Shown: positions 1 to 64,000 of the stretch, piece by piece
How positions within the stretch are numbered: the first letter of the stretch is position 1
How the letters are laid out: the number at the start of each line of letters is the position of its first letter
Origin: Dictyostelium discoideum
Lineage: Eukaryota
Reading direction: 5' to 3'
DNA length: 64,000 nt
NCBI GenBank assembly: GCA_000004695.1
Contig: CM000152.2
Coordinates: forward strand, 5,280,001-5,344,000
Program-made: the position numbers and the translations under genes
Notes under the pieces: model-generated
Database searches by the model: none
Told to the model about the DNA's origin: nothing
The model's input: the letters and a program-made list of their open reading frames with translations, nothing else

Positions 1-232
1 TCCAAATCACCTCTCAAATCAACATCCAAATCACCTCTCAAATCAACATCCATTTCACCTTCCAATTCACCATTTAAATCACCATTTAAATCACCTTCCA
101 AATCACCATTTAAATTACCTTCCAAATCACCATCCATTTCACCTTCCAATTCACCATTTAAATCACCTTCCAATTCACCATTTAAATCACCATTTAAATC
201 ACCTTCCAAATCACCATCAATAGGAAAAATCG
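1..232. repeat. Imperfect tandem repeat of an ~18-bp unit (tccaaatcaccatttaaa / tccaaatcaccttccaat), about 12 copies, starting at the window edge
   Basis: Periodic repetition visible directly in the sequence; it is coding-like in one plus-strand frame (see next feature). Confidence 0.8.
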
Positions 233-347
233 TTAATGTGATACCTTCAAAAAAAGTTGCAAAAACAAAGTCAACAAGGACACAAAAATTAGAACTTGAT
301 TTGGTTGCAATTAATAGAAGGGGGTATGGGGAAATTAGAAAATAAAA
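1..347 (+). CDS. Possible 3'-terminal coding fragment of a Ser-Pro-Lys repeat protein (…SKSPFKSPSNSPFKSP… then a unique tail IGKIVNVIPSKKVAKTKSTRTQKLELDLVAINRRGYGEIRK, stop taa ~345-347); the gene would begin upstream of the window
   Basis: Plus frame open from nt 1 for about 115 codons through the repeat, ending in a non-repetitive tail and a stop, followed by an A-rich tract. No similarity recognised. Confidence 0.3.
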
Positions 348-580
348 ACAAGTGGCCAAATCAAAAAAACAAAAAAAACACAAATCAACACAAAAAATTA
401 AAAAAAAAAAAAAAAATTAAAAATTAAAAAAAAAAAAAATTGAAAAAAATAAAAAAAAATTACATTTGTTAAAAAAAATAAAAAAAAATAAAAAAAAATA
501 AAACTTAAAAAAAATTGAAAAAACAAAATAAAAAAAAAAAATTGAAAAAACAAAATAAAAAAAAATTTCAAAAAAAAAGA

Positions 581-979
581 ATGATCGAAGAATTAATAGA
601 TTCGATAAAACTCTTAAGAAATTTAGCCATTGAATATGGCAATGAAGAATAGTTAGATTCAGAGGAAAATTTGACTAAATTCCTCGAAAAAGCAGCCAAA
701 GTACTATATGTAAATAGTGGTGATGCTTTAATCGTTAAAAATTCAAATATGATGTTAGAAGCATTAGAATTAAAATCAAAACAATTTCACCAACATTGTG
801 TAAAAACTGTAATAGAAAACGAATTATATTTGGACTTTTTTGTATACAAAGGAAAATGCAAAAACATCAAATGCACCAGAGGTAACAAAGCTAGAAAAAA
901 TTCAATTGTGTGCAGTGTTTACAGTGATATGGTAAATCAAGCAATTGAACAACTCAGGGAGTTAATAAAAATAAATTAA
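581..979 (+). pseudogene. ORF pair in one frame interrupted by an in-frame TAG (647-649): MIEELIDSIKLLRNLAIEYGNEE*LDSEENLTKFLEKAAK…IEQLRELIKIN; possible nonsense-disrupted gene or transposon-associated remnant
   Basis: ATG at 581 and the track ORF 671..979 (which starts at TTG) share one frame, separated only by TAG. No intron-like GT…AG interval fits. Product unrecognised. Confidence 0.25.
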
Positions 980-1120
980 TAAAAATAAATTAAAAAAAAA
1001 AAAATTGAAAAAAAAAAAAAATTAACAATAATAATAAATAAAATAATAATTAAAACAAAAAATAAAATTACAATTTAATAAACAAATAAAAATTGAAAAA
1101 AATTTAAAAAAAAAAAATTG

Positions 1121-1153
<33 letters not shown>

Positions 1154-1258
1154 AACAATAATTATAATAAAAATAAATAAAATAATAATTAAAACAAAAA
1201 ATAAAATTTCAATTTAATAAACTTTATTTGTTTTTTGAAAAAAAAAAAAATTTAAGGT

Positions 1259-1340
1259 CAGTGATTTTTTTTTTTCACTACGCTACTGTAGTGAAATTAA
1301 ATAATAAAATTCACTACGCTACTGTAGTGAAATTTTATGG
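1259..1340. repeat. Two copies of the near-palindromic 24-mer ttcactacgctactgtagtgaaat about 30 bp apart, preceded by cagtg
   Basis: Exact duplicate strings at ~1275-1298 and ~1308-1331. The core cactac…gtagtg is self-complementary. Possible transposon terminal or subterminal structure. Confidence 0.7.
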
Positions 1341-2399
1341 AAAATTCCCTACAACAAAGGATATTATCGATTATATCAATAATCATACACCGGAGAAAAA
1401 AACCTAAGAAATTTTACTATTTTGTGAGAAATTAAACTACCGCAAAAACACATATTTTAAGAAACGATATTATAATTTAATAAAATTTTTAACAAACTAA
1501 TATCAATTTCTAATTAATAATTAATCACACTTTATTATTAAATTATCATAAAATAATAAAAAAGAATCTTGCCATAATAAAAATATATTTTAATAAATTA
1601 AAAATTGATAAAATCTAATATTATTTAATTAAAATTGAATATTAATTTGTAATTAAATTATAAAAAATTTATTGATTTACCATATTGTGAGAAATTTTAC
1701 TATTGTAATTTCTCATTTATAAACATTAAACTATAATTTAATAAAATACAACAATAAATAGGAAATAATACTATTGTAATTTCTCATTTTTTAAAACATA
1801 AAACTATAGTTTAATATGATATTATATATTATTAAAAACTATAATAAAATGATAAAAAATAATGGGTGTACAATAAATATTTAAATAAAAAATATTAAAA
1901 TATAAGAATTTTTATTTTTTTTAAATAATTTATTCCTTATTTATTATTTGATATCATACCTTTACATAATGGCAATATTAATCTGTCTGAATTTTTACTA
2001 ACTAAATTTATTGGACATTGTGCCAAAAAAGCCAAATTATTTTTCTAAATTTTTATTATTTTTTTTTTTTAAGTTGTTTCATCAATTTTATTTATTCTAA
2101 TTTAATAATAAGTTTACTGATTTTATTAAAACAAATAATGAAAATTTACTTACTTTGGGAAAAAAAAAAGGTGAAAAAAAAAAGAAAAAAAAAATGATTT
2201 ACTCTTTGGGAAAAAAAAAAATTATGAAAAAAAAAAAAAATAAAATTAAAATATTGTGCGGATTGGCCAAATCAAACACTTTTTAATATTTTTTTTTTAA
2301 ATTTTTCAAACCAAACACTTTTTTTTTTATTTTTTTTTTTTTTTATTTGTTTTTTTTTTTTTTTAATTAAAATCCAATGAACAGTTCTTTGTTTTTAAT

Positions 2400-2830
2400 T
2401 AGAGAATTATCGATGGTGTCAATAATCTCATCAAGGAAGGACCCATGGGAATTACGTTCTCGGTAGAAATGTTCTTGATATAGCCAAAGAAACGCTCAAT
2501 GGGATTCAACTCTGGGAATAGGAAGGAAGAAATATCAATTGAACCGAATATTGATTAAACAATTCAAATAGTGCATTTAAAGCTTCGATACCACCGTGAA
2601 TTGGAGCATTGTCCATTACCAATAATAAACCAGGCTTGCAAAATCCACTTTCCAAAAGTTCTCTAACATATTGAAAGAAGTCTTCGGTATTATTGGTTTT
2701 ATCACGGATTTTATACAAACAATCATCCAAACAGATGGTGAAAAACCCATGTAGGTCTCAGAAATGCTGGTGCTATTAGTAACATAAACCGGCTCTCCAA
2801 TTGGTCCAACATCTTTAGATCTCCTTAATT
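2400..2830 (-). pseudogene. Tc1-like DDE transposase C-terminal fragment (…GLLLVMDNAPIHGG…FLPSYSP/ELNPIERFFGYIKN…), frameshifted
   Basis: Motifs DNAPIH and (Y)SPELNPIE match the second-D and third-acidic catalytic regions of Tc1/IS630 transposases. The reading frame changes by 1 nt near 2500-2510 and the ORF lacks the N-terminal half. Confidence 0.6.
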
Positions 2831-2982
2831 CTAATAAAAAACTTTATTAGTTTTAATTATTTATTTTGTAATAAATAAAAAAAAATTAATAAATAGTTAT
2901 ATAATTACCTTATAATGCTAATAGTGGAATACAGAAAGGATGGAAAGACAAATATTTAAAAAAAAAAATTTATTAAAAAAAG

Positions 2983-3015
<33 letters not shown>

Positions 3016-3068
3016 AGTACAAATATTTATATTCAATCTAAAATAATAAAATATACCTCTAGAAGAAA

Positions 3069-3329
3069 ATGAGCATTCATTCTTTTAGGTTTCATTATAT
3101 TATTACTATTATTACTACTATATTGCTATTGCTATCACTATTGTTACTATTATTACTACTATATTGCTATTGCTGTTACTATTATTACTATTATTACTAC
3201 TATATTGCTCTTGCTATTACTGTTATTACTATTATTACTATTATTACTACTATAATGCTATTGCTATTACTATTATTACTATTATTACTATTACCATTAC
3301 TACTATATAGCTATTGCTATAACTATTGA
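3069..3329. repeat. Minisatellite (ttactattattactactatattgctattgcta…) imperfect tandem repeat
   Basis: Visible periodicity. The track ORF here is a repeat translation artefact. Confidence 0.8.
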
Positions 3330-4125
3330 TATTAATATTTCTATTTCTATTACTATTATATGTATAATTAATTATATTATTATTTTGGTTTTATTAATTA
3401 TGTTTTTTAAATTGTTTTTATTATTATAAACTAAAAGTGGTTTTTTTTATTTAAAATAAAAAATGATCATTTGATTTTAACCAAAAATATAGATGTGATG
3501 GTTTAATATTATAATGGCCATAGTTTTTATAAATGAACAATTGTATTTCATTTTATTTATAGTTGGTTAAAATAATTAGTGAATTTTTTTAACTGTAAAA
3601 CATTTCCCCCTTTTTTTCAAATAAAAAGAAAATTAAAAAAAAAAAAATCAAATTATATTAAATTAAAAACAGTTGGAGATATTTTCCCACTTTTTTTTAA
3701 ATTAAAAAAAGAAAAATAAAAATAAAATAAAAATAAAATAAAAACAAAATCTTTGATCAAAAATATATTAACTCGGTTGCAATGAAATATTTTAAGTATT
3801 TAAATAGATTTTTTTTTTTTTAACTTTAATTATTTTATTCACTCATATTTTATTTATCTATTATTTTTTTTTTCTTTTCATATTTATTTTATTTATTATT
3901 TATTATTTATTAATATCATTTTCGTTTATATATTTAAACATACCTCAATTTTATAATGGACTCAACCAAACTATATTGTAATCACAAACTCAATAGCAAT
4001 TGCACCAGCCAAAAAGAAGTGGTGCTACACCATGCCAACCATGCCCAGGATATCCTAAAAAATTAAAAATTTGTTTGAGTTGTTCCTTTCATCCAAAGGT
4101 AATTTGTTTATAAAATAAACAATAA

Positions 4126-4243
<118 letters not shown>

Positions 4244-5532
4244 TAAAATAAATAAAATTTTTTTTATTTTCAAAGAAATTTTAGTATAAAACATTTTTAT
4301 TGTGTAGTTTTAAATTTTTAAAATTAAAAACAAATAAATATTCATAATAATTAACTTAGAAAGTTTTTTAATATTTTTTAGTGAGTTTAAACCCTTTTTT
4401 TATTTTTTTAATTTTTTTTTTTATGATTAATTTTCTAAAAACGCACAATAAAAAAAAAAAAAAAAAGTAAAAAAAAAAAAAAGTTTGAAAATATAGTAAA
4501 AATGGATAAAAAAATAAAAAAAAAACCAAGTTCAAAATTAATAAAATTTTGCTTTTTTTCGCATATTTATTCTTATAATATATCTTATTTTTATTAATTC
4601 AATTCCTATATTTTTAAAAATAATAAAAAGTTTCATTTAATATATAAATTTTTTTTTTTTATAAAATTTATTATTTTTTATCTTATTTTTTAGGGATTAC
4701 TTATATTTTAATAAAATATGTTGAATATTATAAAATTTTCCAATTTAGAATTTATTTTATTATTTTTTAAACATCTTATTATTAAAACCATAATTAATAA
4801 AATTTATAACCTTCTTATATATTATCTCATTTTTTTAGTATTTATTATATTTTAATAAAATATGTTAAAAACTATATAATATTTCAATTTTTAATATATT
4901 TTATTATTTTTTTTTTATTATTTTTTATCTTATTTTTTCATATATTTTATTAAAAATAATAAAGGTTACATTATTTATAAATAATCTTATTTTTTAGTAT
5001 TAATTAAATTTTAATAAAAAATGCTATTTTTTTTTTTATAATAAGTTTCATTTTTTTATAAATTTTATAAATTTTATTTTTTTTATTTTTTTGTTATAAT
5101 TAATCTTATTTTTTAATAATTTTTATTAATTTATAAAATAGCTTTACAAACTTTTATTAAAATTTAATTTAATTAATTATATTTTAACATTTTATAAGGT
5201 TTTTTTTTCCCGTGATATCTTAATTAAACAATTCATAATATTGGCAAATATAAAATTAAAAATAAAAAATAAAAAATAAAAAATAAAAAAATAATATATA
5301 AATAAAAAAATAAAATAAAATAAATATGAATAATAAAAATTTAGAAATCTACACAAAAAAAGGTGTTTTGCATTTATGTAGGGCTATATTATTTTTTTTT
5401 TTTTATTCTCAACCCAAAACACCTTTTTATACTTTTCACAAATATAATAAAAAAAAAATTAAAAAAAAATTACTGTTGAATTTTAAGAAAATAAAAAAAC
5501 TAATAAAAAATGAGTTTAAAAGATTTGTTTAT

Positions 5533-8500
5533 TTAATTTTTAAAAATATAGTTTATATGATTTTGAATCATTTTTTCATTAACCATTCCTCCTTCATATG
5601 AGTTCATTGATTGTAATAATTCTTTAGTTTTCTTTGAAACACCAAATCCATTACCCAAGTTATAAATATTATATAAATCATCTAATGAATGGAATGTTTT
5701 TAATTTTACACATGATAGAATCTTTGATTGATTAATGATATTCTTCCATTGTTCATATTCAACCATTTCACATCCATATTGCTTTTCCAAGAATGAGAAT
5801 GAAGGGTTCATTGCTGAAACTTCACTATTTAAACTATAGATATTTAATTGATTTGAAGATGATTTATTCCAACATTTTTCATTTCCAATCATTTTAATTG
5901 TATTTAAACTTATCCAACCAATTGGTGATGTTAATATGTTTTTATCAATTTTTGGATACTTTTTAACTGCATAACATGATTGAATAATTAATTGGAAGAA
6001 ATCAGAATCATGACCAATACCTGTTTCTTCATGTGAGAATATAATTGGTGGTCTAATTAACATTGATGGAATACCTCTTTTTGCTACTTCTCTTAATAAA
6101 TTTTCAACAACTACTTTACTTTTCATATAACCACCTGGTAAATTATTAATATTTTCAATTGTTGGTATTACTGTTTCTTCATCAAATTCTTTACAATTTG
6201 ATGCATTAAAGAATACTGATACTGAGCTAAATCCTACAATTGGTTTTTGATAATCACCAGTTGTTGAAAGTTTAATTAATTCAATGAAACCACCAATATT
6301 TACAACTTTACTCTCTTCATAATTTGATGCTAAATTAATATCGGCACCTGAATTAATTATTAAATTAATTTGATTTGAAATATAATCAAAATCTAATTTT
6401 GATAATCCTAATAATGGTGATGCTAAATTACCAACTATTACTTTAATTTTTGATAATTCAAATTCATTGTGAAAGTGATATAGTTTATGATGTTTCAAAT
6501 TATTAATTATAGCATTGATTGGATTTGGTTCTGATTTTTTATTTCTAATTAAACAATATACAACTGAACAATTTGGTGATTTAATTAAGTTTGATAATAA
6601 ATGAACACCTAAAAATCCGGTTGCACCTGTTAAAAATACTTTTGAATCATTTCTAAAATCAATTGGATTCATTTTAATTGCTTGAATTGATTCATCTAAT
6701 TTCATTTCATTTCTCCAATAGTCTAAAGTTGGTGCTGAATCTTTTTTAATAATATTTTTTGATTTTCCTTTAGTTTCATTTGAATCTAGTTTTTTGATTT
6801 GTTCTAAAATAGTTTGAATATTCATATCAATTGTATTATTTTGTAACTGTTGAAGTGTAATTACATTTGATTTAATATCTTTATCAATGAAATTCTTTAA
6901 TTGTACTGAAGTTAATGAATCTGCTCCATAATCACTTAAACGAATATCTGTGTTGATCTTTGATTGTTCAATTGATAAGAGTTCTGAAATTTTATTTAAA
7001 ATCTTTGTTTGTATACTTTCTGATACACTATTTTCACCACCATTACTATCATTATCTTTTTCTTTGATTGAATTTAAAATGAAATCTAATCTTTGGAAAG
7101 TTGATGTTTCTGATGATAATTTCTTAATTGAATCATAGTTAAATTTACTAACAATTAAGTTTGAATTTTTATTTGAATTTTGAAGTTGTAAATCTAATGA
7201 ACCTAAAATTATATTTGTTGGAATTGGAATGAAACCTTGATCATCTAACATTTTTGAAACTAATTCATTTCTTGATACAAAACCTGCTGATTTAATTGCA
7301 CCCCAATTTGTACATGTTGATGGTAAACCAATTGATTTACGATATCTTGATAATGAATCTAATACTAAATTTGCAGAAACATAACTACATTGGTTGAATG
7401 AGCCAAATAATGATGCAATCGATGATGCCATAACAAATTGTTTTAATTTCCATGATTTCTCAATTGAAATTTCATGTAAATTAATTGCACCCATCGTTTT
7501 AGCATTATGTGAAATATCTAATGATTCAATATCGATTTCTTCTACTTCTTTAGTTATTTGAGCGAATGCATAATGGAATATTGAATCAATGTTATCAATA
7601 TTTGGATTTTCTAATAAAATTTGATTAATTGATTTTCTCATTTCAATTGGATCACCAACATCTACACTCTTGAAATGGAATTTAGTGTTATTATCCTTTC
7701 TTGATATTGTTTTATTGATTAATAGTTCTAACTCCCATTTTAATGATGATTTTGATAAAATGATAATGTTTTCAAATGATTCTGTTGGTGAATATTTAAT
7801 TAACCATTTTAAGATTTCTAAAATAATACCTGATTGACCTGTAATAATTATATTTTTACCAATTATATTTTTTGTATCAATTTTGAAATCATATTTTAGT
7901 ATTGTGTGATTCTTTTCATTGTTATCTGATTCAATGAGTTGATTTAATAATCCATCACTACCGATACTACCATTTGAACAACTATGATCTAATACAATTT
8001 TACCAATATGTTTTCTTTGATTAATATATTCAATTGCTTCTTTGACATCTTCAATCTGGAATGTTGTTATTGGAATTGGTTTTAATTTGTTTTCATTTAA
8101 AGCATTTGAAATGGATTTTAATAATCTTGAAACTACTTTTTTATTAATATGCATAAGTTCAATATTATGATAACTCTTGTTAAATTTGAAATTGTTGAAA
8201 TTTAAAAATTCATTGTTATTTAAATGGGTAATTGAAAGATCAATGATTTTACCTCTTTCTTTTAAACATAAAAAGTTTGAATGTGTAAATTCATTTGGTA
8301 ATGTATTTATAATTAAATCTACTCCGTTGAATTTACCAGTTGTACCATAAAGTTGATTTAATTTTGATTTGATTTCATTTACATAGTTTTTATTTCTTGA
8401 TGAATAAATACCAGTTATGAATGATCCATAATTATCAATTAAATATTGTTCTTTATCTTTTGAACCTACTGTGACGAAAATTGGTGATTTATGACCTTTC

Positions 8501-11500
8501 CATTTTAATATTTCTAATGTTGCTAAACCAATACCACCTGTTGCTGAGTGAATTAAAATTACTTCATCATCATCGATATTAAAATTACCAATGTTGAACA
8601 TACCATGAAGACATGTTGAAAAAATGACTGGTAATGATGCTGCTTCAACATGACTAATATTCTCAGGTTTATGTGAAACATAAAGTACATCAGCTATAAC
8701 ATGTGAAGCGGTTGTGTCACAAGCTATACCAAATACATTATCGCCTACTTTAAATTCACAATTTTGATTCTCATTAGATATTCTTGTGATAATACCTGAA
8801 AATTCGAGACCAAGTGGATTTTTAGATATTGATACATTTTCATCAATAACAACTAAACCACGATAAATTAAATAATCTTTATAATTAATACCTGTTGCTA
8901 AAACTTTGACTTCAATTTGATTCTTTTTTAATTTCTTTGGTTTTGATGCTAATTTGTATTCTAAATTTGTTGAATCTAAGAGTGTCATAAAGTCATTATC
9001 TTCGAACGAATTTGAATTGAAGTTTGATTTTATATTCTTTTCATTCTTTAATATTTCATAATAAATTGAATTATTTCTAATTATATATTCTCTTTGAATA
9101 TGGTTATTTGAATTTTCAATCAATTGATTAATGATTTTATTTAATAATGATGATATTGATAATTGATTATCAAAATCGATTGAATATAGATTTAAACTTG
9201 GAAATTCATTAAAGTATCTTGCTGTACCTATTATTGATGATGATAAATAGTTTTTGATTTGTGAATCAATAGTAATTAATACATGTTTACATGTTAAACT
9301 ATGTTTTAAAAGTTGTTGATTAATTTCAATATATTCCATTGTAATTTGTTTGAAATTATTCATTTCTAATTGTTCCATTGATTTAATAAAGTAAATTATT
9401 GAATCATTTGTTATTGAAGGTAATAATTGATTAAATTCATTAATATTCGATATTATTGTTTGTTTGCAGCTGATATGATTATTTGAAATTAATTTCATAA
9501 ATTCATTTGTATATTTTGATTCTTTTTCACAATAAATTATAATATTATCATTTTTATTGTTTGGAACAACTGTTAATTCATTTGATAATATTGTTGATTT
9601 TTGTGATTGTATTACTTTATTTGACTTTTGAATTTTGTTTTCATTAAAACCTAAATTTATTAAACTATCGATATTGTATTTATCACCAATATCATCTCCA
9701 ATTATTAATAATAATCCATTTGAAGAAAGAATATTAAATATTGATTTGATGATTGTTTCATCATCACCATCATTATTATTATTAATGATAATATCATAGT
9801 ATGATGGTTTTAACTGGGTTATATCATTTTTAAAGATTAAACTTGAATCGTGTAAAGTTGGAAGTTTATCATTTGAATTATCAATAATTGTAAATTCTAT
9901 ATCGATTTCTTGTAAACTATTATCATCGAAAATTTGATTTAATGTTTCAATGATTTGTTTTGATAATTCTAAATCTGAAAATGATTGTAAAATTCTAAAA
10001 ACAATTTTTTCATTTATAATTGGTTTGATTGTTTGTTTAATAATTTCTGTAACTGTATTGCTGCTGCTGATGCTGCTAAAAGTTTGATTATTATCAATGG
10101 ATAAAATATTAACTAATGAATCTTTACATTGTAAATTATTTGTAAATAATTCAGTTGTAGGATTATTAATTAATAAACTATTAAGTAATGGAAGAGTTGA
10201 ATGTAAAGATATACAATCCATTTCTAACAACTTTGTACCATCTTCTAATAAAACTAAAACTGATGATTTATAGCTATCTGATTCCAAGGAGATGAATTTT
10301 GCTTGACAATAGATATTCTTATATTTTAATTTGTCAGTTGGTATATTTTCAGAATAAACTTTTAAACCTTCAAGTCTTTCAAATACAAACTGGCTTGAAT
10401 TTGTAATGAATCCAACTATAGTTTGTGAACAACTATCTAATAAAGCTGTATTGAAAAATGATTTATCGTATGTTTGATAAACTGGCTTACCATCGATATC
10501 AAAGTTTTCAGTGTTTACTTGAATTTTAGATATAATACAATCATTACCAAAATACAACTCTTCAATTCCTTGGAAAGCTCCTAAATGAGTGATTCCAGTT
10601 ATTGATCTGGAATGTTTGTAAACTTCTTGTTTTGAAAGGGTTGTAAAATTACATTCTGATAGCAATTGATTTATATCATATTTAGATGAGTGATCATTAT
10701 TATTATCTTTTAGTGATATAAGTTGAAAGTTACCAGTACATGTTTGAACCCATTGATTTGTTTTATTATCTTTTATGTTGAATGTAACTCTATAATCAGT
10801 GTTACCTAATTGATAAACATTGGTTTGTAAAGTATGTTTGACATTTTCTTTTAAAACAAATGGTGCTAAAAATTCCAAGTTATTAATTATAATATCTTGA
10901 TTTGGGTAAAGTTTCATAATATTATCAGCATATCCAATACCTGGGAAGTAATATTTTCCTTTTACAATATGGTCTTTTAAGTATTTGAATGGATTTCTAT
11001 TTATATCGATTATTGATTCATATGATTTGTTATTTGATGAATAGTTAATCATTGATTTACCTAAACTGTTGAAAACATTTGGTCCATTTAATCTATATTG
11101 TTCAAAGTTAATATCAACTTTCCAATAGTGTTGTTCGTCGAATTGATAGTTTGGTAAACTGATATTGACCTTGCTGTTTCTAATGGAACTGACATCATCA
11201 TCATTGTGATTGAATTGACACTTGAAGTTTACATCATAACCTAAACAATAAATTTGTGAAATTGTTGAATGAATTTCATCTAAATCATTGGAGTTCTTTT
11301 TGTTTGTTGATGTTAATACTGAAACTGAATTAAAGTAACTTGATGATTTTGGTATCATTTGTTTTAAATAAAATGATAAACTTGGATGTGGTGAAACTTC
11401 AATAAATATTAATTCATTACCAAGTTTATTATTTTCAATGTGTTGATATAAATTTGAAATAGTTTGAGAGAATCTGACAGGTTGTATTATATTTTCATAA

Positions 11501-12785
11501 ACATAACTTGAATTGAATGGAGTAGTTTCATGATTAAATAAATTAGTTGTAACTGTTGAAAATGTTGGAATTCTTGATTGTTTTGATGGTATATCTAATG
11601 GTAAAATTTCATTTTTAGTTGAATGTTGACTACTTGTGTGGAATGATGATAATGAACCTAAAAATGCGCAAAAGATATTATTTTCTTTTAAATTTAATGA
11701 TATCTCTTTTAAAATATTTTCATTACCTGCAATTACAATTGATGTTGGTGAATTATAGCATGCAACTTCAATTGTTGGGTATTTATTTGAATAAAGCTCA
11801 ATAAATTCTGAATGACTGATATTAACTGATAACATTTTACCACATCCATTTGTATTATTTTGAGAAATTGATCTGTGATAAATTAATTTACAAACTGTTT
11901 GGAAATCTACCATACCTGAACAATATGATGTTGCGATTTCACCTAAACTATGACCAACGATGAATGATACATTGATACCCCAATGTTTGTATAGTTCAAA
12001 TAATGATATTTGTAACATTAATATCGATGGTTGAGCGATTATTGGTTGATGTATTGATATAATATCATCATCTTTAATTGATCTTAATTTATCTAAAACT
12101 GAGTATCCATAGTATTTACTTAACTCTTTATTGAATTTGTCCATCGATGATCTGAATATTGGTTCACATTCATAAAGTTGTTGAGCCATTTTATTCCATT
12201 GTGAACCTTGACCTCCGAAAACAATAACAACCAATGGTTGATTTCTTTTAATTGTAATATTTGAGGATTTGTCATTATTTGTTTTAAAGTACTTGTTTTT
12301 AGTTTTTAATTGATCCCAATTACTTGAAATTAAAACTGATCTTTGATATAGTTTCTTTGATTTTGAGTAAATTTGATTCTTAACAAACTCTTTGAATGAA
12401 TTTGTTGAAATTTTAATATCATTTATTATTAAGTCTTCATAATTTTTTAATGATTTTACTGAATTGGCTGAAAATGGTATTAAAAATCTTTGTTGTTGTT
12501 GTTGTTGTGATTCGGCAGGATAACTATGACCATTACCATTTTGATTGATTGATTGTTCAATAAACTGTGATAAAATTAAACAACAATTTGAACCAGTTAC
12601 ACCAAAGTTGTTAATAACCATTGATACTGGTTTTTCATTATTATTTGTAAATGGTATTGCTTCTGTTACAACTTTAATATTCCAATCTTTAAAGTTAATC
12701 TTTGGATTTGGTTGATCAAAATTAACATTTGGTGCATAATGTTTATTTTTAAACATTAAACAACATTTGATTAATGATGCAACAC
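5533..12785 (-). CDS. Type I iterative polyketide synthase, exon 3 of 3 (end of KS, then AT, DH, ER, KR, ACP and a C-terminal NAD-binding reductase-like domain)
   Basis: Motifs in the 2407-aa ORF: GHSLGE (AT active-site Ser); MDR/enoyl-reductase-like block …[10 protein letters not shown]…; [14 protein letters not shown] (ACP phosphopantetheine Ser); [14 protein letters not shown] (Rossmann motif of thioester-reductase/NAD_binding_4-type domains). Acceptor aatag|GTGTTGCATC at ~12785 continues the KS as …SG|[18 protein letters not shown]. Confidence 0.85.
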
Positions 12786-12864
12786 CTATTAATATTTATA
12801 AAATGAAAAAAAGAGTTAAAATTAATGTTTTTTATTTTTTTTTTTATAAATGGTTACAACTTAC

Positions 12865-13329
12865 CACTTGCAGCTTCAGAATGACCAATATTAGATTTGA
12901 GTGATCCAATGAGTAATGGTTTAGATGGTGTTGATGTTTTCGATGAATTTAGAGCCATTGATACACCTTCTACTTCAATTGGATCACCTGTTGGTGTTCC
13001 TGTACCATGACATTCTACGAAACTAATATCTGATGCTTTCATATTTGCACTTTTCAATGCTAATTTGATATTATCAGATTGTGATTGTTTGGATGGTGAA
13101 TAAAAGTTTGATTTATCATTTAAACCACCTCCATCGACATTTGAACTAAATGAATTAATTACACAATAAATATTATTACCATCTCTAATTGCGTCTGATA
13201 ATGGTTTTAAAATTACAATACCACAACTCTCTGCACGAATGTAACCATCTGCTTCTGAATCAAATGGTTTACATTTACCTTTTTTACTTAGCATATTTAA
13301 AAATGAAAATGATTTTGAAATGTATGGAT
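12865..13329 (-). CDS. PKS exon 2 (ketosynthase C-terminal half: …[12 protein letters not shown]…[14 protein letters not shown]…GHSEAASG)
   Basis: KS catalytic His motifs HGTGT and GHSEAASG. Donor GTAAGT immediately after …AGT G; acceptor tatatag|ATCCATAC at 13329-13330. Confidence 0.8.
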
Positions 13330-13427
13330 CTATATAAATAAATGTATATAATAATTAAAAAAAAAAGAAAAAGAAAATTGAAGAATAAAAATAAAATAAT
13401 AAATGTTTAAATTCTGAATTAACATAC

Positions 13428-14049
13428 CAAGTAATAAACTGACACCACCCACAATTGATAGATTTGAAGTACCATTTTGAATTGATTGAAAACCCATTGC
13501 AATTGAATTCAATGATGAAGAACATGCTGTATCAATTGTCATTGATGGACCTCTGATATCATATGAAAATGATAATCTATTTGAAATGGTATGAAGAACA
13601 TTTGATGCGAAATAATTTTCAGATGTTTCATTAAAGTCTCTATTTGTTGTTGAATAATCTAATGTTGAGCAACCAATGAAACAAGATGTATTTGAACCTC
13701 TAATATCGATTGGATCGATGAATGCATCTTCTAATGCTTCCCATGTACACTTTAATAGTAATCTTGTTTGTGGATCCATTAGGGGTACTTCTGATGGATT
13801 GATTGCGAAATGAACTGGATCGAAATCACTCCATTCTTTTAATGGTAATAATCCACCAAATTTATTATTAACTTCACCGAGTAAATTGATATTGTCACTC
13901 CATCTTTCTGATGTTTCAACAATACCACTGAATCCATTCTTTAAATTATTCCATAAATGTGAAACACTACCATTATTAATTGATTCTTTACCTTGTGGAA
14001 TTCTAAATCCAATACCTACAATTGCAATTTCTTTGTTTTCTAATTTCAT
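13428..14049 (-). CDS. PKS exon 1 (start [20 protein letters not shown]…; KS active-site Cys in [10 protein letters not shown])
   Basis: The first in-frame ATG is at 14049-14047; the track ORF starts at an upstream TTG. KS N-terminal motifs present. Donor …GGVSLLL G|GTATGTT at ~13428. The three exons total 8340 nt, i.e. 2780 codons including the stop. Confidence 0.75.
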
Positions 14050-15247
14050 TTTTAATATTTCCAAAATAAAGTAAATTATATAAAATTATTATCAGAAAAA
14101 TAAAGTTATTAAAAAGGTATTTGTTATTAATATTCCAAATAAAAATAAAAAAAGATTCCATTTAAATAAATTATAAAAAAAAAAAATATGTAAATTAAAA
14201 AATTGATTTTACACACATACTCACATATAAACATATAATATATTTAATTAAACCAAAATATATTAGCTGTTTTGAAATAATCTCAAACTTTTCATCGTCA
14301 AGAGCAAACCATTGGTTGTTAATTTTATTTTAATGAAATTGTGATTTGTAGATGATGAGTAGATTTTATTTTTTAAAAAAAAAAAAAAAAATAAAAAAAA
14401 AACGTCTGGGTAGTTTTAAAAAAAAAAAAACACCTGGATGGTTTGAAAAAAAAAAAGTGTAATAGGGAGGTAAAGGGAAAAAAAAAAAATAATAATAATA
14501 AACTAAAATAAAAGGAGAAAAAAAAAACAAGAGTGGGTGAAAAAAAAAAAAAAATAAAAAAAAAACAAAATTTAAAAAATATCTATGTTTTTCTTTAATA
14601 GATCTTTTAAAATGGGAAAATAAAAAAAAAAAAAAACTAATTAAGATCTTGGTATTAAAAAAAAATCTCCACAGCAAAAGGGTTAAAAATGAATATGTTA
14701 ACACAGATTTGGGTGTAATTTTTTAAAACTAATAAGAGGTATTTCAAGAAAAAGCCTCTTTAAAACTATATATGGGTTTTTTTTTTTAAATCCTTTAATA
14801 AATTTATTTCCTTATCGATATTGTAAAATTATTTTTATTTTCGGGATTATTAATCTGACATTATAATTATTATTATTTATTAATTTTTTTTTCTTTTAAT
14901 ATTCTAAAAAATACCTAATAATTTCATAAAATAATTTATCATTTAAAAAAAAAAAAATTACAAATAAAAAAATTTAATCAATAAATTAAAATTTTAAAAC
15001 ATTTAATTTTTTTTTTTTTATCAAATTATGCGTGGTGTTTTTTTAAAATATCTTTTTTTAATTTTTTTAATTCTGAGAAAATAATTAAAATAATGAAAAA
15101 AAAAAAAATTTTATTTTTTATTTTATTTTTTTTTTTTCTATTGTTAAATTTTTATTCTTTGGTTATCTTTTTTTTTTTCAATTCTATTAAATTTTACCTT
15201 TTTTTTATTTTTTTTTTTTTTATATATTATTATTATTATTATTAAAG

Positions 15248-15388
15248 ATGTCAATGGTTTTAACCAAAGTTCCACCATTTCATTATATCCATGTTTTGGA
15301 TACAAATATACAAATTGTAAAGATGATTGAAGGTCCAATATCATATCTTGTAAAAGAACATGAAAAAATTGTAGTTCAACCAACAAGA
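15248..15388 (+). CDS. Major vault protein (MVP) homolog, exon 1 (MSMVLTKVPPFHYIHVLDTNIQ…VVQPTR)
   Basis: PPFHYIHVLD matches the vault N-terminus PPYHYIHVLD. Donor AGA|GTAAGA at 15388; acceptor ccaaag|ATGCAT at 15466. Confidence 0.8.
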
Positions 15389-15465
15389 GTAAGAAAAAAA
15401 TAAGAAATAAAGTTTTTTTAAAAATATTACACATCATTTTTAATACTTTTTTTTTTTTTCCAAAG

Positions 15466-16587
15466 ATGCATGTTATTCAAAATAATGAATATTGTATAAT
15501 TGAATCACCAGTTATTAGAGATCAAGATAAAAAGACAGTATTGGTTGATAAATACGGACAAGCAAAATTAAAACATGGATCAAGAGAGATTAGATTTGAA
15601 AGTGGGGAACCATTTCCATTGTATCCAGGTGAGAGTATGATCGGAAAGATATCACCATTGACAGTGATTTTAAATAATGAAGCCATCGTAATTAAAGCGT
15701 TAGTTGACTTTTTGGACACTGAAACTTCTAAACTTATTTCAGCAGGTGATGAATGGTTAATGTATGGTCCAGCAACTTATAAACCACGTGTAGAAGAGCA
15801 TGTCAAAGAAATTAGAAAAGCATTCATAGTGAAACCACACAACGCTTTGAAAATCATGGCAACCAATGATTTCAAAGATAAAGTCTACAAACAACAACGT
15901 AAATCAGGTGATGAATGGTTGATGACTGTCGAAGGACCATACATTCTAGATGCTTATGAAAAGTTGGTGGAAATCGTTGAGCCATATGTATTGGATGATA
16001 ATAACTCAATCCATGTTGCTGCCAATAGGAAGTTTGTAGATTCGAATGGTGTCGAGAGAAAAAAAGGTGATAAATGGTTACTCACAAAACAAGACACCAC
16101 TTTATTCATCCCTCAGCCATCTGTCACCGTTGAGAAGGTTGTGCCTGTGACTGTGCTAACCCAGTTGAATTATGTTATTATTAGTGATCCGTATGATGAG
16201 GAGACCGGTGCACCTTTGTTGGGTGAGAAAAAGATTGTTAAAGGTCCAAAGAATTTCTTTCAAAAACCTGGTGAGACTTTAAGCATTATTCAAAGTACTT
16301 ACATTTTGGAACCAGAGGATGCAGTTTATGTAAAGGTTTTAGAAGAATTTGAAGAATCTGTTCGTTCTGGAAATACTCTAAAAAATGTAACTAGAAAATC
16401 AGGTACTAAATATTTAGTCTATGGTCCATGTGAATACGTACCACCATTAACTGTACAAGTATTAAAGAAAACTAAAGCTATCATTTCAAATGAACAATTT
16501 GGAATTTACATTTTTGATTTGATGCCTGCTTTAAATGTTTTTGTAATTTTATTAATCTTTTATTTAATTTTAAAATTCTTTTTTTAG
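15466..16587 (+). CDS. MVP homolog exon 2, covering MVP repeat domains only (GDEWLMYGPATYKPRVEE…, GDEWLMTVEGPYILDAYE…, GDKWLLTKQDT…). MVP similarity ends near 16520; the last ~20 codons are a hydrophobic low-complexity tail before the stop
   Basis: Clear collinear similarity to the MVP N-terminal repeats. The conserved shoulder and cap-helix regions (about 400 more aa in canonical MVP) were not found downstream; 16590-17060 is A/T homopolymer. Confidence 0.75.
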   Translation: MHVIQNNEYCIIESPVIRDQDKKTVLVDKYGQAKLKHGSREIRFESGEPFPLYPGESMIGKISPLTVILNNEAIVIKALVDFLDTETSKLISAGDEWLMYGPATYKPRVEEHVKEIRKAFIVKPHNALKIMATNDFKDKVYKQQRKSGDEWLMTVEGPYILDAYEKLVEIVEPYVLDDNNSIHVAANRKFVDSNGVERKKGDKWLLTKQDTTLFIPQPSVTVEKVVPVTVLTQLNYVIISDPYDEETGAPLLGEKKIVKGPKNFFQKPGETLSIIQSTYILEPEDAVYVKVLEEFEESVRSGNTLKNVTRKSGTKYLVYGPCEYVPPLTVQVLKKTKAIISNEQFGIYIFDLMPALNVFVILLIFYLILKFFF

Positions 16588-16920
16588 AAAAAAAAAAAAA
16601 AAAAAAAAAAAAAAGAAAAACTATCATTTTTCAAATAATAAACTCTTTTGTGGATTTAATAGGAAAAAAAAAAAAAAAAAAAAAAAAACCAGAATGGTTA
16701 CATTCATTTTTTTTTTTTTTTATATTTTATATCATTTTGTGTATTTATATACAAAATTAATATTAAAAATAAATAAAATCAAATCATTGTATAAAAAAAA
16801 AAAAAAAAATAATATGGAAAATAAAATGAAAATATTTTTTTTTTTTTTTTTTTTTAAGTGTAAATAAAAATAAAAATAAAAATAAAAATAAAAAAATAAA
16901 AAAATTTTATGGAATATTCA

Positions 16921-16951
<31 letters not shown>

Positions 16952-17090
16952 TATTTTTTGAATTTAATAATTTTTTGTAAAATAAATAATTAAAATCATT
17001 ATTACACTGAATATACAATTACACCATACTATTTTTTAAAATTTTATTATTTTTTTATTTTTGGATCAAAAAGGGAACAATAATAATAAT

Positions 17091-17182
<92 letters not shown>

Positions 17183-17219
17183 TAATAATAATAACAGTAT
17201 ATATATTAGGTTTACAAAG

Positions 17220-18359
17220 ATGAGTTATAAAAACCATTCGAATTTAGTTTACAAATTACAAGCTATAGAGAGAGAGAAATCAAGAGTTGAAGATAGACTT
17301 GAAAAATTACACGATGATAAAAATAATTCATACCAACAACAACAACACTCTGGCTCAAAAAGAGGGAGAAATAATAATAATGATAATAGAATTCAAAATA
17401 ATAATAACAATAACAATAATAATAATAATGATAGAGCTAGAAAAAGACAACAAATTGAAAGTGGAGAAATTATATCAGGTGGTGAAACAACAACTACTAC
17501 AACAACCTCAACTTCAACTTCAACAAATGATAAACCCAAACCAATTTTAAATCAAGAACAACAAAAAAGAGGTAGAATGTTTGTTGGTTTATTAAATAGA
17601 ACATTACAAGATTTTCAAAAAGATATTACAAAAAAAACACAATCTGATAAAAAGAGAGAACAAATTGAACAAAAAGTTGAAAATACAATTAATCAAGAGG
17701 AACAAGAAAGAATTGAAAAAGAGAAATTAAAAAAACAACAACAACTTGAAAAAGAAAAGAAAATTCATGATGAATTAATTAGAAAACAAGAAGAACTAGA
17801 GGATAAAATATTACAAGAGACTTGGTCACTTCATAACAAAGTTTTATCCAATTTCAAATATAAAACTTTAAAATCCAATCCTCAAATTTATTTTTCACTT
17901 TCACCATTAGCCGATAAACATGGTTTCACTCTAAAGAATTACTTTAAAAATGATACTGACATCTCAATGAATCATTATGATAATGATACCAATAATAACA
18001 ATACTTTTAGCAGAAAAAATAAACCTGTCTCTGAGAAACCTGAAAAAAGAAGACGAAAACAACATGAAGATGATGATGATGATGATGATGATGATAATGA
18101 TAATGATGATTTTGATGAAAATGAAGATAATAATAATAATAATAACAACAATAATAGAAATGATATTAATAATAATAAAAATAATCAGGGTGAAAAAAAA
18201 GAACAAATTTTTGAAGAGATGAATAATAATAATGATGATAAAAACAAAAGTGATGGTAGTGGTGATAGCAGTGGCATTACAACTCCACCCCCCGATGAAA
18301 TAAAACCAACTGTAATTGAAAAAGATGAAAAATTAGACATTAATGAAAAAACTGTGTAA
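17220..18359 (+). CDS. Pinin homolog (pinin/SDK/memA domain), coiled-coil protein with N-rich and acidic low-complexity tracts
   Basis: KRGRMFVGLLNRTLQDFQKD…REQIEQKVE…ETWSLHNKV…YKTLKSNPQIYFSLSP is collinear with human pinin RRIFGLLMGTLQKFKQE…RQEIEQKLE…EEWNEHNAKI…KTKPHLFYIP. The ATG at 17220 is in frame with the upstream (AAT)n tract, which has no ATG and is probably 5' non-coding. Confidence 0.75.
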   Translation: MSYKNHSNLVYKLQAIEREKSRVEDRLEKLHDDKNNSYQQQQHSGSKRGRNNNNDNRIQNNNNNNNNNNNDRARKRQQIESGEIISGGETTTTTTTSTSTSTNDKPKPILNQEQQKRGRMFVGLLNRTLQDFQKDITKKTQSDKKREQIEQKVENTINQEEQERIEKEKLKKQQQLEKEKKIHDELIRKQEELEDKILQETWSLHNKVLSNFKYKTLKSNPQIYFSLSPLADKHGFTLKNYFKNDTDISMNHYDNDTNNNNTFSRKNKPVSEKPEKRRRKQHEDDDDDDDDDNDNDDFDENEDNNNNNNNNNRNDINNNKNNQGEKKEQIFEEMNNNNDDKNKSDGSGDSSGITTPPPDEIKPTVIEKDEKLDINEKTV

Positions 18360-18747
18360 TAAATAAATTTGTTGATTAGTTTTAGCGATAAACCAAAAAA
18401 AAAAAAAAAACAAATATTCCTTTTTCCAGTTTTCTTTTTTTTTATTCTGTTTTATTTTTTTTTTTTTTTTTTTTTTATTAAATCTTATGTTTTAAATAAA
18501 ATTAAATTAATTTTTAAAATATAAATAAATTGTATGTTTCAATCCTTTTTTTATATATATATATTTTTTTTTTTTTAAACTTTTTTTATTTTTTATTTTT
18601 TTTTTATTTTTTTTTTCTTTGTTATATTTATGATTGTTCTCTGTTTATTTAATAAAAGGAAAAAAGGAAAAAATTAAAAGTGTTAGTTATATATTATTAA
18701 AAACCTTACTTTTTTTTTTTTATTTTTTTTTTTATTATTATTATTAC

Positions 18748-19048
18748 TTACTTTGGAGCTTTTTTACCGGCACCTTCCAAACCTTTCTTAATGACAGCGA
18801 CGGATCTTTTAGAGTTACAAGCATTACAACATAAAAAGTATAAACGGTTGTTTCTTTCCAAGACAGTGTTTGGACTCTTACAATTACGGCAAGCTACGTA
18901 TTCTGAAATATAATGACGAATAACAATTTCAATTTGTGAAGTCTTAAATCTACCTCTAATAACAAGACGTTGATTACCATCAATTGAACCATTAGTACCT
19001 AACTCTGCAAAAACGTAATTATATACATGTTCAACTTTACGATTAAGA
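18748..19048 (-). CDS. Translation initiation factor eIF2 beta subunit, exon 2 (C4 zinc-ribbon: …FAELGTNGSIDGNQRLVIRGRFKTSQIEIVIRHYISEYVACRNCKSPNTVLERNNRLYFLCCNACNSKRSV…)
   Basis: Strong collinear match to eIF2-beta C-terminus (AELGTSGS…KGRFQQKQIE…YVTCHTCRSPDT…RLYFLQCETC). Acceptor aatttag|TCTTAATCG. Confidence 0.85.
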
Positions 19049-19135
19049 CTAAATTTATAATTAAAAAAATAAAAATAATAATATGTTAATATGTATAATT
19101 TCTTTTTTTTTTTTTTTTTAATAATTAATTCTTAC

Positions 19136-19779
19136 GTTCCACAAATTTCAGCAAAATTAGCCCAAATTGTTTTTTTAGTACCTTCACGCATAACTTGTGG
19201 TGGTTTCATTGTACGTTTTTGGTCAGAGATTAAATCTGGATTATTAGCTTGGAGGAGATGATAGATTCTATAGGTGAGTTCAGAATATTTGTAATCACGA
19301 TCAGTACCAGCCCATGGGATAGTACCTTGAACAAAGGTATCACCATCACTTGTTGTAATGGTTTTTTCTTTTGATTCACCATCTTCGGTTGGTTCGGTTT
19401 CAGTTGGTTCAGTGGTGGTGGTGGTGGTGGAGGTGGTGGTGGTAGTTGAGGATTTGCTTGATTTCTTCTTCTTTTTCTTTTCACCCATAAACTCTGCTTC
19501 TATATCTTCGTCATGTGCACCTTCATTTTCAAGTTTTTCAATTGCTTCACTGTTTTCACCTTCAGTTGATGCTAATAATGCTGCTTTCTTTTTCTTTCTC
19601 TTTTCTTTTTTTTCATCTTCTTGTTCTTGTTCATCCTCTTGTTGACTCATCATTGCTAAAGTTTTAGATTTTAATTTCTTTTTCTCTTCTTCAGTTTGTG
19701 CTGCTGAATCCTTTGATTTCTTCTTCTTTTTCATTGTAGTATCAAATACTAAAACATTTTCTTCTTCTGTTGCTGACAT
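19136..19779 (-). CDS. eIF2 beta exon 1 (lysine-box K-rich N-terminal region; …REGTKKTIWANFAEIC)
   Basis: Poly-Lys boxes and TKKT..ANF..IC match eIF2-beta. Donor GGAAC|GTAAGA at 19136. The two exons total 945 nt, i.e. 315 codons including the stop. Confidence 0.85.
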
Positions 19780-19887
19780 TTTTAAACTAAAAAAAATTTA
19801 TTTCTTTATTTTAATATAATAATTTTAAACTTTTTTTAAAAAAAAAATATAAAAAAAAAAAAAAAAATATTTTGATAAAAAATTTTG

Positions 19888-19918
<31 letters not shown>

Positions 19919-20179
19919 AAAAAAAAAAAATAAAAATAAAAATAAAAAAAAAATGAATTTCGAAGGATGAGAAAAAATAAATAAAAATAAAAAACAATTA
20001 AAATTTTTTTAAAAAAAAAAACGATCGTTAGTTTTTTAAAAAAGAGAAAAAAAATATTTTTTTTATTTTTAAATTTTCATTTTTTCCACTTACCACCACA
20101 ACAATAAAATTTTATTTTTCATTATTTATTTTTGATAAATTTTAAAGAATAAATATATATATATATATAAAATTATAAT

Positions 20180-22549
20180 ATGGCAAAAAAAAGAGTAAAG
20201 AAACCAAATACTTGGGATCCAAATTATAATAAAAGTAATAAAAAATCCAAATTAGAATCAAATGAAAATAAAGTTGAAACTAATAATAATAATGAAATAA
20301 TAATAGGTAATAATAGTGGTAGTGGTAATGATGCATATATAACAACAGCAGGTGATAAAAAGATTGATAGTAAGAACTTTTGGAATAATATTGAACCAAA
20401 GAGTGAAATATTTGAACAATACTACAAGGCAATGGGTATCATTGATAATGAAGAAGAGTTTAAAAAGATGTTTGAATTAATGGGTAAACCATTACCAACC
20501 ACATTTCGTATTAATACTACGATTGGAAAGAGTTTACAATCATTGGTAATCGATCAATTGAAAGAGTTGGTCAGTGAGAGTAGTGGTTATAAAGACATTG
20601 AAATCGATGGTGAATTGGTTGAATTGCCATCACCATTTTCATGGTATCCAAATGAAATGGCATGGAAATCGTCAATTCCAAAGAAATCATTTAAAAAGAA
20701 TCCAGAGTTATCAAAATTCCATCATTTCTTAGTCCACCACAATCAACAAGGTAATATCACTCGTCAAGAAGCAGTCTCAATGATTCCACCACTCTTTTTA
20801 GATGTTCAATCACATTATAACATTTTGGATATGTGTGCTGCACCAGGTAGTAAAACCACCCAAATCCTTGAAGACCTTCATATGAAACATAATTTAGAGA
20901 ATGAGGAAATCATTAAAAGATCATTAAAAGTCGATGGTGGTGATTCTGGTTCATCAAATGAAAAACCATCAATTTATATTCCAAAGGGTTGTATCATTGC
21001 AAATGATGTCGATACAAATCGTTGTTATATGTTGGTTACTCAAACCACTCGTCTTGGTAGTCCAGCAATTATCGTAACCAATCATGAAGCTCAAAATTTC
21101 CCATTACTCTACTCAAAGAATAGTGATGGTAGTGAATCCCCAATTTACATGGACAGAATTCTTTGTGATGTGCCATGTAGTGGCGATGGTACCACTAGAA
21201 AGAATCCAGAGGTTTGGAAAAAATGGACTCATGCAGGTTCAATTGGTTTACATCAACTTCAAATTAAAATTGCAACTCGTGGTTGTCAATTATTAAAGGT
21301 TGGTGGTCGTATGGTTTATTCAACATGTTCAATGAATCCAGTTGAAAATGAAGCAGTCATCGCTCAAATCATTCAAAAATCTGGTGGTTCTATTAAATTG
21401 GTTGATGTTTCATCACAATATCCATCATTAATTCGTAGACCTGGTCTTCATAGTTGGACTGTCATTGATAAGGCTGGTAATTTCCCAACCTTTGAAAGTC
21501 AACCGGAAGATAAAAAATATAAATTAAGTAAAACCCTTTGGCCACCAACACCACAAGAAGCAATCGATATGCATCTTGAATATTGTATGCGTGTTTATCC
21601 ACATCTCCAAGATACTGGTGGTTTCTTTATTGCTGTTTTAGAAAAAGTTTCAGATTGTCCAAATCAAATTGGTAAAAAAACTGGCCCATTAAATCAAATT
21701 GATAATGATCAAACTATAATAACAACAACAGCAACAACAACAACCACCGATAATACTACTACTACAGATGAAAAAACTACAGAAACAACAATAGAAAATC
21801 AACCAAAAAAACAAATTAAAAATGATAGACAACCAAAATTAAAAGAAAGAGATAAGAGACAAAAATTCTTTGAAGAACCATTTACAGTACCAAGTGAAGA
21901 ATTAAAGAAAGAATTGGATGTAGTTTCTAAATTTTATGGATTAATTGAATTTCCAATGGGTAATTTATTAACAAGAGGTAAAAATAGTCAAAAGATTTAT
22001 TGGGCATCAGATAGTGTTCTCTCAATCATTAGTAATGAATCCAATAACTCATTAAAGGTTATTAATTGTGCATTGAAATTATTCCAACGTCATGATGGTT
22101 TAGGTGCAATGGAATGTGCTTATAGAATATCACAAGATTCTGTACTTTGGATTGAACCATTCTTGAGCAAACGTATCATCACTATGACTCATGACGATTT
22201 GGTTATGATTTTCAAAAAGAATGAACCTTTCTTCACCGATTTCAATGAATCAATTTGTGATCAATTAAAAGCTATGGAACCAGGTTGTTTCGTTATTAAA
22301 ATTAGTGGTGCTTTACGTGAAACTCTATCATCAGGTATGGTTTTCTCTGCCTGGAGAGGTAAAGTTTCAATGCATCTTTTAGTTTCAAAACAAGAAATTG
22401 AATCTTATAAAGGTATTTTCCATGTCATCGATGATCCAGTATCTCCAACTAATAATACTGCTATCGAATCAGTTAAAAAAGATGAATCAAAAGAAATTTC
22501 TTCTGAAATTGTCCAAGATCAACCAAAAGAACAAAAAGATCAAAATTGA
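20180..22549 (+). CDS. NOL1/NOP2/Sun-family RNA (cytosine-5)-methyltransferase, NSUN2/Trm4-like
   Basis: Motifs FRIN…, LDMCAAPGSKTTQ (SAM binding), DRILCDVPCSGDGTTRKNPEVWKKW and MVYSTCSMNPVENEAV (catalytic Cys motifs) are collinear with NSUN2/Ncl1. Single long ORF with a real ATG at 20180. Confidence 0.85.
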   Translation: MAKKRVKKPNTWDPNYNKSNKKSKLESNENKVETNNNNEIIIGNNSGSGNDAYITTAGDKKIDSKNFWNNIEPKSEIFEQYYKAMGIIDNEEEFKKMFELMGKPLPTTFRINTTIGKSLQSLVIDQLKELVSESSGYKDIEIDGELVELPSPFSWYPNEMAWKSSIPKKSFKKNPELSKFHHFLVHHNQQGNITRQEAVSMIPPLFLDVQSHYNILDMCAAPGSKTTQILEDLHMKHNLENEEIIKRSLKVDGGDSGSSNEKPSIYIPKGCIIANDVDTNRCYMLVTQTTRLGSPAIIVTNHEAQNFPLLYSKNSDGSESPIYMDRILCDVPCSGDGTTRKNPEVWKKWTHAGSIGLHQLQIKIATRGCQLLKVGGRMVYSTCSMNPVENEAVIAQIIQKSGGSIKLVDVSSQYPSLIRRPGLHSWTVIDKAGNFPTFESQPEDKKYKLSKTLWPPTPQEAIDMHLEYCMRVYPHLQDTGGFFIAVLEKVSDCPNQIGKKTGPLNQIDNDQTIITTTATTTTTDNTTTTDEKTTETTIENQPKKQIKNDRQPKLKERDKRQKFFEEPFTVPSEELKKELDVVSKFYGLIEFPMGNLLTRGKNSQKIYWASDSVLSIISNESNNSLKVINCALKLFQRHDGLGAMECAYRISQDSVLWIEPFLSKRIITMTHDDLVMIFKKNEPFFTDFNESICDQLKAMEPGCFVIKISGALRETLSSGMVFSAWRGKVSMHLLVSKQEIESYKGIFHVIDDPVSPTNNTAIESVKKDESKEISSEIVQDQPKEQKDQN

Positions 22550-22979
22550 TAATTAAAAAAAAAAAATAAAAAAAAATAAAAAAAAATTAAAAAATAAAAA
22601 TAAAAAAACAATACATGGGGATGTAAAAATTTAAGTAATTTGTTCTAATCGGGTCAAATATTTTATCGGTTATATTCTCAGCTTTTTTTTTTGCTCCCCT
22701 TATAAAAATCTAATTAATTAACCCTTTTTTTCAAATTTTTTTTTTATTTCAAAAAAAAAAAAAAAAAAAAATATTTATATGACAACACCCACAATTTCTT
22801 TGATTTCTTTTGAAATTATTATTTGAATAAAAAATAAAAAAAATTAAAATAAAAATAAAAATATAAAAAATAAATAAAAAAAAAAAAAAAACCAAATTGA
22901 AGGGTTTGTGTTAAATTCTTTTTTAGAAAAACGGCAAACGTTAATTTTGTAAAAATGAGTTATAAATTTAAATATTGTG

Positions 22980-23045
22980 TGTTTCTTGGAGTATATCCAT
23001 ACACACACACACACAAACATACATAAACATACATACACATACATA
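22980..23045. repeat. (CA)n/(ACAT)n compound microsatellite
   Basis: tccatacacacacacacacaaacatacataaacatacatacacatacataca. Confidence 0.9.
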
Positions 23046-23300
23046 CAAACATAAAAAAAAAAAAAATTTAATAATTACAAATAAAATGAACTCAAAATTT
23101 TAGGTGAACTTGGTTTATTATAAGATGGTAAATATTTTCAATTCTTTCTTTTTTCTTTTTTCTTTTTTTCTTTTTCTTTTTTTTTTTATATTTAAATAAC
23201 AAATAATCTTAAAAAAAGAAATAATAAATAATTTTAAAAAAAAAAAAATTACTAATAAAATATATTTTTATATTTTTATTAGTACCTAATAGTTTCAGAA

Positions 23301-23382
23301 ATGACACTATTAAATTATGTCGAAATTTCAAGAGATTCAGTTTATCAGCAAATATTAATTTTATTAGATTCTCTTCTTAACG

Positions 23383-23458
<76 letters not shown>

Positions 23459-24512
23459 TAATAATAATAATAATAGTAATAATAATAATAATAATAATAT
23501 TTTTACTCAATGTAAAAACTTAATAAAAGAACCACAATATTATGTCTCAAGAAATGAAGGTTTGAGACTTAATTTTGTATCAAATAAAAGTGTAGACCAC
23601 AAAATATTTGATCCAATTAGAAAAAATAATGAAAATATTGAAAAAATAAAAAATTTAATTACAGATCAAGATGAATCCTTAATTCATTTGAAGAAACTTT
23701 TAAGTCGATATCAAGAATTAAATTTATCATATATAGAAAGAGCAGTTAAATCCTTTGATGAATTTGTATTTAAAAAATGTCCCTTGATAACCGGAGAAGA
23801 TTTGGTAATTAGAGAGATGTTATCATTAGATTTAGCACTCACAATAATACCTTTTGATAAACTTAATGAAAGAATTCAGAAAAAAAATAAAATAGGTACA
23901 AGTCCCGGTACCAATTTCCAAAATAAAATTTATTTCAAACTTCATTTACGTGACTCAAAATTATTGTGGCCTGTAAAAGAGTTTGCAGTTTATCAATTAT
24001 CAAATGATTTATTCTTTCAATTTTCATCACCATCGACAATTATATCAGACCTACCAATAACTTGTTTTGCACCAACGGAAATAGTTGTTATATCTAAAAT
24101 CCGATTATTGTCAGAAGATTCTGGTGAATCAAAACCAAGAAAAAAGTTAAATAAATTTAAGAATGAAAAAAACTTAATATCAATAAATGATGTGTATATA
24201 GAAGATCCTGGTATGGAAGAAAAAATAGAAAGGTCAAAAAAAGATTGGAATTTATTTTTTCAAGCTTCTAGAATTGTAGATGGTATTAGTTTAGATGATT
24301 TATTAAATAATAATAATAATTATAATAATAATATACAGGATACTATTAACTCTTTAGATGATGAAAGTTATGGAATGCATATATTAATATATTTATTAAT
24401 TTTACCAAGTGATGTTAATGGAAATAACATTTTTATCAAGAATAATAAATTATATGGTATAGATAGTGGTGAATGTCTAAATGATGAAATAGAGTTAACA
24501 GAAAAAGCATGA
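23301..24512 (+). CDS. Hypothetical protein, 403 aa, with a long poly-Asn tract; no recognised domain
   Basis: ATG-initiated ORF. Ends only 23 bp before the next same-strand ORF (see findings). Confidence 0.5.
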
Positions 24513-24534
24513 ATATAATGTCCTATTTAAAAGT

Positions 24535-25020
24535 ATGTTATTCACATTTGAATCTAGAATGGAAAGAGTTGTTAATCCAAATGTTACTAAAAATTTTTTA
24601 GCTTGTCAACCTAATACTACTATTATTAATTGGTTATTAAAAATTCATCAAAAAAATGAACATTTAAAAAAATTAGTTGATATGTTTTCAGTCAACCAAG
24701 AATCTAGAGCCAAATCATACTCTGATTTAAATTTACCACATCAATTTAAAAAAGGTTGGGTTACTTTAATGTTAAATAGATTTCATTTAATTAATCAACA
24801 ACTGCAATTTAATATCACTAATAATAATAATAGTATTGAAATGAAAACCTACCAAGATTTATTTAAAGTGACACTCCCAATTTCATATCATTTCTATAAA
24901 GCAATATCAATAAAAATACCCAATGATCCTATCAAACAATCATTGTCAATTTTTGATAGAGAGTTTTCAATTGATCAATTATTTAAAGAATATTATCCAA
25001 ATTTAAAATTTGAAGAATTA

Positions 25021-25080
<60 letters not shown>

Positions 25081-28000
25081 TTAACAATTTTTGAAGAAAT
25101 TGAAGAAATAATTTTTATTAGTAAATTGGAAGATTTTAAAACATCAAATGAATTGGTAAAATGGTTTGAATTAATTTTTGAAATTAATGAAAAAGAAAAT
25201 ATAAAGATTAGATTGGACGACTCATTTTTCAAATCAAAGAAATTAACATTGGTAAAACTTTTCAAAGGTAATGCATCATTTGAGTTGGTGAATAAATTTA
25301 TTAGAATTACAAATTTAAATATTGAAAATTTAAATTCCTATCAAATTGGTGATAGTGAACCAATTCTTCATAGAGTTATAGAGAATATTGATTCAAATAA
25401 TTTAAATATCATATTGGATCAAATTAAATTCATAGTTAATATATTAAATGTTTCAGTTGATTTAAAATATAATGATGATACAGTTTTGGATTTATCAGTC
25501 CGTAGAAATCAATTTGAAGTTTTTAAATTATTACTTAGTTTGGGTGCTGGTAAAAATTGTAAATCTGAATTAATTATAAATTACTACCAATCATTTTCAC
25601 CTAATCAAAAAAGGGAATTCAAGCCATTTTTACAATATCTTTATAATACAAATCAAAGGGTAGCATTTAACATTTCTTTAAATACATTATTAAAACCATT
25701 GGATTCAACTACAACTATTAATAATAGTGATAATGGTAATAGTAGAGCAAATAATATTATATCAATTGTTCAAGGTGGTAAAAGAATATTAACCGATCAA
25801 CATTATAATTCATTATTTAGTAAAGATGGTAAACCAATTAAACCAGAAAATCAGAATGGTAAAAGACCAGTTCCATATATTCAAGATGAATATGGTAATT
25901 GTATATTTTTTAAGTTTGAACCACAATTTCCAAGTAACGAGATTGCTATTCATTCATTTTCCGAGTTTCTTGGATATGAACAATGTTCACCATGCTGTGT
26001 ATTGGCATCAATTAATGGTGAGCCAGTGTTGTTAATTCAAAAGGTATTGGGGATAGAATTAGTTGAGGTATTATATAAAAAACCTGAATTACTTAATCAA
26101 ATCGATCAGTTCAATCTTCATATGCAATTTATTATTTCAATGTTAATTAATGACGGTGATGGAAATTTAGCAAATTCATTTTTAGTTGAAACCAATTCAA
26201 GTGATCCAAAGAAAAAGTATAAATTACAAACTATCGATAGGGAACAAGCATTAATGCCACCTATAACCAAATCAATAAAATCATTAAAATCACAATTCAA
26301 TAAAACATTACAAGCTGAAGATGTATTATTATTATTTGATCAAATGAAAGATCCAATTGATAAAAAAGTTATTGAACATTTTAAAGGTTTAGATATTGAT
26401 GAAGTTTGTAAAAATTGGTTAGATTATTTAAAAAATTTTCATGAAGCTTCCATATCGCATTTTGAATCAAATAGAAAACAATTAAGAAAAACAAAGAAAA
26501 CAATGGTTGGAATTGCATTTGGAGGTGATATGATGAATAGACTATATTCCAAGTTGGCTCGTCTTCAATATTATTTACAATTAACAAGTGAAAATGAAAA
26601 TGGTCATATTCAAATTAAAAATCATATAGATTTGCTTGAAAAATTAGAACCAACCATTGCAAATAAAGTAAAATCAATAATTTTTAATGAATCATTAAAA
26701 CCAATCAATAAAAGATTTGAAAGATTAAGGTTAATAAATGAGACTGAACATAATAAAAACTCATTATCATCATCATCATCAAAAGATGATATTAAGGTAA
26801 AATTGGCGAGATCTATGAATCCTTCATCTCATTTATTAGAGTCTTTAGATATTCCAAATGCACACTTAATATATAAAGAAATATGGAAAGGTAAATATGG
26901 ACCAAAGAAAGCATTAGAACAATTTGAAAGGATGAAAATTAAATATTCAAATATTCAAAAAAAATTTGAAGCATTTGAAAGTGGTAATTTATCTGAAGTT
27001 TCAGATTTTCATTTAGAAAATTATTTAAGGTTAATAGATTTTAAAGAACTTTCAGAAGAACAACAGAATTTGATTTTCAATTCATTTTATCAAAGAGAGA
27101 TGAGGTTTTTCTCTATTAGGAATAGTTCTTTATTTTCTTTAAAATCAATCAGACAACCATTTAATTTTAATGGTCTCATAGAGATTGAATTTTTAAATTG
27201 CAGTAATTTGGATTACATTGGTGATAGTGGTTTCTCAATTGGCAAAAAGGCATTATCACTTCCATCTTTAAAGATTTTAACTTTAGTCAATTGTTCAAAT
27301 TTAACTATGGTTAGGATAGATTCACCACAACTTAATTCATTCACAGAGTATTCATGTTCCAAACTTGTTCAACTCAAAATAAAAGCACCAAATATTGAAA
27401 CTATAAAATTAAAGAAATCAATTACAAATTATAATATCTTATCAAGTTTTTCAAATCAGTTTAAATTTAATGTTCACTTATCTGTAGATAAAAAGGATGA
27501 TGAAGCTTATTTCACTTTTAGATTTACTAATCAACTTCAAATTGAAACAAACATTTTATCATTTAGATCTAATAGAGATAAACATTTTGAAAATAATAAA
27601 AATAAACCACTAGAAATTAGTATAATCTCTTCAATTGTTCAGAAATTAATAATTAATAATCAATCAATACCTCTTGGTACGATGGTTTCAAATGAATTAG
27701 AATCACTTGAATTAAATAATATTAAATCACCATTAGATATAGGCTCAATCCCATCATCAATAAAGGATTTATCCATTTATAATCCTTCAAATAGTATAGA
27801 ATCATTTAAACCAGGAATGATTCCAAATGGAGTTGAAACACTTCGTATTGATTGTAGTCAACCATTAGAAATTTATTCAATTCCTTCTAGTGTAAAGAGT
27901 TTACATCTCTTTAATTTAAATGTTTCATTGATTCCAAATTTAATTCCTTATGGCGTAGAGTTCTTGTACCTTTATAATTTTAAGAAAACTATAGAGATTG

Positions 28001-29508
28001 GATCCATTCCAAACTCTGTAAAGTATTTTACAATTCATAATGGTTTAAGTCAAGAATTAATACCTGGAATAATTCCAAATAGTGTTACCAATTTAGAGTT
28101 GTATGATATTGAAAATCCATTAATGGTAGGGTCCATCCCAAATTCTGTAACAACTTTAACAATACACAAAGGGTTTAGTCATAAATTAACGGCTGGAATT
28201 ATTCCTGATAGTGTTTTAAAACTTTGTTTAGATTCAATTATAGAGCCATTGGAATTAAATTCTATACCACATTCAGTGAAAGAATTAATTCTACATTCAG
28301 GATTTAATCAACCTTTAAATAATATTACCATTCCTTATGGTGTAGAAAATCTTCAATTACATAATACAGAAAAGCCATTAGAAATTGAATCGATCCCCAT
28401 AACTGTAAAGCATTTAACGATAAATGGATTTTATCATCCTCTAACTTTTCGTATAATTCCAAACTCTGTCGAATATCTTAGTTTATATGATTTTCAAAAA
28501 GATTTATATATACCAAATTCCATCAAGTCTTTAACATTAGCAGGTAGATTCAAAGAAAACTTTGTGGTTGGAACTATACCATCATCAGTTGAAATTTTAA
28601 AGATTCTTGATGATTTCAATCAAAGGTTATATTCAGGAATCATTCCAGATCATGTTAAATATCTTCATGTCCATAACATTATGTATCCATTAACAGTTGA
28701 TTCTTTCCCAAGATCTTTAAAAATTCTATCTATTCACCGCGGTTATAGTTTCCCATTGGAGCCAGGTACATTTCCCATTAATCTTGATTCCTTACATATA
28801 TATGACATTTCTTTTCCTTTGGTTAAAGGATCAATTCCAAACTCCACACTTCAATTAAAAGTATTCGATTTCAGACACCCTCTAACTGCAGGTATTATTC
28901 CAGAGGGCGTCGATAATATTGAACTTCATAATGTGAAAGGTCCTGTTAAGGTTGGATCAATTCCAAAATCAACTATTACCCTAAATTTAAACAATGGTTT
29001 CAATCATCCTTTAGTACCAGGTCTCATTCCTGATGGTGTTCGATACCTTTACATTAATGGTATAAAAAAAAAACTTCAAGTTGGATCAATACCAAAATCA
29101 GTTTTTCATTTAGCATTTTTAGATGACTTTAATCAAATATTGAAAGAAGGAATTATAGGTTCAGGAGTTGAATTTTTATTTTTTGGGAATTTAAAACAAA
29201 GATTAGAAATTAGATCTATCCCAAATTCAGTTAAAGGTTTGACATTAAAAAATGGGTTTAATCAAGTTTTATTACCAAAAATAATTCCAACAGAACTTGA
29301 AGTTCTATATTTGTATGAAGTTGGGAATCAAGTATTTCAATATGGATCAATACCTCACACACTCAAAGAAATTAAGATTTATAATGAATTTAATATACCA
29401 CTTAATCCTTGGATAGTACCTGATGGCATCAAAACTCTTACAATTCAAAATCCTTCTTTAAAAACTGAAAATATATCATGTAAAACCAAATTAATGGAAG
29501 AAGATTAA
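24535..29508 (+). CDS. FNIP-repeat-containing large protein (1657 aa). The C-terminal ~750 aa are tandem FNIP-type ~22-aa repeats (…GSIPNSVKxLxLxNGFNQPLxxGIIPxGVxxLxL…); the N-terminal ~900 aa are unassigned, with a possible ankyrin-like stretch and a possible atypical-kinase-like region, not established
   Basis: Repeated FNQ/FNH/FNIP…IP motif in about 30 units, typical of the Dictyostelium-specific FNIP repeat; literal FNIP near the C-terminus. Confidence 0.7.
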
Positions 29509-29985
29509 AAACAAAATCAAAAATTTATGGATAAACCAGATTATTTAAGTAGGAAAGGTATACAAGAATTAGAAATGCACCATATTCACCAAATCAAGAG
29601 TTTTTAAAAGATGGTAGATATCATTAAAGAAGATACTCATATACGCTGGCATTCCAACCAACATTTGAAAAATGATTACCAATCATTTTTCAAAAAGAAA
29701 AATTTGTATTGGTATTGGATTCTGGTCATTGCAATTTAGACTCTCCTCAACTAAAATTTCAACGACTTCAAGTTGCAAATAAATGTATAATAATAATAAA
29801 AAAAAAAAATGTATTTTCAATATTTAATTATTAAATATAAATAAATCTGTATCTTTATTAGTGTGTTTTTATTCTAAAATTAACTTTTTAAAAAAAAAAA
29901 AAAATAAATCCCACAGCTAAATTTTTACCTCTTTTTTCAAATAATCTAATTCTTTATTTCCAAAAAAAAAATTCTTATTATGATA

Positions 29986-34608
<4,623 letters not shown>

Positions 34609-34938
34609 TTATTGCATATTTTTTTTTTTTTTTTTTTTTTTTTGCATGAGTTGTGTGATGAACAAAAAAAAAAAAAAAAAATGGTTTTAGAAAAAAAAAA
34701 AGAAAATCTGTTAAAAAAAAAAAAAAATTAAAATAAAAATAAAAATAAAAATAAAAATAAAAATAAAAATAAAAATAAAAATAAAAATAAAATGAAAATA
34801 ATAAAAATATCTGAAAAAATAGATACTATCAAACAATTATTAAATTTAAATTATTTTGTTCAAAAATGAATAATTGATCATTAATTAATTTTTTTTTTTA
34901 TTTTTATTTTTTTTTTATTTATTTATTTATTTTTTTAT

Positions 34939-35904
34939 TTATTTATTTTTAATTGGATTTAATTTGGAGTCTACCATTTTTTTAATTTCATAGTCTTGAT
35001 CAATAAAACAAGGTAATTGAGATTTTTCAAAATTGATTGCTTTTTTAAACCATTCTTTACTTTGTTCTAAATCATTATTCATAATATAAATCAAAGAGAT
35101 AAAATAAGATAATTCAGGTACTTTATAAGTGAACTCTTCTTTTATACTTTTATCAATATATGATTTAAATATTTGAATGATACCATTACAATCAGATTCT
35201 GAAATTGAACCACAATAAAATCTATTTACACCTTTATAATATAAATATTTTAATGGATAATCAAGTTCACCATCGCCACTATTACATGATTCAATGATTG
35301 AATTAAAATGTAATTGTGCAGATTTTGGATCATTATTTAATCTAAAATTCATTGCACGATAAAAAATGAATTCTAATTCATTTGGGAACTGTTTAATTGA
35401 ATCATTAATGAATTGATTAAAATTTGAAATTGGTTTTCTAATTGTTAAACATAATAATACTAATCTTGCATTTTTAATATCGTCTTCATTAACTTTATTA
35501 TTATTATTATTATTATTATTGGTTGTTGAATTATCAATAAACTTAATTAAACTATTAATAATTAAATTCTCTTTTGTTAATGGTATTCTAATTGAATGAT
35601 ATTCTAATTTTAATGCTTCAATTAAAATTTTATTTGCTTGAGTTAATTTTTCAATGTTATTATCATTAATATAATTTTCAAATAAACTAAGGAATTGATT
35701 CTTTAAATCCAATGTTTTAATTAATCTATTAATTTGTTTCTTTGAACCTTTATTCAATCTTTTAATTGAATTATATTCATATTGTTTAATTTCAAAATCA
35801 TATCTATCATCATTTTGAATCTTTTCATTCATTCTTTTACTTTGAATCTCTTCAATTGATTCACTATTACCAATTGTTTTAAATGTTTTATTTAAATCTT
35901 TACC
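34939..35904 (-). CDS. Hypothetical protein gene, probable 3' exon (…MNEKIQNDDRYDFEIKQYEY… to the stop); likely exon 3 of a three-exon gene with the next two features
   Basis: The frame stays open upstream of the listed start back to ttacttacag|GT. A 113-bp A/T-rich gap to the next same-strand ORF looks like an intron. Junction phase not resolved. Confidence 0.4.
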   Translation of the reverse strand, partial: GKDLNKTFKTIGNSESIEEIQSKRMNEKIQNDDRYDFEIKQYEYNSIKRLNKGSKKQINRLIKTLDLKNQFLSLFENYINDNNIEKLTQANKILIEALKLEYHSIRIPLTKENLIINSLIKFIDNSTTNNNNNNNNKVNEDDIKNARLVLLCLTIRKPISNFNQFINDSIKQFPNELEFIFYRAMNFRLNNDPKSAQLHFNSIIESCNSGDGELDYPLKYLYYKGVNRFYCGSISESDCNGIIQIFKSYIDKSIKEEFTYKVPELSYFISLIYIMNNDLEQSKEWFKKAINFEKSQLPCFIDQDYEIKKMVDSKLNPIKNK

Positions 35905-36016
35905 TGTAAGTAAACAATATAATTTTTGACATTTTAAATTACCACTTTAATAATAATAATAATAAAATTAGTATATAATAATAATATATATTAAACTTAA
36001 TAAATTTGTACACTTA

Positions 36017-37232
36017 CACAGAAGAACCTTTTAAAAGCATTGGTAAAATTATAGTATCCAAGATTGGTTTTGGTATATTTCTATTTGGAAAACTAAACAT
36101 AAATGCTAAAGTTGTTAAATGAAAACAATTTGAATTAAATAATGTGAATTGCTTTGTAACTAAACCAAAATAATATAAAGCACAAACATTATCAGCATCA
36201 AGATAACCACAACCATTGAAATATCTATAACCAATCTCTAATAGTATATTTGTAAATGTTGAATAAAATCTCTTTTTTTCAATTTCATTATAAGTTTCTA
36301 ATGGTTTTAATAATGATCCATTATATAATAAATCCATTGATAATTTATAATTATAAACTTTATTTAAACTATCATTACCATCGTTTGTATTAATATTATT
36401 ATAATCACTTAATTTTAATGATAATTCGTAAATTTTATCAATATCATTACTATTAATAATTGATTGAAATTCTAATGGAATTGGATTACTTTTAACATAT
36501 TCAATTGCTTTTAATTCGAAATTATCCATTTCCTTTTCTTGTTTTTCTTTTTCTTTTTTTTCTTTTTCTTGTTTTAAAGATTTCTCTAAAATTGTTGATT
36601 GTAATTGTTTATATTTTTCATTGTTAATTGAATCATTTGTTGATAATAATAATATTGCAATTTCTAAATGATTTAATGCTAAATTATAAAATGAATTATT
36701 ATTTTTACAAAGTAAAAATGCAATTTCATAATAACATTCAGAATTGAATGGATCATATGATAATGAATACTTTAATTTGTCAAGTGATATTAAATCTTTG
36801 TATTCCAATGTAACGATTTCATTATCAATACTATTTTTCGATTCGGTTAATTCTTTATAAATTTCATAATCACATCTTGATGATCCTAAATATCCAAATG
36901 ATTTAATTTTAAATAATTTTGATTCATCACCATAATCACCACCATCATCATTATTATCATTATTATTATTATTATCAATATCGATATTTTTACATAAAAT
37001 TAATTTTGAATTATAATATTCTAATGATTCTTTGAATTTTCTATTTTTAAATAATTCATTTGATTCGTTTATTAATTTTTTTGTAAATTCTTGATTTTCA
37101 TCAAATTCTTTATTACCACCATTGATAATTTGTCTAACTCTTTCTTTTGTGAAATATCCTTTATTTGAATTATTTAAAATTTCAATATTTTCTAATAATA
37201 ATTTTTTAATATTTTCAAATGTATCTATTTTA
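36017..37232 (-). CDS. Hypothetical protein gene, middle exon (NKIDTFENIKKLLLENIEILNNSNKGYFTKERVRQ…LEYKDLISLDKLKYSLSYDP…ILPMLLKGSS)
   Basis: Open frame continuous from acceptor atatatag|ATAAAATAG (~37232) to …TCTGTGTAAGTG at ~36018-36020. The track ORF 36014..36808 starts at a TTG inside this exon. Confidence 0.45.
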
Positions 37233-37339
37233 TCTATATATATATATATGTTTTTTGAAAATTAAAATTTTATTAATTTATTTATAATTAATATATATAT
37301 CTTTTGGTAATTGAATGTGTATGATTAATTAAACTTACT

Positions 37340-37427
37340 ATTTCTATCAATTAATTTTATAATTTCAATTGCTTTATTTTCAATTATTAGTTGTTGAGCA
37401 GACGGTAATGTTGATTTATTTTTATTA

Positions 37428-37512
<85 letters not shown>

Positions 37513-37726
37513 TACTTAATAATAATTCAGAAGTTGAAGCAATTTGCCAAATACCATTTTTATTTATATTTTGAATTTGTGCTACCTCTAATTGTTTTAA
37601 GTATGATTTATTGGTAAATTGAGTTTTATTTCTATTTTTATAGGTATCCTTTAAAACGTGTGAACCTATATTGAGTAAACTTAATAATTGATAATCTTTA
37701 AAAATCTCTAATTCTTCAATATTCAT
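37340..37726 (-). CDS. Hypothetical protein gene, exon 1 (MNIEELEIFKDYQLLSLLNIGSHVLKDTYKNRNK…poly-N…AIEIIKLIDRN)
   Basis: Real ATG at 37726. Donor AGAAATA|GTAAGT at 37340, then a 100-bp A/T intron. Confidence 0.5.
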
Positions 37727-38370
37727 CCTCGTTGTATTTAATTATGTTTTTTTATGAAAAACGAACGAACGTGGTGGGGGAATTTTATGAAAATTAAATT
37801 TTATGTAAAAAGAAATTTTATTAAAAAATGAAAAGTTGGTGTAAAAATTTTTATTTTTTTATTTTTTTTATTTTTTTATTTTTTTTTTATTTTTTATTTT
37901 TTTATTTTTATTTGGGTTTATAACTTAACTATTAATTATCCATTTAAAAACTTTTTAATAAAAGAATAAGATTTCATTTAGTCAAAAAAGGAAAAATTAA
38001 AAAAAAAAAGTTAGAATAAATAAAAAAAAAAAAAAAGAGAAAAAAAAAAATTTAAAAATAAAAAAAAAAAGAGAAAAAAAAAAAAAAAAAATTTAATAAA
38101 GATAAAAACTAAAGTTTTATTTTATTTATTTGTGTCTTAATGTTGTATAATCAACATAAAACACCTTTACCCCAACCACATTGGAAGCATGTATTTCTTT
38201 AACATCTGAAATGTTGTAGTTTTCGGGGTATTCGTATTCTACAACTAAGTCAGATACTTCTTCTTTTAAATTTTTTTTTTTCTCTTTTTTTTTTTATTTA
38301 TTTTATAACTTTTTTTTTTTAATTTTTCCTTTTTTTTGACTACCAACTTTTCATTTTTTCATAAAATTTA

Positions 38371-38422
<52 letters not shown>

Positions 38423-38806
38423 ACACGATGGTCTTATGATTTTCACAATAATTTTTTTATGAAAAATAATATCAAAAATAAAAAAAATTAAATAATTGAT
38501 AGTTATATATTATTATAAACACATTTTTTATTTTTTTTTTTAAAAAGAAATTTTACAATTTTTACAATTTTTTTCAAAATCTAATTTAATAAATTGTTAA
38601 ATTAAATTACAATAAATGTGATAATTGATCGGTTTAATTAATTATTGTCAACTCTAAAATGAATAGGTATAAAGAATATTTCTGAATATATTATTTAAAA
38701 ATGTTTTTTAAAAAAAAAAAAAAAAAAAAAACTATAAATTAAAATTTTTTTTTTTTTTTTTTCATCAATTCAAATTAAAAATCATTAAATTGTATTAATT
38801 AATAAA

Positions 38807-39082
38807 ATGTCACTCTTTAGTAAGTAATTTTTAAAAATAATAAAAATAAAAAATTGACATTTAATTAATTTCTTTTTTTTTTTTTTTTTTATTTTAAAAA
38901 AAATAGAATCAATATCATCAATTTCAAAAGTTAACACTACATCTGCTAACAGTACCGTAACGTCATCCCAATTAAATAACCAATCATTTGGTGAAAACAA
39001 AATTTCTGCTGATCTTGTTACTGGTCTTGTCAGTGGATTATTATTTGGTCTTGCAAATGTAACACAAGGTTTGGGTCTTTAA
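38807..39082 (+). CDS. Small two-exon gene (exons 38807-38819 and 38907-39082) encoding a 62-aa hssA/B-like protein MSLFKSISSISKVNTTSANSTVTSSQLNNQSFGENKISADLVTGLVSGLLFGLANVTQGLGL
   Basis: ATG + 13 nt, donor GTAAGT, 87-bp A/T intron ending aaaatag, then ORF to taa. N-terminal SISSISKVN… and a Gly/Leu-rich C-terminal half resemble the Dictyostelium HssA/B (sigN) small-protein family, recalled from memory and not verified. Confidence 0.5.
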
Positions 39083-39204
39083 AAAAAAAAGAACAAAACT
39101 TTCACACCAATTTTTTAATTTATAAAAAAAAAATAAAAATGATATAGTTTAAATAACAATATATTTTTTTTCATTTTTATATTATTTTATTTTATTTTAT
39201 TTTA

Positions 39205-39235
<31 letters not shown>

Positions 39236-39633
39236 AATTATTTTTTCTTTTTTTTTTTTTTCTAATTATACTTAGTTTTATAAAAATTAAAAATCATATG
39301 ATTGTTCACAGACAGAATTGTTGTGATCGAAAGATTTGTGGGGAAAATTTTTTTAAAATCGTTGTAACCACTTTTTTAAACAAGTTTTTCCCATTATTTT
39401 TTTTTTTTTTATTTTTATTTTTTTTTACTAAATTTTTCAAAACAATCTACAAAATTAATTCTAATTCTTTACATATTTTTTTATTAATTAATTATTAATT
39501 ACATAGTAATTTAATTAAAAAATAAAATAAAAAAACATATAAAAGGAAATTGAAAAAAAAAAAAATTAAAGATATCAAACAAATAAAAACTTTAAAGTCA
39601 ATAAACCATAAAAATCAAAAAATCAAAACTAAA

Positions 39634-39904
39634 ATGTCTCTCTTTAGTAAATATCTTTAAAAAATTTAAAAAAAAAAATGATTAAATAGTTTATTTTATT
39701 AATTTTTTTTTTTAAAACAAAATAGAATCAATCTCATCAATTTCAAAAGTTAACACTACCTCTGCCAACAGTACTGTAACACCATCCAAATTAAATGATA
39801 ACCAATCATTTGGTGAAAATCAAGTTTCAACTGGTATTGTTAGTGGAATTGTCAGTGGATTATTATTTGATCTTGCAAATGTAACAAAAGGTTTAGGTCT
39901 TTAA
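39634..39904 (+). CDS. Tandem paralog of the preceding mini-gene (exons 39634-39646 and 39726-39904): MSLFKSISSISKVNTTSANSTVTPSKLNDNQSFGENQVSTGIVSGIVSGLLFDLANVTKGLGL
   Basis: Same exon/intron architecture (donor GTAAAT) and high nucleotide identity to the copy 830 bp upstream. Confidence 0.5.
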
Positions 39905-40047
39905 AAAAAAAATAATAATAAAACCAATATCATTCTTATTATCTTTTTTTTTAAAAAAAAAAAAAAACACTAAAATTAAAAAATAAATAAATAGAATCCC
40001 TTTAGAAACATTCTATATATAAATTATTTATATTATTATTTTTATTA

Positions 40048-40660
40048 TTATTTTCCAGATATTAATGGTGATGAAATTGTGGGTGATAAAGAATCAGAAG
40101 ATGTTGGTGGTGTACCACTACTTGATGACGATGAATCTGATGATGATGGAAATTCTGTATTTGTATTTGATGATGAAGATGATTCAATATTATTATTACT
40201 ATTATTACTATCATTATTTTGCATATATCTTTTATTTGCAGCCAATAAAATTCTTTTTCTTCTTTCATCTTCATTTTCATTTGATATAATTGGAGAATTA
40301 GTATTACTACCACTAGCACTACTACTACTTGTATCATTATCAGAACCATAAAAATTTAACCTACTACTTCCATCTTTATTATAATTGTCATCTGGTATAT
40401 AAATTGGCTTTGGACCACTATCATCTGCTAATGAATGTCCTTTACCTGAAAATGGTATTGTTGTACTACTACTACTATTATTACTACTTTTACCTTTACT
40501 ATCTACACTATTTGATGCTGATTCTTGTGGTATAAATCCAAATGATTTAGGTAAAAGACATGAAAAAAAGGTTCCTATAAATGCTAATCTATTTATATAA
40601 TTTGGAATTTCTCTATTTAATAATCTCTTTATTAATTCATTTGAGAATGTATTACAATTT
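40048..40660 (-). CDS. PPPDE/DeSI-family (DUF862) peptidase gene, exon 3 (…[26 protein letters not shown]… then a long Ser-rich tail)
   Basis: NCNTFSNE…IPSYI is the conserved catalytic-Cys region of PPPDE/DeSI proteins (human DeSI-1: [26 protein letters not shown]). Confidence 0.75.
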
Positions 40661-40765
40661 CTTTTTTTTTTTTAAATAAAATAAAATAAAATTTAATTAG
40701 AAGAGAAAAAAATGAAAATGAAAATAAAAATAAAAATAAAAATAAAAATAAAAATAATATTATAC

Positions 40766-41021
40766 TTTTTTAAAGGGTGGTAAGATTTACCAGGGAATTC
40801 TTCAGCAATATTATCAATTAATGATTGAATTTGTCTTTCTGATAATGTTACATCACCCATATATAATGATTCTCTAAATACAACACCTGTTGCTGTTTTT
40901 GGTTTTATTTCATATACACCACTAAAACTCCATTCATGTCCACTAAATCCAATTTCATTACCATTTATTTCAACTGCTGAATGAAATAATCCAACACCCA
41001 AACAATGTCCAAAATTATTTA
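40766..41021 (-). CDS. PPPDE/DeSI peptidase exon 2 (…NNFGHCLGVGLFHSAVEINGNEIGFSGHEWSFSGVYE…)
   Basis: Catalytic-His region (G.G.FHS.VEI.G.E..FG) of the PPPDE domain. Donor AAAAA|GTATAAT; acceptor ctttataaag|TAAATAATTTTGG. Confidence 0.7.
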
Positions 41022-41116
41022 CTTTATAAAGTTATTTTTTTTTATTTTTTTTATTATAATAAATTATTTGATTAGTCTCTATTTAACAGTAATAATAAAT
41101 TAAATAATAAACATAC

Positions 41117-41192
41117 TTGGATGTAAATCATATATATTTAAATAAACCTTTGTAATGTTTGGTCCTCTATTATTTATTGGTTTTAAATTCAT
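41117..41192 (-). CDS. PPPDE/DeSI peptidase exon 1 (MNLKPINNRGPNITKVYLNIYDLHP)
   Basis: The VYLNIYDL start is typical of the PPPDE domain. Donor CCAA|GTATGT. Confidence 0.6.
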
Positions 41193-41302
41193 TTTTTTAT
41201 ATTTCTCTACTTTTTAATTTAAATAAATACATATACATATAAACATTAACAATGTGGTTTTTTGTTTTTATTTTTCTTTTTTTATTTTTTTTTTTTTGGT
41301 GT

Positions 41303-41336
<34 letters not shown>

Positions 41337-41662
41337 GTGTGTAAATTGTCTTTTTTTTTTTTTAAATTATGATGGTTTTTTATTAATATTTGAAAAAGAT
41401 GACGATTAGAAAAAACGACTGTTTGAATATTTTCAAATAATCATAAATATCTTCATTTTTTTTTTTTTTTTACAATTTTTCCATATTTTCATTTTTTAAT
41501 AAAAAAAAATAGAAAATTGTTTGGTTTACAATCAAATTTTTTTATTTTAAAATTGTCTATTTTTTTTTTTTTTTGAATTTGGTAACTTAGAAGTATACTC
41601 AGAATTTAAATTTAATATTTAAAGCAGGTTAATTTTGGTAAATAATGAAAAATTTCAACTAA

Positions 41663-41734
41663 TCCTCATTGGTGTAGTCGGTAACACTCTAGTCTCTCAC
41701 ACTGGTACCCCGGGTTCGATTCCCGGATGGGGAG
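41663..41734 (+). tRNA. tRNA-Glu (anticodon CUC), 72 nt, followed by a T8 Pol III terminator
   Basis: Folds by inspection: acceptor TCCTCAT/ATGGGGA; anticodon stem CTAGT/ACTGG with loop CTCTCAC; T-arm CCCGG-GTTCGATT-CCCGG; discriminator G; then cttttttttt. Confidence 0.85.
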
Positions 41735-41765
41735 CTTTTTTTTATCAAAAAAATTTTAGATTACA

Positions 41766-41776
41766 GGTTCGACTCC
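41766..41776 (+). promoter_or_regulatory. External B box (ex-B, GGTTCGACTCC) 31 bp downstream of tRNA-Glu
   Basis: Exact B-box consensus outside the tRNA, a known feature of many Dictyostelium tRNA genes. Confidence 0.7.
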
Positions 41777-41789
41777 TTCATTAATTATC

Positions 41790-42270
41790 CCAAAGGTTGT
41801 GAGAATTCAAATTAAAAATTAAGGAATATTACTCTACATTAAAGACCCACATATACCCAAAACAGAATTTCAAAAAGATCTATTCTTAAGAGGATATAGC
41901 TACAATCAACTATTCCCAAACATATTGAAGATAAGAAATCCGAACAAATTATTTTAATAATTTTAATATTACAAATATTAGAGAATCTTCATTAACTTTT
42001 AATTCAATTATTAATAATAATACCAATTCAATAATTTTAAATCCATTATGTAATACAAATATGATTAATGATCCATATGGCCATCTATTCTTTGATTGTC
42101 TTAAAACAAAATCATATATTAATGCATCCAAACTTAAAGAATTCATCTTCAAATCAACAGGAGGAAAAAATAATTGGTTACACGAAAGAACTACCAAAAA
42201 CAACAAAACAATAAACAAAATCACACCTATTACCTTCCAACAATAATTAAAAAAAAAAAAAAAAAAAAAA
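41790..42270 (+). mobile_element. Candidate 5'-truncated non-LTR retroelement fragment (TRE3-like?) starting about 55 bp downstream of tRNA-Glu and ending in a 24-nt oligo(A)
   Basis: Non-AT-homopolymer sequence with a short ORF (42061-42246) running into a poly(A) tail at 42247-42270. The position downstream of a tRNA gene matches the TRE3 targeting preference. No RT/EN motif is present in this short fragment. Confidence 0.3.
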
Positions 42271-43506
42271 AATAACAAATCAAAATACAACAATATAACC
42301 AATTGTTACTATTCAAATAATTAAAATAAAATAAAATAAAATAAACATTATTATTGCAGAAGGTCTAACCCTTAGCAATTAATTAATTAATAACTAAAAA
42401 AAAAAAAAAATTCACATCATAATTAAAATTCAAAAATAAAATTGTAAATTATTGTTTATTCCATTTGGATAAACACTGGTTAACCGATTTTTTTTATATA
42501 AAAAAATCATAGTCTGCTCACGAATTTAGGTGACCTAACTTAACCTTGCAAGTTTTTTTTTAATTGCTAATATTTTTAAAATTTACAGTGCAAAAAATAA
42601 TAATACATAAAAATAAAAATTAAAAAAAATGGGAAAAAAAAACAACAATCTTATAATTTTTTTTTTAAATGGACAATATGTAAATCTTTAAAGATTTAAT
42701 CATAATAATTTATTATAATATTAGTTTAAAAATACTTTCTTGATGCCGACCGTTTCTTTATCATTTTATCTAATTAATCAGTATTTCTTTTCAGGCGACT
42801 GATTATTTGATTCTCTACCAGTAGTTCTTTTAAGGAGACTGGAAATTTCTTAATTCTATTCATTTTAGTATCTATCCATGAATTTTTATTTGAACCAATT
42901 TACTTTACCATTATCAATAATTTCCAAACATTTTAGTATCCATTTTTATTACTATTTTTAGTTTTATAACTATTTCCAATCTGTAAAATATATTAATAGC
43001 AACCTTTCTTTATAATATTAAAACAATAATTTCTAAACATTTTAGTATCTATCCATATTTCAACCATATAAACTATTTCCAATTTCATTTTAGTATCTAT
43101 CCATTTATTACCATAATTTCAACTATTTCCAATTTGTAAAAATATTTAATATTACCACACAGTACATTTTAATTTGTTACTTTAACCAAATTCCAACCAT
43201 TTTTTAAACTATTTCCAATTTTTTAAAATTGATTGCTACCAATTAACAAATTATTATAACAACTTGTTTAATAGTAATGGTAATATAACAAGATTTCTTG
43301 AAATTTTAATATCTACCCACAAACATTTAAACCATTTTCTAATACTACTGGCCAAAATATTTAATATCAATCCATAACTATATTTACAAATTATTCAAAA
43401 TATTCTTTGATTTGGTAGTTCATTGACATTATCCCAACAATGATTTATAAGTCCAAAACCAAAAAAATGAGATAGCCCCATAAACGTTACAAGTAACGGA
43501 GAAAAT

Positions 43507-43795
43507 TAGGACTTTGTTCCACAGGACGATTTGAGATTAAAGAAAAACACTTATTTGGATTTGGTTCCACTGGGATGATTTGAGATTAAAGAAAAACATA
43601 AATTTGGATTTGGTTCCACAGGACGATTTGAGGTTAAATAAAAACACTAATTTGGACTTTGTTCCACAGGACGATTTAAGATTAAAGAACAACATTAATT
43701 TGGACTTTGTTCCACAGGACGATTTGAGATTAAAGAAAAACTCTAACATGGACTTTGTTTTACAAGGATGACACGAGATTAAAGAAAAACATTAA
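43507..43795. repeat. Six tandem copies of a ~46-bp unit (ggactttgttccacaggacgatttgagattaaagaaaaaca.taatttg)
   Basis: Direct inspection. The 42740-43330 region also carries 5 dispersed copies of (cat)tttagtatctatccat. Confidence 0.85.
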
Positions 43796-44596
43796 TTTAT
43801 ATAGAACATTCGGGGCAAACAATAGTTTTATTACTTGTGAAACTGAAAAAATAACAAAGAATCTATGGGAATTAATAGTAGCAACCAATTGGTATACCAA
43901 TTAAAAGCAAAGTAAATGGATCATTTGCAAAAAATGGTCTTGGATAACGAAAAAATCAAAAGCATCCAACTTTGAAAATACCTACAACTAATTGGTATAC
44001 CATATTCATTAACATCCAAAGTAAACAAAATCATTTGCAAACGTGGAAATTGAAAAAAAGCAAAAAAAAGAAAAACAACCACCTACGGACAAGGAAAGGT
44101 CAATGAGTAAGACATTGACCACCTGCTTAAAAAATTTGTAGTATCCATAATAATTATTATATGTGTATTTAAAAAAAAAAATATTTAACAACATTACATT
44201 TACCATTAAGCTTTAAAGTTTGGGCGAAACTATTGAAAAACAATTGAGAGATCTTTGAAAACTATGGAAAATTCAATAAAAAAAAATCTTTAACGAAACA
44301 GAAGAATTCTATGAAAACACCTGAATACTTACAAACAGGTTACACTATTGAAATTCAAATAAAGTAAAAAATTAAACTTGAAAAATAGATTGTAACAATG
44401 AATTGAAGATTTCCAAAAAAAAAAAAAATATATTCAAAATAATAAAAAGGGTTAATCCAACACCACTATGTATATACCAAAACTATTATATATTTTTTAT
44501 AATTATTATTATTATTGTTATTATTATTATTAATAATATTATTATTTTAAAAAAATTAAAAATCACTAAAAAAAAAAAAAATATAAAGAGGTTATT

Positions 44597-44634
<38 letters not shown>

Positions 44635-44871
44635 AATTCTTGTTAATAATATTACCTTTAAAAAAAATTATTTATTCTTTATTTCTCTCAATTGTTAAAA
44701 AAAATGAATTAGTTAATATTTATCCACTTGATTTAAATTGGAACCGACATTTTAATATAGTTTATCTTTTTTTTTTTTTTTTTTTTTCTTTTTATATATT
44801 TATTTATTTATTTTTTAAAAATTAATGAACATTTTAGATAACAGTGGATTTTTTTTTTGTTTGTTTGTTTG

Positions 44872-45016
<145 letters not shown>

Positions 45017-45919
45017 TTTAATTTATTATTATTATTATTATTTATTTTATTTTATTTTTATTGAATAGTGAAATGAAAAAATCTATTTATACTTTTTTTT
45101 TTTTTAAAAGAAAATGAAAAATGTCTTTTATTTTTTATTTTTTATTTTATTTTTATTTTTATTTTATTTTTTTTTTTAAAAAAAAAAGGTAATTTTTCTA
45201 TTTTTGGAAAATTTTGTTTTTGGAAGGGGTTTAAAAAAAAACAAAAAATAATTTGGATCTTTTTTAAATAAAAAAAAGGTTTTTATTTTTACTTAATTTA
45301 GGAAAATCGCATATTGACATTCAGGAAGAAAATTTCAAGGCTTTTGGTTTTTTTTTTTTATAAAAAAGGTTTTTTTTTTTTTTATTTTTTTTTTTCAAAG
45401 AAAATTATTTAAGGAAATTTCTATTAAAAGTTAAAATTAATATTTTCATTATTATTATAGATGTTTTAGAATAATGTTTTTTTTTTATAAAAATTAACAG
45501 GGTTTTCAAAAAAAATTAAAAGATACATAAAAAACATTCAAGTTTGAGCATTTTTCGAAATTTAAAAATCTAAATAAATGTTTCAATAACAAAATGTGTA
45601 TGTAATATTGTTTTTGAGTTATTATAGCTTAAACAAATTGATCCACAATTACTCTAATTGATACAGCAGTCGTTGATTATTTGATTTTTAATATTTTAAT
45701 TTGTTTAATGTATTTGATTTTGTTGAAAATTTTTTATTATATTAGGCAGTCCAAGGTTGCATATGTATATCATTTTTTGAGAATATGGTAGTCTATTATT
45801 GTGTCTTGAATTTTGTCATCACTGTAGAGTGATTGTGCAAATATTAATTCTTTTAAAAATGTCTCCTATCAACACAAGAATTGAACATGCGACTATATAT
45901 TTACAAGAATAAAAATATT

Positions 45920-45990
45920 TGCGTATGCCGGGAATCGAACCCGGTTCAACTGCTTGGAAGGCAGCTATCATACCACTAGACCACATACGC
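45920..45990 (-). tRNA. tRNA-Gly (anticodon UCC), 71 nt
   Basis: Minus strand GCGTATGTGGTCTAGTGGTATGATAGCTGCCTTCCAAGCAGTTGAACCGGGTTCGATTCCCGGCATACGCA. Anticodon loop CTTCCAA; acceptor GCGTATG/CATACGC. Confidence 0.85.
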
Positions 45991-46039
45991 TTTGTTGATG
46001 ATAATTTAGGGTAAATGCTCGAATAAATTTTAATTATAA

Positions 46040-46228
46040 TTTGTAATTTTTTAGTTATTTATTTTTATATAGAAGCAAAAATAAAGATTTTGTTCAGCAA
46101 AATTAAAGATTTTGTTCAACAAAATTAATATATTTAACCAGATATTCTAGATCTAGAATAATACCACCACGATCAGCGATGTATATTAGTCAACAATAAT
46201 TAAAAACAAAAAAAAAAAAAAAAACTCC
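46040..46228 (+). mobile_element. Possible short poly(A)-terminated retroelement 3' remnant about 50 bp upstream of tRNA-Gly, with an internal 21-bp direct repeat (aaagattttgttca(g/a)caaaatta) and oligo(A) at 46205-46225
   Basis: Position (about 48 bp 5' of a tRNA gene) and the oligo(A) end distal to the tRNA match the TRE5 targeting geometry. No coding similarity to confirm. Confidence 0.2.
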
Positions 46229-46466
46229 TTGTTATCCAAACAAGGTTTGTAAATAAAATTTTAAAACAATTGGATCAAATTCAAAAAATATATATTTTAA
46301 TTAAATTTTATTAATCAACAAATATATTTATGTGGTATAATATATTACCTTCCACAGTTTCATCTCTACATAATTTTCCTAATTTTTCGCTTGTCTAAAT
46401 AAATAATTATTGAAAATGAATAGAAAGTTAGTTATTAAATATTTATTTTGATTATTAATTTTTCAT

Positions 46467-46896
46467 TTAATTTAAAAACAAACAAAAACAAACAACACCT
46501 ACCAATAATTGATCTTTAGCTAAATGTAAAGAGATTGAATTAATTTTAGCCAAATCAAAAGCAGATAGTGGACCATTTTCATTAATGATATCTAAAATTT
46601 GTTTAGCTATTTGTTCATCATTTTCATCTTTTGATTGAACCACAATAACACCACTATCAAATTTACGTAATCTTAAAGGTAAATCCAATGATTCAAATAA
46701 TAAACATGCCCTATATAAATCATCTGGTGAAATTAATTCTATACCTCTAGCTCTATTAAAAATACAATACAAATCTGATAATGTAATCATTTCATTATTA
46801 CCACTACCTTTATGTTGTTTTAAAATATTCTTTGTAATTATCCAATCTGATAATTGTTTTGATAATTGATCATGATATTTTGATTTTGCTGTTTTT
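46467..46896 (-). CDS. vps36: ESCRT-II subunit Vps36 (EAP45) gene, exon 3 (…KTAKSKYHDQLSKQL…ITLSDLYCIFNRARGIELISPDDLYRACLLFESLDLPLRLRKFDSGVIVVQS…)
   Basis: Collinear with the human VPS36 winged-helix region ([49 protein letters not shown]). Acceptor ttatag|AAAAACAGC. Confidence 0.8.
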
Positions 46897-47037
46897 CTAT
46901 AATTTAAATTTGAAAAATGTTAATAATAAATTTTTAATCATATTCTTATTGTGATTTTTAAAAAAAAAAAGAAATAAAAATAAAAAAATAAAAAAAAGAA
47001 ATAAAAATAAAAAATAATCAAAATTTTTATAAATTTA

Positions 47038-48283
<1,246 letters not shown>

Positions 48284-48354
48284 CTAATTAATTAATTTGT
48301 TAATATTAAAAAAAAAAAAAAACTCTATATTAATATATATATAAATATATTTAC

Positions 48355-48458
48355 CCATCATATATTGAAACATTATCAACTTTATATATTATAGATTCAT
48401 TTTGTATTAATTCTGGTTCTCCATTGATGACCCTTGTTTTTTGAAATAGTGTCTCCAT
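48355..48458 (-). CDS. vps36: Vps36 exon 1 (METLFQKTRVINGEPELIQNESIIYKVDNVSIYDG)
   Basis: ATG at 48458. Donor GATGG|GTAAAT; acceptor aattaattag|TGACCAAAAAACTC at 48283. Confidence 0.7.
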
Positions 48459-48695
48459 TGAAGTTAACTTTTAATGTGTTTTGAAAAGAAAATAAAACAA
48501 ATTAAAAATTTAAAAAAAAAAAAAATTTAAAAAAAAAAAAAAAATTAAAAATTTTAATACCATTTTTTTGACATTGTTCAAATAATTTTTTGGAGATATT
48601 TGTGGCCCAAAGTTAATTTAAAAAGGTAAAAAATCAAAATTTATTTGTGTCCTTTTTTTTTTTTTTTATTTTATTTTTTTTTCTTTTTTTTATTT

Positions 48696-48726
<31 letters not shown>

Positions 48727-48851
48727 GATTTCTTTTTTTAAAAAAACCAACGGGCTTATATAAATACACATAATTAAATTTTTTTTTTTTTATTTTTTTT
48801 ATTTTTTTTTAATATCCTTTCCTCTATAATAATTTAATTGCATATTATAAT

Positions 48852-49790
48852 ATGGAAGAATCAAATAACAATAATTTTTTATTTTCACCAGATTATATTT
48901 GGTCTCAATTACTTGAAAATAATAATAATAATTATAATAATAATTATAATAATATTAATAATAGCATTAATGAAAATTTACTAAATGAATTGAATAGTTT
49001 TCAAAATACAGGAGTATTTGATTTAGATACAAATATAGAACAGCAGCAACAACAACAACCAACTGAAATTCAACAACAACTACAAAACTATCAAGAATTC
49101 CAACAAAAAAAATATCAAGAACGTCAAGAACAATATCAAATTCAATATCAACAATCATATATAGAACCTTTAAATTTTAATGAAACATATAATAATGAAA
49201 CATATTGTAATATAATACCACAACCGCCCCAGGTTGAACAACAACAAGAACAAGAACAAGAACAAGAACAACAACAAAAACAACAACAACAACAATATAT
49301 TGAAAAACAAATACAAGAAATAATAAAAATACCAGAAAAAAGGCAAACACTTAACCAGATTCCTATTGAAATGATGCAACATAATTTCTTTAATACACCA
49401 AAACTTGATCAACAACTACTCTCAAATTATTCAGACTTTTTTAAAACAAATCCAATTTTACCTACAACCACAACAACAACAACAACCACAGCAATAACAA
49501 TAGATCAACAACAACAAAACCATATTGATAATCAGTCATTAAATAATTCAAACACAAAAACATCAAAGAACCAACAAAAAGATAATAATTTACCAAAAAA
49601 AAAGAATTTATCCTATGATATCACAAAAATAACATTTAATAATAATAATATAGAAAAAAAGAGAGACCAAACTGAATCAAGTAAAAATTTTAGAGAAAAA
49701 AAAAAGGAGTATGTAAAAGAAATTGAAAGTAAAATTTTAGCTCTAACCCTTGAAAATGATAAACTTAAAAAAGAAAATGATTCATTAAAA
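48852..49790 (+). CDS. bZIP transcription factor paralog A, exon 1 (N/Q-rich; ends in basic region …[39 protein letters not shown])
   Basis: Basic region plus the start of a heptad Leu zipper. Donor TTAAAA|GTATTT at 49790. Confidence 0.65.
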
Positions 49791-49878
49791 GTATTTTTAT
49801 AAAAATTAATAATTAATAATAATAAGAAAAAAAAAGAAAGATTATTAACAAAAAATACTTTATTTATTATATAATTAG

Positions 49879-50706
49879 ACTATTAATGGATCAAATTTAA
49901 TGAGACCAGAACCAGAATCAATTAATATGATAATGGAATGTAAAAAAATTATAAAAAAACTGGAAAAAGCATTAATTGATAATGATGAAAGATCATTAAT
50001 TTATTTATTATATCATTATCATAGTGAAACATCAAAAAGGTATTCATTAGTAGAAATTGAAGTTGATAAAATTGCAAACCCATATTCACAAATAAAATTA
50101 AAGTTAGCAGGTTATATTCAAAATCCAACAACTTTAGATATTTTTGATGGTAATTTTAATAATAATAATAATAATAATGGTAATAAAGAAGAAGAAGAAG
50201 AAATATCATGGTTTATAAAATATAAAAATGAAGCAAATCTTACAATTGAACAATCAAATAAATTAGATTTATTACGTAATCAACATGGTTTAATTTTTGA
50301 AACCTTATTAAAAGAAAGAAAACAATTGGATAATGAAATTTTAAAAGTTTTTAATGAAATTATAATTGCTAGTTACGATGGTTCAAATGCAAATTTAATT
50401 AGTGATAAAGGATTTGAATTAAAGAGTAAATTGAAATCATTAAAAATGAAAATCATTTCAAGTTTAAATTTAAATTTAGATACATTCTCATCAATTAGTT
50501 CCATTTTATTACCAAAACAAGAAGCATTACTTTTGGTTAGAGCTCATTTATTTGGTTCAAGTAAATTAAATCCTCAAATGGATTTTTTAAATAATGTTTG
50601 GACAAATATAATCTCTTCAAATTCTTCATGTAGTGTTTTCGAAATTTTAAATTCTTTAAAGGAATTTTCCGATTTAGAAAATTTAGAATTAAATAAAAAT
50701 TCATAA
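49879..50706 (+). CDS. bZIP paralog A, exon 2 (…TINGSNLMRPEPESINMIMECKKIIKKLEKALIDNDERSL… C-terminal domain)
   Basis: Frame open from acceptor ataattag|ACTATT (49879) and in phase with exon 1. The track ORF starts at an internal Met. Confidence 0.6.
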   Translation, partial: TINGSNLMRPEPESINMIMECKKIIKKLEKALIDNDERSLIYLLYHYHSETSKRYSLVEIEVDKIANPYSQIKLKLAGYIQNPTTLDIFDGNFNNNNNNNGNKEEEEEISWFIKYKNEANLTIEQSNKLDLLRNQHGLIFETLLKERKQLDNEILKVFNEIIIASYDGSNANLISDKGFELKSKLKSLKMKIISSLNLNLDTFSSISSILLPKQEALLLVRAHLFGSSKLNPQMDFLNNVWTNIISSNSSCSVFEILNSLKEFSDLENLELNKNS

Positions 50707-51008
50707 TTAATAATAATAATAATAAATAATAATAATAATAATAATATAAAATAAATTTTTTTTTTTTATACAAACTCAAAATTAATTAGTAACTCTTTCA
50801 TTGAATAATGAAATTTTAACATAATGATTTGTTGTTTTAACCGAAAAATTGCGTGCAACTTTTTTTTTTTTTTTTTTTTTTTTTAATTTTTTTTTCTTTT
50901 TTTTTTTTTTTTATACACAAAATAAAAAAAAAATGAATCAGTTTATTTTTAGTTATCTATTTTTAAAATATTTAAACTATTCTGTAAATAATTGAATATA
51001 AAAAAAAT

Positions 51009-51421
51009 ATGGAAGAATCCAATAATTTTTTATTATCTCCTGATTCCATTTGGTCTCAACTATTAGAAAATTCATATGCATTAAATGAAATCAATTGTTT
51101 TCAAAGTTTTGGAACAATTGATAATAATAATAATAATTATAGTAATAATAATAAAAATGGTAATGAAGAACTCTCACAACCAACTGAAATTCAACAACAA
51201 TTACAAAATTATCAGGAATTACAACAACAAAAATATCAGGAGCGTCAACAACAATATCAAACTCAATACCAACAACCATATATAGAGCCAATTTTTGAAA
51301 TCGTAGTTACTCAACAAGATCAACAAGAACTAATTCCACAACAACAACAACAAGAACAAGATCAACAAGAAGATCAAGATCAAGAACAAGAACAAGAACT
51401 ACAACAACAACAACAACAACT

Positions 51422-51509
<88 letters not shown>

Positions 51510-51759
51510 AAACAACAAAAACAACAAAAACAACAGCAACAAGAACAACCGTCAATAATTAAAGAACAAGACCAAGAACAAAAGAAAATAATTCAAGAAC
51601 AACTATGTGAAAAATCAATACAAACATTAGAAAATCATTTTTTTAATACAAATACCCCAAAATTAGATCATCAAATACTTTCAAACTATTCTGAATTTTT
51701 CAAAATAAATCAACCAATAACAGATATACCTACAACTCTAAATACGAACTTACAAAGTG

Positions 51760-51842
<83 letters not shown>

Positions 51843-52073
51843 TTATTAAATGAAAAACAAATTGAATCAACATCAAAAATAAAAAGAATTAATTTAGGTT
51901 ATGATATTACAAAAATAACATTTAATAAAATTGAAAAAGGTAAAAGAAATCAAACTGAATCAAGTAAAAATTTTAGAGAAAGAAAAAAAGAATATATTAA
52001 AGATATTGAACTTAAATTAAAAGAATTAACAATTGAAAATGATAAACTTAAAAAAGAAAATGATACATTAAAG
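51009..52073 (+). CDS. bZIP paralog B, exon 1 ([21 protein letters not shown]…; long poly-Gln; …[39 protein letters not shown])
   Basis: Same N-terminal motif MEESNN(F)[14 protein letters not shown] and the same basic region as paralog A. Donor TTAAAG|GTATAT. Confidence 0.65.
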
Positions 52074-52166
52074 GTATATATATATATATATATTTATTTA
52101 TTTTTTAAAAATAAAAAAATATTAATTAACTTTTAATTTATTTTTTTAAAAAAAAAAAAAAAAAAG

Positions 52167-52438
52167 AAAATAGGAATTGAAATAATGAGATCAGAACCAG
52201 AATCAATTAATATGATAATGGAATGTAAAAAAATTATAAAAAAACTTGAAAAAGCATTAATTGATAATGATGAAAGATCATTAATTTATTTATTATATCT
52301 TTATCATAGTGAAACATCAAAAAGATATTCATTAACAGAGATTGAAGTTGATAAAATAATAAATCCATATTCACAATTAAAATTAAAATTAGCAGGTTAT
52401 ATTCAAAATCCAACAACTGAAATTTTAGATATTTTTGG

Positions 52439-52508
<70 letters not shown>

Positions 52509-53054
52509 GATGATAATGAAGAAGAAGAAATATCATGGTTTAAAAAATATAAAAAAGAAGCAAATCTTACAATTGAACAATCAAATAAATTAGATTTATT
52601 ACGTGATTATCATTGTTTAAAATTTGAATTACTTTTAAAAGAAAGAAGAGAACTTGATAGAGATATTAAAAAATTATATAATGGTATTGCATTAAGTGGA
52701 TTTGATTTAACACCAAGATCGTTAGCAAATTGGGATATTGATAAACAAATTGAAACTACAAATAAATTAAATCTATTGAAAATTAAAATCATTTCAAGTT
52801 TAAATTTAAATTTAGATACATTCTCATCAATTAGTTCAATTTTATCACCAAAACAAGAAGCATTACTTTTGGTTAGAGCTCATTTATTTGGTTCAAATAA
52901 AAAAAATCCTCATATTGAAATTTTAAATAATGTTTGGACTGGTTTAATTTCTAAATCTTCTTCTCCAAGTTTTTTTGAAATTGCAAAACTTTTAAAAGAA
53001 ATGTCAGATTCTGCCAATGCTAAAATTATGGAAGATTATTTATATAAAAAATAA
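52167..53054 (+). CDS. bZIP paralog B, exon 2 (…KIGIEIMRSEPESINMIMECKKIIKKLEKALIDNDERSL…)
   Basis: The acceptor aaaaaaag|AAAATAGGA at 52167 gives a phase-0 continuation; the alternative AG at 52172-52173 is out of frame. Almost identical in protein to paralog A exon 2 over the first ~60 aa. Confidence 0.5.
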
Positions 53055-53061
53055 AATTTTT

Positions 53062-53095
<34 letters not shown>

Positions 53096-53540
53096 TTCTT
53101 TGTATTGTTTTAAAAAAAAAAATAATAATAAAAATTGGTGGTAGCCATATCAGACATCCTTATACAAAAAAAAAAAAATGGTTTAGATATTAATTAATGA
53201 AACTTGGGTCTTAAGCAATAATAGTTTAAGTTTTTTTATTTTTTTTATTTTACCTCAAGGTAAAATACACCTTTTGATTTGTGAATTATTGGGTATTATT
53301 TCTGGGTTTTTAGAGTGATTTTTGGTTTGGACTCTTTTGAGTGGTTTGATTGGTGTTTGGTATTTTTAGGTTGATGTGGGGTTAACTATAGCTAAGAGGA
53401 CCCTCTCCACCACCTTACAAATCTCTTTTAATCCGAAAATAACCAAAATTATAAAAAAATAAAATTAGTTTTGATTAATGCTTTATAGAATTCATATAAT
53501 ATTAATTGTGTTTCATTTTTTAATTATCAATTATTCAACA

Positions 53541-53551
53541 GGAATCGAACC
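53541..53551 (-). promoter_or_regulatory. ex-B box (GGTTCGATTCC on minus) 30 bp downstream of tRNA-Ser copy 1
   Basis: Exact B-box consensus outside the tRNA. Confidence 0.65.
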
Positions 53552-53580
53552 TCTGATCTAATTTAGTTCTGTAAAAAGAT

Positions 53581-53661
53581 CGACACCTGCAGGGTTCGAA
53601 CCTGCGCCTCCGAAGAGAACGCCTTAGCAGGGCGCCGCATTAACCACTTTGCTAAGGTGTC
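53581..53661 (-). tRNA. tRNA-Ser (anticodon GCU), copy 1, 81 nt with long variable arm
   Basis: Minus strand GACACCTTAGCAAAGTGGTTAATGCGGCGCCCTGCTAAGGCGTTCTCTTCGGAGGCGCAGGTTCGAACCCTGCAGGTGTCG. Anticodon loop CTGCTAA; acceptor GACACCT/AGGTGTC; T-arm GCAGG-TTCGAAC-CCTGC. Confidence 0.85.
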
Positions 53662-54599
53662 ATCACAAAAGTTTTGTTTGACTCACTTTATTAAAATGTC
53701 ATCTCAAACTATTTGGGGTGATACACTTTGCTTAGGTGTCACCGTGACAACAACATCAAACTCAACCTTCAATTCAAACAAATTATCCAGAACAACAACA
53801 ACCAAAATTAACACAATTAACATCAATTGAGATCTCTGCAAACTTGATTTTAGTAAATTTCTCTAAAATTTTATTTTTTTTACTTTTTTTTTCCTAGAAA
53901 TTAATTTTCAAATTTTTTTTTTTTACCTTGGAGGTTACCAAGATTTATTTTTTGTAACCTTCCAGTTTTTTTGAGTTTTTTTGAGTTTTTTTTATTTTTT
54001 ATTTTTTTTTTTTCTTAGTGTGTGTTGTTATAAAACAAATGTGTTCATATTTGTTTTAATTTTCCTCTCTTTTTTTTTTTAGTGTTTATTTATTTTTATT
54101 TTGTGTTCATTCTAACCAAGTCAAATATAAAAAGAAAAGAAAAAAAAAAAAAAGAAAGAAATAGAAAAAAAGAAAAGAAAAGAAAAGAAAAGAAAGAAAT
54201 AGAAAAAAAGAATAAAAATAATAATAAAAAAACTTTACAAATCATGTGAAAATAATAATAATAGTAATAAATCTGCTTTTATAAATTTTTTTTATTAAAT
54301 TTAAATAAAAAAAACAAATTAAGAATATATTTTTTTTGTTTTATTTTTAATTTTGAAATTTCATTTGATTTTTTCTCAAATAAAAGTAAATTATTTTTAT
54401 TTAAAATTAATTATTTGTTATCGAATAAAAAAAAAATTTAATTCAAAATAAATGAAAGTGACAATTCAAATTTATTATTTTTAAATTTAGTTTATTTTTA
54501 AAATTTACTTTTATAAACATTAAAAAGACTTGTTTTCAATTCAATGTAAAAATTTTCAATAAAAAAAACATTCATAATAAATTTTAGATATTGTCGATA

Positions 54600-54790
54600 A
54601 CATCAACTTATTATTTAAAAATAATCATGTTAAAAATTTTAATGTCTATTAAATATTTATTTTATTGATGACCTCACTACTTTCAAAATTTAATGCAGTA
54701 AATGGAGATCGAAGTAATAAACAAACAATCTATAAAAAATCTTGTTCAGGTTTGTTAATCTTGTTAATTCGTATTTTAATTTAAAATAAT
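54600..54790. repeat. ~180-bp segment duplicated at 59075-59250 (about 85% identity), part of a segmental duplication that carries tRNA-Ser copies 2 and 3 and their ex-B boxes
   Basis: Aligned by eye: …atcatgttaaaaatt(tt)aat(g/a)tctattaaatatttattttattgatgacctca…ggagatcgaagt…aatcttgttcag(g/a)tttgtt(a/t)atcttgttaattcg…. Confidence 0.7.
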
Positions 54791-54846
54791 ATATTTGATT
54801 AATTATTTTTATTATTTAATACTTCCCTCAGAACATTTATCTACAT

Positions 54847-54885
<39 letters not shown>

Positions 54886-55121
54886 TGGATTAACAAGATT
54901 GATATATGTCCATCTGTGTTAATACGAGTTTTATTTAATATTTATTTAAAGGCTTATCATTTAAGCTGAAGGGTTATTTTAATCATATGAATTGATCAAA
55001 AGATATAATATTTGGGAGAGATGATTCTGGTCTACATAATGGTGATGTTTTTGTATTATTTATTTATTTTTTTACAACAGGAGTCGAACCTGTTATTATG
55101 TTTTGAATTTTGGAAAAATTT

Positions 55122-55202
55122 CGACACCTGCAGGGTTCGAACCTGCGCCTCCGAAGAGAACGCCTTAGCAGGGCGCCGCATTAACCACTTTGCTAAGGTG
55201 TC
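55122..55202 (-). tRNA. tRNA-Ser (GCU), copy 2, identical to copy 1
   Basis: Identical 81-nt sequence. ex-B box GGTTCGACTCC (minus) at 55080-55090. Confidence 0.85.
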
Positions 55203-55249
55203 ATCGAAAATAAAATGGGAGATACACTTTCCTAAGGTGTCATTGAATC

Positions 55250-55527
55250 AAAAAATAATCAGATCGAAAAAAACAAACAACAACAACAATCTCTTTTTTT
55301 GATTATTTCATTTTTCATATAAAAAAGACTTAAAAAACAAATAAATAAATAAATAAACTATTTTAAAAAGCCATCTTTTTACTTTATTGTAATTTATTAT
55401 TTGTTTCGTTTTGAGAATTTTGCGTAGCAAAATTTTCAAAAAAAAAGCAAAAAATAATCAGATCGAAAAAAACAAACAACAACAACAATCTCTTTTTTTG
55501 ATTATTTCATTTTTCATATAAAAAAGA

Positions 55528-55575
<48 letters not shown>
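55250..55575 (+). mobile_element. Poly(A)-terminated element fragment beginning about 48 bp upstream of tRNA-Ser copy 2. Contains an 80-bp internal direct duplication (55253-55333 and 55448-55528) and ends in A46
   Basis: Position 48 bp 5' of the tRNA with oligo(A) distal is the TRE5 insertion geometry. Exact 80-bp duplicate visible. Likely a 5'-truncated TRE5 3' end or 3'-UTR module. Confidence 0.35.
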
Positions 55576-55578
<3 letters not shown>

Positions 55579-57280
55579 GGAACCAAGTTAATTAGAAAAT
55601 TTCCAGATTTTTAACTTTTTAAAGAAAAATAAAAAAGATAGAAAGAAAATAAAATGAAAATCCCAAACAACACCCCAAATATTAAGCAACACAAATGCCT
55701 ACAAAAAATAAGCGAAATTGTGGATAAAACTCAATTAAAAAAAAAACAATTCAAATACGTCATAAACATCAATCACGAACCAGACGATAAAATAAAAAAA
55801 GATTTAGAAAAAAGTTTGGACAAAAAAGATGTTTTAATCAAAAGTAATAATACATTCAAAATTCTCACAGACAGTATTAGTACAGTAATCTATTTTGTAA
55901 ATATGTTTGATGCAGAATTAAAAGGACAATTTATAACCACTATAAGACCAAAAAATATGTATACAGATTTTGATTGGTATAAATCACTCACAGAAATAGA
56001 ATGGGTAATAGAAAATGAAGGATGTAAACTAATTAAATCAGAAATTAAAGGCGAAACTCTAATTATCAAAACAGTGAAAAGAGTCGTAGAAGAATTTGAC
56101 ACTATCATTGAACTAGACAATCTAACATTAATTGGACACTCCAACAAAGGATGGAGAGATCAAACCTCATTACCAGAAAATCAAGAAGAAAACAAAAATA
56201 AAAAACAATCAGATGAACAACAACCACAATCTACATCAGAACAAATACCAAAACAAGGAAAAAGAACAATCATTATCCCACCAATCACATCCTCATCTAA
56301 TGATAAAACATTTATGGCCCTAGATGATACAGCTCAAAAGGTAATAGAAGCATCACTAGAAAACGTAGATGAACTAACAAGAATAGAGAATGAGATCAAT
56401 ACACAATCGATAAACAATCAAGAAATTAAAACAAAATCAGAAAAACCTATCGAACCACCATCTCCATACAATACACCAATAAAACAACACGGCGAAACAA
56501 AGGGACTAACAACGGAAGAAAAACTTAGAGAGGCAAATGATATCTTCGACTTCACCAGCCCAAACACTGATGCAATAAGAAAAATAGAATTCCCACTTTC
56601 AATCCCTTCAAATCAATGGTTCTTCTCCTCTCCAATAAAACATATCATGAGTTTCAGCCCAACCTATGGGCACCATCGAAAATTATCGATTCACCAAGTA
56701 AATTGTTAAACACACCAAAAAAGAAACAACAAGACAAAACAAACAAGACCAACAAAACACCAGTCAAACCAAAATTGGGTGAATATGGACAAAAAAGCAT
56801 AAAAACAAAAATGGATGAAGATATAGACAACTTCAACAAGGAAATTCTAAAACAAATCAATAAATCAAAAAACCCCACAAACACACAAGACCAACAACAC
56901 AACGAACAAAGTAAAGATCAGTTAGAAGACAAAATAAACCAGAAACTTCAAAAGGTAGATAAAAATCTACCCCAAATAAAACTATAAAGAAAAACACAAT
57001 AAGAATAGGTGTTTGGAACGTCCAAGGATCCAACACCATCCAATCTGCCAGCATAATAAACACCGTTTTAGACAACAACAAGCTGGACGCAGCACTTCTA
57101 ACTGAAACAAATATAAAAACAAATAAAATTTACTCAATAAATCAACAATATAAAAACAAAATAACACACCACGCACCAATTGATAAAACAGGACAAGGGG
57201 TGTCACAAATCATCATCAACACCCGCAATAGAACTTCCTAAACATCTCAAAAAATACAATAATTCACTCAGTACTTTTTA

Positions 57281-57340
<60 letters not shown>
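55576..57340 (+). mobile_element. TRE5-type (DRE-like) non-LTR retrotransposon copy, degenerate and internally deleted: 5' leader, ORF1 (55654-56709, continuing in a shifted frame to 56987), first ~80 codons of ORF2 (AP-endonuclease N-terminus …IRIGVWNVQGSNTIQSASIINTVLDNNKLDAALLTETN…), then truncated with oligo(A) at 57290-57340
   Basis: The ORF2 start matches the APE/L1-endonuclease N-terminal pattern (W-N-[VI]-x-G…D[IV]xxLQET). It is tRNA-proximal on the 5' side of a tRNA, and a second partial copy follows. The specific TRE5 subfamily cannot be assigned from memory. Confidence 0.55.
55654..56709 (+). CDS. Retrotransposon ORF1 (351 aa as read; frameshifted near 56630-56700, original ORF probably to ~56987)
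   Basis: The first 63 codons (MKIPNNTPNIKQHKCLQKISEIVDKTQLKKKQFKYVININHEPDDKIKKDLEKSLDKKDVLIK) recur, 61/63 identical, in the second element copy at 57383-57571. Confidence 0.5.
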   Translation: MKIPNNTPNIKQHKCLQKISEIVDKTQLKKKQFKYVININHEPDDKIKKDLEKSLDKKDVLIKSNNTFKILTDSISTVIYFVNMFDAELKGQFITTIRPKNMYTDFDWYKSLTEIEWVIENEGCKLIKSEIKGETLIIKTVKRVVEEFDTIIELDNLTLIGHSNKGWRDQTSLPENQEENKNKKQSDEQQPQSTSEQIPKQGKRTIIIPPITSSSNDKTFMALDDTAQKVIEASLENVDELTRIENEINTQSINNQEIKTKSEKPIEPPSPYNTPIKQHGETKGLTTEEKLREANDIFDFTSPNTDAIRKIEFPLSIPSNQWFFSSPIKHIMSFSPTYGHHRKLSIHQVNC

Positions 57341-57341
<1 letters not shown>

Positions 57342-57660
57342 CAAGTTAATCAGAAAAATAAAAAAGATAGAAAGAAAATAAAATGAAAATCACAAACAAC
57401 ACCACAAATATTAAGCAACACAAATGCCTACAAAAAATAAGCGAAATTGTGGATAAAACTCAATTAAAAAAAAAACAATTCAAATACGTCATAAACATCA
57501 ATCACGAACCAGACGATAAAATAAAAAAAGATTTAGAAAAAAGTTTGGACAAAAAAGATGTTTTAATCAAAAAGACCCTGTAAAAAAAAAAAAAAAATAA
57601 AATGAGATCTAGCATCTCAAGGAGAAGCAAATAATAATTGCGTTATCCAATTCAAAAAAA
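57341..57660 (+). mobile_element. Second TRE5-type copy reduced to its 5' leader, the first 63 codons of ORF1 (57383-57571), and an ~85-bp 3' terminal segment (ccctgtaaaa…gagatctagcatctcaaggagaagcaaataataattgcgttatccaattc + oligoA)
   Basis: The leader (cccaagttaatcagaaaaataaaaaagatagaaagaaaataaaatg) is homologous to 55590-55656. The same 3' terminal segment recurs alone at 59489-59580. Confidence 0.5.
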
Positions 57661-57666
57661 AAAAAA

Positions 57667-57950
57667 GGTGTCATTGAATAAAATGGGATGATACACTTTG
57701 CTAAGATGTCATCGAAAACCAAATGGGTAATACACTTTGCTAAGCTGTCATCGAAAACCAAATGGGTAATACACTTTGTTAAGGTGTCATCGAAAACCAA
57801 CGGGTGATACACTTTGCTAATCTGTCATCGAAAAATATTTGGGTGGTAAACTTTGCTAAGGTGTCCACACAAAATATTTGGGTGATACACTTTGCTAAGG
57901 TTTCGTCGAAAAATATTTGGGTGATACACTTCGCTAAGGTGTCATTGAAA
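57667..57950. repeat. Tandem array of about 7 units of a 42-bp repeat (gtgtcatcgaaaaccaaatgggtgatacactttgctaaggt). Each unit contains the first ~17 nt of tRNA-Ser(GCU), including its A-box, plus ~25 nt of its 5' leader
   Basis: cactttgctaaggtgtc is the plus-strand image of the tRNA 5' end GACACCTTAGCAAAGTG. Shorter versions sit directly upstream of each tRNA-Ser copy (53662-53760, 55203-55250, 59447-59488 and 59579-59660). Confidence 0.8.
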
Positions 57951-59365
57951 AATAAACCACCACAAGACTAATTTTTTGATAAATAATTTTTTTTTTATAG
58001 TTTTTATTGTTTTTTTTATTTTTTTTAAGAAAATGTGGCTGAATAATAATTTTTGAAACTATATTAAAATAAAAAATAATTAAAAAAAATACAAAAAATA
58101 AAAATAATCAGTAAAGTGATTTATATTTTTAATTTATAAAAAAATATAAAAAAAATGAATATACATTCTGCAAACTCGATTTGACTCCATTTGGTTTCTA
58201 ATTGTCTTAAAAATTATTTTTTTTATTTTTCCTTTTTTTTTTTCTTAATTTTTTAAAAAATAACAATAAATCTTACCCTATCAAAATTGTTATTTTTTTT
58301 TCTATTTTAGGATTTATTACATATTTAATTAATATAATTACTTTATTACTATTGTATTTTACAGTTGTAGTTTTTTTTATATAAGATGGCTCGAGATGAG
58401 TAACTGGACTGTCTAATTTTAGGAATTTAAAAAAAAAAATAAAAACTATTCAGAGAACCCAATTTCATTTTTAATTTTTTTTTTTTTTTTAGGGAGTTTA
58501 ATTCAAGAACAATTATAAACCATTTTAACTAATAATAATATAAGTTTTTTTTTTTTTTTATAATATTTTATAATATAAGTTGTTTTTTTTATTTTATTTT
58601 ATTTTTTTAATTATAATTAAATTTGTTTTTGAAATGCAGTTTTATTTAAAAATTCTAAGGTTTTTTCAATAAACTTTATTGAAAAATTTAGGGGAGTTAT
58701 ATGGCCATATATTTTCCTTAATGTCATGGTGCATAGATAAATCTTTCCTTTCTCTGACTTTAGATTAATATTGATTATTTTTATTTCCCTTTGGATATGA
58801 TAGTATTGATATGAACATTGATGTTTTAATAATACACATTTTTCAGCATTTCTATTGTAAAACAACACTTCTATTTAATTTAATGTCACATTTCATCAAC
58901 ACCAATATTTAACTTAAATTTTTTTTTTTTTTTTTTTTTTTTTGATTTTTTTTTTTTTTATAATTTTATTTTAATTTTTTTATATAAAAAGATATAATTT
59001 TTTTTTTTCATTTTATTATTAATTTAAAAAGGTAAAAAAAAAAAAAAAACATTTAGTAAAAACTTTACTTAAATAATCATGTTAAAAATTAATATCTATT
59101 AAATATTTATTTTATTGATGACCTCATTAAATTCAAATTTTAATACAGTCAACGGAGATCGAAGTGCCTGTATCTTAAATTGTGCTCATTAACAAACAAT
59201 TTATATAAAATCTTGTTCAGATTTGTTTATCTTGTTAATTCGTTTTTTATTTTTGTTACTAACATACTATTGATCTACAAATAGTAATAGTAAGCATTTT
59301 ATTTTTTCCAACAGGAATCGAACCTGTTATTCAGCTTTGAATGTTGGGAAATTTTTGCAAAATTT

Positions 59366-59446
59366 CGACACCTGCAGGGTTCGAACCTGCGCCTCCGAAG
59401 AGAACGCCTTAGCAGGGCGCCGCATTAACCACTTTGCTAAGGTGTC
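59366..59446 (-). tRNA. tRNA-Ser (GCU), copy 3, identical to copies 1 and 2
   Basis: Identical 81-nt sequence. ex-B box (GGTTCGATTCC, minus) at 59314-59324. Confidence 0.85.
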
Positions 59447-59488
59447 ATCCAAAACCAAATGGGAAATACACTTTGATAAGGTGTCATC

Positions 59489-59580
59489 GAAAAATCCAAT
59501 GACCCTGTAAAAAAAAAATAAAATAAAATGAGATCTAGCATCTCAAGGAGAAGCAAATAATTGCGTTATCCAATTCAAAA
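59489..59580 (+). mobile_element. Solo ~90-bp retroelement 3' terminal segment + oligo(A), inserted 43 bp upstream of tRNA-Ser copy 3 and splitting its 42-bp leader repeats
   Basis: Same sequence as the 3' end of the element at 57580-57660. Flanked on both sides by leader-repeat units. Confidence 0.5.
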
Positions 59581-59806
59581 AAAAAAAAAAGTGTCATCGA
59601 AAACCAAATGGGTGATAAACTTTGCTAAGGCGTCATTGAAAAATATTTGGGTGATGATTTTTTGTGAAATTTCGGCTGGAAGATAAAGAATTGCTTCATA
59701 AAATTTTAAATAAAAATGCTTTATTACCATTAATTAAAATTATAAATAAATAAAACAAATTTCAAAATTTAAATATAATATTACACTTTATTATTTTTAT
59801 TTTTAT

Positions 59807-60803
59807 TTATTTTTTTGATTTTTCAATTAATATCTTTGGTTCTTGTTTTTGTTGAGATAAAATTAATTGATATCTTGATAAAATTTCATCATTAAATTGA
59901 TTATCATCATTATCAATTAAATTTTGTTTTTTCTCTGAAATTAAAGTAATTATAGTATCTGTATATTTCATTAATAAATTTGAATCAATTTTTAAATTTT
60001 TAAATAGTTGTAATTCATTATTATTATTATTATTATCATTAAATGATGAAACTTCTTGAAGTATAATTTTAAAATCATCAAATCTTGAAGATATAAAGTT
60101 ATTAAAACTTGATAAATATTCTTCTTTACCACTTGAAAAAGTTACTTGATTTGAAATATTTTGAAGTATTTTACTCACTAGTGTTAAAGTTCTTCTAACA
60201 TTTGAATTTGGAGCAACTGAAATTAAACCCAATGCCTCTGGTGAAAAGATAGCAGGATTAACGAATCTAAGGAAAAAGAAACCACCAACTGATTTAATAT
60301 TATCATTTGGATATTTCTTTTCAACCAATTGATTAATGATTTGACAAATTTGACGAATTTCAATTGGTAATTGATCGGCTAACGATGCTTTAATAGCTGT
60401 TATGAATGATGAACAAAAGAATGATAATTGAATTGCATTTTGTTCGACTTCAGCCTCTGTTATACCACCTTTGCTTGGATCAACCTCCAAATTGATATCA
60501 TTTTTAATCATTGACATAATTAATGGACATAATGCCTCTTTTAAATAGCCAAATCCAATGGTTTTAAATATTGATACAATCACTTTAGTTGATAATGAAT
60601 CAGTTCTAAATAAAACTTTAGCATCATTAGTTTGTTCAATTTCAATCGATGCTAAATCTCTAACAATATCAATTAATTCTTTACCACTTTCACTACAATT
60701 TGAAAAATAATACATTATTGCTTTACCAAAATCATCTGAAATTAATTGTTTTGATAATTTTATAATTAAACTATGATTATTTTTAATTAAATACTTTTTT
60801 TAA
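59807..60803 (-). CDS. C2-domain RasGAP gene, exon 3 (RasGAP catalytic domain; FLRFVNPAIFSPEA signature)
   Basis: FLR..NPAI.SP is the RasGAP fingerprint with the arginine finger upstream. The frame is open from acceptor aaaaaaaag|TATTTAATT (~60803), reading YLIKNNHSLIIKLSKQLISDDFGKAIMYYFSNCSESGKELIDIV…. Confidence 0.75.
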
Positions 60804-60884
60804 TAATAATAATAATAATAATAATAAAATTAATTAATTAAAAATCTAATAAAAATATATATATATATATTATTTATTTAAATT

Positions 60885-61123
60885 TAAAACTTACATTTGT
60901 TAATGAAGTAAATGAATAATAACAAAGTTGAATATGAATATCACCTCTTTTTTTTGCTTTTTTATTTGGATTTTTACCTTCAAGTGGTATCCAAATATCT
61001 CTTTGACCTTTAGTTTTATATTCATCAATATTAATTCTAACTAATCCCATAAAATCATCTTTACTAAATTTATCTTCATCATACATTAAAATTGAAATAA
61101 TTTGTGAATTTTCAATTACATCA
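60885..61123 (-). CDS. C2-RasGAP exon 2 (C2 domain C-terminal half: …DVIENSQIISILMYDEDKFSKDDFMGLVRINIDEY…DIWIPLEGKNPNKKAKKRGDIHIQL…)
   Basis: C2 beta-strand pattern (…v.vyD.D…dDf.G…i.l…). Donor ACAAAT|GTAAGT (~60885); acceptor aaataaaag|TGATGTAATTG (~61123). Confidence 0.6.
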
Positions 61124-61386
61124 CTTTTATTTTTTTTTTTTTTTTTTTTTTTTGGAAAAATTAAAACATAATATTATGTTAAAAAATAAATTCAAGAGTT
61201 ATTTTTTTTAAGGGAGTCGCATGGAAAATAAAAAAATAAAGTAAAAAAAAAAAAGAGGCGACAAACACACCAGCGTCGCATAAAATTACTTTTCACCACT
61301 TTAATGCCAAAAAATTTTTACATCCAACCACCCTTAATTTTTTTTCAAAAATAAAATATATTATATAAATATATAAAAAAACTTAC

Positions 61387-61565
61387 AAAACAAATTCTTC
61401 ATCTTTCCAAACTGGATTCAAAGTTTTATAAATAACTTCAGTTTTAAAAGTTTTTGAATCTTTTGTTGATATTAAACAATATGGATCACTTGTTGTTATA
61501 TCACATATTAATGTATCCCTTGCTCCTAAAATTTTTATTACTACTTTTCCAAACGGTATTGTCAT
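61387..61565 (-). CDS. C2-RasGAP exon 1 (MTIPFGKVVIKILGARDTLICDITTSDPYCLISTKDSKTFKTEVIYKTLNPVWKDEEFV)
   Basis: C2 domain N-terminal half (…DPYc.i……kT.v…tLNPvW.E.F). Real ATG at 61565. Donor TTTGTTT|GTAAGT. Confidence 0.7.
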
Positions 61566-61643
61566 TATTTTTTTAATTTTATCTTTTTATTTTTTTATTT
61601 TTTATTTTTATTTTTTTTTAAAAAAACTTATTAGCACAATAAA

Positions 61644-61678
<35 letters not shown>

Positions 61679-62032
61679 TTTTTTGTGCAAGTCGTTTTTA
61701 AAAATAAAAATAAAAAAATAAAAATAAAAATAAAAAAATTAAAAAAAAAATAATCAAAAAAATCAAAAAAAAAAAATCAAAATTAATCTGATTTTTATTT
61801 CAATCAAAGAAATATTTTATTTTTAAATTTTTTTTTTTTTTTTTAAGTTTTTTTTTTTTTTTTTTTTTTTTTATTTGTTTATTTTAAATAATTTGTTTAT
61901 TTTAAAATAAATTTTATTTTAAAATGTGAATTTTGACTATGATGTAATTAAATAAAATTAAAAAAAAATAAAAAATAAAAAAAAAAATTAAAAAAATAAA
62001 AATAAAAAAATTAGATTTAATGCCAAGGTATG

Positions 62033-62068
<36 letters not shown>

Positions 62069-62274
62069 TTTTTGTTTTTTTAAGAACAATTGTGTGTCAC
62101 CAAACCCACCTTTTTTTAATTTTTTAATTTTTTTTTATTTTTTTTTTTTTATTTTATTTTTTTTTTTTTTTTTTATCCTCTCCACACATTAATTTTTTCC
62201 CATATTTGCAATAACAAATAAACATTATTTCAATAATAATACAAATATTTTATTTTTTTATTTTTTATAAAAAC

Positions 62275-62335
62275 AAAAACAAAAACAAAAACAAAAACAA
62301 AAACAAAAACAAAAACAAAAACAAAAAAAAAAACA
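62275..62335. repeat. (CAAAAA)n hexanucleotide repeat, 10 units, about 150 bp upstream of the next gene start
   Basis: acaaaaacaaaaacaaaaac… run. Confidence 0.9.
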
Positions 62336-62486
62336 AAAAAAAAAAAAAAAAAAAAAAAACAAAACAACAAAAACAAAATTGTTATTTGTGGTTTTATTTG
62401 TGTTTATTGTATTTTGTTTGTACAAAATACAATAAAGGTTTAAAAACAACCTATAAAACATAATAATAAATAGTGAAAAGTCAAAA

Positions 62487-63086
62487 ATGAGCACCACCAC
62501 CACCACAAATTCATCCTCTTCTTCAATAACTTCATTTGGAATAGTTGACCAGGTTTTAAATAAAATTTTAAGATCATTAATTAATAAACATATTAAATCA
62601 TTATTAGTTAATCCAATTCAAAAATCAGAATTTGAAACTAGAATTTTAGAATCCCACAATGTAAAATTAAAGAATGTAGTGTTTGACCAAGAGAAATTAA
62701 AACCAAAGTTAGTTGGTCTACCATTTAGTTTTGGTATGATTAAAGTAGCAGAAATTGAATTAACTATACCATTGGATGATATCTATAATAAACCATTATC
62801 AATTAAAATTAATGGTTTAGAAATTGAAATTATGCCAGTTGATATAAACTTTAATAATAATAATAACAATAATAATAGCAACAACAACAATAATAAAAAT
62901 AATTCATCTTTAAATAATCTAGCAACAAGTATTTATGAAGATGATGACGATGATGAAATTGAAGTAGCACAAATGCATACAACTACAAGTTCACCACTTT
63001 TAAGTAAATTAGAATTATTATTAAAGAAAATTTTATATAATATTAATGTTGAAATTGAAAATTTATCAATATTTTTAATGGATCAA

Positions 63087-63162
<76 letters not shown>

Positions 63163-63225
63163 GTTTTGTTGAAATTAATATAATGAAATCAAATTTTAAA
63201 TATATTAAAGAAGAATTAAATGAAG

Positions 63226-63285
<60 letters not shown>

Positions 63286-64000
63286 GTATGAGTGATAGTT
63301 TAGTTGGTAGTATACAAAATGAAAAAATTGAAAATGATAAACCAAAATTATCATATTTTCAAAGTTTTTTAAATATGTTTTCATCACCACCACAAAGTGG
63401 ATCACCAACAAAGAATGGTAGTGATAGTGGTTCTGCAAATAAAAGTAGTGGTAGTAGTGGTAGTAGTTTTAGAAGTAGAATTAGTGGTGGTTTCGATTTA
63501 TTATCAATGATATCATTTCCAGAGATACATTTACCAAATCATATAGCCCAATTTTCATTTCAACAAATCTCTATAATCTATCATAAAGGTGAAGAGGATT
63601 TAACAGAAAAACAAAGATTCTATCTATTCTCTACGAAAAAAGATGATACTCATTATATAAGAATAGATGATAATCATCCAAATAATGATAGAATCAATAT
63701 TCAATGCGAATTTAAATCAAGTATATATGGTAATATTAATAGTGACCAATTATTAGGTTTAATTAAACATTTATCAAATATATTTTTAAATAATAATAAT
63801 AATAATAAAAACAATAATAATAACAATAATAACAATAGTAGTAATAATGATAATTTAAATTCATCAATTTCAAGTATTAATGGTTTTAATAATAGCGATA
63901 GTGGTATTGGTAGTAATGATATTACTGATATTGAAGATTTAAAGAAAGAAATTGATAATGATAAAGATGATAATAATAACAATAATAGTGGTATTAATAA
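62487..64000 (+). CDS. 5' part of a Vps13-family (chorein N-terminal domain) gene: MSTTTTTNSSSSSITSFGIVDQVLNKILRSLINKHIKSLLVNPIQ…LKNVVFDQEKL…LPFSFGMIKVAEIELTIPLDDIYNKPLSIKINGLEIEIMP…, then long poly-Asn inserts. The ORF continues past the window end
   Basis: The N-terminal ~110 aa match the chorein_N pattern of VPS13/ATG2/TipC-type lipid-transfer proteins (…LNK.L…Y..NL…QL…G…L.NL.LK…L…LP….G.I..L.L.IPW..L…PV.I.I.DV.LL). The frame is open from the ATG at 62487 to nt 64000 by eye; the ORF track cannot list it because it has no in-window stop. Confidence 0.55.

Follow-up and report, generated by a model that had tools for sequence, protein, structure and literature searches.

Among the 40 PKSs of D. 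discoideum, 19 probably terminate in thioester reductase (TR) domains, which are located after the ACP and are said to be monomeric (PMC12828403, 2025). TR domains belong to the SDR enzymes, carry a Ser/Thr-Tyr-Lys triad and yield aldehydes or primary alcohols, and the two-electron and four-electron types are not separable by sequence (bioRxiv 10.1101/2023.05.23.541938). Pks16, the principal D. discoideum FAS, for which a cryo-EM structure is available, has a FAS-like core that is dimeric and ordered KS-AT-DH-MT0-ER-KR-ACP, in which the MT is inactive (PMC12828403). Reductive release domains shown to act on acyl thioesters are present in the type I FAS/PKS of other protists, namely the R domain of Cryptosporidium parvum CpFAS1 and the TR of Toxoplasma TgPKS2 (PMC2995488; bioRxiv 10.1101/2023.05.23.541938), and the protist type I FAS R domain acts on very-long-chain acyl thioesters (PMC2995488).

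The gene analyzed here, pks21, shares the FAS-like core of Pks16, but differs in that Pks16 lacks an offloading domain after the ACP and has a known function, fatty acid synthesis. CpFAS1 and TgPKS2, which are likened to pks21 on the basis of published descriptions, are in contrast modular multi-module enzymes, and the triad of TgTR is atypical (Asn-Tyr-Lys) and its cofactor is NADH, whereas the pks21 TR has the canonical Ser/Thr-Tyr-Lys triad. Neither pks21 nor DDB_G0282029 is mentioned in any paper of the literature searched, but the gene has been catalogued, and the TR-ended class is already reported for about half of the D. discoideum PKSs. Because the literature assigns a terminal reductase to that many of them, such a domain is not unusual in this organism, and pks21 is a real but ordinary case.

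Gene identity and exon structure

The window analyzed is a stretch of 64,000 nucleotides of D. discoideum DNA. Reading of the sequence and spliced translation show that pks21 lies on the minus strand, with three exons joined by two GT..AG introns:

13428..14049, minus strand: exon 1, codons 1-207 and the first base of codon 208, with the ATG at 14049
13330..13427, minus strand: intron 1, 98 nt, GTATGT..TATAG, phase 1, 11% GC, inside the KS N-terminal domain
12865..13329, minus strand: exon 2, codons 208-363, partial at both ends
12786..12864, minus strand: intron 2, 79 nt, GTAAGT..AATAG, phase 1, 13% GC, immediately following GHSEAASG in the KS C-terminal domain
5533..12785, minus strand: exon 3, codons 363-2779 and the TAA stop at 5535-5533

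The spliced CDS of 8340 nt contains 2779 codons and a stop, with no internal stop. The exons have a GC content of ~25-30%, versus 11% in intron 1, and a 7.2-kb open frame in DNA of roughly 22-30% GC cannot have arisen by chance. The translation is 100% identical (2779/2779 aa) to D. discoideum AX4 DDB_G0282029 (XP_001733001.1, UniProt B0G138, "Probable polyketide synthase 21"), and an identical protein is encoded in a second assembly.

An earlier, sequence-only reading of the window had described a gene of 2779 codons in three exons, and the spliced translation and exact match to B0G138 agree with it. It had also placed both introns within the KS; they split codons 208 and 363, inside the Pfam ketoacyl-synt (6-254) and Ketoacyl-synt_C (262-386) domains. 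Comparison with the D. discoideum pks catalogue (pks1-pks45), which it had proposed for identifying the paralog, shows that the gene is pks21 (DDB_G0282029), an existing entry.

Domain architecture of the synthase

A Pfam scan of pks21 gave the order KS, KS-AT linker, AT, DH, ER (ADH_N / ADH_zinc_N_2), KR, ACP and NAD_binding_4. This matches the order KS-AT-DH-ER-KR-ACP-terminal reductase previously deduced from motifs, and every motif quoted for it is present in the protein. The domains preceding the TR are:

12715..14034, minus strand: KS domain, aa 6-386, spanning both introns (PF00109, E 4.4e-63; PF02801, E 6e-31)
11314..12222, minus strand: AT domain, aa 551-853 (PF00698, E 1.9e-39)
10204..11031, minus strand: DH domain, aa 948-1223 (PF21089, E 4.5e-06; PF14765, E 0.008; both weak)
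9589..10068, minus strand: vestigial C-methyltransferase (psi-MT), about aa 1269-1428, between DH and ER
7990..8925, minus strand: ER domain, aa 1650-1961 (Pfam PF08240 and PF13602, alignment)
7291..7851, minus strand: KR catalytic domain, aa 2008-2194 (PF08659, E 1.4e-27)
6769..7038, minus strand: ACP domain, aa 2279-2368 (PF23297, E 1.8e-31; PF00550)

Alignment showed that none of the catalytic residues of the KS, AT, DH, ER, KR and ACP is missing and that they are shared with the dictyostelid paralogs. The KS Cys-His-His triad is complete, with Cys176 (DTACSSS), His315 (HGTGT) and His357 (GHSEAASG) in motifs common to the paralogs. The AT contains Ser642 (GHS642LGE), Arg667 and SFH745TS, a malonyl-type signature from which we infer its substrate specificity. 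The DH keeps H968xxxGxxxxP and D1146xxxQ. The Tyr of its 'YGP' motif is replaced by His1096 in pks21 as well as in P0003 and P0010 (the latter a D. firmibasis homologue), the three being close relatives within this alignment, and we presume that the substitution might change or weaken dehydration. The ER is of the MDR type and contains the GGxGxA NADPH motif, while the KR keeps Lys2125, Ser2150/2151, Tyr2164 and Asn2168. In the ACP, both Pfam and the alignment place the phosphopantetheine-attachment residue Ser2319 in GADSL. The PKSs of D. discoideum are reported to depend on DiSfp (PMC12625978).

No methyltransferase was detected in pks21 by Pfam, even at E ≤ 10. When aligned to P0017, P0057 and P0081, which are MT-bearing paralogs, the psi-MT lacks the N-terminal ~130 aa seen in these proteins and has large deletions relative to them, with SAM motif I (ILEfGGGTa, of the ExGxGxG type) reading ILQSFS--DLE. 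The C-methyltransferase of pks21 is thus lost, leaving only a truncated remnant without the SAM-binding motif. The sequence-only reading had suggested looking for a C-methyltransferase between DH and ER; according to Pfam and the paralog alignment, such a domain is present as a remnant, and not in functional form. Many other TR-bearing paralogs (e.g. Pks9/36 and Pks6), unlike pks21, retain a Pfam-detectable methyltransferase. Judged by these domains and residues, pks21 is an intact type I, FAS-like, highly reducing PKS, predicted to be iterative, with the architecture KS-AT-DH-psiMT-ER-KR-ACP-TR.

The terminal thioester reductase domain

The terminal domain begins ~45 aa past the ACP in the Pfam scan:

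5536..6642, minus strand: TR/R domain, aa 2411-2779 (PF07993, NAD_binding_4, E 2.8e-46), including the C-terminal substrate subdomain

A phmmer search of the PDB with this domain returned the R domain of MxaA, from the myxalamid PKS-NRPS (4u7w), as the best match (E 1.6e-34), and also the thioreductase of an S. coelicolor type I PKS (8v1x, E 3.4e-23). An AlphaFold2 model of the domain (pLDDT 89.4, pTM 0.92) superimposed on 4u7w, 4w4t and 8v1x with TM 0.82-0.87 over ~400 aligned columns, C-terminal subdomain included, and the top Foldseek matches of the model were R/TR domains throughout. As in pks21, a carrier protein precedes the MxaA R domain (4u7w/4w4t), and its TGATGFLG, Arg, S-T/S-V-S-V and GGYxxSK elements align with those of the pks21 TR; however, it comes from a bacterium, is preceded by an NRPS PCP, and has only ~25% identity to the pks21 TR. 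The 8v1x domain (TM 0.83-0.86) likewise ends a type I PKS after the ACP, but comes from a modular bacterial PKS.

The pks21 TR contains the TGxxGxxG Rossmann motif (T2415GATGFLG), Arg2443, Ser2550, Tyr2582 and Lys2586, with the Tyr and Lys within GGYMKSK, and Ser2550 aligned with a Thr in MxaA. In a set of 25 TR domains from dictyostelids, the triad is conserved as S/T in 24/25, Y in 24/25 and K in 25/25, and the Rossmann glycines Gly2416, Gly2419 and Gly2422 in 25/25, 24/25 and 24/25, respectively. The sequence and predicted fold thus identify the domain as a true thioester reductase, with reductase activity predicted. The earlier proposal of a C-terminal NAD(P)-binding reductase is thereby supported at the level of profile, homology and fold, and the T/Y/K triad, whose integrity it had left for checking, is intact as Ser2550/Tyr2582/Lys2586.

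Proposed chain release and product

The best explanation overall, to which we assign a probability of roughly 0.85, is that pks21 is an intact highly reducing PKS of the above architecture, with reductive release of an aldehyde or alcohol. The AT would load malonyl units, and the KS would extend the chain iteratively on the ACP phosphopantetheinylated at Ser2319. In most or all cycles, the beta-carbon would undergo reduction by the KR, DH and ER, and C-methylation would be absent. The TR, through its Ser2550/Tyr2582/Lys2586 triad, would then transfer hydride from NAD(P)H to the finished acyl-S-ACP thioester and cleave it, giving a long-chain aldehyde or, via a second reduction, a primary alcohol, instead of a free acid. 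Reductive release is proposed because pks21 ends in a thioester reductase whose motifs and triad are intact and which is under purifying selection (see below). The best inference for the product is a largely reduced, unmethylated chain released as an aldehyde or primary alcohol.

The chain length, the reduction in each cycle, and two- versus four-electron release cannot be predicted from the pks21 sequence. The S. coelicolor thioreductase 8v1x, which we take to stop at the aldehyde, illustrates that the last of these is not readable from sequence. A saturated chain is not secure, because iterative PKSs may skip domains in particular cycles (PMC12828403). Within the window, no neighbouring tailoring genes were found that might hint at downstream chemistry.

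It is possible, though we regard it as less likely than not, that pks21 is mainly lipid-metabolic, acting as a fatty-alcohol/aldehyde-forming FAS (e.g. for wax, ether-lipid or spore-coat lipids), and does not make a signal or toxin of secondary metabolism. As a sub-variant of the preferred explanation, this reading differs from it only in biological role. Consistent with a lipid role are the complete KR/DH/ER set, the lack of methylation, and the FAS-like architecture in common with Pks16; the Cryptosporidium type I FAS carries a terminal R domain with specificity for C20-C26 acyl thioesters (PMC2995488), and in the disfp- mutant lipid features are lost beyond the vegetative phase (PMC12625978). 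However, the PKS expansions in D. discoideum and D. purpureum are lineage-specific and were read by the authors as ecological chemistry (PMC3188802), and tandem arrays of the pks19/21 type, which D. citrinum and D. cf. discoideum also have, fit this pattern.

Selection and the tandem array

Comparison of pks21 with its D. citrinum homologue by the Nei-Gojobori method gave an overall dN/dS of 0.18. The value for the TR core was 0.176, compared with 0.11-0.15 for the AT, DH, ER and KR. The TR is under purifying selection, with a dN/dS similar to those of the other catalytic domains.

The pks21 gene and pks19 (DDB_G0282027, UniProt Q54T36) form one tandem array on the same strand, and their proteins are 93.8% identical. 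Another D. discoideum assembly contains a third copy between the two, with a 4-nt frameshifting deletion. Nucleotide identity among the array copies is mosaic (82-100%), which suggests gene conversion. So dynamic an array, with a close duplicate and a frameshifted copy, would suit a gene that arose by recent tandem duplication, is redundant and is decaying into a pseudogene, being silent or without function and still intact only by chance. We consider this improbable for pks21, which is among the 40 PKS genes termed functional by PMC12625978; its frame is intact across 8.3 kb, its catalytic residues are all conserved, its protein is the same in the second assembly, and the overall dN/dS is low. 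Mutated KS or AT residues, named in the sequence-only reading as the mark of a pseudogene, were not found in either domain, and the dN/dS of 0.18 agrees with this.

The C-terminal subdomain of the TR evolves faster (dN/dS 0.46, pks21 versus the D. citrinum homologue). R-like domains with non-reductive roles exist in fungal tetramic-acid synthetases and some fungal PKS-NRPS, and their hallmark is the loss of the catalytic Tyr and/or the nucleotide-binding motif. Both Tyr2582 and TGxxGxxG are kept in the pks21 TR. The least probable explanation, that the terminal domain is such a non-redox R* domain, with a role in Dieckmann/Claisen-type cyclization or a purely structural one and a product other than an aldehyde or alcohol, can draw on this least constrained subdomain and on the fact that function is not provable from sequence, but faces a TGxxGxxG motif, Arg2443 and full triad that are nearly invariant in 25 homologues, nearest solved structures (MxaA and the S. 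coelicolor PKS TR) that are bona fide reductive domains, and the expectation that the product of a fully reducing PKS would lack the 1,3-dicarbonyl required for Dieckmann closure.

Pks19 has the same domain architecture as pks21, and the KS and AT of the two proteins are 98-99% identical. Their differences concentrate in the DH (88%), the ACP (89%), the linkers and the TR C-terminal subdomain (90%).

Gene model and identity of pks21

Sequence reading and spliced translation place a single minus-strand gene at 5533-14049. An ORF scan gave a 2407-codon ORF (12756-5533) with two shorter ORFs in other frames upstream of it. The start codon is the ATG at 14049, and the coding sequence is interrupted by two short introns of extremely high AT content, each with canonical splice borders:

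Exons and introns of pks21 (exons from spliced translation)
14049-13428, minus strand: exon 1
13427-13330, minus strand: intron 1, 98 nt, GTATGT..TATAG, phase 1, codon 208, in the ketosynthase
13329-12865, minus strand: exon 2
12864-12786, minus strand: intron 2, 79 nt, GTAAGT..AATAG, phase 1, codon 363, in the ketosynthase
12785-5533, minus strand: exon 3

The spliced CDS is 8340 nt, comprising 2779 codons and a TAA stop, with no internal stops. The sequence-only reading was correct in its coordinates, exon count, length and every quoted motif, and in placing both introns within the ketosynthase (KS). The translation matches, residue for residue, the D. discoideum AX4 'hypothetical protein DDB_G0282029' (XP_001733001.1, EDR41070.1) in the public protein collection, and the same AX4 protein is UniRef100_B0G138, 'Probable polyketide synthase 21'; this identifies the window as DNA of D. 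discoideum. The question of which pks paralog this is, left by that reading to a comparison with the pks catalogue, thus has a definite answer from full-length protein identity: pks21. Public databases and a 2025 structural survey covering all 40 D. discoideum PKSs already contain the gene, its name and the type of its terminal domain.

Domain composition and catalytic residues

A Pfam scan of the 2779-residue protein returned the following domains:

Domains of pks21 (residues, Pfam family, E-value)
6-254: ketoacyl-synt, 4.4e-63
262-386: Ketoacyl-synt_C, 6e-31
388-485: KAsynt_C_assoc, 1e-10
551-853: Acyl_transf_1, 1.9e-39
948-1223: PKS_DH_N / PS-DH, weak
1650-1718: ADH_N, 6.3e-07
1849-1961: ADH_zinc_N_2, 1.5e-12
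2008-2194: KR, 1.4e-27
2279-2368: ACP, 1.8e-31
2414-2645: NAD_binding_4, 2.8e-46

Catalytic residues were judged from an alignment of pks21 with nine dictyostelid homologues. The KS retains Cys176, His315 and His357, and the AT retains Ser642 (GHSLGE), Arg667 and the malonyl-type signature SFH745TS. The DH retains His968 in HxxxGxxxxP and Asp1146 in DxxxQ, the 10-residue NADPH motif of the ER is present, the KR retains Lys2125, Ser2150/2151, Tyr2164 and Asn2168, and the ACP retains Ser2319. In the 'YGP' motif of the DH, pks21 has His1096 (codon 1096, window 10495-10497) in place of Tyr, as do its close relatives in the alignment: a third D. discoideum copy from another assembly (P0003) and the D. 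firmibasis homologue (P0010). The other dictyostelid paralogs in the alignment retain this Tyr, apart from Pks45, which has Phe.

The terminal domain is a thioester reductase

The assignment of a terminal reductase (R/NAD_binding_4) domain in the sequence-only reading was borne out by the Pfam match, PDB matches, predicted fold, conservation and constraint. In a phmmer search of all PDB sequences, the best match of the pks21 terminal domain was the terminal reductase of MxaA (4u7w, E 1.6e-34), followed by the S. coelicolor type I PKS thioreductase (8v1x, 3.4e-23), and then by carboxylic acid reductase (CAR) R domains and archaeal and M. tuberculosis NRPS R domains. In the MxaA alignment, the Rossmann motif, the (I/V)R motif, the S-(S/T)-V-S-V strand and GGY-x-x-SK all match up with pks21, giving a triad of Ser2550 (Thr in MxaA), Tyr2582 and Lys2586.

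An AlphaFold2 model of the thioester reductase (TR), built from 25 dictyostelid sequences, had a mean pLDDT of 89.4 and a pTM of 0.92. The top matches in a Foldseek search of the PDB were solely R/TR domains: MxaA (TM 0.82–0.87), 8v1x (0.83–0.86), and then CAR and NRPS R domains. Because the alignments extend over ~400 columns, the structural match also covers the C-terminal substrate subdomain beyond the Pfam hit. Among 25 dictyostelid TR domains, Gly2416 and Lys2586 are invariant (25/25 each), Tyr2582 is conserved in 24, position 2550 is Ser or Thr in 24, and Arg2443 is conserved in 23. In a per-domain comparison, the TR core was as similar to its homologues as the other catalytic domains. 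As judged from its sequence, predicted fold, conservation and constraint, the region 2376-2779 is a constrained thioester reductase, predicted to be catalytically complete.

The methyltransferase is vestigial

The region between DH and ER was also checked for a C-methyltransferase, as the sequence-only reading had proposed; a functional one is absent, and only a remnant (psi-MT) was found by Pfam and alignment. No methyltransferase family was matched in pks21, even when residues 1226-1648 were searched alone at E<=10. MT-bearing paralogs, such as Pks9/36 (P0017) and P0081, carry ~130 additional residues at the N-terminal end of the domain together with the motif 'RILEfGGGTa'; pks21 has lost these residues by deletion, and its motif position reads ILQSFS--DLE. 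The 'VMSNVLHV' of the MT-bearing paralogs gives way to 'INNNNDGD', and the C-terminal MT region is partly deleted as well. A cryptic active methyltransferase was rejected on the lack of a Pfam match together with these motif changes and deletions. The degenerate state is common to pks21, a D. discoideum paralog clade (P0011), and homologues from D. purpureum (P0052, 43% identity) and Acytostelium (P0110, 35%), and the loss is therefore old.

Constraint on pks21

Nei-Gojobori dN/dS ratios between pks21 and a D. citrinum homologue are indicative only: with tandem arrays in both species that appear subject to gene conversion, the partner may not be a strict ortholog but a co-ortholog. The ratios were 0.176 for both the TR core and the whole exon, 0.106 for AT, 0.115 for DH, 0.122 for KR, 0.145 for ER, 0.235 for psi-MT plus KRs, and 0.457 for the TR C-terminal subdomain. 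A pseudogene reading of pks21 was rejected on the basis of the open frame, the retained catalytic residues and dN/dS.

Comparison with the literature and proposed function

The 2025 cryo-EM and AlphaFold survey counts 21 of the 40 D. discoideum PKSs with an offloading enzyme downstream of the ACP, and 19 of the 40 as probably ending in monomeric thioester reductases (PMC12828403); the terminal TR of pks21 is thus a known and common property of the family. Figure 4A of that survey marks the D. discoideum PKSs lacking the MT domain or lid, and its supplements do not mention Pks21. No mention of pks21, pks19 or DDB_G0282029 was found in the searchable full-text literature. Only three pks genes have characterized functions (PMC12625978), and products are named solely for Pks1 (StlA), Pks5 and Pks16 (PMC12828403). 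No TR-terminated D. discoideum PKS with an assigned product was found in the literature searched. Neither the gene nor its architecture is new. The interpretation in the sequence-only reading is supported and refined on two points: pks21 has a dead MT, and terminal TRs are common in its family.

From its domain content, pks21 would be a fatty-acid-synthase-like iterative enzyme using malonyl extension, producing a fully or nearly fully reduced, unmethylated chain. Iterative PKSs may skip domains in certain cycles (PMC12828403). For offloading, the acyl-S-ACP thioester would be cleaved reductively with NAD(P)H to give an aldehyde, or, with a second hydride transfer, a primary alcohol; 2- and 4-electron TRs are indistinguishable by sequence (bioRxiv 10.1101/2023.05.23.541938). 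A protist precedent is Cryptosporidium CpFAS1, whose R domain works on C20–C26 acyl thioesters (PMC2995488).

The D. purpureum (43%) and Acytostelium (35%) homologues share the psi-MT plus TR architecture. A more speculative proposal, which we regard as doubtful, is that the pks19/(pks20)/pks21 family across Dictyostelia constitutes a dedicated eukaryotic FAS lineage forming fatty alcohols or fatty aldehydes, with these lipids, fully reduced, lacking methylation and released by reduction, serving a developmental or ecological role. The copies diverge mostly in three places, the DH, the ACP and the C-terminal subdomain of the TR, and these differences could adjust chain length or unsaturation. 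As a discovery pks21 is minor: it belongs to a known family, is already annotated, and is a well-defined target for product discovery. The annotation is clean and testable, with all domains, the TR among them, appearing competent and with a dead MT. A pks21 phenotype would require joint knockout with its neighbor pks19 (94% identical).

A tandem array with a third copy

Another D. discoideum assembly, GCA_054883475.1, encodes on one contig proteins that match those of AX4 pks19 and pks21 identically, in the accession order pks19 (KAM9950443), P0003 (KAM9950444) and pks21 (KAM9950446). At this locus (L001), pks21 is followed by a 124-aa gene and then by P0003, which starts 4.77 kb downstream of the pks21 stop on the same strand and is annotated as 2762 aa. 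Identity to pks21 is 93.8% for pks19 and 94.4% for P0003. D. citrinum has at least 3 tandem copies, and one D. cf. discoideum assembly has at least 5 pks19-cluster members.

P0003 has a 4-nt deletion (one TCAA unit) relative to pks21 in the KS-AT linker (L001 about 24750-24815), and the resulting frameshift leads to a stop. In the deposited model the deletion is spanned by a ~35-nt 'intron', implausibly short for Dictyostelium, and the third copy is probably a pseudogene, as judged from the sequence. No AX4 or UniRef entry for P0003 was present among the matches listed and, to our knowledge, the UniProt catalogue lacks pks20; P0003 could therefore be 'pks20'.

Nucleotide identity between pks21 and P0003 (window 8796-14053 versus L001 23279-28517) is mosaic: 100% in a 600-nt stretch that contains intron 1 (13753-13154), 97–99% in most of KS and AT, and 82–91% in the C-terminal half of DH (10763-10164). 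This mosaic points to gene conversion among the tandem copies, the diverging parts being DH, ACP and linkers.

Between 24059 and 1357 the window is 99.95% identical to GCA_054883475.1; below 1357 the two diverge completely (the P0003 side is L001 22692-28517), through either structural variation or a difference between the assemblies. Window 1-1356 is unrelated to the P0003-bearing DNA, and contains a small ORF (671-979) and a GDL(E/N)G-type repeat (1-220), minus strand; the 102-aa product of the ORF had no Pfam match.

Genomic neighborhood

A tblastn search of the 64-kb window did not reveal a second PKS, and no tailoring enzymes or biosynthetic gene cluster were found among the upstream neighbors of pks21. 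These are of housekeeping type: a vault-repeat protein, pinin/SDK, an NSUN2-like RNA methyltransferase, an FNIP-repeat protein and an SNF2 helicase.

Other features of the window
2506-2730, minus strand: DDE_3 transposase-like ORF fragment, 74 aa, E 4.5e-06, just below the Pfam cutoff
15466-16587, plus strand: vault ORF, 373 aa, major-vault-protein repeats only (Vault E 2e-51, Vault_2 E 4e-25)
24535-29508, plus strand: FNIP-repeat protein, 1657 aa, 14 repeats, E 1.9e-87
29986-34608, minus strand: SNF2-family helicase, 1540 aa
41663-41735, plus strand: tRNA Glu(CTC), Rfam
45920-45990, minus strand: tRNA Gly(TCC), Rfam
53580-53662, 55121-55203 and 59365-59447, minus strand: three tRNA Ser(GCT), identical Rfam scores

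The vault ORF is divergent from pks21, with ~1.4 kb between the starts, and has a 420-aa product in the other assembly. The FNIP-repeat and SNF2 genes appear unrelated to polyketide chemistry. The DDE_3 fragment, which resembles a decayed remnant of a DNA transposon, falls in the spacer downstream of pks21, where the DNA is extremely AT-rich. The other assembly carries the fragment as well, annotated as a 124-aa gene. All five tRNA genes are in the window's distal half. Dictyostelium TRE retrotransposons land at tRNA genes. The three Ser(GCT) copies are 1.5–4 kb apart, suggesting a local tRNA-Ser duplication.

Follow-up and report, generated by a model that had tools for sequence, protein, structure and literature searches.

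Does a gene that codes for the first part of a major vault protein (MVP) and then stops represent a broken copy, one piece of a gene whose remainder lies elsewhere, or a protein in its own right? Vaults are among the largest and most abundant of eukaryotic ribonucleoprotein particles and their function is unclear after ∼40 years; to our knowledge, MVP has always been described as a soluble cytosolic shell protein. The gene at issue, DDB_G0282033, is rightward-transcribed at 15248-16587 (plus strand) of the window, by which is meant the whole 64-kb stretch of DNA that was analyzed. Its spliced translation is identical (by exact-sequence look-up) to XP_640422.1 (UniProt Q54T29) of Dictyostelium discoideum AX4, which carries the database name 'hypothetical protein'. 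The gene has two exons and 420 codons, with no frameshifts and no internal stops, and the intact N-terminal MVP region of about this length in the preliminary description is thus borne out by both the gene model and the database entry. Its features are as follows.

15248..15388, plus strand: exon 1, codons 1 to 47, with the ATG at 15248; first strands of R1, MSMVLTKVPPFHYIHVLD...
15389..15465, plus strand: intron, 77 nt, phase 0, GT..AG (GTAAG...AAAG), A/T-rich
15466..16587, plus strand: exon 2 as a whole, ending in TAG
15466..16518, plus strand: repeat part of exon 2, residues 48 to 398, the remaining part of R1 through R7 and the first beta-strand of a would-be R8 (GIYIF)
16519..16584, plus strand: tail anchor, a predicted single C-terminal transmembrane helix, residues 399 to 420, LMPALNVFVILLIFYLILKFFF
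16585..16587, plus strand: stop codon TAG, read from the sequence and gene model
16637..16642, plus strand: AATAAA hexamer, 50 nt downstream of the stop codon, a possible poly(A) signal read from the sequence

The intron follows codon 47 and lies at the same position in the D. dimigraforme ortholog, and orthologs stop 0 to 30 residues past the hydrophobic segment. The AATAAA at 16637 is weak evidence for a poly(A) signal, as the A/T-richness of the genome makes any such hexamer a poor guide; intergenic GC in the window is ∼10% and the introns are short. The spacer to the next open reading frame (16588-17219) is 632 bp long, with 9 to 13% GC, A/T runs, and an (AAT)n tract, and is not the 450 bp of homopolymer originally noted. 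The pinin gene placed at 17220 is confirmed by a Pinin_SDK_memA domain in the reading frame that starts there, and the upstream reading frame, on the minus strand, codes for a polyketide synthase (PKS) ketosynthase; the D. dimigraforme locus has the same upstream PKS neighbor. Two Logan contigs that carry the exon-2 reading frame (L004 and L005) retain the intron, and both break in a poly-A run past the stop. A bacterial promoter and terminator scan of the 3' flank, ill-suited to a eukaryote, gave no signal over shuffled sequences.

Residues 1 to 398 of DDB_G0282033 correspond to MVP repeats R1 to R7. Pfam identifies Vault_2 (PF17794; residues 48 to 109) and four Vault (PF01505) repeats in the 420-aa product, with E values of 3e-51 and 5e-25 that are far beyond the gathering cutoffs, and a phmmer search of the PDB aligns residues 5 to 401 with MVP residues 7 to 395 (E, 1e-92), beginning at MVP residue 7 and collinear throughout, with no rearrangement. 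The alignment stops at GIYIFD, facing GIYVQD of MVP, and is followed by 22 hydrophobic residues and the stop, so that the abrupt loss of similarity seen at first, with ∼20 hydrophobic codons beyond it, holds. Of the three GDEWL signatures reported earlier, the repeats themselves are real, although only two are exact GDEWL; the third is GDKWL, and there is also one SGTKYLVYGP. Vault_3 (PF17795), Vault_4 (PF17796), and the shoulder domain (PF11978) are absent from the Pfam results for the product. The cap-helix coiled coil (∼150 residues) and the cap-ring are lacking as well, the protein ending 22 residues past R7 with a sole helix at 400 to 419. AlphaFold2, run with a 20-sequence alignment, gives a mean pLDDT of 90.1, an all-beta body from residue 5 to 396, and a single helix for residues 400 to 419. 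The top Foldseek matches are the crystal structures of murine MVP R1-R7 (3gng and 3gf5; E, 5e-36; TM-score of 0.71 on the target), and other leading matches are vault cryo-EM chains. The body is thus confidently predicted to adopt the fold of the solved R1-R7 rod, and the tail to form one helix.

Repeat-only orthologs of 415 to 437 aa are present in every dictyostelid genome found. Homologs are encoded by other D. discoideum isolates, D. citrinum, D. firmibasis, and D. dimigraforme (89% identity), and by D. purpureum (65%), Tieghemostelium lacteum (54%), Acytostelium subglobosum (51%), and Heterostelium album (49%). Tail-bearing members are also not confined to dictyostelids: they occur in Tubulinea (Nolandella, Flabellula, and Pyxidicula), in Discosea (Paramoeba, Pellita, Luapelamoeba, and Mayorella), and in Evosea (dictyostelids, Cavostelium, and Mastigella), and the architecture of R1-R7 plus a hydrophobic tail is conserved in all three amoebozoan phyla. 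Most of the nondictyostelid examples are complete transcriptome open reading frames, and the short form is therefore expressed in those species. A profile built from 20 tail-bearing sequences has 2,456 matches among 1.84 billion cluster representatives; among the best 150 of these, ∼35 clusters (at 50% identity) align through the tail and then end, and full-length MVPs (820 to 900 aa) align to profile position ∼400 only. A search of named proteins with a 37-sequence profile was dominated by canonical MVPs and added little, and the sole named short form recovered outside Amoebozoa is that of the apusomonad Thecamonas (P0363), which has no membrane-length tail. Several divergent tail-bearing clusters (P0104, P0108, P0112, and P0072) come from unlabelled metagenome or Logan contigs.

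The relationship of these proteins to full-length MVPs was examined by neighbor joining (NJ) only, using the shared R1-R7 columns of 36 tail-bearing sequences and 37 cluster representatives of full-length MVPs. One clade holds 34 of the 36 tail-bearing sequences and none of the 37 full-length MVPs, with a bootstrap value of 0.44 under a relaxed definition (at least 90% of the tail-bearing sequences split from all full-length sequences), suggesting a single tail-bearing clade with moderate support. An origin by alternative splicing, with short and long isoforms under common Trinity gene identifiers, was considered and rejected on the two sequences concerned: P0274 is a full-length MVP whose sequence past ...KTGKVR is unrelated and is probably a retained intron, and P0099 is the tail-anchored protein of Mastigella with its N terminus complete.

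The hydrophobic tail had been overlooked as a feature of the protein. Its Kyte-Doolittle 19-residue mean (KD19) is 2.53 (residues 402 to 420), with no residues beyond the segment, and the maximum elsewhere in DDB_G0282033 is 1.53; across the tail-bearing set the tail maxima are 2.0 to 3.1, whereas the maximum does not exceed 1.85 in 35 of the 37 full-length MVPs. When the short homologs are lined up, similarity to MVP is lost at one common point (...G/N-I/L-Y-x-F), past which each tail-bearing member has a single hydrophobic segment of ∼20 residues (19 to 22) at or near the C terminus. A segment at the equivalent position is present in 63 distinct homologous tails, and its position and hydrophobicity are conserved but its sequence is not, as expected of an anchor embedded in lipid. 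In DDB_G0282033 this single segment lies well within the last ∼30 to 40 residues, as is characteristic of tail-anchored proteins, and KD19 together with N-terminal homology reveals no signal peptide and no other transmembrane segment; the N terminus is the first R1 beta-strand, homologous to that of cytosolic MVP. On this sequence evidence, DDB_G0282033 is likely a tail-anchored membrane protein, probably of the endoplasmic reticulum (ER), that displays an R1-R7 rod to the cytosol. Taken within D. discoideum alone, the tail is weak evidence for an anchor, and it is the comparative data that decide: the tail-coding DNA is 14% GC, 4.2% of A/T-rich intergenic 66-nt windows yield a stop-free hydrophobic stretch by chance, and dN/dS for the tail only (22 codons) is 0.26 to 0.68, above the whole-gene value. 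The GC-richer homologs have tails rich in Ala, Val, and Leu, and with the other comparative data this argues that the tail is not a chance read-through of A/T-rich DNA; the idea that the hydrophobic codons simply run on into A/T-rich sequence does not fit a segment conserved among homologs.

The low GC content of the tail and its chance frequency of ∼4% are nonetheless what would be seen if a 5' partial duplicate of mvpA or of mvpB were decaying and read through into A/T-rich noncoding DNA. A 5' partial duplicate was one option in the preliminary description, and it would also account for the loss of every domain required for vault assembly. However, DDB_G0282033 has neither disabling mutations nor relaxed constraint nor lineage restriction. 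The reading frame is intact, and dN/dS (Nei-Gojobori) is 0.099 in comparison with D. dimigraforme (dS, 0.59) and 0.164 in comparison with D. purpureum, so the gene is under strong purifying selection. Orthologs of equal length are present in at least eight dictyostelid genomes and the architecture extends across Amoebozoa, including the GC-richer forms with Ala-, Val-, and Leu-rich tails; the intron position is common to D. discoideum and D. dimigraforme, and the protein shares a mean identity of 46% with tail-bearing forms but a mean of 34%, and at most 39%, with full-length MVPs. The comparative data thus refute a decaying duplicate. Likewise refuted, within the reach of the searches described here, is a full-length gene whose R8-R9, shoulder, and cap-helix exons lie elsewhere, whether separated by trans-splicing or, as was also proposed at first, by an assembly break or an intron of great length, although similarity does end at a domain boundary that could be an exon junction, and there is a GT dinucleotide within the tail-coding region. 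Three orthologous loci were retrieved with 6-kb flanks and their coding sequences rebuilt, and the loci and the 64-kb window were queried by tblastn with eight MVPs, including the shoulder domain: every alignment ends at query residues ∼364 to 399 and none extends beyond 400, and R8-R9, shoulder, and cap-helix have no match in the window or within 6 kb of the three orthologs. Independent assemblies and annotations, and complete transcriptome reading frames from nine further genera, share the structure in which the stop follows the tail, and the two full-length MVP genes of D. discoideum lie at other, separate sites (PMC12547018, Table S3). DDB_G0282033 is therefore probably a functional, anciently diverged MVP paralog that keeps only R1-R7, with the remainder replaced by a transmembrane helix. 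The third possibility offered initially, a truncated repeat-only vault-like protein, was correct in that the protein is repeat-only but was incomplete, having missed the conserved C-terminal hydrophobic anchor.

The homologs also give an indication of which membrane is involved and how the protein is oriented. At least eight residues follow the hydrophobic window in 23 of the 63 tails, and 12 of these 23 post-transmembrane extensions end in [DE]L, whereas composition predicts 1.2% (binomial P, 1.6e-17) and only 4 of 326 non-tail proteins of the same set have such an ending. The 12 endings are -KDEL (P0362), -KKEL (twice), -GKEL, -VKEL, -APEL, -QNEL, -MSEL, -EAEL, -HVEL, -DVEL, and -SADL, and most of them (KEL, PEL, NEL, SEL, AEL, and VEL) are off the strict K/HDEL consensus. 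The ER lumen is the only place where a KDEL-like end has a meaning, which would put the C terminus in the lumen and the R1-R7 body in the cytosol, and the membrane is most likely that of the ER or the nuclear envelope. The D. discoideum protein itself ends in ...LILKFFF, with no lumenal extension, no [DE]L, and no match to K/HDEL, and the dictyostelid proteins in general are without either extension or motif; because they end at the membrane segment, the ER assignment of DDB_G0282033 is by homology only. With no signal peptide, and with the only hydrophobic segment at the extreme C terminus, insertion would be posttranslational, as for tail-anchored proteins, leaving the R1-R7 rod cytosolic. 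The ∼20-nm rod would then stand with R7 beside the membrane and R1 pointing away into the cytosol, and the short post-helix extension of many homologs, with its KDEL-like [DE]L end, would be lumenal.

Some tail anchors outside the ER typically combine a short tail with a basic flank, and the dictyostelid tails are short, lack a lumenal extension, and have a conserved Lys four to eight residues from the end (...LILKFFF, ...FFIKLFF, and ...YLLKCLLYGF), as might be expected if the anchor resided in the mitochondrial outer membrane, the peroxisome, or contractile-vacuole or endosomal membranes. We consider such a location unlikely, as the segment is highly hydrophobic and rich in Ile, Leu, Phe, and Val, and the homologs with extensions bear KDEL-like ends, both of which favor the ER. 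A similarly low likelihood attaches to DDB_G0282033 being a soluble, repeat-only MVP fragment, its C terminus buried or engaged in a protein contact, whose role in the cytosol would be to cap, poison, or regulate half-vaults or vault walls as they grow. An R1-R7 protein can exist in soluble form, since there are related short MVPs (Thecamonas P0363, and P0109, P0116, P0117, and P0124) that end at the equivalent point without a membrane-length segment, and R1-R7 made recombinantly is stable and soluble (PDB 3gf5). However, a hydrophobic helix of 19 to 22 residues with KD values of 2.0 to 3.1, conserved in hydrophobicity and not in sequence, is the signature of a lipid anchor, and KDEL-like termini past the segment make sense only if they are lumenal. 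A tail anchor in the ER or nuclear envelope thus remains the preferred reading.

What such an anchored rod might do is suggested by its membrane-distal end. The cap-helix coiled coil drives MVP assembly into 39-mers, and DDB_G0282033, having none, would be unable to build a vault shell alone or by the known route. Vault halves are joined by R1-R1 contacts that comprise a salt bridge between Asp39 and Arg42, the residues Glu4, Glu5, and Arg37, and a hydrophobic group of Ala6, Ile7, and Ile36 (PMC2752026). The equivalents of Asp39, Arg42, and Ile36 in the window protein are Glu37, Lys40, and Leu34, and an acidic residue occupies the Asp39 position in 30 of 36 tail-bearing proteins versus 18 of 37 full-length MVPs, with a basic residue at the Arg42 position in 23 of 36 versus 13 of 37. 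Having kept this acidic/basic pair at the R1 tip, DDB_G0282033 could provide half-vaults, or binding partners of the MVP repeats, with a scaffold or a place to dock at a membrane. The conservation of two residues at the R1 tip is compatible with head-to-head docking of a half-vault or of a second MVP-like rod, but this role is speculative and rather unlikely. A more elaborate version is a long shot: an ancient membrane-embedded half-MVP, carried by Amoebozoa and perhaps by other eukaryotes, in which a palisade of R1-R7 on the ER or nuclear envelope would dock a cytosolic half-vault through R1-R1 contacts to form a membrane-sealed chamber. If true, it would provide a physical link between vaults and membranes and the first genetically tractable handle on vault function.

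A conserved paralog in which the barrel wall of the vault is joined to a membrane anchor would represent an architecture new to the MVP family, and the data suggest an undescribed link between vault proteins and membranes. Dictyostelium has DDB_G0282033 alongside two canonical MVPs, and gene knockouts, tagging, and cryo-electron tomography are routine in this organism; the gene thus offers a testable hypothesis for how vaults, or the partners that bind MVP, meet the ER or nuclear envelope. In addition, the data show that at least some of the 'short MVP' entries set aside as truncations in recent surveys make up a distinct protein family. The annotation of the gene and its listing as 'MVPshort' were already known (PMC12547018), and it is the predicted membrane anchor that appears to be new. 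In that 2025 study of trypanosome vaults, Table S3 lists XP_640422.1 as 'MVPshort (truncated MVP homolog)', matching residues 6 to 414 of TbMVP1, together with Mastigamoeba MBAL_000468 and MBAL_014565 and N-terminal-only forms in several Discoba. The short forms are regarded there as truncations and, in trypanosomatids, as possible sequencing artifacts, and the word 'transmembrane' occurs nowhere in the text of the paper (PMC12547018). Two surveys of MVP evolution deal, for Amoebozoa, with full-length MVPs only, and in the full-text literature we found no account of a membrane-anchored MVP or of an anchor in DDB_G0282033.

Compared with canonical MVP, whether of rat or human or the D. discoideum MvpA and MvpB (DDB_G0269156 and DDB_G0291127), DDB_G0282033 has a collinear and homologous R1-R7 region, is 37 to 39% identical to the mammalian proteins over ∼390 residues, and retains the PFPLYPGE and GDEWL motifs, the acidic/basic pair at the R1 tip, and the predicted R1-R7 fold. 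Where canonical MVP continues into R8-R9 (Vault_3 and Vault_4), an SPFH-like shoulder, the cap-helix, and the cap-ring, DDB_G0282033 has instead a C-terminal transmembrane helix; it cannot form the 39-fold half-vault through a cap-helix bundle, and as predicted it would reside in the membrane as an integral protein, whereas canonical MVP is cytosolic. The short MVPs of the type annotated 'major vault protein' in Thecamonas trahens (P0363) cover the same R1-R7 span, terminate only a few residues from the point at which DDB_G0282033 loses similarity, and lie near the tail-bearing forms in the NJ tree; unlike DDB_G0282033, they finish with a brief aromatic motif (...FFW...), not long enough to cross a bilayer. 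In topology, the closest likeness is to tail-anchored ER proteins of the Sec20p type, which have a cytosolic N-terminal functional domain and a single transmembrane domain at the extreme C terminus. Yeast Sec20p is a tail-anchored ER protein with a C-terminal HDEL lumenal retrieval signal, and many of the tail-bearing homologs similarly have a very short, putatively lumenal peptide with a KDEL-like end, although the D. discoideum protein is without this extension. The two types are unrelated in sequence, and the cytosolic domain of DDB_G0282033 would be a vault-wall rod.

The orthologues of DDB_G0282033 in other dictyostelids include two with unusual predicted ends, one at each terminus. The Synstelium polycarpum orthologue (P0008, 463 aa) begins, according to precomputed Pfam matches, with a CUE ubiquitin-binding domain (PF02845) where the first R1 strands would otherwise lie, which could be a fusion in the gene model or a genuine domain gain. 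The second is PPL_00988 of Heterostelium album, for which two alternative C-termini are predicted from the sequence of the orthologous locus (L003).

L003:7244-7475, 3' end of PPL_00988, annotated with a 3' intron

Splicing of the annotated intron would add 22 residues and give the end ...CIDVEL, in agreement with the [DE]L pattern (the ending of 12 of the 23 tail-bearing homologues with an extension past the hydrophobic segment), and reading through unspliced would give a 418-aa protein ending in ...KLLVYMFFG.

Besides the tail-bearing and full-length forms there is a third class, short MVPs that consist of R1-R7 only and have no membrane-length tail. Its members are P0109, P0116, P0117, P0124, P0171, P0201, P0046, and P0363, the last from Thecamonas trahens; their sequences finish with a short aromatic motif, ...LG[LI][YN]xFFW..., and some are extended at the N-terminus by a conserved stretch, NF[HR]Y[SG]K[MI]SDR[ED]R. 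P0052 from Adineta ricciae and P0368 from Rotaria socialis (a cluster of 13 members), two "major vault proteins" of bdelloid rotifers that are ∼551 aa long, are organized differently again, with MVP similarity that breaks off within the shoulder region (...INLSGS) and is followed by two hydrophobic segments. Either MVP acquired a membrane anchor independently here, or the gene models read through an intron.

Genes and repeats in the neighborhood of DDB_G0282033 are as follows, together with the corresponding upstream neighbor at the D. dimigraforme locus (L002).

13330-14064, (-) strand, polyketide synthase (PKS) ketosynthase N-terminus, upstream of DDB_G0282033 on the opposite strand
L002:317-3648, (-) strand, PKS neighbor in D. 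dimigraforme
17085-17180, long (AAT)n microsatellite directly upstream of the pinin-family gene ATG at 17220
19132-19779, (-) strand, ORF with an acidic/lysine-rich N-terminal region

The PKS neighbor is common to the D. discoideum window and the D. dimigraforme locus; the orthologous gene has other neighbors at its D. purpureum and H. album loci. The microsatellite appears in the mechanical ORF list as a poly-Asn ORF starting at an upstream TTG. The ORF at 19132-19779 has a weak eIF-5_eIF-2B domain match (E 0.001, under the Pfam cut-off) and probably belongs to a translation initiation factor 2 beta-like gene as one of its exons.

Full-length MVP homologues from bacteria (P0308 and P0337-P0342) are also among the best matches, and are annotated as "colicin uptake protein" or "hypothetical protein." They derive from cyanobacteria (Aerosakkonema), an Anaerolineae MAG, and Candidatus Parabeggiatoa, and MVP homologues in bacteria have been reported previously (PMC3762200; bioRxiv 10.1101/872010).

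What the first reader, a model, noticed from the sequence alone, without database searches (positions are those of the whole stretch)
48852..53054. Tandem duplication of a two-exon bZIP transcription-factor gene with conserved intron position and divergent low-complexity tracts
Two same-strand genes, 48852-50706 and 51009-53054, share the N-terminal motif [18 protein letters not shown], the identical basic region ESSKNFRE(K/R)KKEY(V/I)K(E/D)IE.K…[10 protein letters not shown](S/T)LK, and an intron placed exactly after that lysine. They also share a near-identical exon-2 start (M(R)(P/S)EPESINMIMECKKIIKKLEKALIDNDERSLIYLLY.YHSETSKRYSL.EIEVDKI.NPYSQ.KLKLAGYIQNPTT). They differ by large expansions of poly-Gln (B) versus mixed N/Q (A). 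The ORF track splits each gene into two apparent ORFs, so the bZIP-plus-C-terminal-domain architecture would be missed by ORF-only annotation.
Basis: seen in the sequence. Interest (0 to 1): 0.5.

Follow-up and report, generated by a model that had tools for sequence, protein, structure and literature searches.

The report
Tandem bZIP genes bzpM and bzpK

Summary
Window 48852-50706 and 51009-53054 hold two same-strand paralogs. Each is one bZIP-encoding exon, one phase-0 GT..AG intron placed directly after the zipper Lys (49791-49878 and 52074-52166), and a second exon encoding a helical domain of about 250 aa.

The spliced product of gene A (588 aa) is residue-for-residue the deposited D. discoideum AX4 protein DDB_G0282047, bzpM. 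A public assembly calls gene B at identical coordinates with a 650-aa product. Gene B is very probably DDB_G0282049, bzpK. The finding as written is therefore correct but already in public annotation.

Comparative data support the introns. The duplication predates three diverged discoideum-like lineages. Both copies are now under purifying selection.

The parts
48852..49790 (+). Gene A (bzpM, DDB_G0282047) exon 1: N-terminal motif (48852-48920), Q/N/T-rich region and bZIP
   Evidence: ORF; the spliced product is an exact match to XP_640434.1/Q54T17
49659..49790 (+). Gene A bZIP core [44 protein letters not shown] (residues 270-313): basic region plus four heptads (I-L-L-L)
   Evidence: Pfam bZIP_2 31.2 bits and bZIP_1 29.6 bits, both above cut-off; coordinates
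49791..49878 (+). Gene A intron: 88 nt, GT..AG, phase 0, 92% A+T
   Evidence: the orthologous intervals are 111 and 121 nt with the same boundaries
49879..50706 (+). Gene A exon 2 (includes the stop codon); the TGA/DOG1-like helical domain has its family-HMM envelope at 49891-50670
51009..52073 (+). Gene B (probably bzpK, DDB_G0282049) exon 1: N-terminal motif (51009-51071), poly-Gln (51399-51509), poly-Asn (51762-51842) and bZIP
   Evidence: ORF; a 650-aa gene is called at the same span in GCA_054883475.1 with identical DNA; name from PMC6873476 supplements
51942..52073 (+). Gene B bZIP core [44 protein letters not shown] (residues 312-355)
   Evidence: Pfam bZIP_1 34.0 bits (E = 3.1e-8) and bZIP_2 31.4 bits; coordinates
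52074..52166 (+). Gene B intron: 93 nt, GT..AG, phase 0, 97% A+T
   Evidence: the orthologous intervals are 90 and 79 nt; the alternative AG at 52173 would shift the frame into a stop (direct reading)
52167..53054 (+). Gene B exon 2 (includes the stop codon); TGA/DOG1-like domain envelope at 52176-53012, interrupted by a poly-Asn loop at 52443-52499
48685..53010 (+). Extent of the two duplicated units of about 2.2 kb (about 48685-50674 and about 50860-53010), including about 150 bp of T-rich upstream sequence
   Evidence: colinear blastn of unit A against unit B; 82.5% identity over the bZIP and C-terminal coding parts

Best explanation
The region holds two tandem paralogous protein-coding genes of Dictyostelium discoideum: bzpM (gene A) and its neighbour, very probably bzpK (gene B). 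They arose by duplication of a unit of about 2.2 kb.

Each gene encodes a transcription factor with three parts. First comes an N-terminal Q/N-rich low-complexity region with a few conserved short motifs, probably for activation or interaction. Second comes a bZIP at the end of exon 1, with a basic region and a four-heptad zipper that has Asn at two successive 'a' positions. Third, after a phase-0 intron placed right behind the zipper, comes an exon-2-encoded all-helical domain of about 250 aa with the fold of the plant TGA C-terminal (NPR1-interacting/DOG1-type) domain.

Shown here: the gene models, the paralogy, the bZIP profile matches, the comparative behaviour of the introns, purifying selection on both copies, and the structural and profile match to TGA3 and TGA7.

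Inferred: the proteins dimerise through the zipper. The shared N-at-'a' and E/K g-e pattern would allow homo- and heterodimers of K, M and the bzpL-type relatives. They bind DNA with a specificity that may differ from classical bZIPs, because Gln sits where the invariant basic-region Asn normally is. The TGA-like domain probably acts as a regulatory module for oligomerisation, cofactor docking or binding a hydrophobic ligand, by analogy with TGA3, whose domain dimerises, binds NPR1 and encloses palmitate.

Published expression classes differ between the copies (bzpM mid-development and prespore; bzpK apparently late), which suggests subfunctionalisation after duplication.
For: Gene A's spliced product is exactly XP_640434.1/Q54T17 'Probable basic-leucine zipper transcription factor M', DDB_G0282047. 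GCA_054883475.1 calls genes of 588 and 650 aa at the same spans, and gene B's DNA is identical to the window. PMC6873476 supplements list DDB_G0282049 = bzpK next to DDB_G0282047 = bzpM, both found only in D. discoideum.

Pfam bZIP_1 and bZIP_2 score above cut-off for both genes.

In six gene copies from three lineages, GT follows the Lys codon and there is exactly one in-frame AG. Interval lengths are 88/111/121 and 93/90/79 nt, at 92-97% A+T. In relatives the bZIP and the domain lie in one polypeptide: 58 of 99 family representatives carry a Pfam bZIP upstream, and the D. citrinum homolog is an intronless single ORF.

Ortholog dN/dS is 0.13-0.43 for both copies.

Expression classes come from PMC6873476 Table 2 and supplement 4.
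Against: No transcript data could be consulted, so splicing rests on annotation and comparative evidence. The exact 650-aa gene B product was not found by exact look-up, so its identity with the dictyBase bzpK model is inferred from adjacency and from one other assembly.

Pfam DOG1 (PF14144) does not detect the domain. Sequence identity to the TGAs is only 13-14%. A shallow 7-sequence profile gave TGA3 only E = 0.27. In the deeper-profile search, two de novo designed helical proteins rank above the TGA chains.

Gene A's model was built from 8 sequences and has mean pLDDT 66.6. The canonical basic-region Asn is replaced by Gln, so DNA binding is assumed, not shown. Paralog dN/dS of about 0.9 in exon 2 shows relaxed or divergent selection at some stage.
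Confidence: 0.85

Rival explanations
1. The second ORF of each pair (49900-50706, 52185-53054) is an independent gene with its own promoter and start codon, and the bZIP ORFs end in the A+T-rich interval. That would make four genes, not two.
For: Each second ORF begins with an ATG. One public annotation (GCA_054859205.1) deposits the gene B ortholog as two separate genes of 353 and 278 aa.
Against: In that same assembly GT..AG and the reading frame are intact. The codons between the AG and the ATG are open and conserved across lineages (TINGSNL/TINGTNL and KIGIEI/KTGIEI). The intervals of 79-121 nt are only 92-97% A+T spacers, too short for a terminator plus a promoter, and their length varies out of frame. 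In 58 of 99 relatives the bZIP and this domain are one polypeptide, including an intronless D. citrinum gene. The AX4 deposit for bzpM is the fused 588-aa product.
Confidence: 0.03
2. One copy (bzpK) is a decaying duplicate, a pseudogene in the making, with no function of its own.
For: Paralog dN/dS in exon 2 is about 0.9. Gene B carries much larger Q/N expansions. In the diverged assembly L002 the bzpK ortholog has a frameshift inside its poly-Asn tract, which the annotators bridged with an extra gap. No orthologs exist in four other dictyostelid genomes.
Against: The ORF and splice sites are intact in the window, L001 and L004. bzpK orthologs show dN/dS of 0.23-0.43, which is purifying selection. 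The L002 frameshift lies in a long AAT/A-rich repeat where assembly errors are common. PMC6873476 assigns bzpK an expression class, so it is transcribed.
Confidence: 0.07
3. The resemblance of the exon-2 domain to the plant TGA/DOG1 domain is convergence between long helical bundles, not common descent. The domain would then be a dictyostelid or protist invention unrelated to TGA.
Against: There is a gap of 5-6 Z units between the TGAs and all other folds, with 176-196 of 206-215 residues aligned at 2.7-3.6 Å in two independently built models. All three TGA sequences in the PDB are hit at 1e-4 to 4e-4 over about 120 colinear residues, whereas the designed proteins match only one helix. The domain order is the same, with the bZIP immediately N-terminal.
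Confidence: 0.2

Closest known systems
Dictyostelium discoideum bzpM (DDB_G0282047, UniProt Q54T17) and bzpK (DDB_G0282049)
   Same: Gene A's product is identical over all 588 residues. Gene B is the adjacent same-strand paralog. The two locus tags are consecutive and are listed together as D. discoideum-only bZIPs.
   Different: Nothing for gene A. For gene B the exact deposited AX4 protein could not be retrieved, so identity with the dictyBase model is inferred.
Dictyostelid bzpL-type bZIPs (my assignment; for example D. citrinum P0003, Cavenderia fasciculata P0004, Polysphondylium violaceum P0009)
   Same: They have the same architecture of bZIP plus exon-2-type domain. They share the basic-region type (N/S)Q-x2-(A/S)S-x2-(Y/F)R-x-(R/K)KK-x-Y, the ENDxLKKEN zipper, and the ERSLIYLL, NPYxQxKL and ILTPKQEA motifs.
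   Different: They are conserved across Dictyostelia, whereas bzpK/M are restricted to the discoideum group. The D. citrinum gene has no intron. bzpK/M sit on a long branch and have changed basic-region residues (QTESSKNFR against QNLASRNYR).
Plant TGA factors (group D bZIPs: Arabidopsis TGA3, PDB 7tae/7tac/7tad; TGA7, PDB 8gyz)
   Different: Identity is only 13-14% and Pfam DOG1 gives no hit. Gln replaces the canonical basic-region Asn. The organism is an amoebozoan, whereas TGAs are described as plant-specific and arising in a streptophyte ancestor (PMC9360754; PMC6508501). NPR1 or ROXY partnership and palmitate binding are untested.
CREB/ATF-type bZIPs (PDB 1dh3, 5zko)
   Same: They are the best-scoring solved bZIPs against the family profile (E = 1.2e-4). 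The RKKKEYVKxLE junction is nearly identical.
   Different: CREB has the canonical Asn, no TGA-like domain, and KID/Q domains instead.
Bacterial CpxP/Spy/ZraP LTXXQ periplasmic proteins (Pfam PF07813)
   Different: These proteins are much shorter, periplasmic and bacterial, and the match covers only part of the domain. I treat this as a curiosity, not a family assignment.

Membership tests
bZIP superfamily (Pfam PF00170 / PF07716) | Profile match above Pfam's gathering score | tested here: met
   Gene B fragment: bZIP_1 34.0 bits (cut-off 27.6) and bZIP_2 31.4 (22.3). Gene A fragment: bZIP_1 29.6 and bZIP_2 31.2. In the full-length proteins the signal is weakened (A) or lost (B) because of low-complexity bias.
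bZIP superfamily (Pfam PF00170 / PF07716) | Heptad Leu/Ile zipper directly continuing the basic helix | tested here: met
   Direct reading: the d positions are I-L-L-L (4 heptads) in both genes, the a positions 29 and 36 are Asn, and there are E/K g-e pairs. The zipper ends at the exon boundary.
bZIP superfamily (Pfam PF00170 / PF07716) | Invariant basic-region Asn (N-x7-R/K; NxxSAxxSR signature, PMC4736632) | tested here: not met
   The HMMER alignment to CREB puts Gln at the Asn position (Q-TESSKNF-R), with Asn or Asp one residue earlier. The Arg at +8 is present. The same Gln occurs in most family members, and a few keep Asn, for example P0123 and P0067.
bZIP superfamily (Pfam PF00170 / PF07716) | Sequence-specific DNA binding as a dimer | not testable with these tools
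   Needs EMSA, PBM or ChIP.
D. discoideum bzp genes bzpM / bzpK | Gene A product identical to the deposited bzpM protein | tested here: met
   Exact look-up: EAL66445.1, XP_640434.1, UniRef100_Q54T17.
D. discoideum bzp genes bzpM / bzpK | Gene B product identical to the deposited bzpK (DDB_G0282049) protein | tested here: inconclusive
Supporting evidence: a 650-aa gene is called on identical DNA in GCA_054883475.1, and the locus tags are consecutive and listed together.
Plant TGA factors (group D bZIP with DOG1-type C-terminal domain) | bZIP followed in the same polypeptide by the TGA C-terminal (NID/DOG1-type) fold | tested here: met
   [not shown]
Plant TGA factors (group D bZIP with DOG1-type C-terminal domain) | Match to the curated DOG1 sequence model (Pfam PF14144; PROSITE PS51806) | tested here: not met
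   No PF14144 hit for A or B at E up to 10, and PF14144 is not among the families reported for the 99 relatives. PROSITE could not be run.
Plant TGA factors (group D bZIP with DOG1-type C-terminal domain) | Placement inside the streptophyte TGA clade | not tested
   No plant sequences were available for a joint tree. The organism is an amoebozoan, and none of the 132 significant clusters looked like a plant TGA, so clade membership is unlikely. I claim only a TGA-like architecture and fold.
Plant TGA factors (group D bZIP with DOG1-type C-terminal domain) | NPR1 or ROXY cofactor binding; enclosed fatty acid (TGA3) or heme (DOG1) | not testable with these tools
   Known for plants from PMC9360754. 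It needs biochemistry for the Dictyostelium proteins.
CpxP/Spy LTXXQ family (Pfam PF07813) | Profile match to PF07813 | tested here: not met
   No PF07813 hit for A or B. Only 7 distant tail hits of the exhaustive search match it. Spy E = 0.015-0.03 against the family profile.

The most novel reading that the evidence does not exclude
The bzpK/bzpM/bzpL-type proteins, and at least 58 representative clusters of mostly unnamed microbial-eukaryote proteins, are amoebozoan or protist counterparts of plant TGA factors: a bZIP fused to a TGA/DOG1-type domain. If these are homologous, the architecture did not originate in a streptophyte ancestor as currently written. It would be much older, or it moved between lineages. 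The Dictyostelium domain may also be a ligand-binding (lipid or heme) or cofactor-docking switch acting on prespore and late developmental gene expression. That would offer a genetically tractable non-plant system in which to study what the TGA/DOG1 domain does.
Probability: 0.4. Interest if true: 0.55.

Novelty: already known. Interest (0 to 1): 0.3.

Why it matters
As stated, the finding re-derives an existing annotation from raw sequence. That validates the reading but adds no new biology.

Two by-products have some value. First, a recent public annotation splits the bzpK ortholog into two genes, so the two-exon model is worth propagating. Second, the unannotated half of these proteins is a TGA/DOG1-type domain. 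Plant reviews call TGA factors plant-specific, and the biochemical role of that domain (bound palmitate in TGA3, heme in DOG1) is still unclear. If an amoebozoan family with the same architecture is confirmed, it changes the origin story and offers a haploid, easily knocked-out model organism for studying the domain.

The family-wide Gln at the 'invariant' Asn of the basic region is a testable oddity for DNA-recognition rules.

Tried and rejected
1. I first recalled gene B as bzpL. The supplements of PMC6873476 show that DDB_G0282049 is bzpK and that bzpL is DDB_G0284023, so I corrected this.

2. Pfam on the full-length proteins gave only a marginal hit for A and none for B. Low-complexity bias was the cause, and trimmed fragments pass.

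3. Pfam gave nothing for the C-terminal domain at E up to 10.

4. The indexed homolog search performed poorly on these sequences. One search missed obvious orthologs, and searches returned 1 and 3 proteins. The phyletic range outside named dictyostelids therefore stays unknown. The cluster look-up of 10 representatives gave almost no organism names.

5. The afdb50 fold library was unavailable.

6. The shallow domain-only profile gave TGA3 at only E = 0.27, with histone H2B and protein A as noise above it. I did not use it as evidence. The deeper profile is the basis.

8. Literature searches for DDB_G0282047/49, 'DOG1 domain' with Dictyostelium, and DOG1 with Dictyostelium and bZIP found nothing. 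The 'bzpK' search returned only grant codes.

9. The alternative acceptor AG at 52173 for gene B was rejected because it shifts the frame into TAA (direct reading).

10. The NJ tree shows only that bzpK/M form a long-branched pair. I draw no deeper conclusion from it.
Full report
**1. What is in the sequence**

The window is about 22% G+C, and the protein matches below identify it as Dictyostelium discoideum. Four + strand ORFs lie at 48852-49802, 49900-50706, 51009-52136 and 52185-53054.

Direct reading of the junctions shows, in both pairs, a GT immediately after the Lys codon that ends ...[10 protein letters not shown](S/T)LK, at 49791 and 52074. It also shows an AG that restores the frame of the downstream ORF, ending at 49878 and 52166. 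Splicing there gives proteins of 588 aa (gene A) and 650 aa (gene B). For gene B the nearer AG at 52173 would run into a TAA, so 52166 is the only workable acceptor.

The two products align over their whole length (614 bits, E = 0, 56% identity). Long indels lie in the Q/N-rich parts. B carries a Gln tract of 6+29 residues, a 27-Asn tract, and a 19-Asn tract inside exon 2. A has only Q6, T9 and N7. At the DNA level two colinear units of about 2.2 kb (about 48685-50674 and about 50860-53010) are 75-83% identical. The only slip is 'LSPD', which is FSPD in gene A.

**2. Identity**

The spliced gene A product is, residue for residue, EAL66445.1 / XP_640434.1 / UniProt Q54T17: 'Probable basic-leucine zipper transcription factor M', DDB_G0282047, D. 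discoideum AX4.

The contig of another D. discoideum assembly (GCA_054883475.1) is 99.7% identical to window 40843-58739. It carries called genes of 588 and 650 aa at exactly the two spans. Gene B's 2046 bp are identical to the window, and 650 aa implies the same 93-nt intron.

The supplements of Forbes et al. 2019 (PMC6873476) list DDB_G0282049 = bzpK directly next to DDB_G0282047 = bzpM. Neither has an ortholog in D. purpureum, D. lacteum, P. pallidum or D. fasciculatum. Gene B is therefore very probably bzpK. I could not retrieve the deposited AX4 bzpK protein to prove it. My first recollection, bzpL, was wrong.

The upstream neighbour on the minus strand is vps36, which is unrelated.

**3. 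Are the two-exon models right?**

No transcript data were available, so I used comparative evidence.

- I reconstructed both genes in two further diverged discoideum-like assemblies (L002, about 88% nucleotide identity, and L004). In all six copies GT follows the Lys codon and there is exactly one in-frame AG.
- The intervals are 88/111/121 nt (M) and 93/90/79 nt (K). They differ by lengths that are mostly not multiples of three, and they are 92-97% A+T. The flanking coding sequence keeps its frame, including the 6-7 codons between the AG and the first ATG of exon 2.
- In relatives the two halves are one polypeptide. Of 99 family representatives, 58 carry a Pfam bZIP upstream of the domain, and the D. 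citrinum homolog is a single intronless ORF.
- The rival reading of four separate genes is therefore very unlikely. It does occur as an annotation error: GCA_054859205.1 deposits the bzpK ortholog as two genes (353 + 278 aa) although the splice sites are intact.

**4. bZIP**

On the full-length proteins Pfam is marginal for A and silent for B. On trimmed fragments both pass: B scores bZIP_1 34.0 bits (E = 3.1e-8), and A scores bZIP_2 31.2 and bZIP_1 29.6 bits. The best solved relatives are the CREB bZIPs (E = 1.2e-4).

The HMMER alignment to CREB places Gln where the invariant basic-region Asn belongs (Q-TESSKNF-R against N-REAAREC-R), with Arg at +8 retained. This Gln is a trait of nearly the whole family, whose consensus is (N/S)QN(L/I)ASRNYRQRKKxY. 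A few members keep Asn.

By direct reading the zipper has four heptads (d = I, L, L, L). Asn occupies two consecutive 'a' positions, and there are E-K g/e pairs, identically in K and M and also in the bzpL-type relatives. By the usual bZIP pairing rules (established knowledge, not tested here) this would allow homo- and heterodimers among them.

**5. The C-terminal domain**

Exon 2 has no Pfam match.

*Structure.* An AlphaFold2 model of gene A's exon 2 was built from 8 sequences, with core helices at pLDDT 80-92. A model of gene B's exon 2 was built from 51 sequences, with mean pLDDT 79.8 and pTM 0.73. I searched both against solved structures.

- Foldseek: the top five of 350,542 chains are all Arabidopsis TGA3 or TGA7 C-terminal domains (probability 1.00, TM 0.52-0.62 normalised to the target).
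- These TGA structures were released in 2022. From my own knowledge, AlphaFold2's training structures end in 2018, and no templates were used.

*Sequence.* The signal is weaker but converges on the same answer.

- A profile of bZIP plus domain hit TGA3 colinearly in both parts (E = 0.018).
- A shallow domain-only profile did not reach significance (E = 0.27).
- An exhaustive search of 1.84 billion representatives gave 132 significant clusters. A 44-sequence domain-only profile built from them hit TGA3 at 1.1e-4 and 2e-4, and TGA7 at 3.6e-4. The match covers about 120 residues and includes LTxxQ, ILTxxQxA and the closing LxxLW.
- Two designed helical bundles scored above the TGA chains in that search and a third fell among them, but each matches only one helix.

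Pfam's DOG1 model (PF14144) detects none of these proteins. I conclude that the domain has the TGA/DOG1-type fold and is probably a remote homolog, with roughly 75-80% confidence. Convergence remains a live rival.

**6. Why this is mildly interesting**

The review PMC9360754 calls TGAs a plant-specific bZIP subgroup. It describes the TGA3 domain as dimerising, binding NPR1 and enclosing palmitate. Gutsche et al. (PMC6508501) find no TGAs in chlorophytes and place their origin in a streptophyte ancestor.

I found no paper linking DOG1 or TGA domains to Dictyostelium. The pan-eukaryote bZIP survey PMC4736632 does not mention such a link either.

Named members of the family here are all dictyostelids: D. 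discoideum, D. citrinum, Polysphondylium violaceum, Cavenderia and Acytostelium. The rest are unnamed metagenome or transcriptome contigs. I therefore cannot say how far beyond Amoebozoa the family extends. InterPro and PROSITE could not be consulted, so prior database-level annotation cannot be excluded.

**7. Evolution of the pair**

Both genes are present in tandem in all three discoideum-like lineages. Forbes et al. report them absent from the four other dictyostelid genomes they studied.

Over 264 ungapped exon-2 codons, orthologs give dN/dS of 0.13-0.43. This indicates purifying selection on both copies. Paralog pairs give about 0.9, with dS of about 0.2.

dS is strongly heterogeneous along the gene. 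It is 0.6-1.5 in the exon-1 blocks, the variable linker and the tail, but 0.09-0.19 in the three conserved helical blocks of exon 2. Codons for identical amino acids differ in 25% of cases in exon 1 against 8% in the conserved exon-2 blocks (Fisher p = 1e-4). Patchy gene conversion between the tandem copies is the simplest reading, and I did not test it further.

Published expression classes differ. bzpM is scored as mid-development peak and prespore-specific. bzpK appears to be scored as up late with no cell-type preference, by my reading of a tab-delimited row, which is tentative. This fits subfunctionalisation.

**8. Verdict**

The finding is real and correctly interpreted, but it describes two genes that are already named and modelled the same way in public annotation, so its novelty as stated is nil. 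The TGA/DOG1-like nature of the exon-2 domain and the Gln-type basic region appear to be unreported in the sources I could search, and they are worth a short follow-up.

Noticed in passing
L004:6848-8837 (GCA_054859205.1, 'Dictyostelium cf. discoideum'): The bzpK ortholog is deposited as two separate genes (6848-7909, 353 aa; 8001-8837, 278 aa = P0008). However, GT at 7904, AG at 7982 and the reading frame are intact, and a single 636-aa two-exon product is possible.
   Followed up: yes
L002:11048-11196 (GCA_054859355.1): The bzpK ortholog changes reading frame inside its long poly-Asn (AAT/A-rich) tract. The annotators bridged this and report 606 aa. It could be a real frameshift or an assembly error in the repeat.
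   Followed up: partly
window 49879-50670 versus 52167-53012: Synonymous divergence between the paralogs is 3- to 10-fold lower in the three conserved helical blocks of exon 2 (dS 0.09-0.19) than in exon 1, the linker and the tail (0.6-1.5). A Fisher test on same-amino-acid codons gives p = 1e-4. This suggests patchy gene conversion between the tandem copies.
   Followed up: partly
window 49668-49694 and 51951-51977 (basic regions); family members P0009-P0127: Nearly the whole bZIP subfamily that carries this C-terminal domain has Gln at the position of the 'invariant' basic-region Asn, with consensus (N/S)QN(L/I)ASRNYRQRKK. A few members (P0123, P0067) keep Asn with one extra residue, as if a one-residue deletion had become fixed in the rest.
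   Followed up: partly
window 53580-53662, 55121-55203, 59365-59447 (all - strand); also 41663-41735 (+) and 45920-45990 (-): There are three copies of tRNA-Ser(GCT), the first only 526 bp downstream of gene B's stop, plus tRNA-Glu(CTC) and tRNA-Gly(TCC). A repeat of about 220 bp also occurs at about 55.6 kb and 57352-57572 (97.8-100% identity, from comparing L001 with the window).
   Followed up: no
window 47035-48249 (- strand) and further exons up to about 48480: The upstream divergent neighbour is vps36 (Pfam EAP30 E = 2.7e-11 and Vps36_ESCRT-II). It carries very long poly-Gln tracts whose CAA repeats cross-hit gene B's poly-Gln in blastn.
   Followed up: partly
[not shown]
   Followed up: no
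exhaustive-search hits P0010-P0048; tree: Dictyostelid-like (N/Q/S-rich) sequences fall into at least three or four separate groups that carry the same bZIP plus TGA-like architecture. D. discoideum probably has more bzp genes of this type than bzpK, bzpL and bzpM.
   Followed up: no

Follow-up and report, generated by a model that had tools for sequence, protein, structure and literature searches.

The tRNA-Ser(GCU) genes and their flanks

The DNA analyzed here, referred to as the window, is a stretch of 64,000 nucleotides from chromosome 3 of Dictyostelium discoideum AX4 (positions 5,280,001-5,344,000), a placement with which five tRNA coordinates agree when compared with Table S2 of PMC5391098. 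ARAGORN placed three tRNA-Ser(GCU) genes, all of them minus-strand, at 53580-53662, 55121-55203, and 59365-59447, and the published coordinates correspond to 81-nt genes annotated as SerGCU-9, SerGCU-8, and SerGCU-7 (copies 1 to 3; Table 1). A preliminary description of this DNA had reported three identical genes in the same orientation, each with a downstream ex-B box, and both statements are borne out. The copies are identical over the gene, and the ex-B box GGTTCGA(T/C)TCC, for which zero matches were expected by chance, is present on the minus strand at all of them, 29 (copy 1), 31 (copy 2), and 41 nt (copy 3) past the tRNA 3' end.

The same description had derived copies 2 and 3 from a segmental duplication, and paired flanks agree with this origin: 91% of the aligned positions match between 54619-54782 and 59071-59253 (23 gap nt), and a second common flank (55062-55247 versus 59296-59491) matches at 87%. 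Copy 1 has in common with the other two only the stretch from the ex-B box to the tRNA gene, and its upstream side carries no TRE5 element.

Table 1. Coordinates of genes, duplicated flanks, and retrotransposon parts within the window
Feature	Position	Strand	Remark
tRNA-Ser(GCU) copy 1, SerGCU-9	53581-53661	-	ex-B box at 53541-53551
Downstream flank common to SerGCU-8 and SerGCU-7	54619-54782		partner 59071-59253; segmental duplication
tRNA-Ser(GCU) copy 2, SerGCU-8	55122-55202	-	ex-B box at 55080-55090
Left 13-bp target-site duplication of TRE5-A.2, GGTGTCATTGAAT	55236-55248		right copy at 57667-57679
5'-truncated A-module (3' 88 nt), tRNA-proximal element end	55249-55336	+	199-nt repeat spacing
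Full-length 199-bp A-module (55337-55535) passing into the A44 run (55531-55574)	55337-55574	+	L003 junction; published length 200 bp
5' B-module, exactly 290 bp, with the ORF1 start codon at 55654	55575-55864	+	length as published
TRE5-A ORF1 (444-aa type), 1-nt frameshift near 56668	55654-56987	+	protein identity, primer matches
ORF2, initial ~78 codons (beginning of the endonuclease region) up to the TRE5-A.2 deletion junction	56987-57222	+
ORF2 region, 3' terminal part (57226-57286), then internal A53 (57287-57339)	57226-57339	+	homology to L002 and L001
3' B-module, 233 bp, small internal deletion, cut by the BC deletion	57340-57572	+	99% repeat match
C-module remnant (81 nt) and A13 tail, including the published 3' hairpin region	57573-57666	+
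tRNA-Ser(GCU) copy 3, SerGCU-7	59366-59446	-	ex-B box at 59314-59324
Solo 5'-truncated TRE5-A C-module (83 nt + A14)	59494-59590	+	target-site duplication GTGTCATCGAAAA at 59481-59493 and 59591-59603

The retrotransposon upstream of SerGCU-8

The upstream side of SerGCU-8 is occupied by an element of 2,418 bp (55249-57666) that starts 46-47 bp from the tRNA gene in head-to-head orientation and is bracketed by a single 13-bp duplication. [quoted passage not shown] The canonical upstream placement that had been described before, with the 5' end toward the tRNA gene, stands at about 47 bp, the former range of 43-48 bp being corrected. An origin of the 13-bp duplication as a by-product of the flanking 39-bp repeat was considered and rejected, since both copies have private variants in common that distinguish them from this repeat and the deletion of one copy restores its 38-39-bp register.

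The initial assignment to TRE5-type non-LTR retrotransposons holds and can be narrowed to TRE5-A. ORF1 is 97-98% identical to multi-copy 444-aa proteins of AX4; the 51-kDa ORF1 protein of TRE5-A is unrelated to ORF1 of other TREs. The published TRE5-A ORF1 qPCR primer Rep-109 has an exact match in the element, and Rep-108 matches save for one base omitted from the printed primer. No site for the ORF2 primer Rep-75 occurs, in line with the ORF2 deletion of this copy. TRE5-B and TRE5-C were rejected as identities, given that the primers match and that both a C-module and a 3' B-module are present. ORF1 and the start of ORF2, previously noted in the middle of the element, are present from 55654 and 56987 onward, respectively, with the qualification that ORF1 is frameshifted. 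The 63 codons of the ORF1 start that had been seen a second time were recovered at 57383-57571, within the 3' B-module.

According to the published description of TRE5-A (PMC3159450), the A-module measures 200 bp and the B-module 290 bp; ORF1 begins within the B-module, which recurs downstream of the ORFs, and the element closes with a C-module and oligo(A). All of these modular untranslated regions were found: A-modules with a repeat period of 199 nt, the 290-bp B-module, a 3' B-module 99% identical to it over 221 nt, and a C-module core with its tail. Runs of A terminate three of the segments, i.e., A44, A53, and the terminal A13 at 57654-57666; the lengths of A44 and A53 may be affected by homopolymer assembly. 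The basis for recognizing this architecture is the published module lengths and relatives of 79-90% identity (L001 to L005, drawn from three further Dictyostelium assemblies) rather than a canonical AX4 consensus of TRE5-A.1 or TRE5-A.2, and the module phase of the truncated A-module was taken from the relative locus L003.

The element belongs to TRE5-A.2 (formerly DREb), the non-autonomous AB-ORF1-BC derivative that is characterized by a large ORF2 deletion and a 72-bp BC deletion after which the final ~87 bp of C remain (PMC3159450). ORF2 homology breaks off at 57222 and begins again at 57226, a jump over about 2,960 bp of L002, and in the alignment B is cut after ...AATCAAAA and C resumes at AGACCCTGT. 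The C remnant comprises 81 nt (94 with the tail) versus the published 87; the 72-bp figure is quoted as published. The 3' hairpin of the C-module is needed for retrotransposition, with T15, C26, A35, and C38 named from the 3' end (PMC3159450); all four bases are present in the remnant, and the hairpin stems have a predicted folding energy of -11.3 kcal/mol (z = -3.1). Pfam recognizes neither ORF1 nor the 84-aa ORF2 fragment, the latter being too short for a call; the fragment is colinear with the ORF2 N-terminus of the L001 and L002 elements, which carry RVT_1, and a search with it yielded just two short proteins, a full-length AX4 ORF2 not being among them. Both deletions, in ORF2 and across BC, are hallmarks of the mobile TRE5-A.2 subfamily; the copy inherited them, and they did not arise at SerGCU-8.

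The resemblance to TRE5-A.2 extends to the length of about 2.4 kb, the loss of most of ORF2, the B/C deletion that leaves the 3' part of C with its hairpin, the head-to-head position ~47 bp upstream of a tRNA gene, and the 13-bp target-site duplication. There is no essential difference; the copy at SerGCU-8 has 1.45 A-modules owing to 5' truncation, its ORF1 is frameshifted, and a small additional deletion affects its 3' B-module. The autonomous 5.7-kb TRE5-A.1 (DREa) has the same modules, ORF1, target site, and orientation, but it possesses a complete ORF2 (endonuclease, reverse transcriptase, and zinc finger) and a complete 137-bp C-module, whereas in the SerGCU-8 element ~3 kb are missing from ORF2 and B/C is incomplete. 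TRE5-B and TRE5-C also target sites upstream of tRNA genes and have a related ORF2, but they are devoid of a 3' B-module and TRE5-B is additionally devoid of a C-module (PMC3159450), both of which the SerGCU-8 element has. Mobilization of TRE5-A.2 depends in trans on the ORF2 protein of TRE5-A.1 (PMC3159450). The frameshifted ORF1 argues that the present copy would be a poor source element, and it is, judging from its sequence, probably weak or dead in view of the 5' truncation, the frameshift, and the extra deletion in the 3' B-module.

One insertion at each of two paralogous genes

Taken together, the SerGCU-8 element represents with high confidence one TRE5-A.2 insertion, and the stub at SerGCU-7 a second, independent event, both subsequent to an old tandem duplication. 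Copy 3 had been credited with a 3' stub only, which is confirmed; its distance from the tRNA gene, formerly given as 43 bp, is 47 bp when judged by its own 13-bp target-site duplication, and its orientation is likewise head-to-head. The C-modules at SerGCU-8 and SerGCU-7 differ at 1 of 76 aligned sites, compared with 30 of 268 in the duplicated flanks (Fisher p = 0.005). Because the C-modules have diverged far less than the flanks, the two insertions are independent and later than the duplication; the segmental duplication of copies 2 and 3 is thus older than both. Moreover, on the upstream side of the TRE5-A.2 breakpoint the stub retains 7 additional nt, ATCCAAT. Since these resemble the full C-module of L001 and L002, the stub did not come from the A.2 copy and, by this likeness, seems to derive from a full (A.1)-type C-module.

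It is very unlikely that a single TRE5-A insertion preceded the duplication of copies 2 and 3 and that the SerGCU-7 stub is the same element deleted down to its C-module. The 3' junctions do lie at equivalent positions in the paralogous flanks (A13 followed by GGTGTCAT versus A14 followed by GTGTCAT), but the stub is flanked by an intact 13-bp duplication of its own, shifted by 1 nt, so that the deletion would have had to stop exactly at the duplication boundary. The retained ATCCAAT and the low divergence of the C-modules relative to the flanks likewise speak against a shared insertion.

In the preliminary description, the DNA upstream of SerGCU-8 was read as a serial stack of three TRE5 insertions (55250-55575, 55576-57340, and 57341-57660) about 47 bp from the tRNA gene, each with its own poly(A) and later trimmed by local internal deletions. 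There are indeed three same-strand segments that each close in an A-run, the second and third open with the same sequence, and occupied tRNA genes do get re-targeted (PMC9012585). However, every insertion at -47 should leave a 10-16-bp copy of the tRNA-proximal flank between the pieces, and no flank sequence was detected at 55574/55575 or 57339/57340, where A44 is followed directly by CCTGGG and A53 by CCCAAG. A nested stack implies a target-site duplication for each member, with the newest nearest the tRNA gene; instead, one duplication brackets everything. The A-runs are real, but the supposed pieces correspond to sections of a single TRE5-A.2, namely its A-modules, its B-ORF1-deleted-ORF2 core, and its B-C tail, in the published module order and with the published module lengths. 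[quoted passage not shown]

Independent elements have the A-run junctions in common with the SerGCU-8 copy. L001 and L002, which still carry reverse transcriptase, show the order ORF2 3' end-A58/A61-B-C, and 57226-57339 is homologous to L002 10248-10316 plus A61 and to L001 9575-9603 plus A58; in L003, which lies upstream of a tRNA-Leu gene, the A-module end is followed by A(about 30), B, and ORF1. Because these module junctions occur in independent elements of other Dictyostelium genomes, A44 and A53 belong to the TRE5-A family. Three separate insertions at SerGCU-8 are very improbable. A weak BLAST match of the A-module to L002 from position 5835 onward was dismissed as poor alignment extension. 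An assembly artefact, in which repeat-rich, AT-rich DNA was mis-joined at homopolymer runs, is hardly credible: runs of 44-53 A are difficult to assemble and TRE5-A is multi-copy, but the parts follow exactly the published TRE5-A.2 order with a matching duplication around them, and the same junctions are found in independent long-contig assemblies, which limits the doubt to the run lengths.

Proposed history and relation to known TREs

An old tandem duplication very probably gave rise to the three tRNA-Ser(GCU) genes, each with its ex-B box, and was followed by two independent TRE5-A retrotransposition events. By analogy with published work, the ORF1 protein would contact TFIIIB sitting upstream of an active tRNA gene, and the ORF2 endonuclease/reverse transcriptase would carry out target-primed reverse transcription ~47 bp upstream, with the 5' end toward the tRNA gene. 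At SerGCU-8, one non-autonomous TRE5-A.2 RNA, already of the AB-ORF1-BC type and already lacking ~3 kb within ORF2 as well as 72 bp at the B/C junction, was presumably copied nearly to its 5' end, with a stop within the first of two A-modules, which would have resulted in the 2,418-bp insertion and its 13-bp target-site duplication. The second event, at SerGCU-7, appears to have been aborted early, leaving 83 nt of C-module, the A14 tail, and a separate 13-bp duplication. Neither A44 and A53 within the element nor its repeated ORF1 start are traces of separate local insertions; they are fixed features of the TRE5-A family.

A tentative extension, which we regard as possible rather than probable, is that the A-runs inside the element represent relics of poly(A) tails and record the assembly of the TRE5-A family itself. 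A TRE5-B-like core (B-ORF1-ORF2-An) might have gained an upstream A-module-An and a downstream B-C-An, either by read-through transcription of an ancient insertion pile at one tRNA gene or by template jumping of the reverse transcriptase onto poly(A) tails, and the composite would then have spread as a single unit. At every module boundary an A-run is indeed succeeded by an exact element 5' end, and the TRE5-B-like relative L005 ends with A18 exactly at the position of A53 in the window, which is consistent with such an ancestral stack. Published proposals already trace the C-module to 3'-transduction and the B-module to duplication.

The locus adds nothing new to TRE biology, since SerGCU-7, SerGCU-8, and SerGCU-9, the structure of TRE5-A.2, the 47-bp head-to-head targeting, and 5'-truncated stubs have all been published. 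It is at most a tidy textbook case of two independent, precisely placed integrations at paralogous tRNA genes after a local duplication. A caution nevertheless follows: a lone modular TRE5-A copy, with its internal A-runs and duplicated 5' segment, mimics nested and deleted insertions if it is read without a reference.

A short A32-tailed remnant of 182 bp (54849-55030) was additionally observed 82-91 bp downstream of SerGCU-8 in the orientation of the tRNA gene. BLAST comparison of this piece, and of A-tailed remnants near tRNA-Glu and tRNA-Gly genes, with loci L001 to L005 yielded nothing useful. The remnant is placed and oriented as TRE3 elements are (TRE3-like by position), in contrast to the main element at SerGCU-8, which lies upstream of the tRNA gene in the opposite orientation.

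Identity of the element upstream of SerGCU-8

The plus-strand element (total length, 2,418 bp) upstream of the tRNA-Ser(GCU) gene SerGCU-8 (copy 2) is the already known TRE5-A.2, located at an annotated tRNA gene. Its ORF1 is 97 to 98% identical to several multi-copy "hypothetical" AX4 proteins. Among published TRE5-A primers (ORF1 qPCR sequences, PMC4559204), Rep-109 matches exactly at 56098-56126 and Rep-108 matches at 55759 and 57488, save one base absent from the printed primer; the ORF2 primer Rep-75 has no match in the element. TRE5-A.1 is organized as AB-ORF1/ORF2-BC (Siol et al. 2011, PMC3159450), with a 200-bp A-module, a 290-bp B-module that contains the ORF1 start and recurs in the 3' untranslated region, and a 137-bp C-module. 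In the non-autonomous derivative TRE5-A.2 (AB-ORF1-BC), a large part of ORF2 is deleted, as are 72 bp spanning the B/C junction, so that just the final ~87 bp of C remain; TRE5-B and TRE5-C are without the 3' B-module (PMC3159450).

The element follows the TRE5-A.2 plan throughout (see table). Alignment with full B-C tails placed the start of its C remnant exactly at the TRE5-A.2 breakpoint; all four hairpin bases mutated by Siol et al. (T15, C26, A35, and C38 in 3'-end numbering) are present, and the predicted fold of the C-module stems has a z value of -3.1. The preliminary description was right about the TRE5 identity and tRNA targeting; ORF1, the ORF2 start, and a second copy of the initial 63 ORF1 codons were all found.

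Features of the SerGCU-8 element, the SerGCU-7 stub, and the neighboring tRNA genes (single window positions are gene starts)
Feature	Window position	Remark
A-module repeat	55249-55535	period 199 nt (internal repeat spacing)
5' B-module	55575-55864	exactly 290 bp
ORF1	55654-56987	
ORF2 homology	ends 57222, restarts 57226	~2,960 bp of full-length relative skipped
3' B-module	57340-57572	99% identical to first
C remnant	57573-57666	81 nt + A13
Stub at SerGCU-7	59494-59590	83 nt C-module + A14
39-bp minisatellite upstream of each SerGCU copy	53662-53745; 55203-55248; 57665-57956; 59447-59493 / 59591-59660	
GluCUC-1	41663	chr3 start 5,321,663
GlyUCC-4	45920	chr3 start 5,325,920
SerGCU-9 (copy 1)	53581	chr3 start 5,333,581
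SerGCU-8 (copy 2)	55122	chr3 start 5,335,122
SerGCU-7 (copy 3)	59366	chr3 start 5,339,366

A 1-nt frameshift near 56668 leaves a 351-aa ORF1 with the remaining residues in another frame, and since cis preference of ORF1 has been reported (PMC3159450), the element is probably not a good source for new copies. Over all 63 codons, the 3' B-module copy shows 100% identity to the consensus ORF1 N terminus, whereas two amino acid changes mark the functional 5' copy (55654-55680 versus 57383-57409; MKIPNNTPN versus MKITNNTTN).

According to the literature, the TRE5-A ORF1 protein would contact TFIIIB positioned upstream of tRNA genes, and target-primed reverse transcription would insert the element at 47±3 bp, strictly head-to-head; TRE5-A.2 uses the ORF2 protein supplied by TRE5-A.1 (PMC3159450). 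The distances to the tRNA gene, previously given as 43 to 48 bp at copy 2 and 43 bp at copy 3, are corrected to 46 to 47 and 47 bp, respectively, the rest of that description being accurate.

One insertion versus three

The same sequence had been interpreted as a serial stack of three nested, poly(A)-ended insertions (55250-55575, 55576-57340, and 57341-57660) with local internal deletions. The A-runs taken as limits of the pieces are real (A44 at 55531-55574, A53 at 57287-57339, and A13 at 57654-57666); the stack itself proved wrong, and a single insertion is favored on four lines of evidence. First, a single 13-bp target-site duplication, GGTGTCATTGAAT (55236-55248 and 57667-57679), flanks all 2,418 bp, and none is present at the A44/B or A53/B junction. 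Since a 39-bp tandem repeat makes up the flank, the duplication was checked for periodicity: both copies carry common private variants and removal of one restores the 38- to 39-bp register, which rules out mere periodicity. Second, a new TRE5-A at an occupied tRNA gene inserts on the tRNA side of the older element and generates a 10- to 16-bp duplication of its own (PMC9012585), and flank copies would therefore be expected between stack members. None occurs at the internal junctions, where A44 directly adjoins CCTGGGAACC and A53 directly adjoins CCCAAGTTAA. Third, truncation in target-primed reverse transcription hits 5' ends, which counts against the stack because the first piece consists of 5'-terminal promoter modules and the third is a precise element 5' end without a body. 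[quoted passage not shown]

Fourth, independent elements in other assemblies of Dictyostelium have the same junctions. Two loci with retained reverse transcriptase have the orders ORF2 3' end-A58-B-module-A-rich-full C-A12 (L001) and ORF2 3' end-A61-B-A27...-C (L002), and a third (L003), upstream of a tRNA-Leu gene, reads A-module end (...CATATAAAAAAGATTT)-A(about 30)-CCAGGGAACCCAAG...-ORF1. Judged from these alignments, the internal A-runs are part of the family architecture. With the phase fixed from L003, a complete A-module (55337-55535) lies next to B, preceded on the tRNA side by 88 nt (55249-55336) of an additional, 5'-truncated A-module, as is usual when reverse transcription stops short.

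The solo C-module and a possible origin of composite TRE5-A

The feature at the annotated SerGCU-7 gene is a solo C-module, which begins 47 nt from the tRNA and is flanked by GTGTCATCGAAAA (59481-59493 and 59591-59603). Because 7 nt ahead of the TRE5-A.2 breakpoint (ATCCAAT) are retained and are similar to the full C-module of L001 and L002, it probably derives from an element whose C-module was intact. Compared with the C-module at SerGCU-8, it shows a difference at 1 of 76 aligned sites, against 30 of 268 in the duplicated flanks (Fisher p = 0.005). Given this lower divergence, its own duplication, and the ATCCAAT, both insertions are younger than the segmental duplication and mutually independent. 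A short element at L001 (10440-10597) has only the A-module 3' part, an A-run, and the C-module.

A TRE5 relative in Dictyostelium cf. discoideum (L005; GCA_054859235.1) with a 465-aa ORF1 (65% identity) and an ORF2 of 1,019 aa terminates (region 10100-10175) in ...CACTCAGTTCTCTCTATAAGT-A18 (...TATAAGT-A18). Neither a B nor a C module follows, which resembles the published description of TRE5-B. Since this end point coincides exactly with the internal A53, the latter is plausibly, from sequence comparison, the fossil poly(A) tail of an ancestral core, and composite TRE5-A may go back to an ancient event: a stack, a transduction, or template jumping. This idea is a modest extension of the literature, which suggests 3'-transduction for the C-module and duplication for the B-module.

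tRNA genes, repeats, and further insertions

ARAGORN detected five tRNA genes in the extremely AT-rich window. Adding 5,280,000 to each of their positions gives entries in Table S2 of Spaller et al. 2017 (PMC5391098), which places the window at D. discoideum AX4 chromosome 3, 5,280,001-5,344,000; the tRNA-Ser(GCU) triplet was thus catalogued previously. As first described, its members are identical and equally oriented (all on the minus strand), each is followed by an ex-B box (GGTTCGA(T/C)TCC, 29, 31, or 41 nt beyond the 3' end; chance expectation 0), and copies 2 and 3 are segmentally duplicated (55062-55247 versus 59296-59491, 87%; 54619-54782 versus 59071-59253, 91% of aligned sites). The homology of copy 1 to both is limited to the ex-B-to-tRNA stretch.

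With the TRE5-A insertions taken out, the 39-bp repeat, of which no description was found in the literature searched, comprises 2, 8, and 2 pseudo-units at SerGCU-9, SerGCU-8, and SerGCU-7, and both integrations lie between pseudo-units -1 and -2. Downstream of SerGCU-8 by 82 to 91 bp, in the position and orientation (that of the tRNA) expected for TRE3, lies a 182-bp 5'-truncated retroelement remnant (54849-55030, minus strand) ending in A32 (T32 at 54849-54880) and flanked by the 9-bp duplication TCTACATAA (54840-54848 and 55031-55039). It explains most of the homology gap between copies 2 and 3, the latter looking like an empty site; BLAST against the comparison loci gave no useful match.

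On the downstream side of tRNA-Glu(CUC), past its ex-B box (41766-41776), two consecutive A-tailed segments (~41830-42273, A25, and 42274-42411, A15; plus strand) run in the same direction as the tRNA. The first has an open frame ending ...CNTNMINDPYGHLFFDC...QQ*. Neither has similarity to the comparison loci; both are probable TRE3 remnants, and together they may form a true stack of two members. A short plus-strand segment (~46038-46225) ending in A17 (46209-46225) lies upstream of the minus-strand tRNA-Gly(UCC) gene, whose 5' end is at 45990, and is possibly a TRE5-type stub in a degraded state. True layering of insertions at tRNA genes is seen at L003 (5003-5830) and L001 (666-5113), where sequences of the Ty3/gypsy type, probably DGLT-A and solo copies of its LTR, lie between the tRNA gene and a TRE5-A-like element. 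Outside the window, 560 kb farther along chr3, a second triplet (SerGCU-3, -4, and -5 at 5,898,457, 5,902,871, and 5,906,903; ~4-kb spacing; Table S2, PMC5391098) suggests a duplication of the whole triplet at a larger scale.

Follow-up and report, generated by a model that had tools for sequence, protein, structure and literature searches.

All three tRNA-Ser(GCU) genes in a 64,000-nucleotide stretch of Dictyostelium discoideum AX4 chromosome 3 (5,280,001-5,344,000; hereafter the window) are preceded by tandem arrays of a 39-bp unit, in which the first 17 nucleotides of the tRNA itself are joined to 22 nucleotides of leader. Tandem Repeats Finder as well as matches to the 17-mer and the leader bear out the initial annotation of this DNA, which had placed such arrays upstream of every copy of the gene. 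Here we describe their anatomy, their phylogenetic distribution, the turnover of their copy number, their junctions with transposons and their lack of a promoter consensus. The arrays probably represent a lineage-specific, variable-number and neutral minisatellite without dedicated function, which would have been amplified by slippage or unequal exchange and copied along with the gene.

ARAGORN and Rfam concordantly identify the three identical tRNA-Ser(GCU) genes, all of them on the minus strand. SerGCU-9, SerGCU-8 and SerGCU-7 form together with GluCUC-1 and GlyUCC-4 the five tRNA genes of the window, and after addition of 5,280,000 their positions match those published (S2 Table, PMC5391098). 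According to the same table, AX4 has a total of 12 SerGCU genes in clusters of two (chromosome 1), three, one and three (chromosome 3), two (chromosome 4) and one (chromosome 6). The loci read here are those of SerGCU-7, -8 and -9; arrays at the nine other, unlinked genes (chromosome 1, chromosome 3 at 5.78 and 5.90 Mb, chromosomes 4 and 6), if present, would go beyond a simple local history. De novo TRE5-A integrations have been recorded at SerGCU-7, -8 and -9 alike (S2 Table, PMC5391098). Thus, all three genes are live Pol III targets. SerGCU-8 and SerGCU-7 have at least 640 bp of flank in common (83-89% identity), SerGCU-9 being more distant. An external B box downstream of the gene is a known feature of Dictyostelium tRNA genes. 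It is present as a perfect GGTTCGAYTCC at all three SerGCU genes, with its 5' end 30-42 bp past the last nucleotide of the gene.

An open reading frame of 96 amino acids (55012-55302, plus strand) runs antisense through SerGCU-8 and its proximal unit. Since both the sense and the antisense frame are open across the tRNA and the units, spurious gene calls are possible at these loci. None was found over SerGCU-8 in the protein database, and a protein look-up for gene calls over the SerGCU genes with a chimeric peptide from both open tRNA frames returned no match. The window also contains a paralogous pair of two-exon genes in tandem (48852-50706 and 51009-53054). Glutamine is abundant in the N-terminal part, which ends in a basic/leucine-zipper-like stretch, the second open reading frame starts with MR(P/S)EPESINMIMECKK, and the orthologue of the pair in assembly L002, described below, is annotated with weak bZIP hits.

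On the minus strand, each unit consists of GACACCTTAGCAAAGTG, corresponding to nucleotides +1 to +17 of tRNA-Ser(GCU), followed by a leader of about 22 nt, e.g. TATCACCCATTTGGTTTTCGAT. The unit had been annotated as 42 bp with a leader of 25 nt; its tRNA part of 17 nt is as annotated, and the measured values are 39 bp (range 38-41) with a 22-nt leader. With up to three mismatches, the 17-mer has 14 matches in the window compared to 0.03 expected, and 14 of the 14 lie on the minus strand, within or directly upstream of the three tRNA genes. In a window-wide search the leader 22-mer was confined to the arrays. The units follow each other head-to-tail and in register with the gene, and the last unit of each array runs straight into the tRNA. 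Since this unit directly abuts the gene, the 22-mer is the gene's own leader.

The longest array is that of SerGCU-8. For 57665-57956, Tandem Repeats Finder gives a period of 39 with 7.5 copies, 82% matches and a score of 323 as well as a second, higher-order period of 116 bp (about 117 bp), i.e. three units, in the same array. The seven unit starts of this distal block, from 57943 to 57710, agree with the roughly seven units annotated before. At its far end the block also has a partial leader-like remnant, and its near end (57672-57667) consists of the 6 nt with which the next unit begins. The shorter arrays at SerGCU-9 and SerGCU-7 were likewise found where they had been placed, and the AX4 unit numbers at SerGCU-9, -8 and -7 amount to 2, 8 and about 3. 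Alignment of the units shows blocks of similar neighbours. The 17-mers of the units have diverged by 1-5 mismatches, while the gene copies are 100% identical. The majority fraction among the AX4 units is 0.92 in the 17 tRNA-derived nucleotides compared to 0.78 in the leader.

Table 1. Features of the SerGCU-7/8/9 region (window coordinates)
Feature	Position	Strand	Remarks
tRNA-Ser(GCU) SerGCU-9 (copy 1)	53581-53661	-	ARAGORN, Rfam, S2 Table
SerGCU-9 array, two degenerate units	53662-53740	-	17-mer mismatches 1 and 4; without retroelement
External B box of SerGCU-9	53541-53551		equivalent to SerGCU-8 box
tRNA-Ser(GCU) SerGCU-8 (copy 2)	55122-55202	-	ARAGORN, Rfam, S2 Table; nt +1 to +17 are the repeat template
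External B box GGTTCGACTCC	55080-55090	-	downstream of SerGCU-8
SerGCU-8 array, tRNA-proximal unit	55203-55241	-	GACACCTTAGGAAAGTG + TATCTCCCATTTTATTTTCGAT
Target-site duplication GGTGTCATTGAAT, proximal copy	55236-55248	+	13 bp
TRE5-A.2-type non-LTR retrotransposon	55249-57666	+	2.4 kb; 5' end faces tRNA 5' end
TRE5-A.2 A-modules	55246-55357; 55445-55556
TRE5-A.2 B-modules	55623-55843; 57352-57572
TRE5-A.2 ORF1	55654-56709		97-99% identical to AX4 TRE5-A ORF1 proteins
TRE5-A.2 C-module and poly(A)	ends 57666
Target-site duplication GGTGTCATTGAAT, distal copy	57667-57679	+	13 bp
SerGCU-8 array, distal block	57667-57966	-	seven units of 38-39 bp
SerGCU-8 array, distal unit starts	57943, 57904, 57865, 57826, 57788, 57749, 57710	-
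tRNA-Ser(GCU) SerGCU-7 (copy 3)	59366-59446	-	ARAGORN, Rfam, S2 Table
External B box of SerGCU-7	59314-59324		equivalent to SerGCU-8 box
SerGCU-7 array, proximal unit	59447-59485	-
Duplication GTGTCATCGAAAA	59481-59493; 59591-59603		around truncated TRE5-A
5'-truncated TRE5-A (C-module end and poly(A))	59494-59590	+	about 97 bp; in SerGCU-7 array
SerGCU-7 array, distal unit and partial leader-like remnant	59596-59660	-	unit at 59596-59634

Furthermore, the orthologous loci were fetched by way of the RasGAP/C2 gene, whose end lies about 360 bp away from the SerGCU-7 array. The comparison comprised two assemblies labelled D. discoideum (GCA_054859385.1 and GCA_054859355.1, here L001 and L002), D. 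dimigraforme (L003), D. firmibasis (L004) and D. purpureum. The RasGAP/C2 gene of L001 and L002 is 93.8% identical to that of AX4 and the flanks are 80-90% identical (as compared to window 59609-61211); judged by sequence, L001 and L002 look like cryptic sister species of the discoideum complex, not like strains. Both carry two tRNA-Ser(GCU) genes, each preceded by an array of the same 39-bp architecture. The unit numbers in L002 are 8-9 and about 4, and the eight to nine units, which abut the RasGAP-proximal tRNA, are unbroken and free of any transposon. The arrays of L001 are broken up by transposons and their unit numbers differ again. The units of L001 and L002 are of a variant with GACAAC and a leader ...CCCAAAACTTTTGAGAT, those of AX4 have GACACC and a leader ...CCCATTTGGTTTTCGAT or ...CCCAAATATTTTTCGAT. 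The majority fraction among the L001 and L002 units is 0.92 in the tRNA-derived part compared to 0.91 in the leader. The idea that the arrays grow next to the tRNA, by new copies taken from the gene, was considered and rejected, because the most distal unit of L002 equals the tRNA 17-mer and the most proximal one has 4 mismatches.

The outer boundary of the SerGCU-7 array is orthologous in AX4, L001 and L002. Of the two tRNAs in L001 and L002, the first is the orthologue of SerGCU-7 and the second that of SerGCU-9. Since both the array boundary and SerGCU-9 are orthologous across these genomes, the two arrayed copies are, as far as can be judged from this alignment, older than the split between AX4 and L001/L002, and SerGCU-8 is on the same grounds a later duplicate of SerGCU-7.

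Outside these three genomes the arrays are absent from the orthologous loci compared. D. dimigraforme and D. firmibasis have one tRNA-Ser(GCU) gene each, and no match to the 17-mer with up to four mismatches was found within 1.5 kb upstream. The comparison with D. purpureum that had been proposed along with the initial annotation was carried out and found no tRNA at the orthologous position. The 81-nt gene is identical in all copies of AX4, L001 and L002 and in D. dimigraforme. In D. firmibasis, ACATCTTA occurs at -29 and +2, as much being reached by 105 of 5000 shuffles, and in D. dimigraforme a 7-mer is found at -35, with 347 of 5000 shuffles reaching as much; these matches are suggestive at best of a putative vestigial proto-repeat in the sister species. 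The D. firmibasis gene (L004 12411-12491) has a T at nucleotide 5 and at nucleotide 68, which in the acceptor stem gives a U5.U68 mismatch compared to C5-G68 in D. discoideum. From its sequence, this gene may be in decay, or a compensatory change may be under way.

The distal units of SerGCU-8 are separated from their gene by 2.4 kb of DNA that had been annotated as three nested retroelements. The layout of this DNA is A, A, B, ORF1, B, C, and an exact and single duplication of GGTGTCATTGAAT surrounds it. Because this layout matches the AB-ORF1-BC structure of the non-autonomous TRE5-A.2 (PMC3159450) and only one 13-bp duplication is present, a single TRE5-A.2-type element is the simplest account of the 2.4 kb. 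It entered the array 46-47 bp upstream of +1 of SerGCU-8. Thus, the distal block (57667-57956) is a part of the SerGCU-8 array that was split off by TRE5-A.2, and this array comprised eight units before the insertion. A second, 5'-truncated TRE5-A is located in the SerGCU-7 array. As had been annotated, the arrays served as the substrate of TRE5 insertions, since the TRE5-A sequences lie inside them with their own duplications. Both AX4 insertions are about 46-47 bp upstream of the true tRNA and have 13-bp duplications. [quoted passage not shown] The distance in AX4 is measured from the true gene and not from the pseudo-5' ends.

These junctions bear on where the units come from. The initial annotation had itself raised the objection that the units might be a known TRE or DRE module resembling the tRNA, and an assembly artefact may be considered along with it. 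The one point in favour is the nearness of the units to TRE5-A sequence. However, the units lie outside the element boundaries as given by poly(A) and matching duplications, they continue in register into the gene itself, and arrays recur in three independent assemblies. A module or artefact is refuted by the junction sequences and is next to impossible. Since the units are outside the duplications and free of elements in L002, they are not a TRE5-A module, and their identification as target DNA is supported.

Alternatively, the arrays could be by-products of retrotransposition, either by template switching during target-primed reverse transcription, as had originally been proposed, or by target-site duplications that piled up. 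In agreement with this, the arrays are located exactly in the landing zone of TRE5-A and DGLT-A and have been struck repeatedly. However, the units are not separated by poly(A), C-module or other sequence of an element, and the clean L002 array of eight to nine units abuts the tRNA and contains no retroelement. In addition, the TRE5-A target-site duplications are 13-15 bp long, lie at about -47 to -34 and do not extend past the tRNA-like position +6, and those of LTR elements are about 5 bp long, whereas the units are 39 bp long, reach +17 and occur in up to nine copies, most of them following each other without an element in between. Finally, four tRNA loci beside TRE5-type elements in a cf. 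discoideum genome are free of such a repeat. An origin of this kind is therefore highly improbable.

The promoter content of the units was assessed as well. The Dictyostelium A box comprises 11 nt (+8 to +18) with TRRYNNARYNG as the stringent and TNNNNNANNNG as the most permissive pattern (PMC5391098). The A-box-like element that had been annotated in each unit is present at 10 of 11 positions; since the units stop at +17, it is incomplete, and the final conserved G (nt +18) is replaced by T or A in 12 of 12 AX4 units. Neither the stringent nor the most permissive pattern is matched by any of these 12 units, and all genes match. With up to two mismatches, the B box GGTTCGANNCC was found at the internal and external boxes of the three genes and nowhere in the arrays, the real B box being 39 x n bp further from each unit. 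Lacking the last base of the A box and having no B box, the units are by their sequence probably inert for TFIIIC.

Insertions displaced from the tRNA in L001 and L002 are of relevance in this context. At 11969-12108, L001 has an insertion of about 140 bp with the termini TGTAATGAAT...GGTTATTACA (TG...CA) and a 5-bp duplication (AAAAC), which ends 14 nt upstream of the unit at 12123-12163 and 94 nt from the true tRNA. This unit is two units (80 bp) away from the tRNA, is 41 nt long and has regained a full A box (TGACAAAGTGG) by a 2-nt insertion; among about 28 true units in the three genomes no other has the A box complete. The same two proximal units are present in L002, where the insertion is absent. 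To judge by its termini and duplication, the insertion probably represents a solo LTR from a related family. The neighbouring full-length element of L001 (~14856-19785) was examined as its source and discarded, because the terminal 10 nt alone match and blastn with the interior gave no hit. The full-length LTR element at the real tRNA is at a distance of 13 nt.

The second displaced insertion is a TRE5-A stub of 51 bp, consisting of C-module and poly(A), at 14680-14730 in L001 and 14840-14890 in L002. It is 96-98% identical to window 57616-57666 and carries the duplication TTTTGAGATGACAAC. Its position relative to the unit is that of both AX4 insertions, and its distance to the gene is 117 bp in L001 and 151 bp in L002 compared to about 47 bp. 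The displaced insertions are thus in the canonical unit register, but their distance from the real tRNA is too large by two or three units. The end of another element, in two copies (...ATTTCTGTGTGTTCAA...GATACGAGGTTCTTTACA), is nested distally in the second array of L001 (14230-14300, 14640-14716) and L002 (14360-14426, 14700-14820); one of the copies breaks a unit at +3/+4 of the tRNA-like part.

If the units were active pseudo-promoters, their A-box-like ends would act with the real B box, with TFIIIC and TFIIIB in registers 39 x n bp upstream. Alternative start sites, 'loading pads' for these factors and alternative retroelement target sites would then be expected, and the initial annotation had proposed A-box decoys or TFIIIC loading pads in this sense. 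The displaced insertions point in this direction: the sole unit with a full A box has the probable solo LTR 14 nt upstream, close to the 13 nt at the real tRNA, its counterpart in L002 is without it, and the TRE5-A stub keeps the unit register at 117 and 151 bp. In addition, it has been argued that TRE5-A takes its distance from the A box and not from the B box (PMC5391098). However, the terminal A-box G is missing and TNNNNNANNNG fails in all 12 AX4 units, a B box is absent from every unit, and the units decay while the genes are identical. Both AX4 insertions are spaced from the true gene, and the presumed target unit of the stub is without a complete A box today. The displaced events are two in number, and a gain of units after the insertion explains them equally well, given the changing unit numbers and the three-unit higher-order repeat. 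Either such a later gain of units between transposon and gene, which is plausible, or targeting of pseudo-units may account for the two events. Overall, it appears unlikely that the units act as pseudo-promoters. The more specific proposal that a unit with a regained full A box re-registers TFIIIC (tauA) and TFIIIB, such that initiation and integration of DGLT-A-like elements and TRE5-A would be shifted 39 x n bp upstream, seems quite doubtful.

We therefore return to the minisatellite, a reading based on the anatomy of the arrays, their restriction to one clade, the fast change in unit number, the lineage-specific homogenised variants and the absence of a promoter consensus. Two observations speak against it: in AX4 the tRNA-derived 17 nt are somewhat better preserved among the units than the leader, which does not apply to L001 and L002, and the two displaced insertions would need a later gain of units or a targeting of pseudo-units. 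The course of the minisatellite may have been as follows. The 39-bp segment from -22 to +17 of one tRNA-Ser(GCU) gene would have been tandemly duplicated in the ancestor of the D. discoideum complex. The duplicate would then have been amplified and turned over; we infer replication slippage and unequal exchange as the mechanism, and likewise the neutrality of the arrays. Finally, the array would have been copied along with the local duplication of the tRNA, which raised the number of genes from one to two in the complex and to three in the AX4 lineage. Because it occupies the upstream region of Pol III genes between 50 and 350 bp, the array would be hit by TRE5-A and DGLT-A-like elements, serving as a passive landing zone for these tRNA-targeting retroelements.

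The search was extended to other loci and genomes. TRE5-type ORF1 homologues led to two further loci with four tRNAs, and also to two transposon clusters without tRNAs in other assemblies. Reiteration of the 5' end was absent at the eight non-Ser tRNA loci examined (Glu and Gly in AX4, Gly and Glu in D. firmibasis, and Leu, Thr, Asp and Val in the cf. discoideum genome). The initial annotation had allowed that the arrays might be confined to this locus by a single local duplication. This holds in half: all three copies are local paralogues, the arrays occur in the discoideum complex only, and nothing similar is present at these eight other tRNA loci. Bacterial and archaeal genomes scanned for the unit junction and for the tRNA gave no match. 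A scan of metagenome contigs with a 14-mer, a pattern too short for this purpose, yielded 120 single chance matches, none of them tRNA-like or AT-rich like Dictyostelium. Dictyostelium tRNA-gene clusters and the upstream landing zones of TRE5-A and DGLT-A have been described (PMC3159450, PMC5391098, PMC5006619); in the literature searched, outside which key older papers lie, arrays of tRNA 5' ends at nuclear tRNA genes of Dictyostelium are not described.

As found here, the SerGCU arrays have little consequence for biology, being probably an ordinary minisatellite and not a new regulatory device. For annotation it is of importance that SerGCU reads and primers may mis-map within the arrays. 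Furthermore, the array dates the expansion of SerGCU-7/8/9 from one gene (D. firmibasis, D. dimigraforme) to two (discoideum complex) and three (AX4), and it provides a clear example that the upstream landing zone of tRNA-targeting retroelements is itself unstable. Should the pseudo-5' ends nevertheless position Pol III factors or integration, they would offer a natural test of the rule that TRE5-A inserts 'about 48 bp upstream'. If a regained A box could indeed re-register the machinery, the arrays would constitute a natural 'A-box ruler', in which the integration distance depends on the A box and nothing else.

When compared to known systems, the arrays share with ordinary minisatellites the head-to-tail arrangement, a unit of 39 bp within the range of 10-100 bp, a copy number that differs between lineages and paralogues (AX4, L001, L002) and block-wise as well as higher-order similarity. 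Unlike in ordinary minisatellites, the unit includes the start of a functional gene, so that the array ends in register with this gene. SerGCU-7/8/9 form a typical close-set cluster of identical genes, as known from the tRNA pairs and triplets of D. discoideum, and the landing zones are those of other Dictyostelium tRNA genes, with TRE5-A about 47 bp and LTR elements about 13-14 bp upstream. In Entamoeba, too, tandem repeats are tied to tRNA genes in an amoebozoan, as far as the available part of the source goes (PMC2652664). There, whole tRNA-containing units are arrayed genome-wide, and in that part of the source the STRs are not described as copies of 5' ends (PMC2652664), whereas in D. discoideum the SerGCU array is found at one locus and its unit is a gene fragment.

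The closest documented analogue appears to be the plastid trnF(GAA) pseudogene array of Brassicaceae, Solanaceae, Asteraceae and others, where between one and seven, or more, partial copies occur, each 32-73 bp long (PMC3786074); this is a likeness in kind and not membership in a family. In both cases partial tRNA copies stand in tandem close 5' of the functional gene, and the SerGCU units are likewise partial copies of the adjacent gene, located directly 5' of it and restricted to one clade. The trnF arrays arose once, at the base of a clade, vary in copy number across taxa and are regarded as non-functional (PMC3786074), to which the SerGCU arrays may be likened. However, the trnF arrays are part of a plastid genome with bacterial-type upstream promoters, whereas the SerGCU arrays are nuclear and precede Pol III genes with internal promoters. 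Moreover, the trnF copies have retained chiefly the anticodon, D and T domains, the acceptor stem being seldom present (PMC3786074), whereas the SerGCU units consist strictly of the 5' acceptor strand and a partial D arm (nt 1-17) together with the 22-nt leader.
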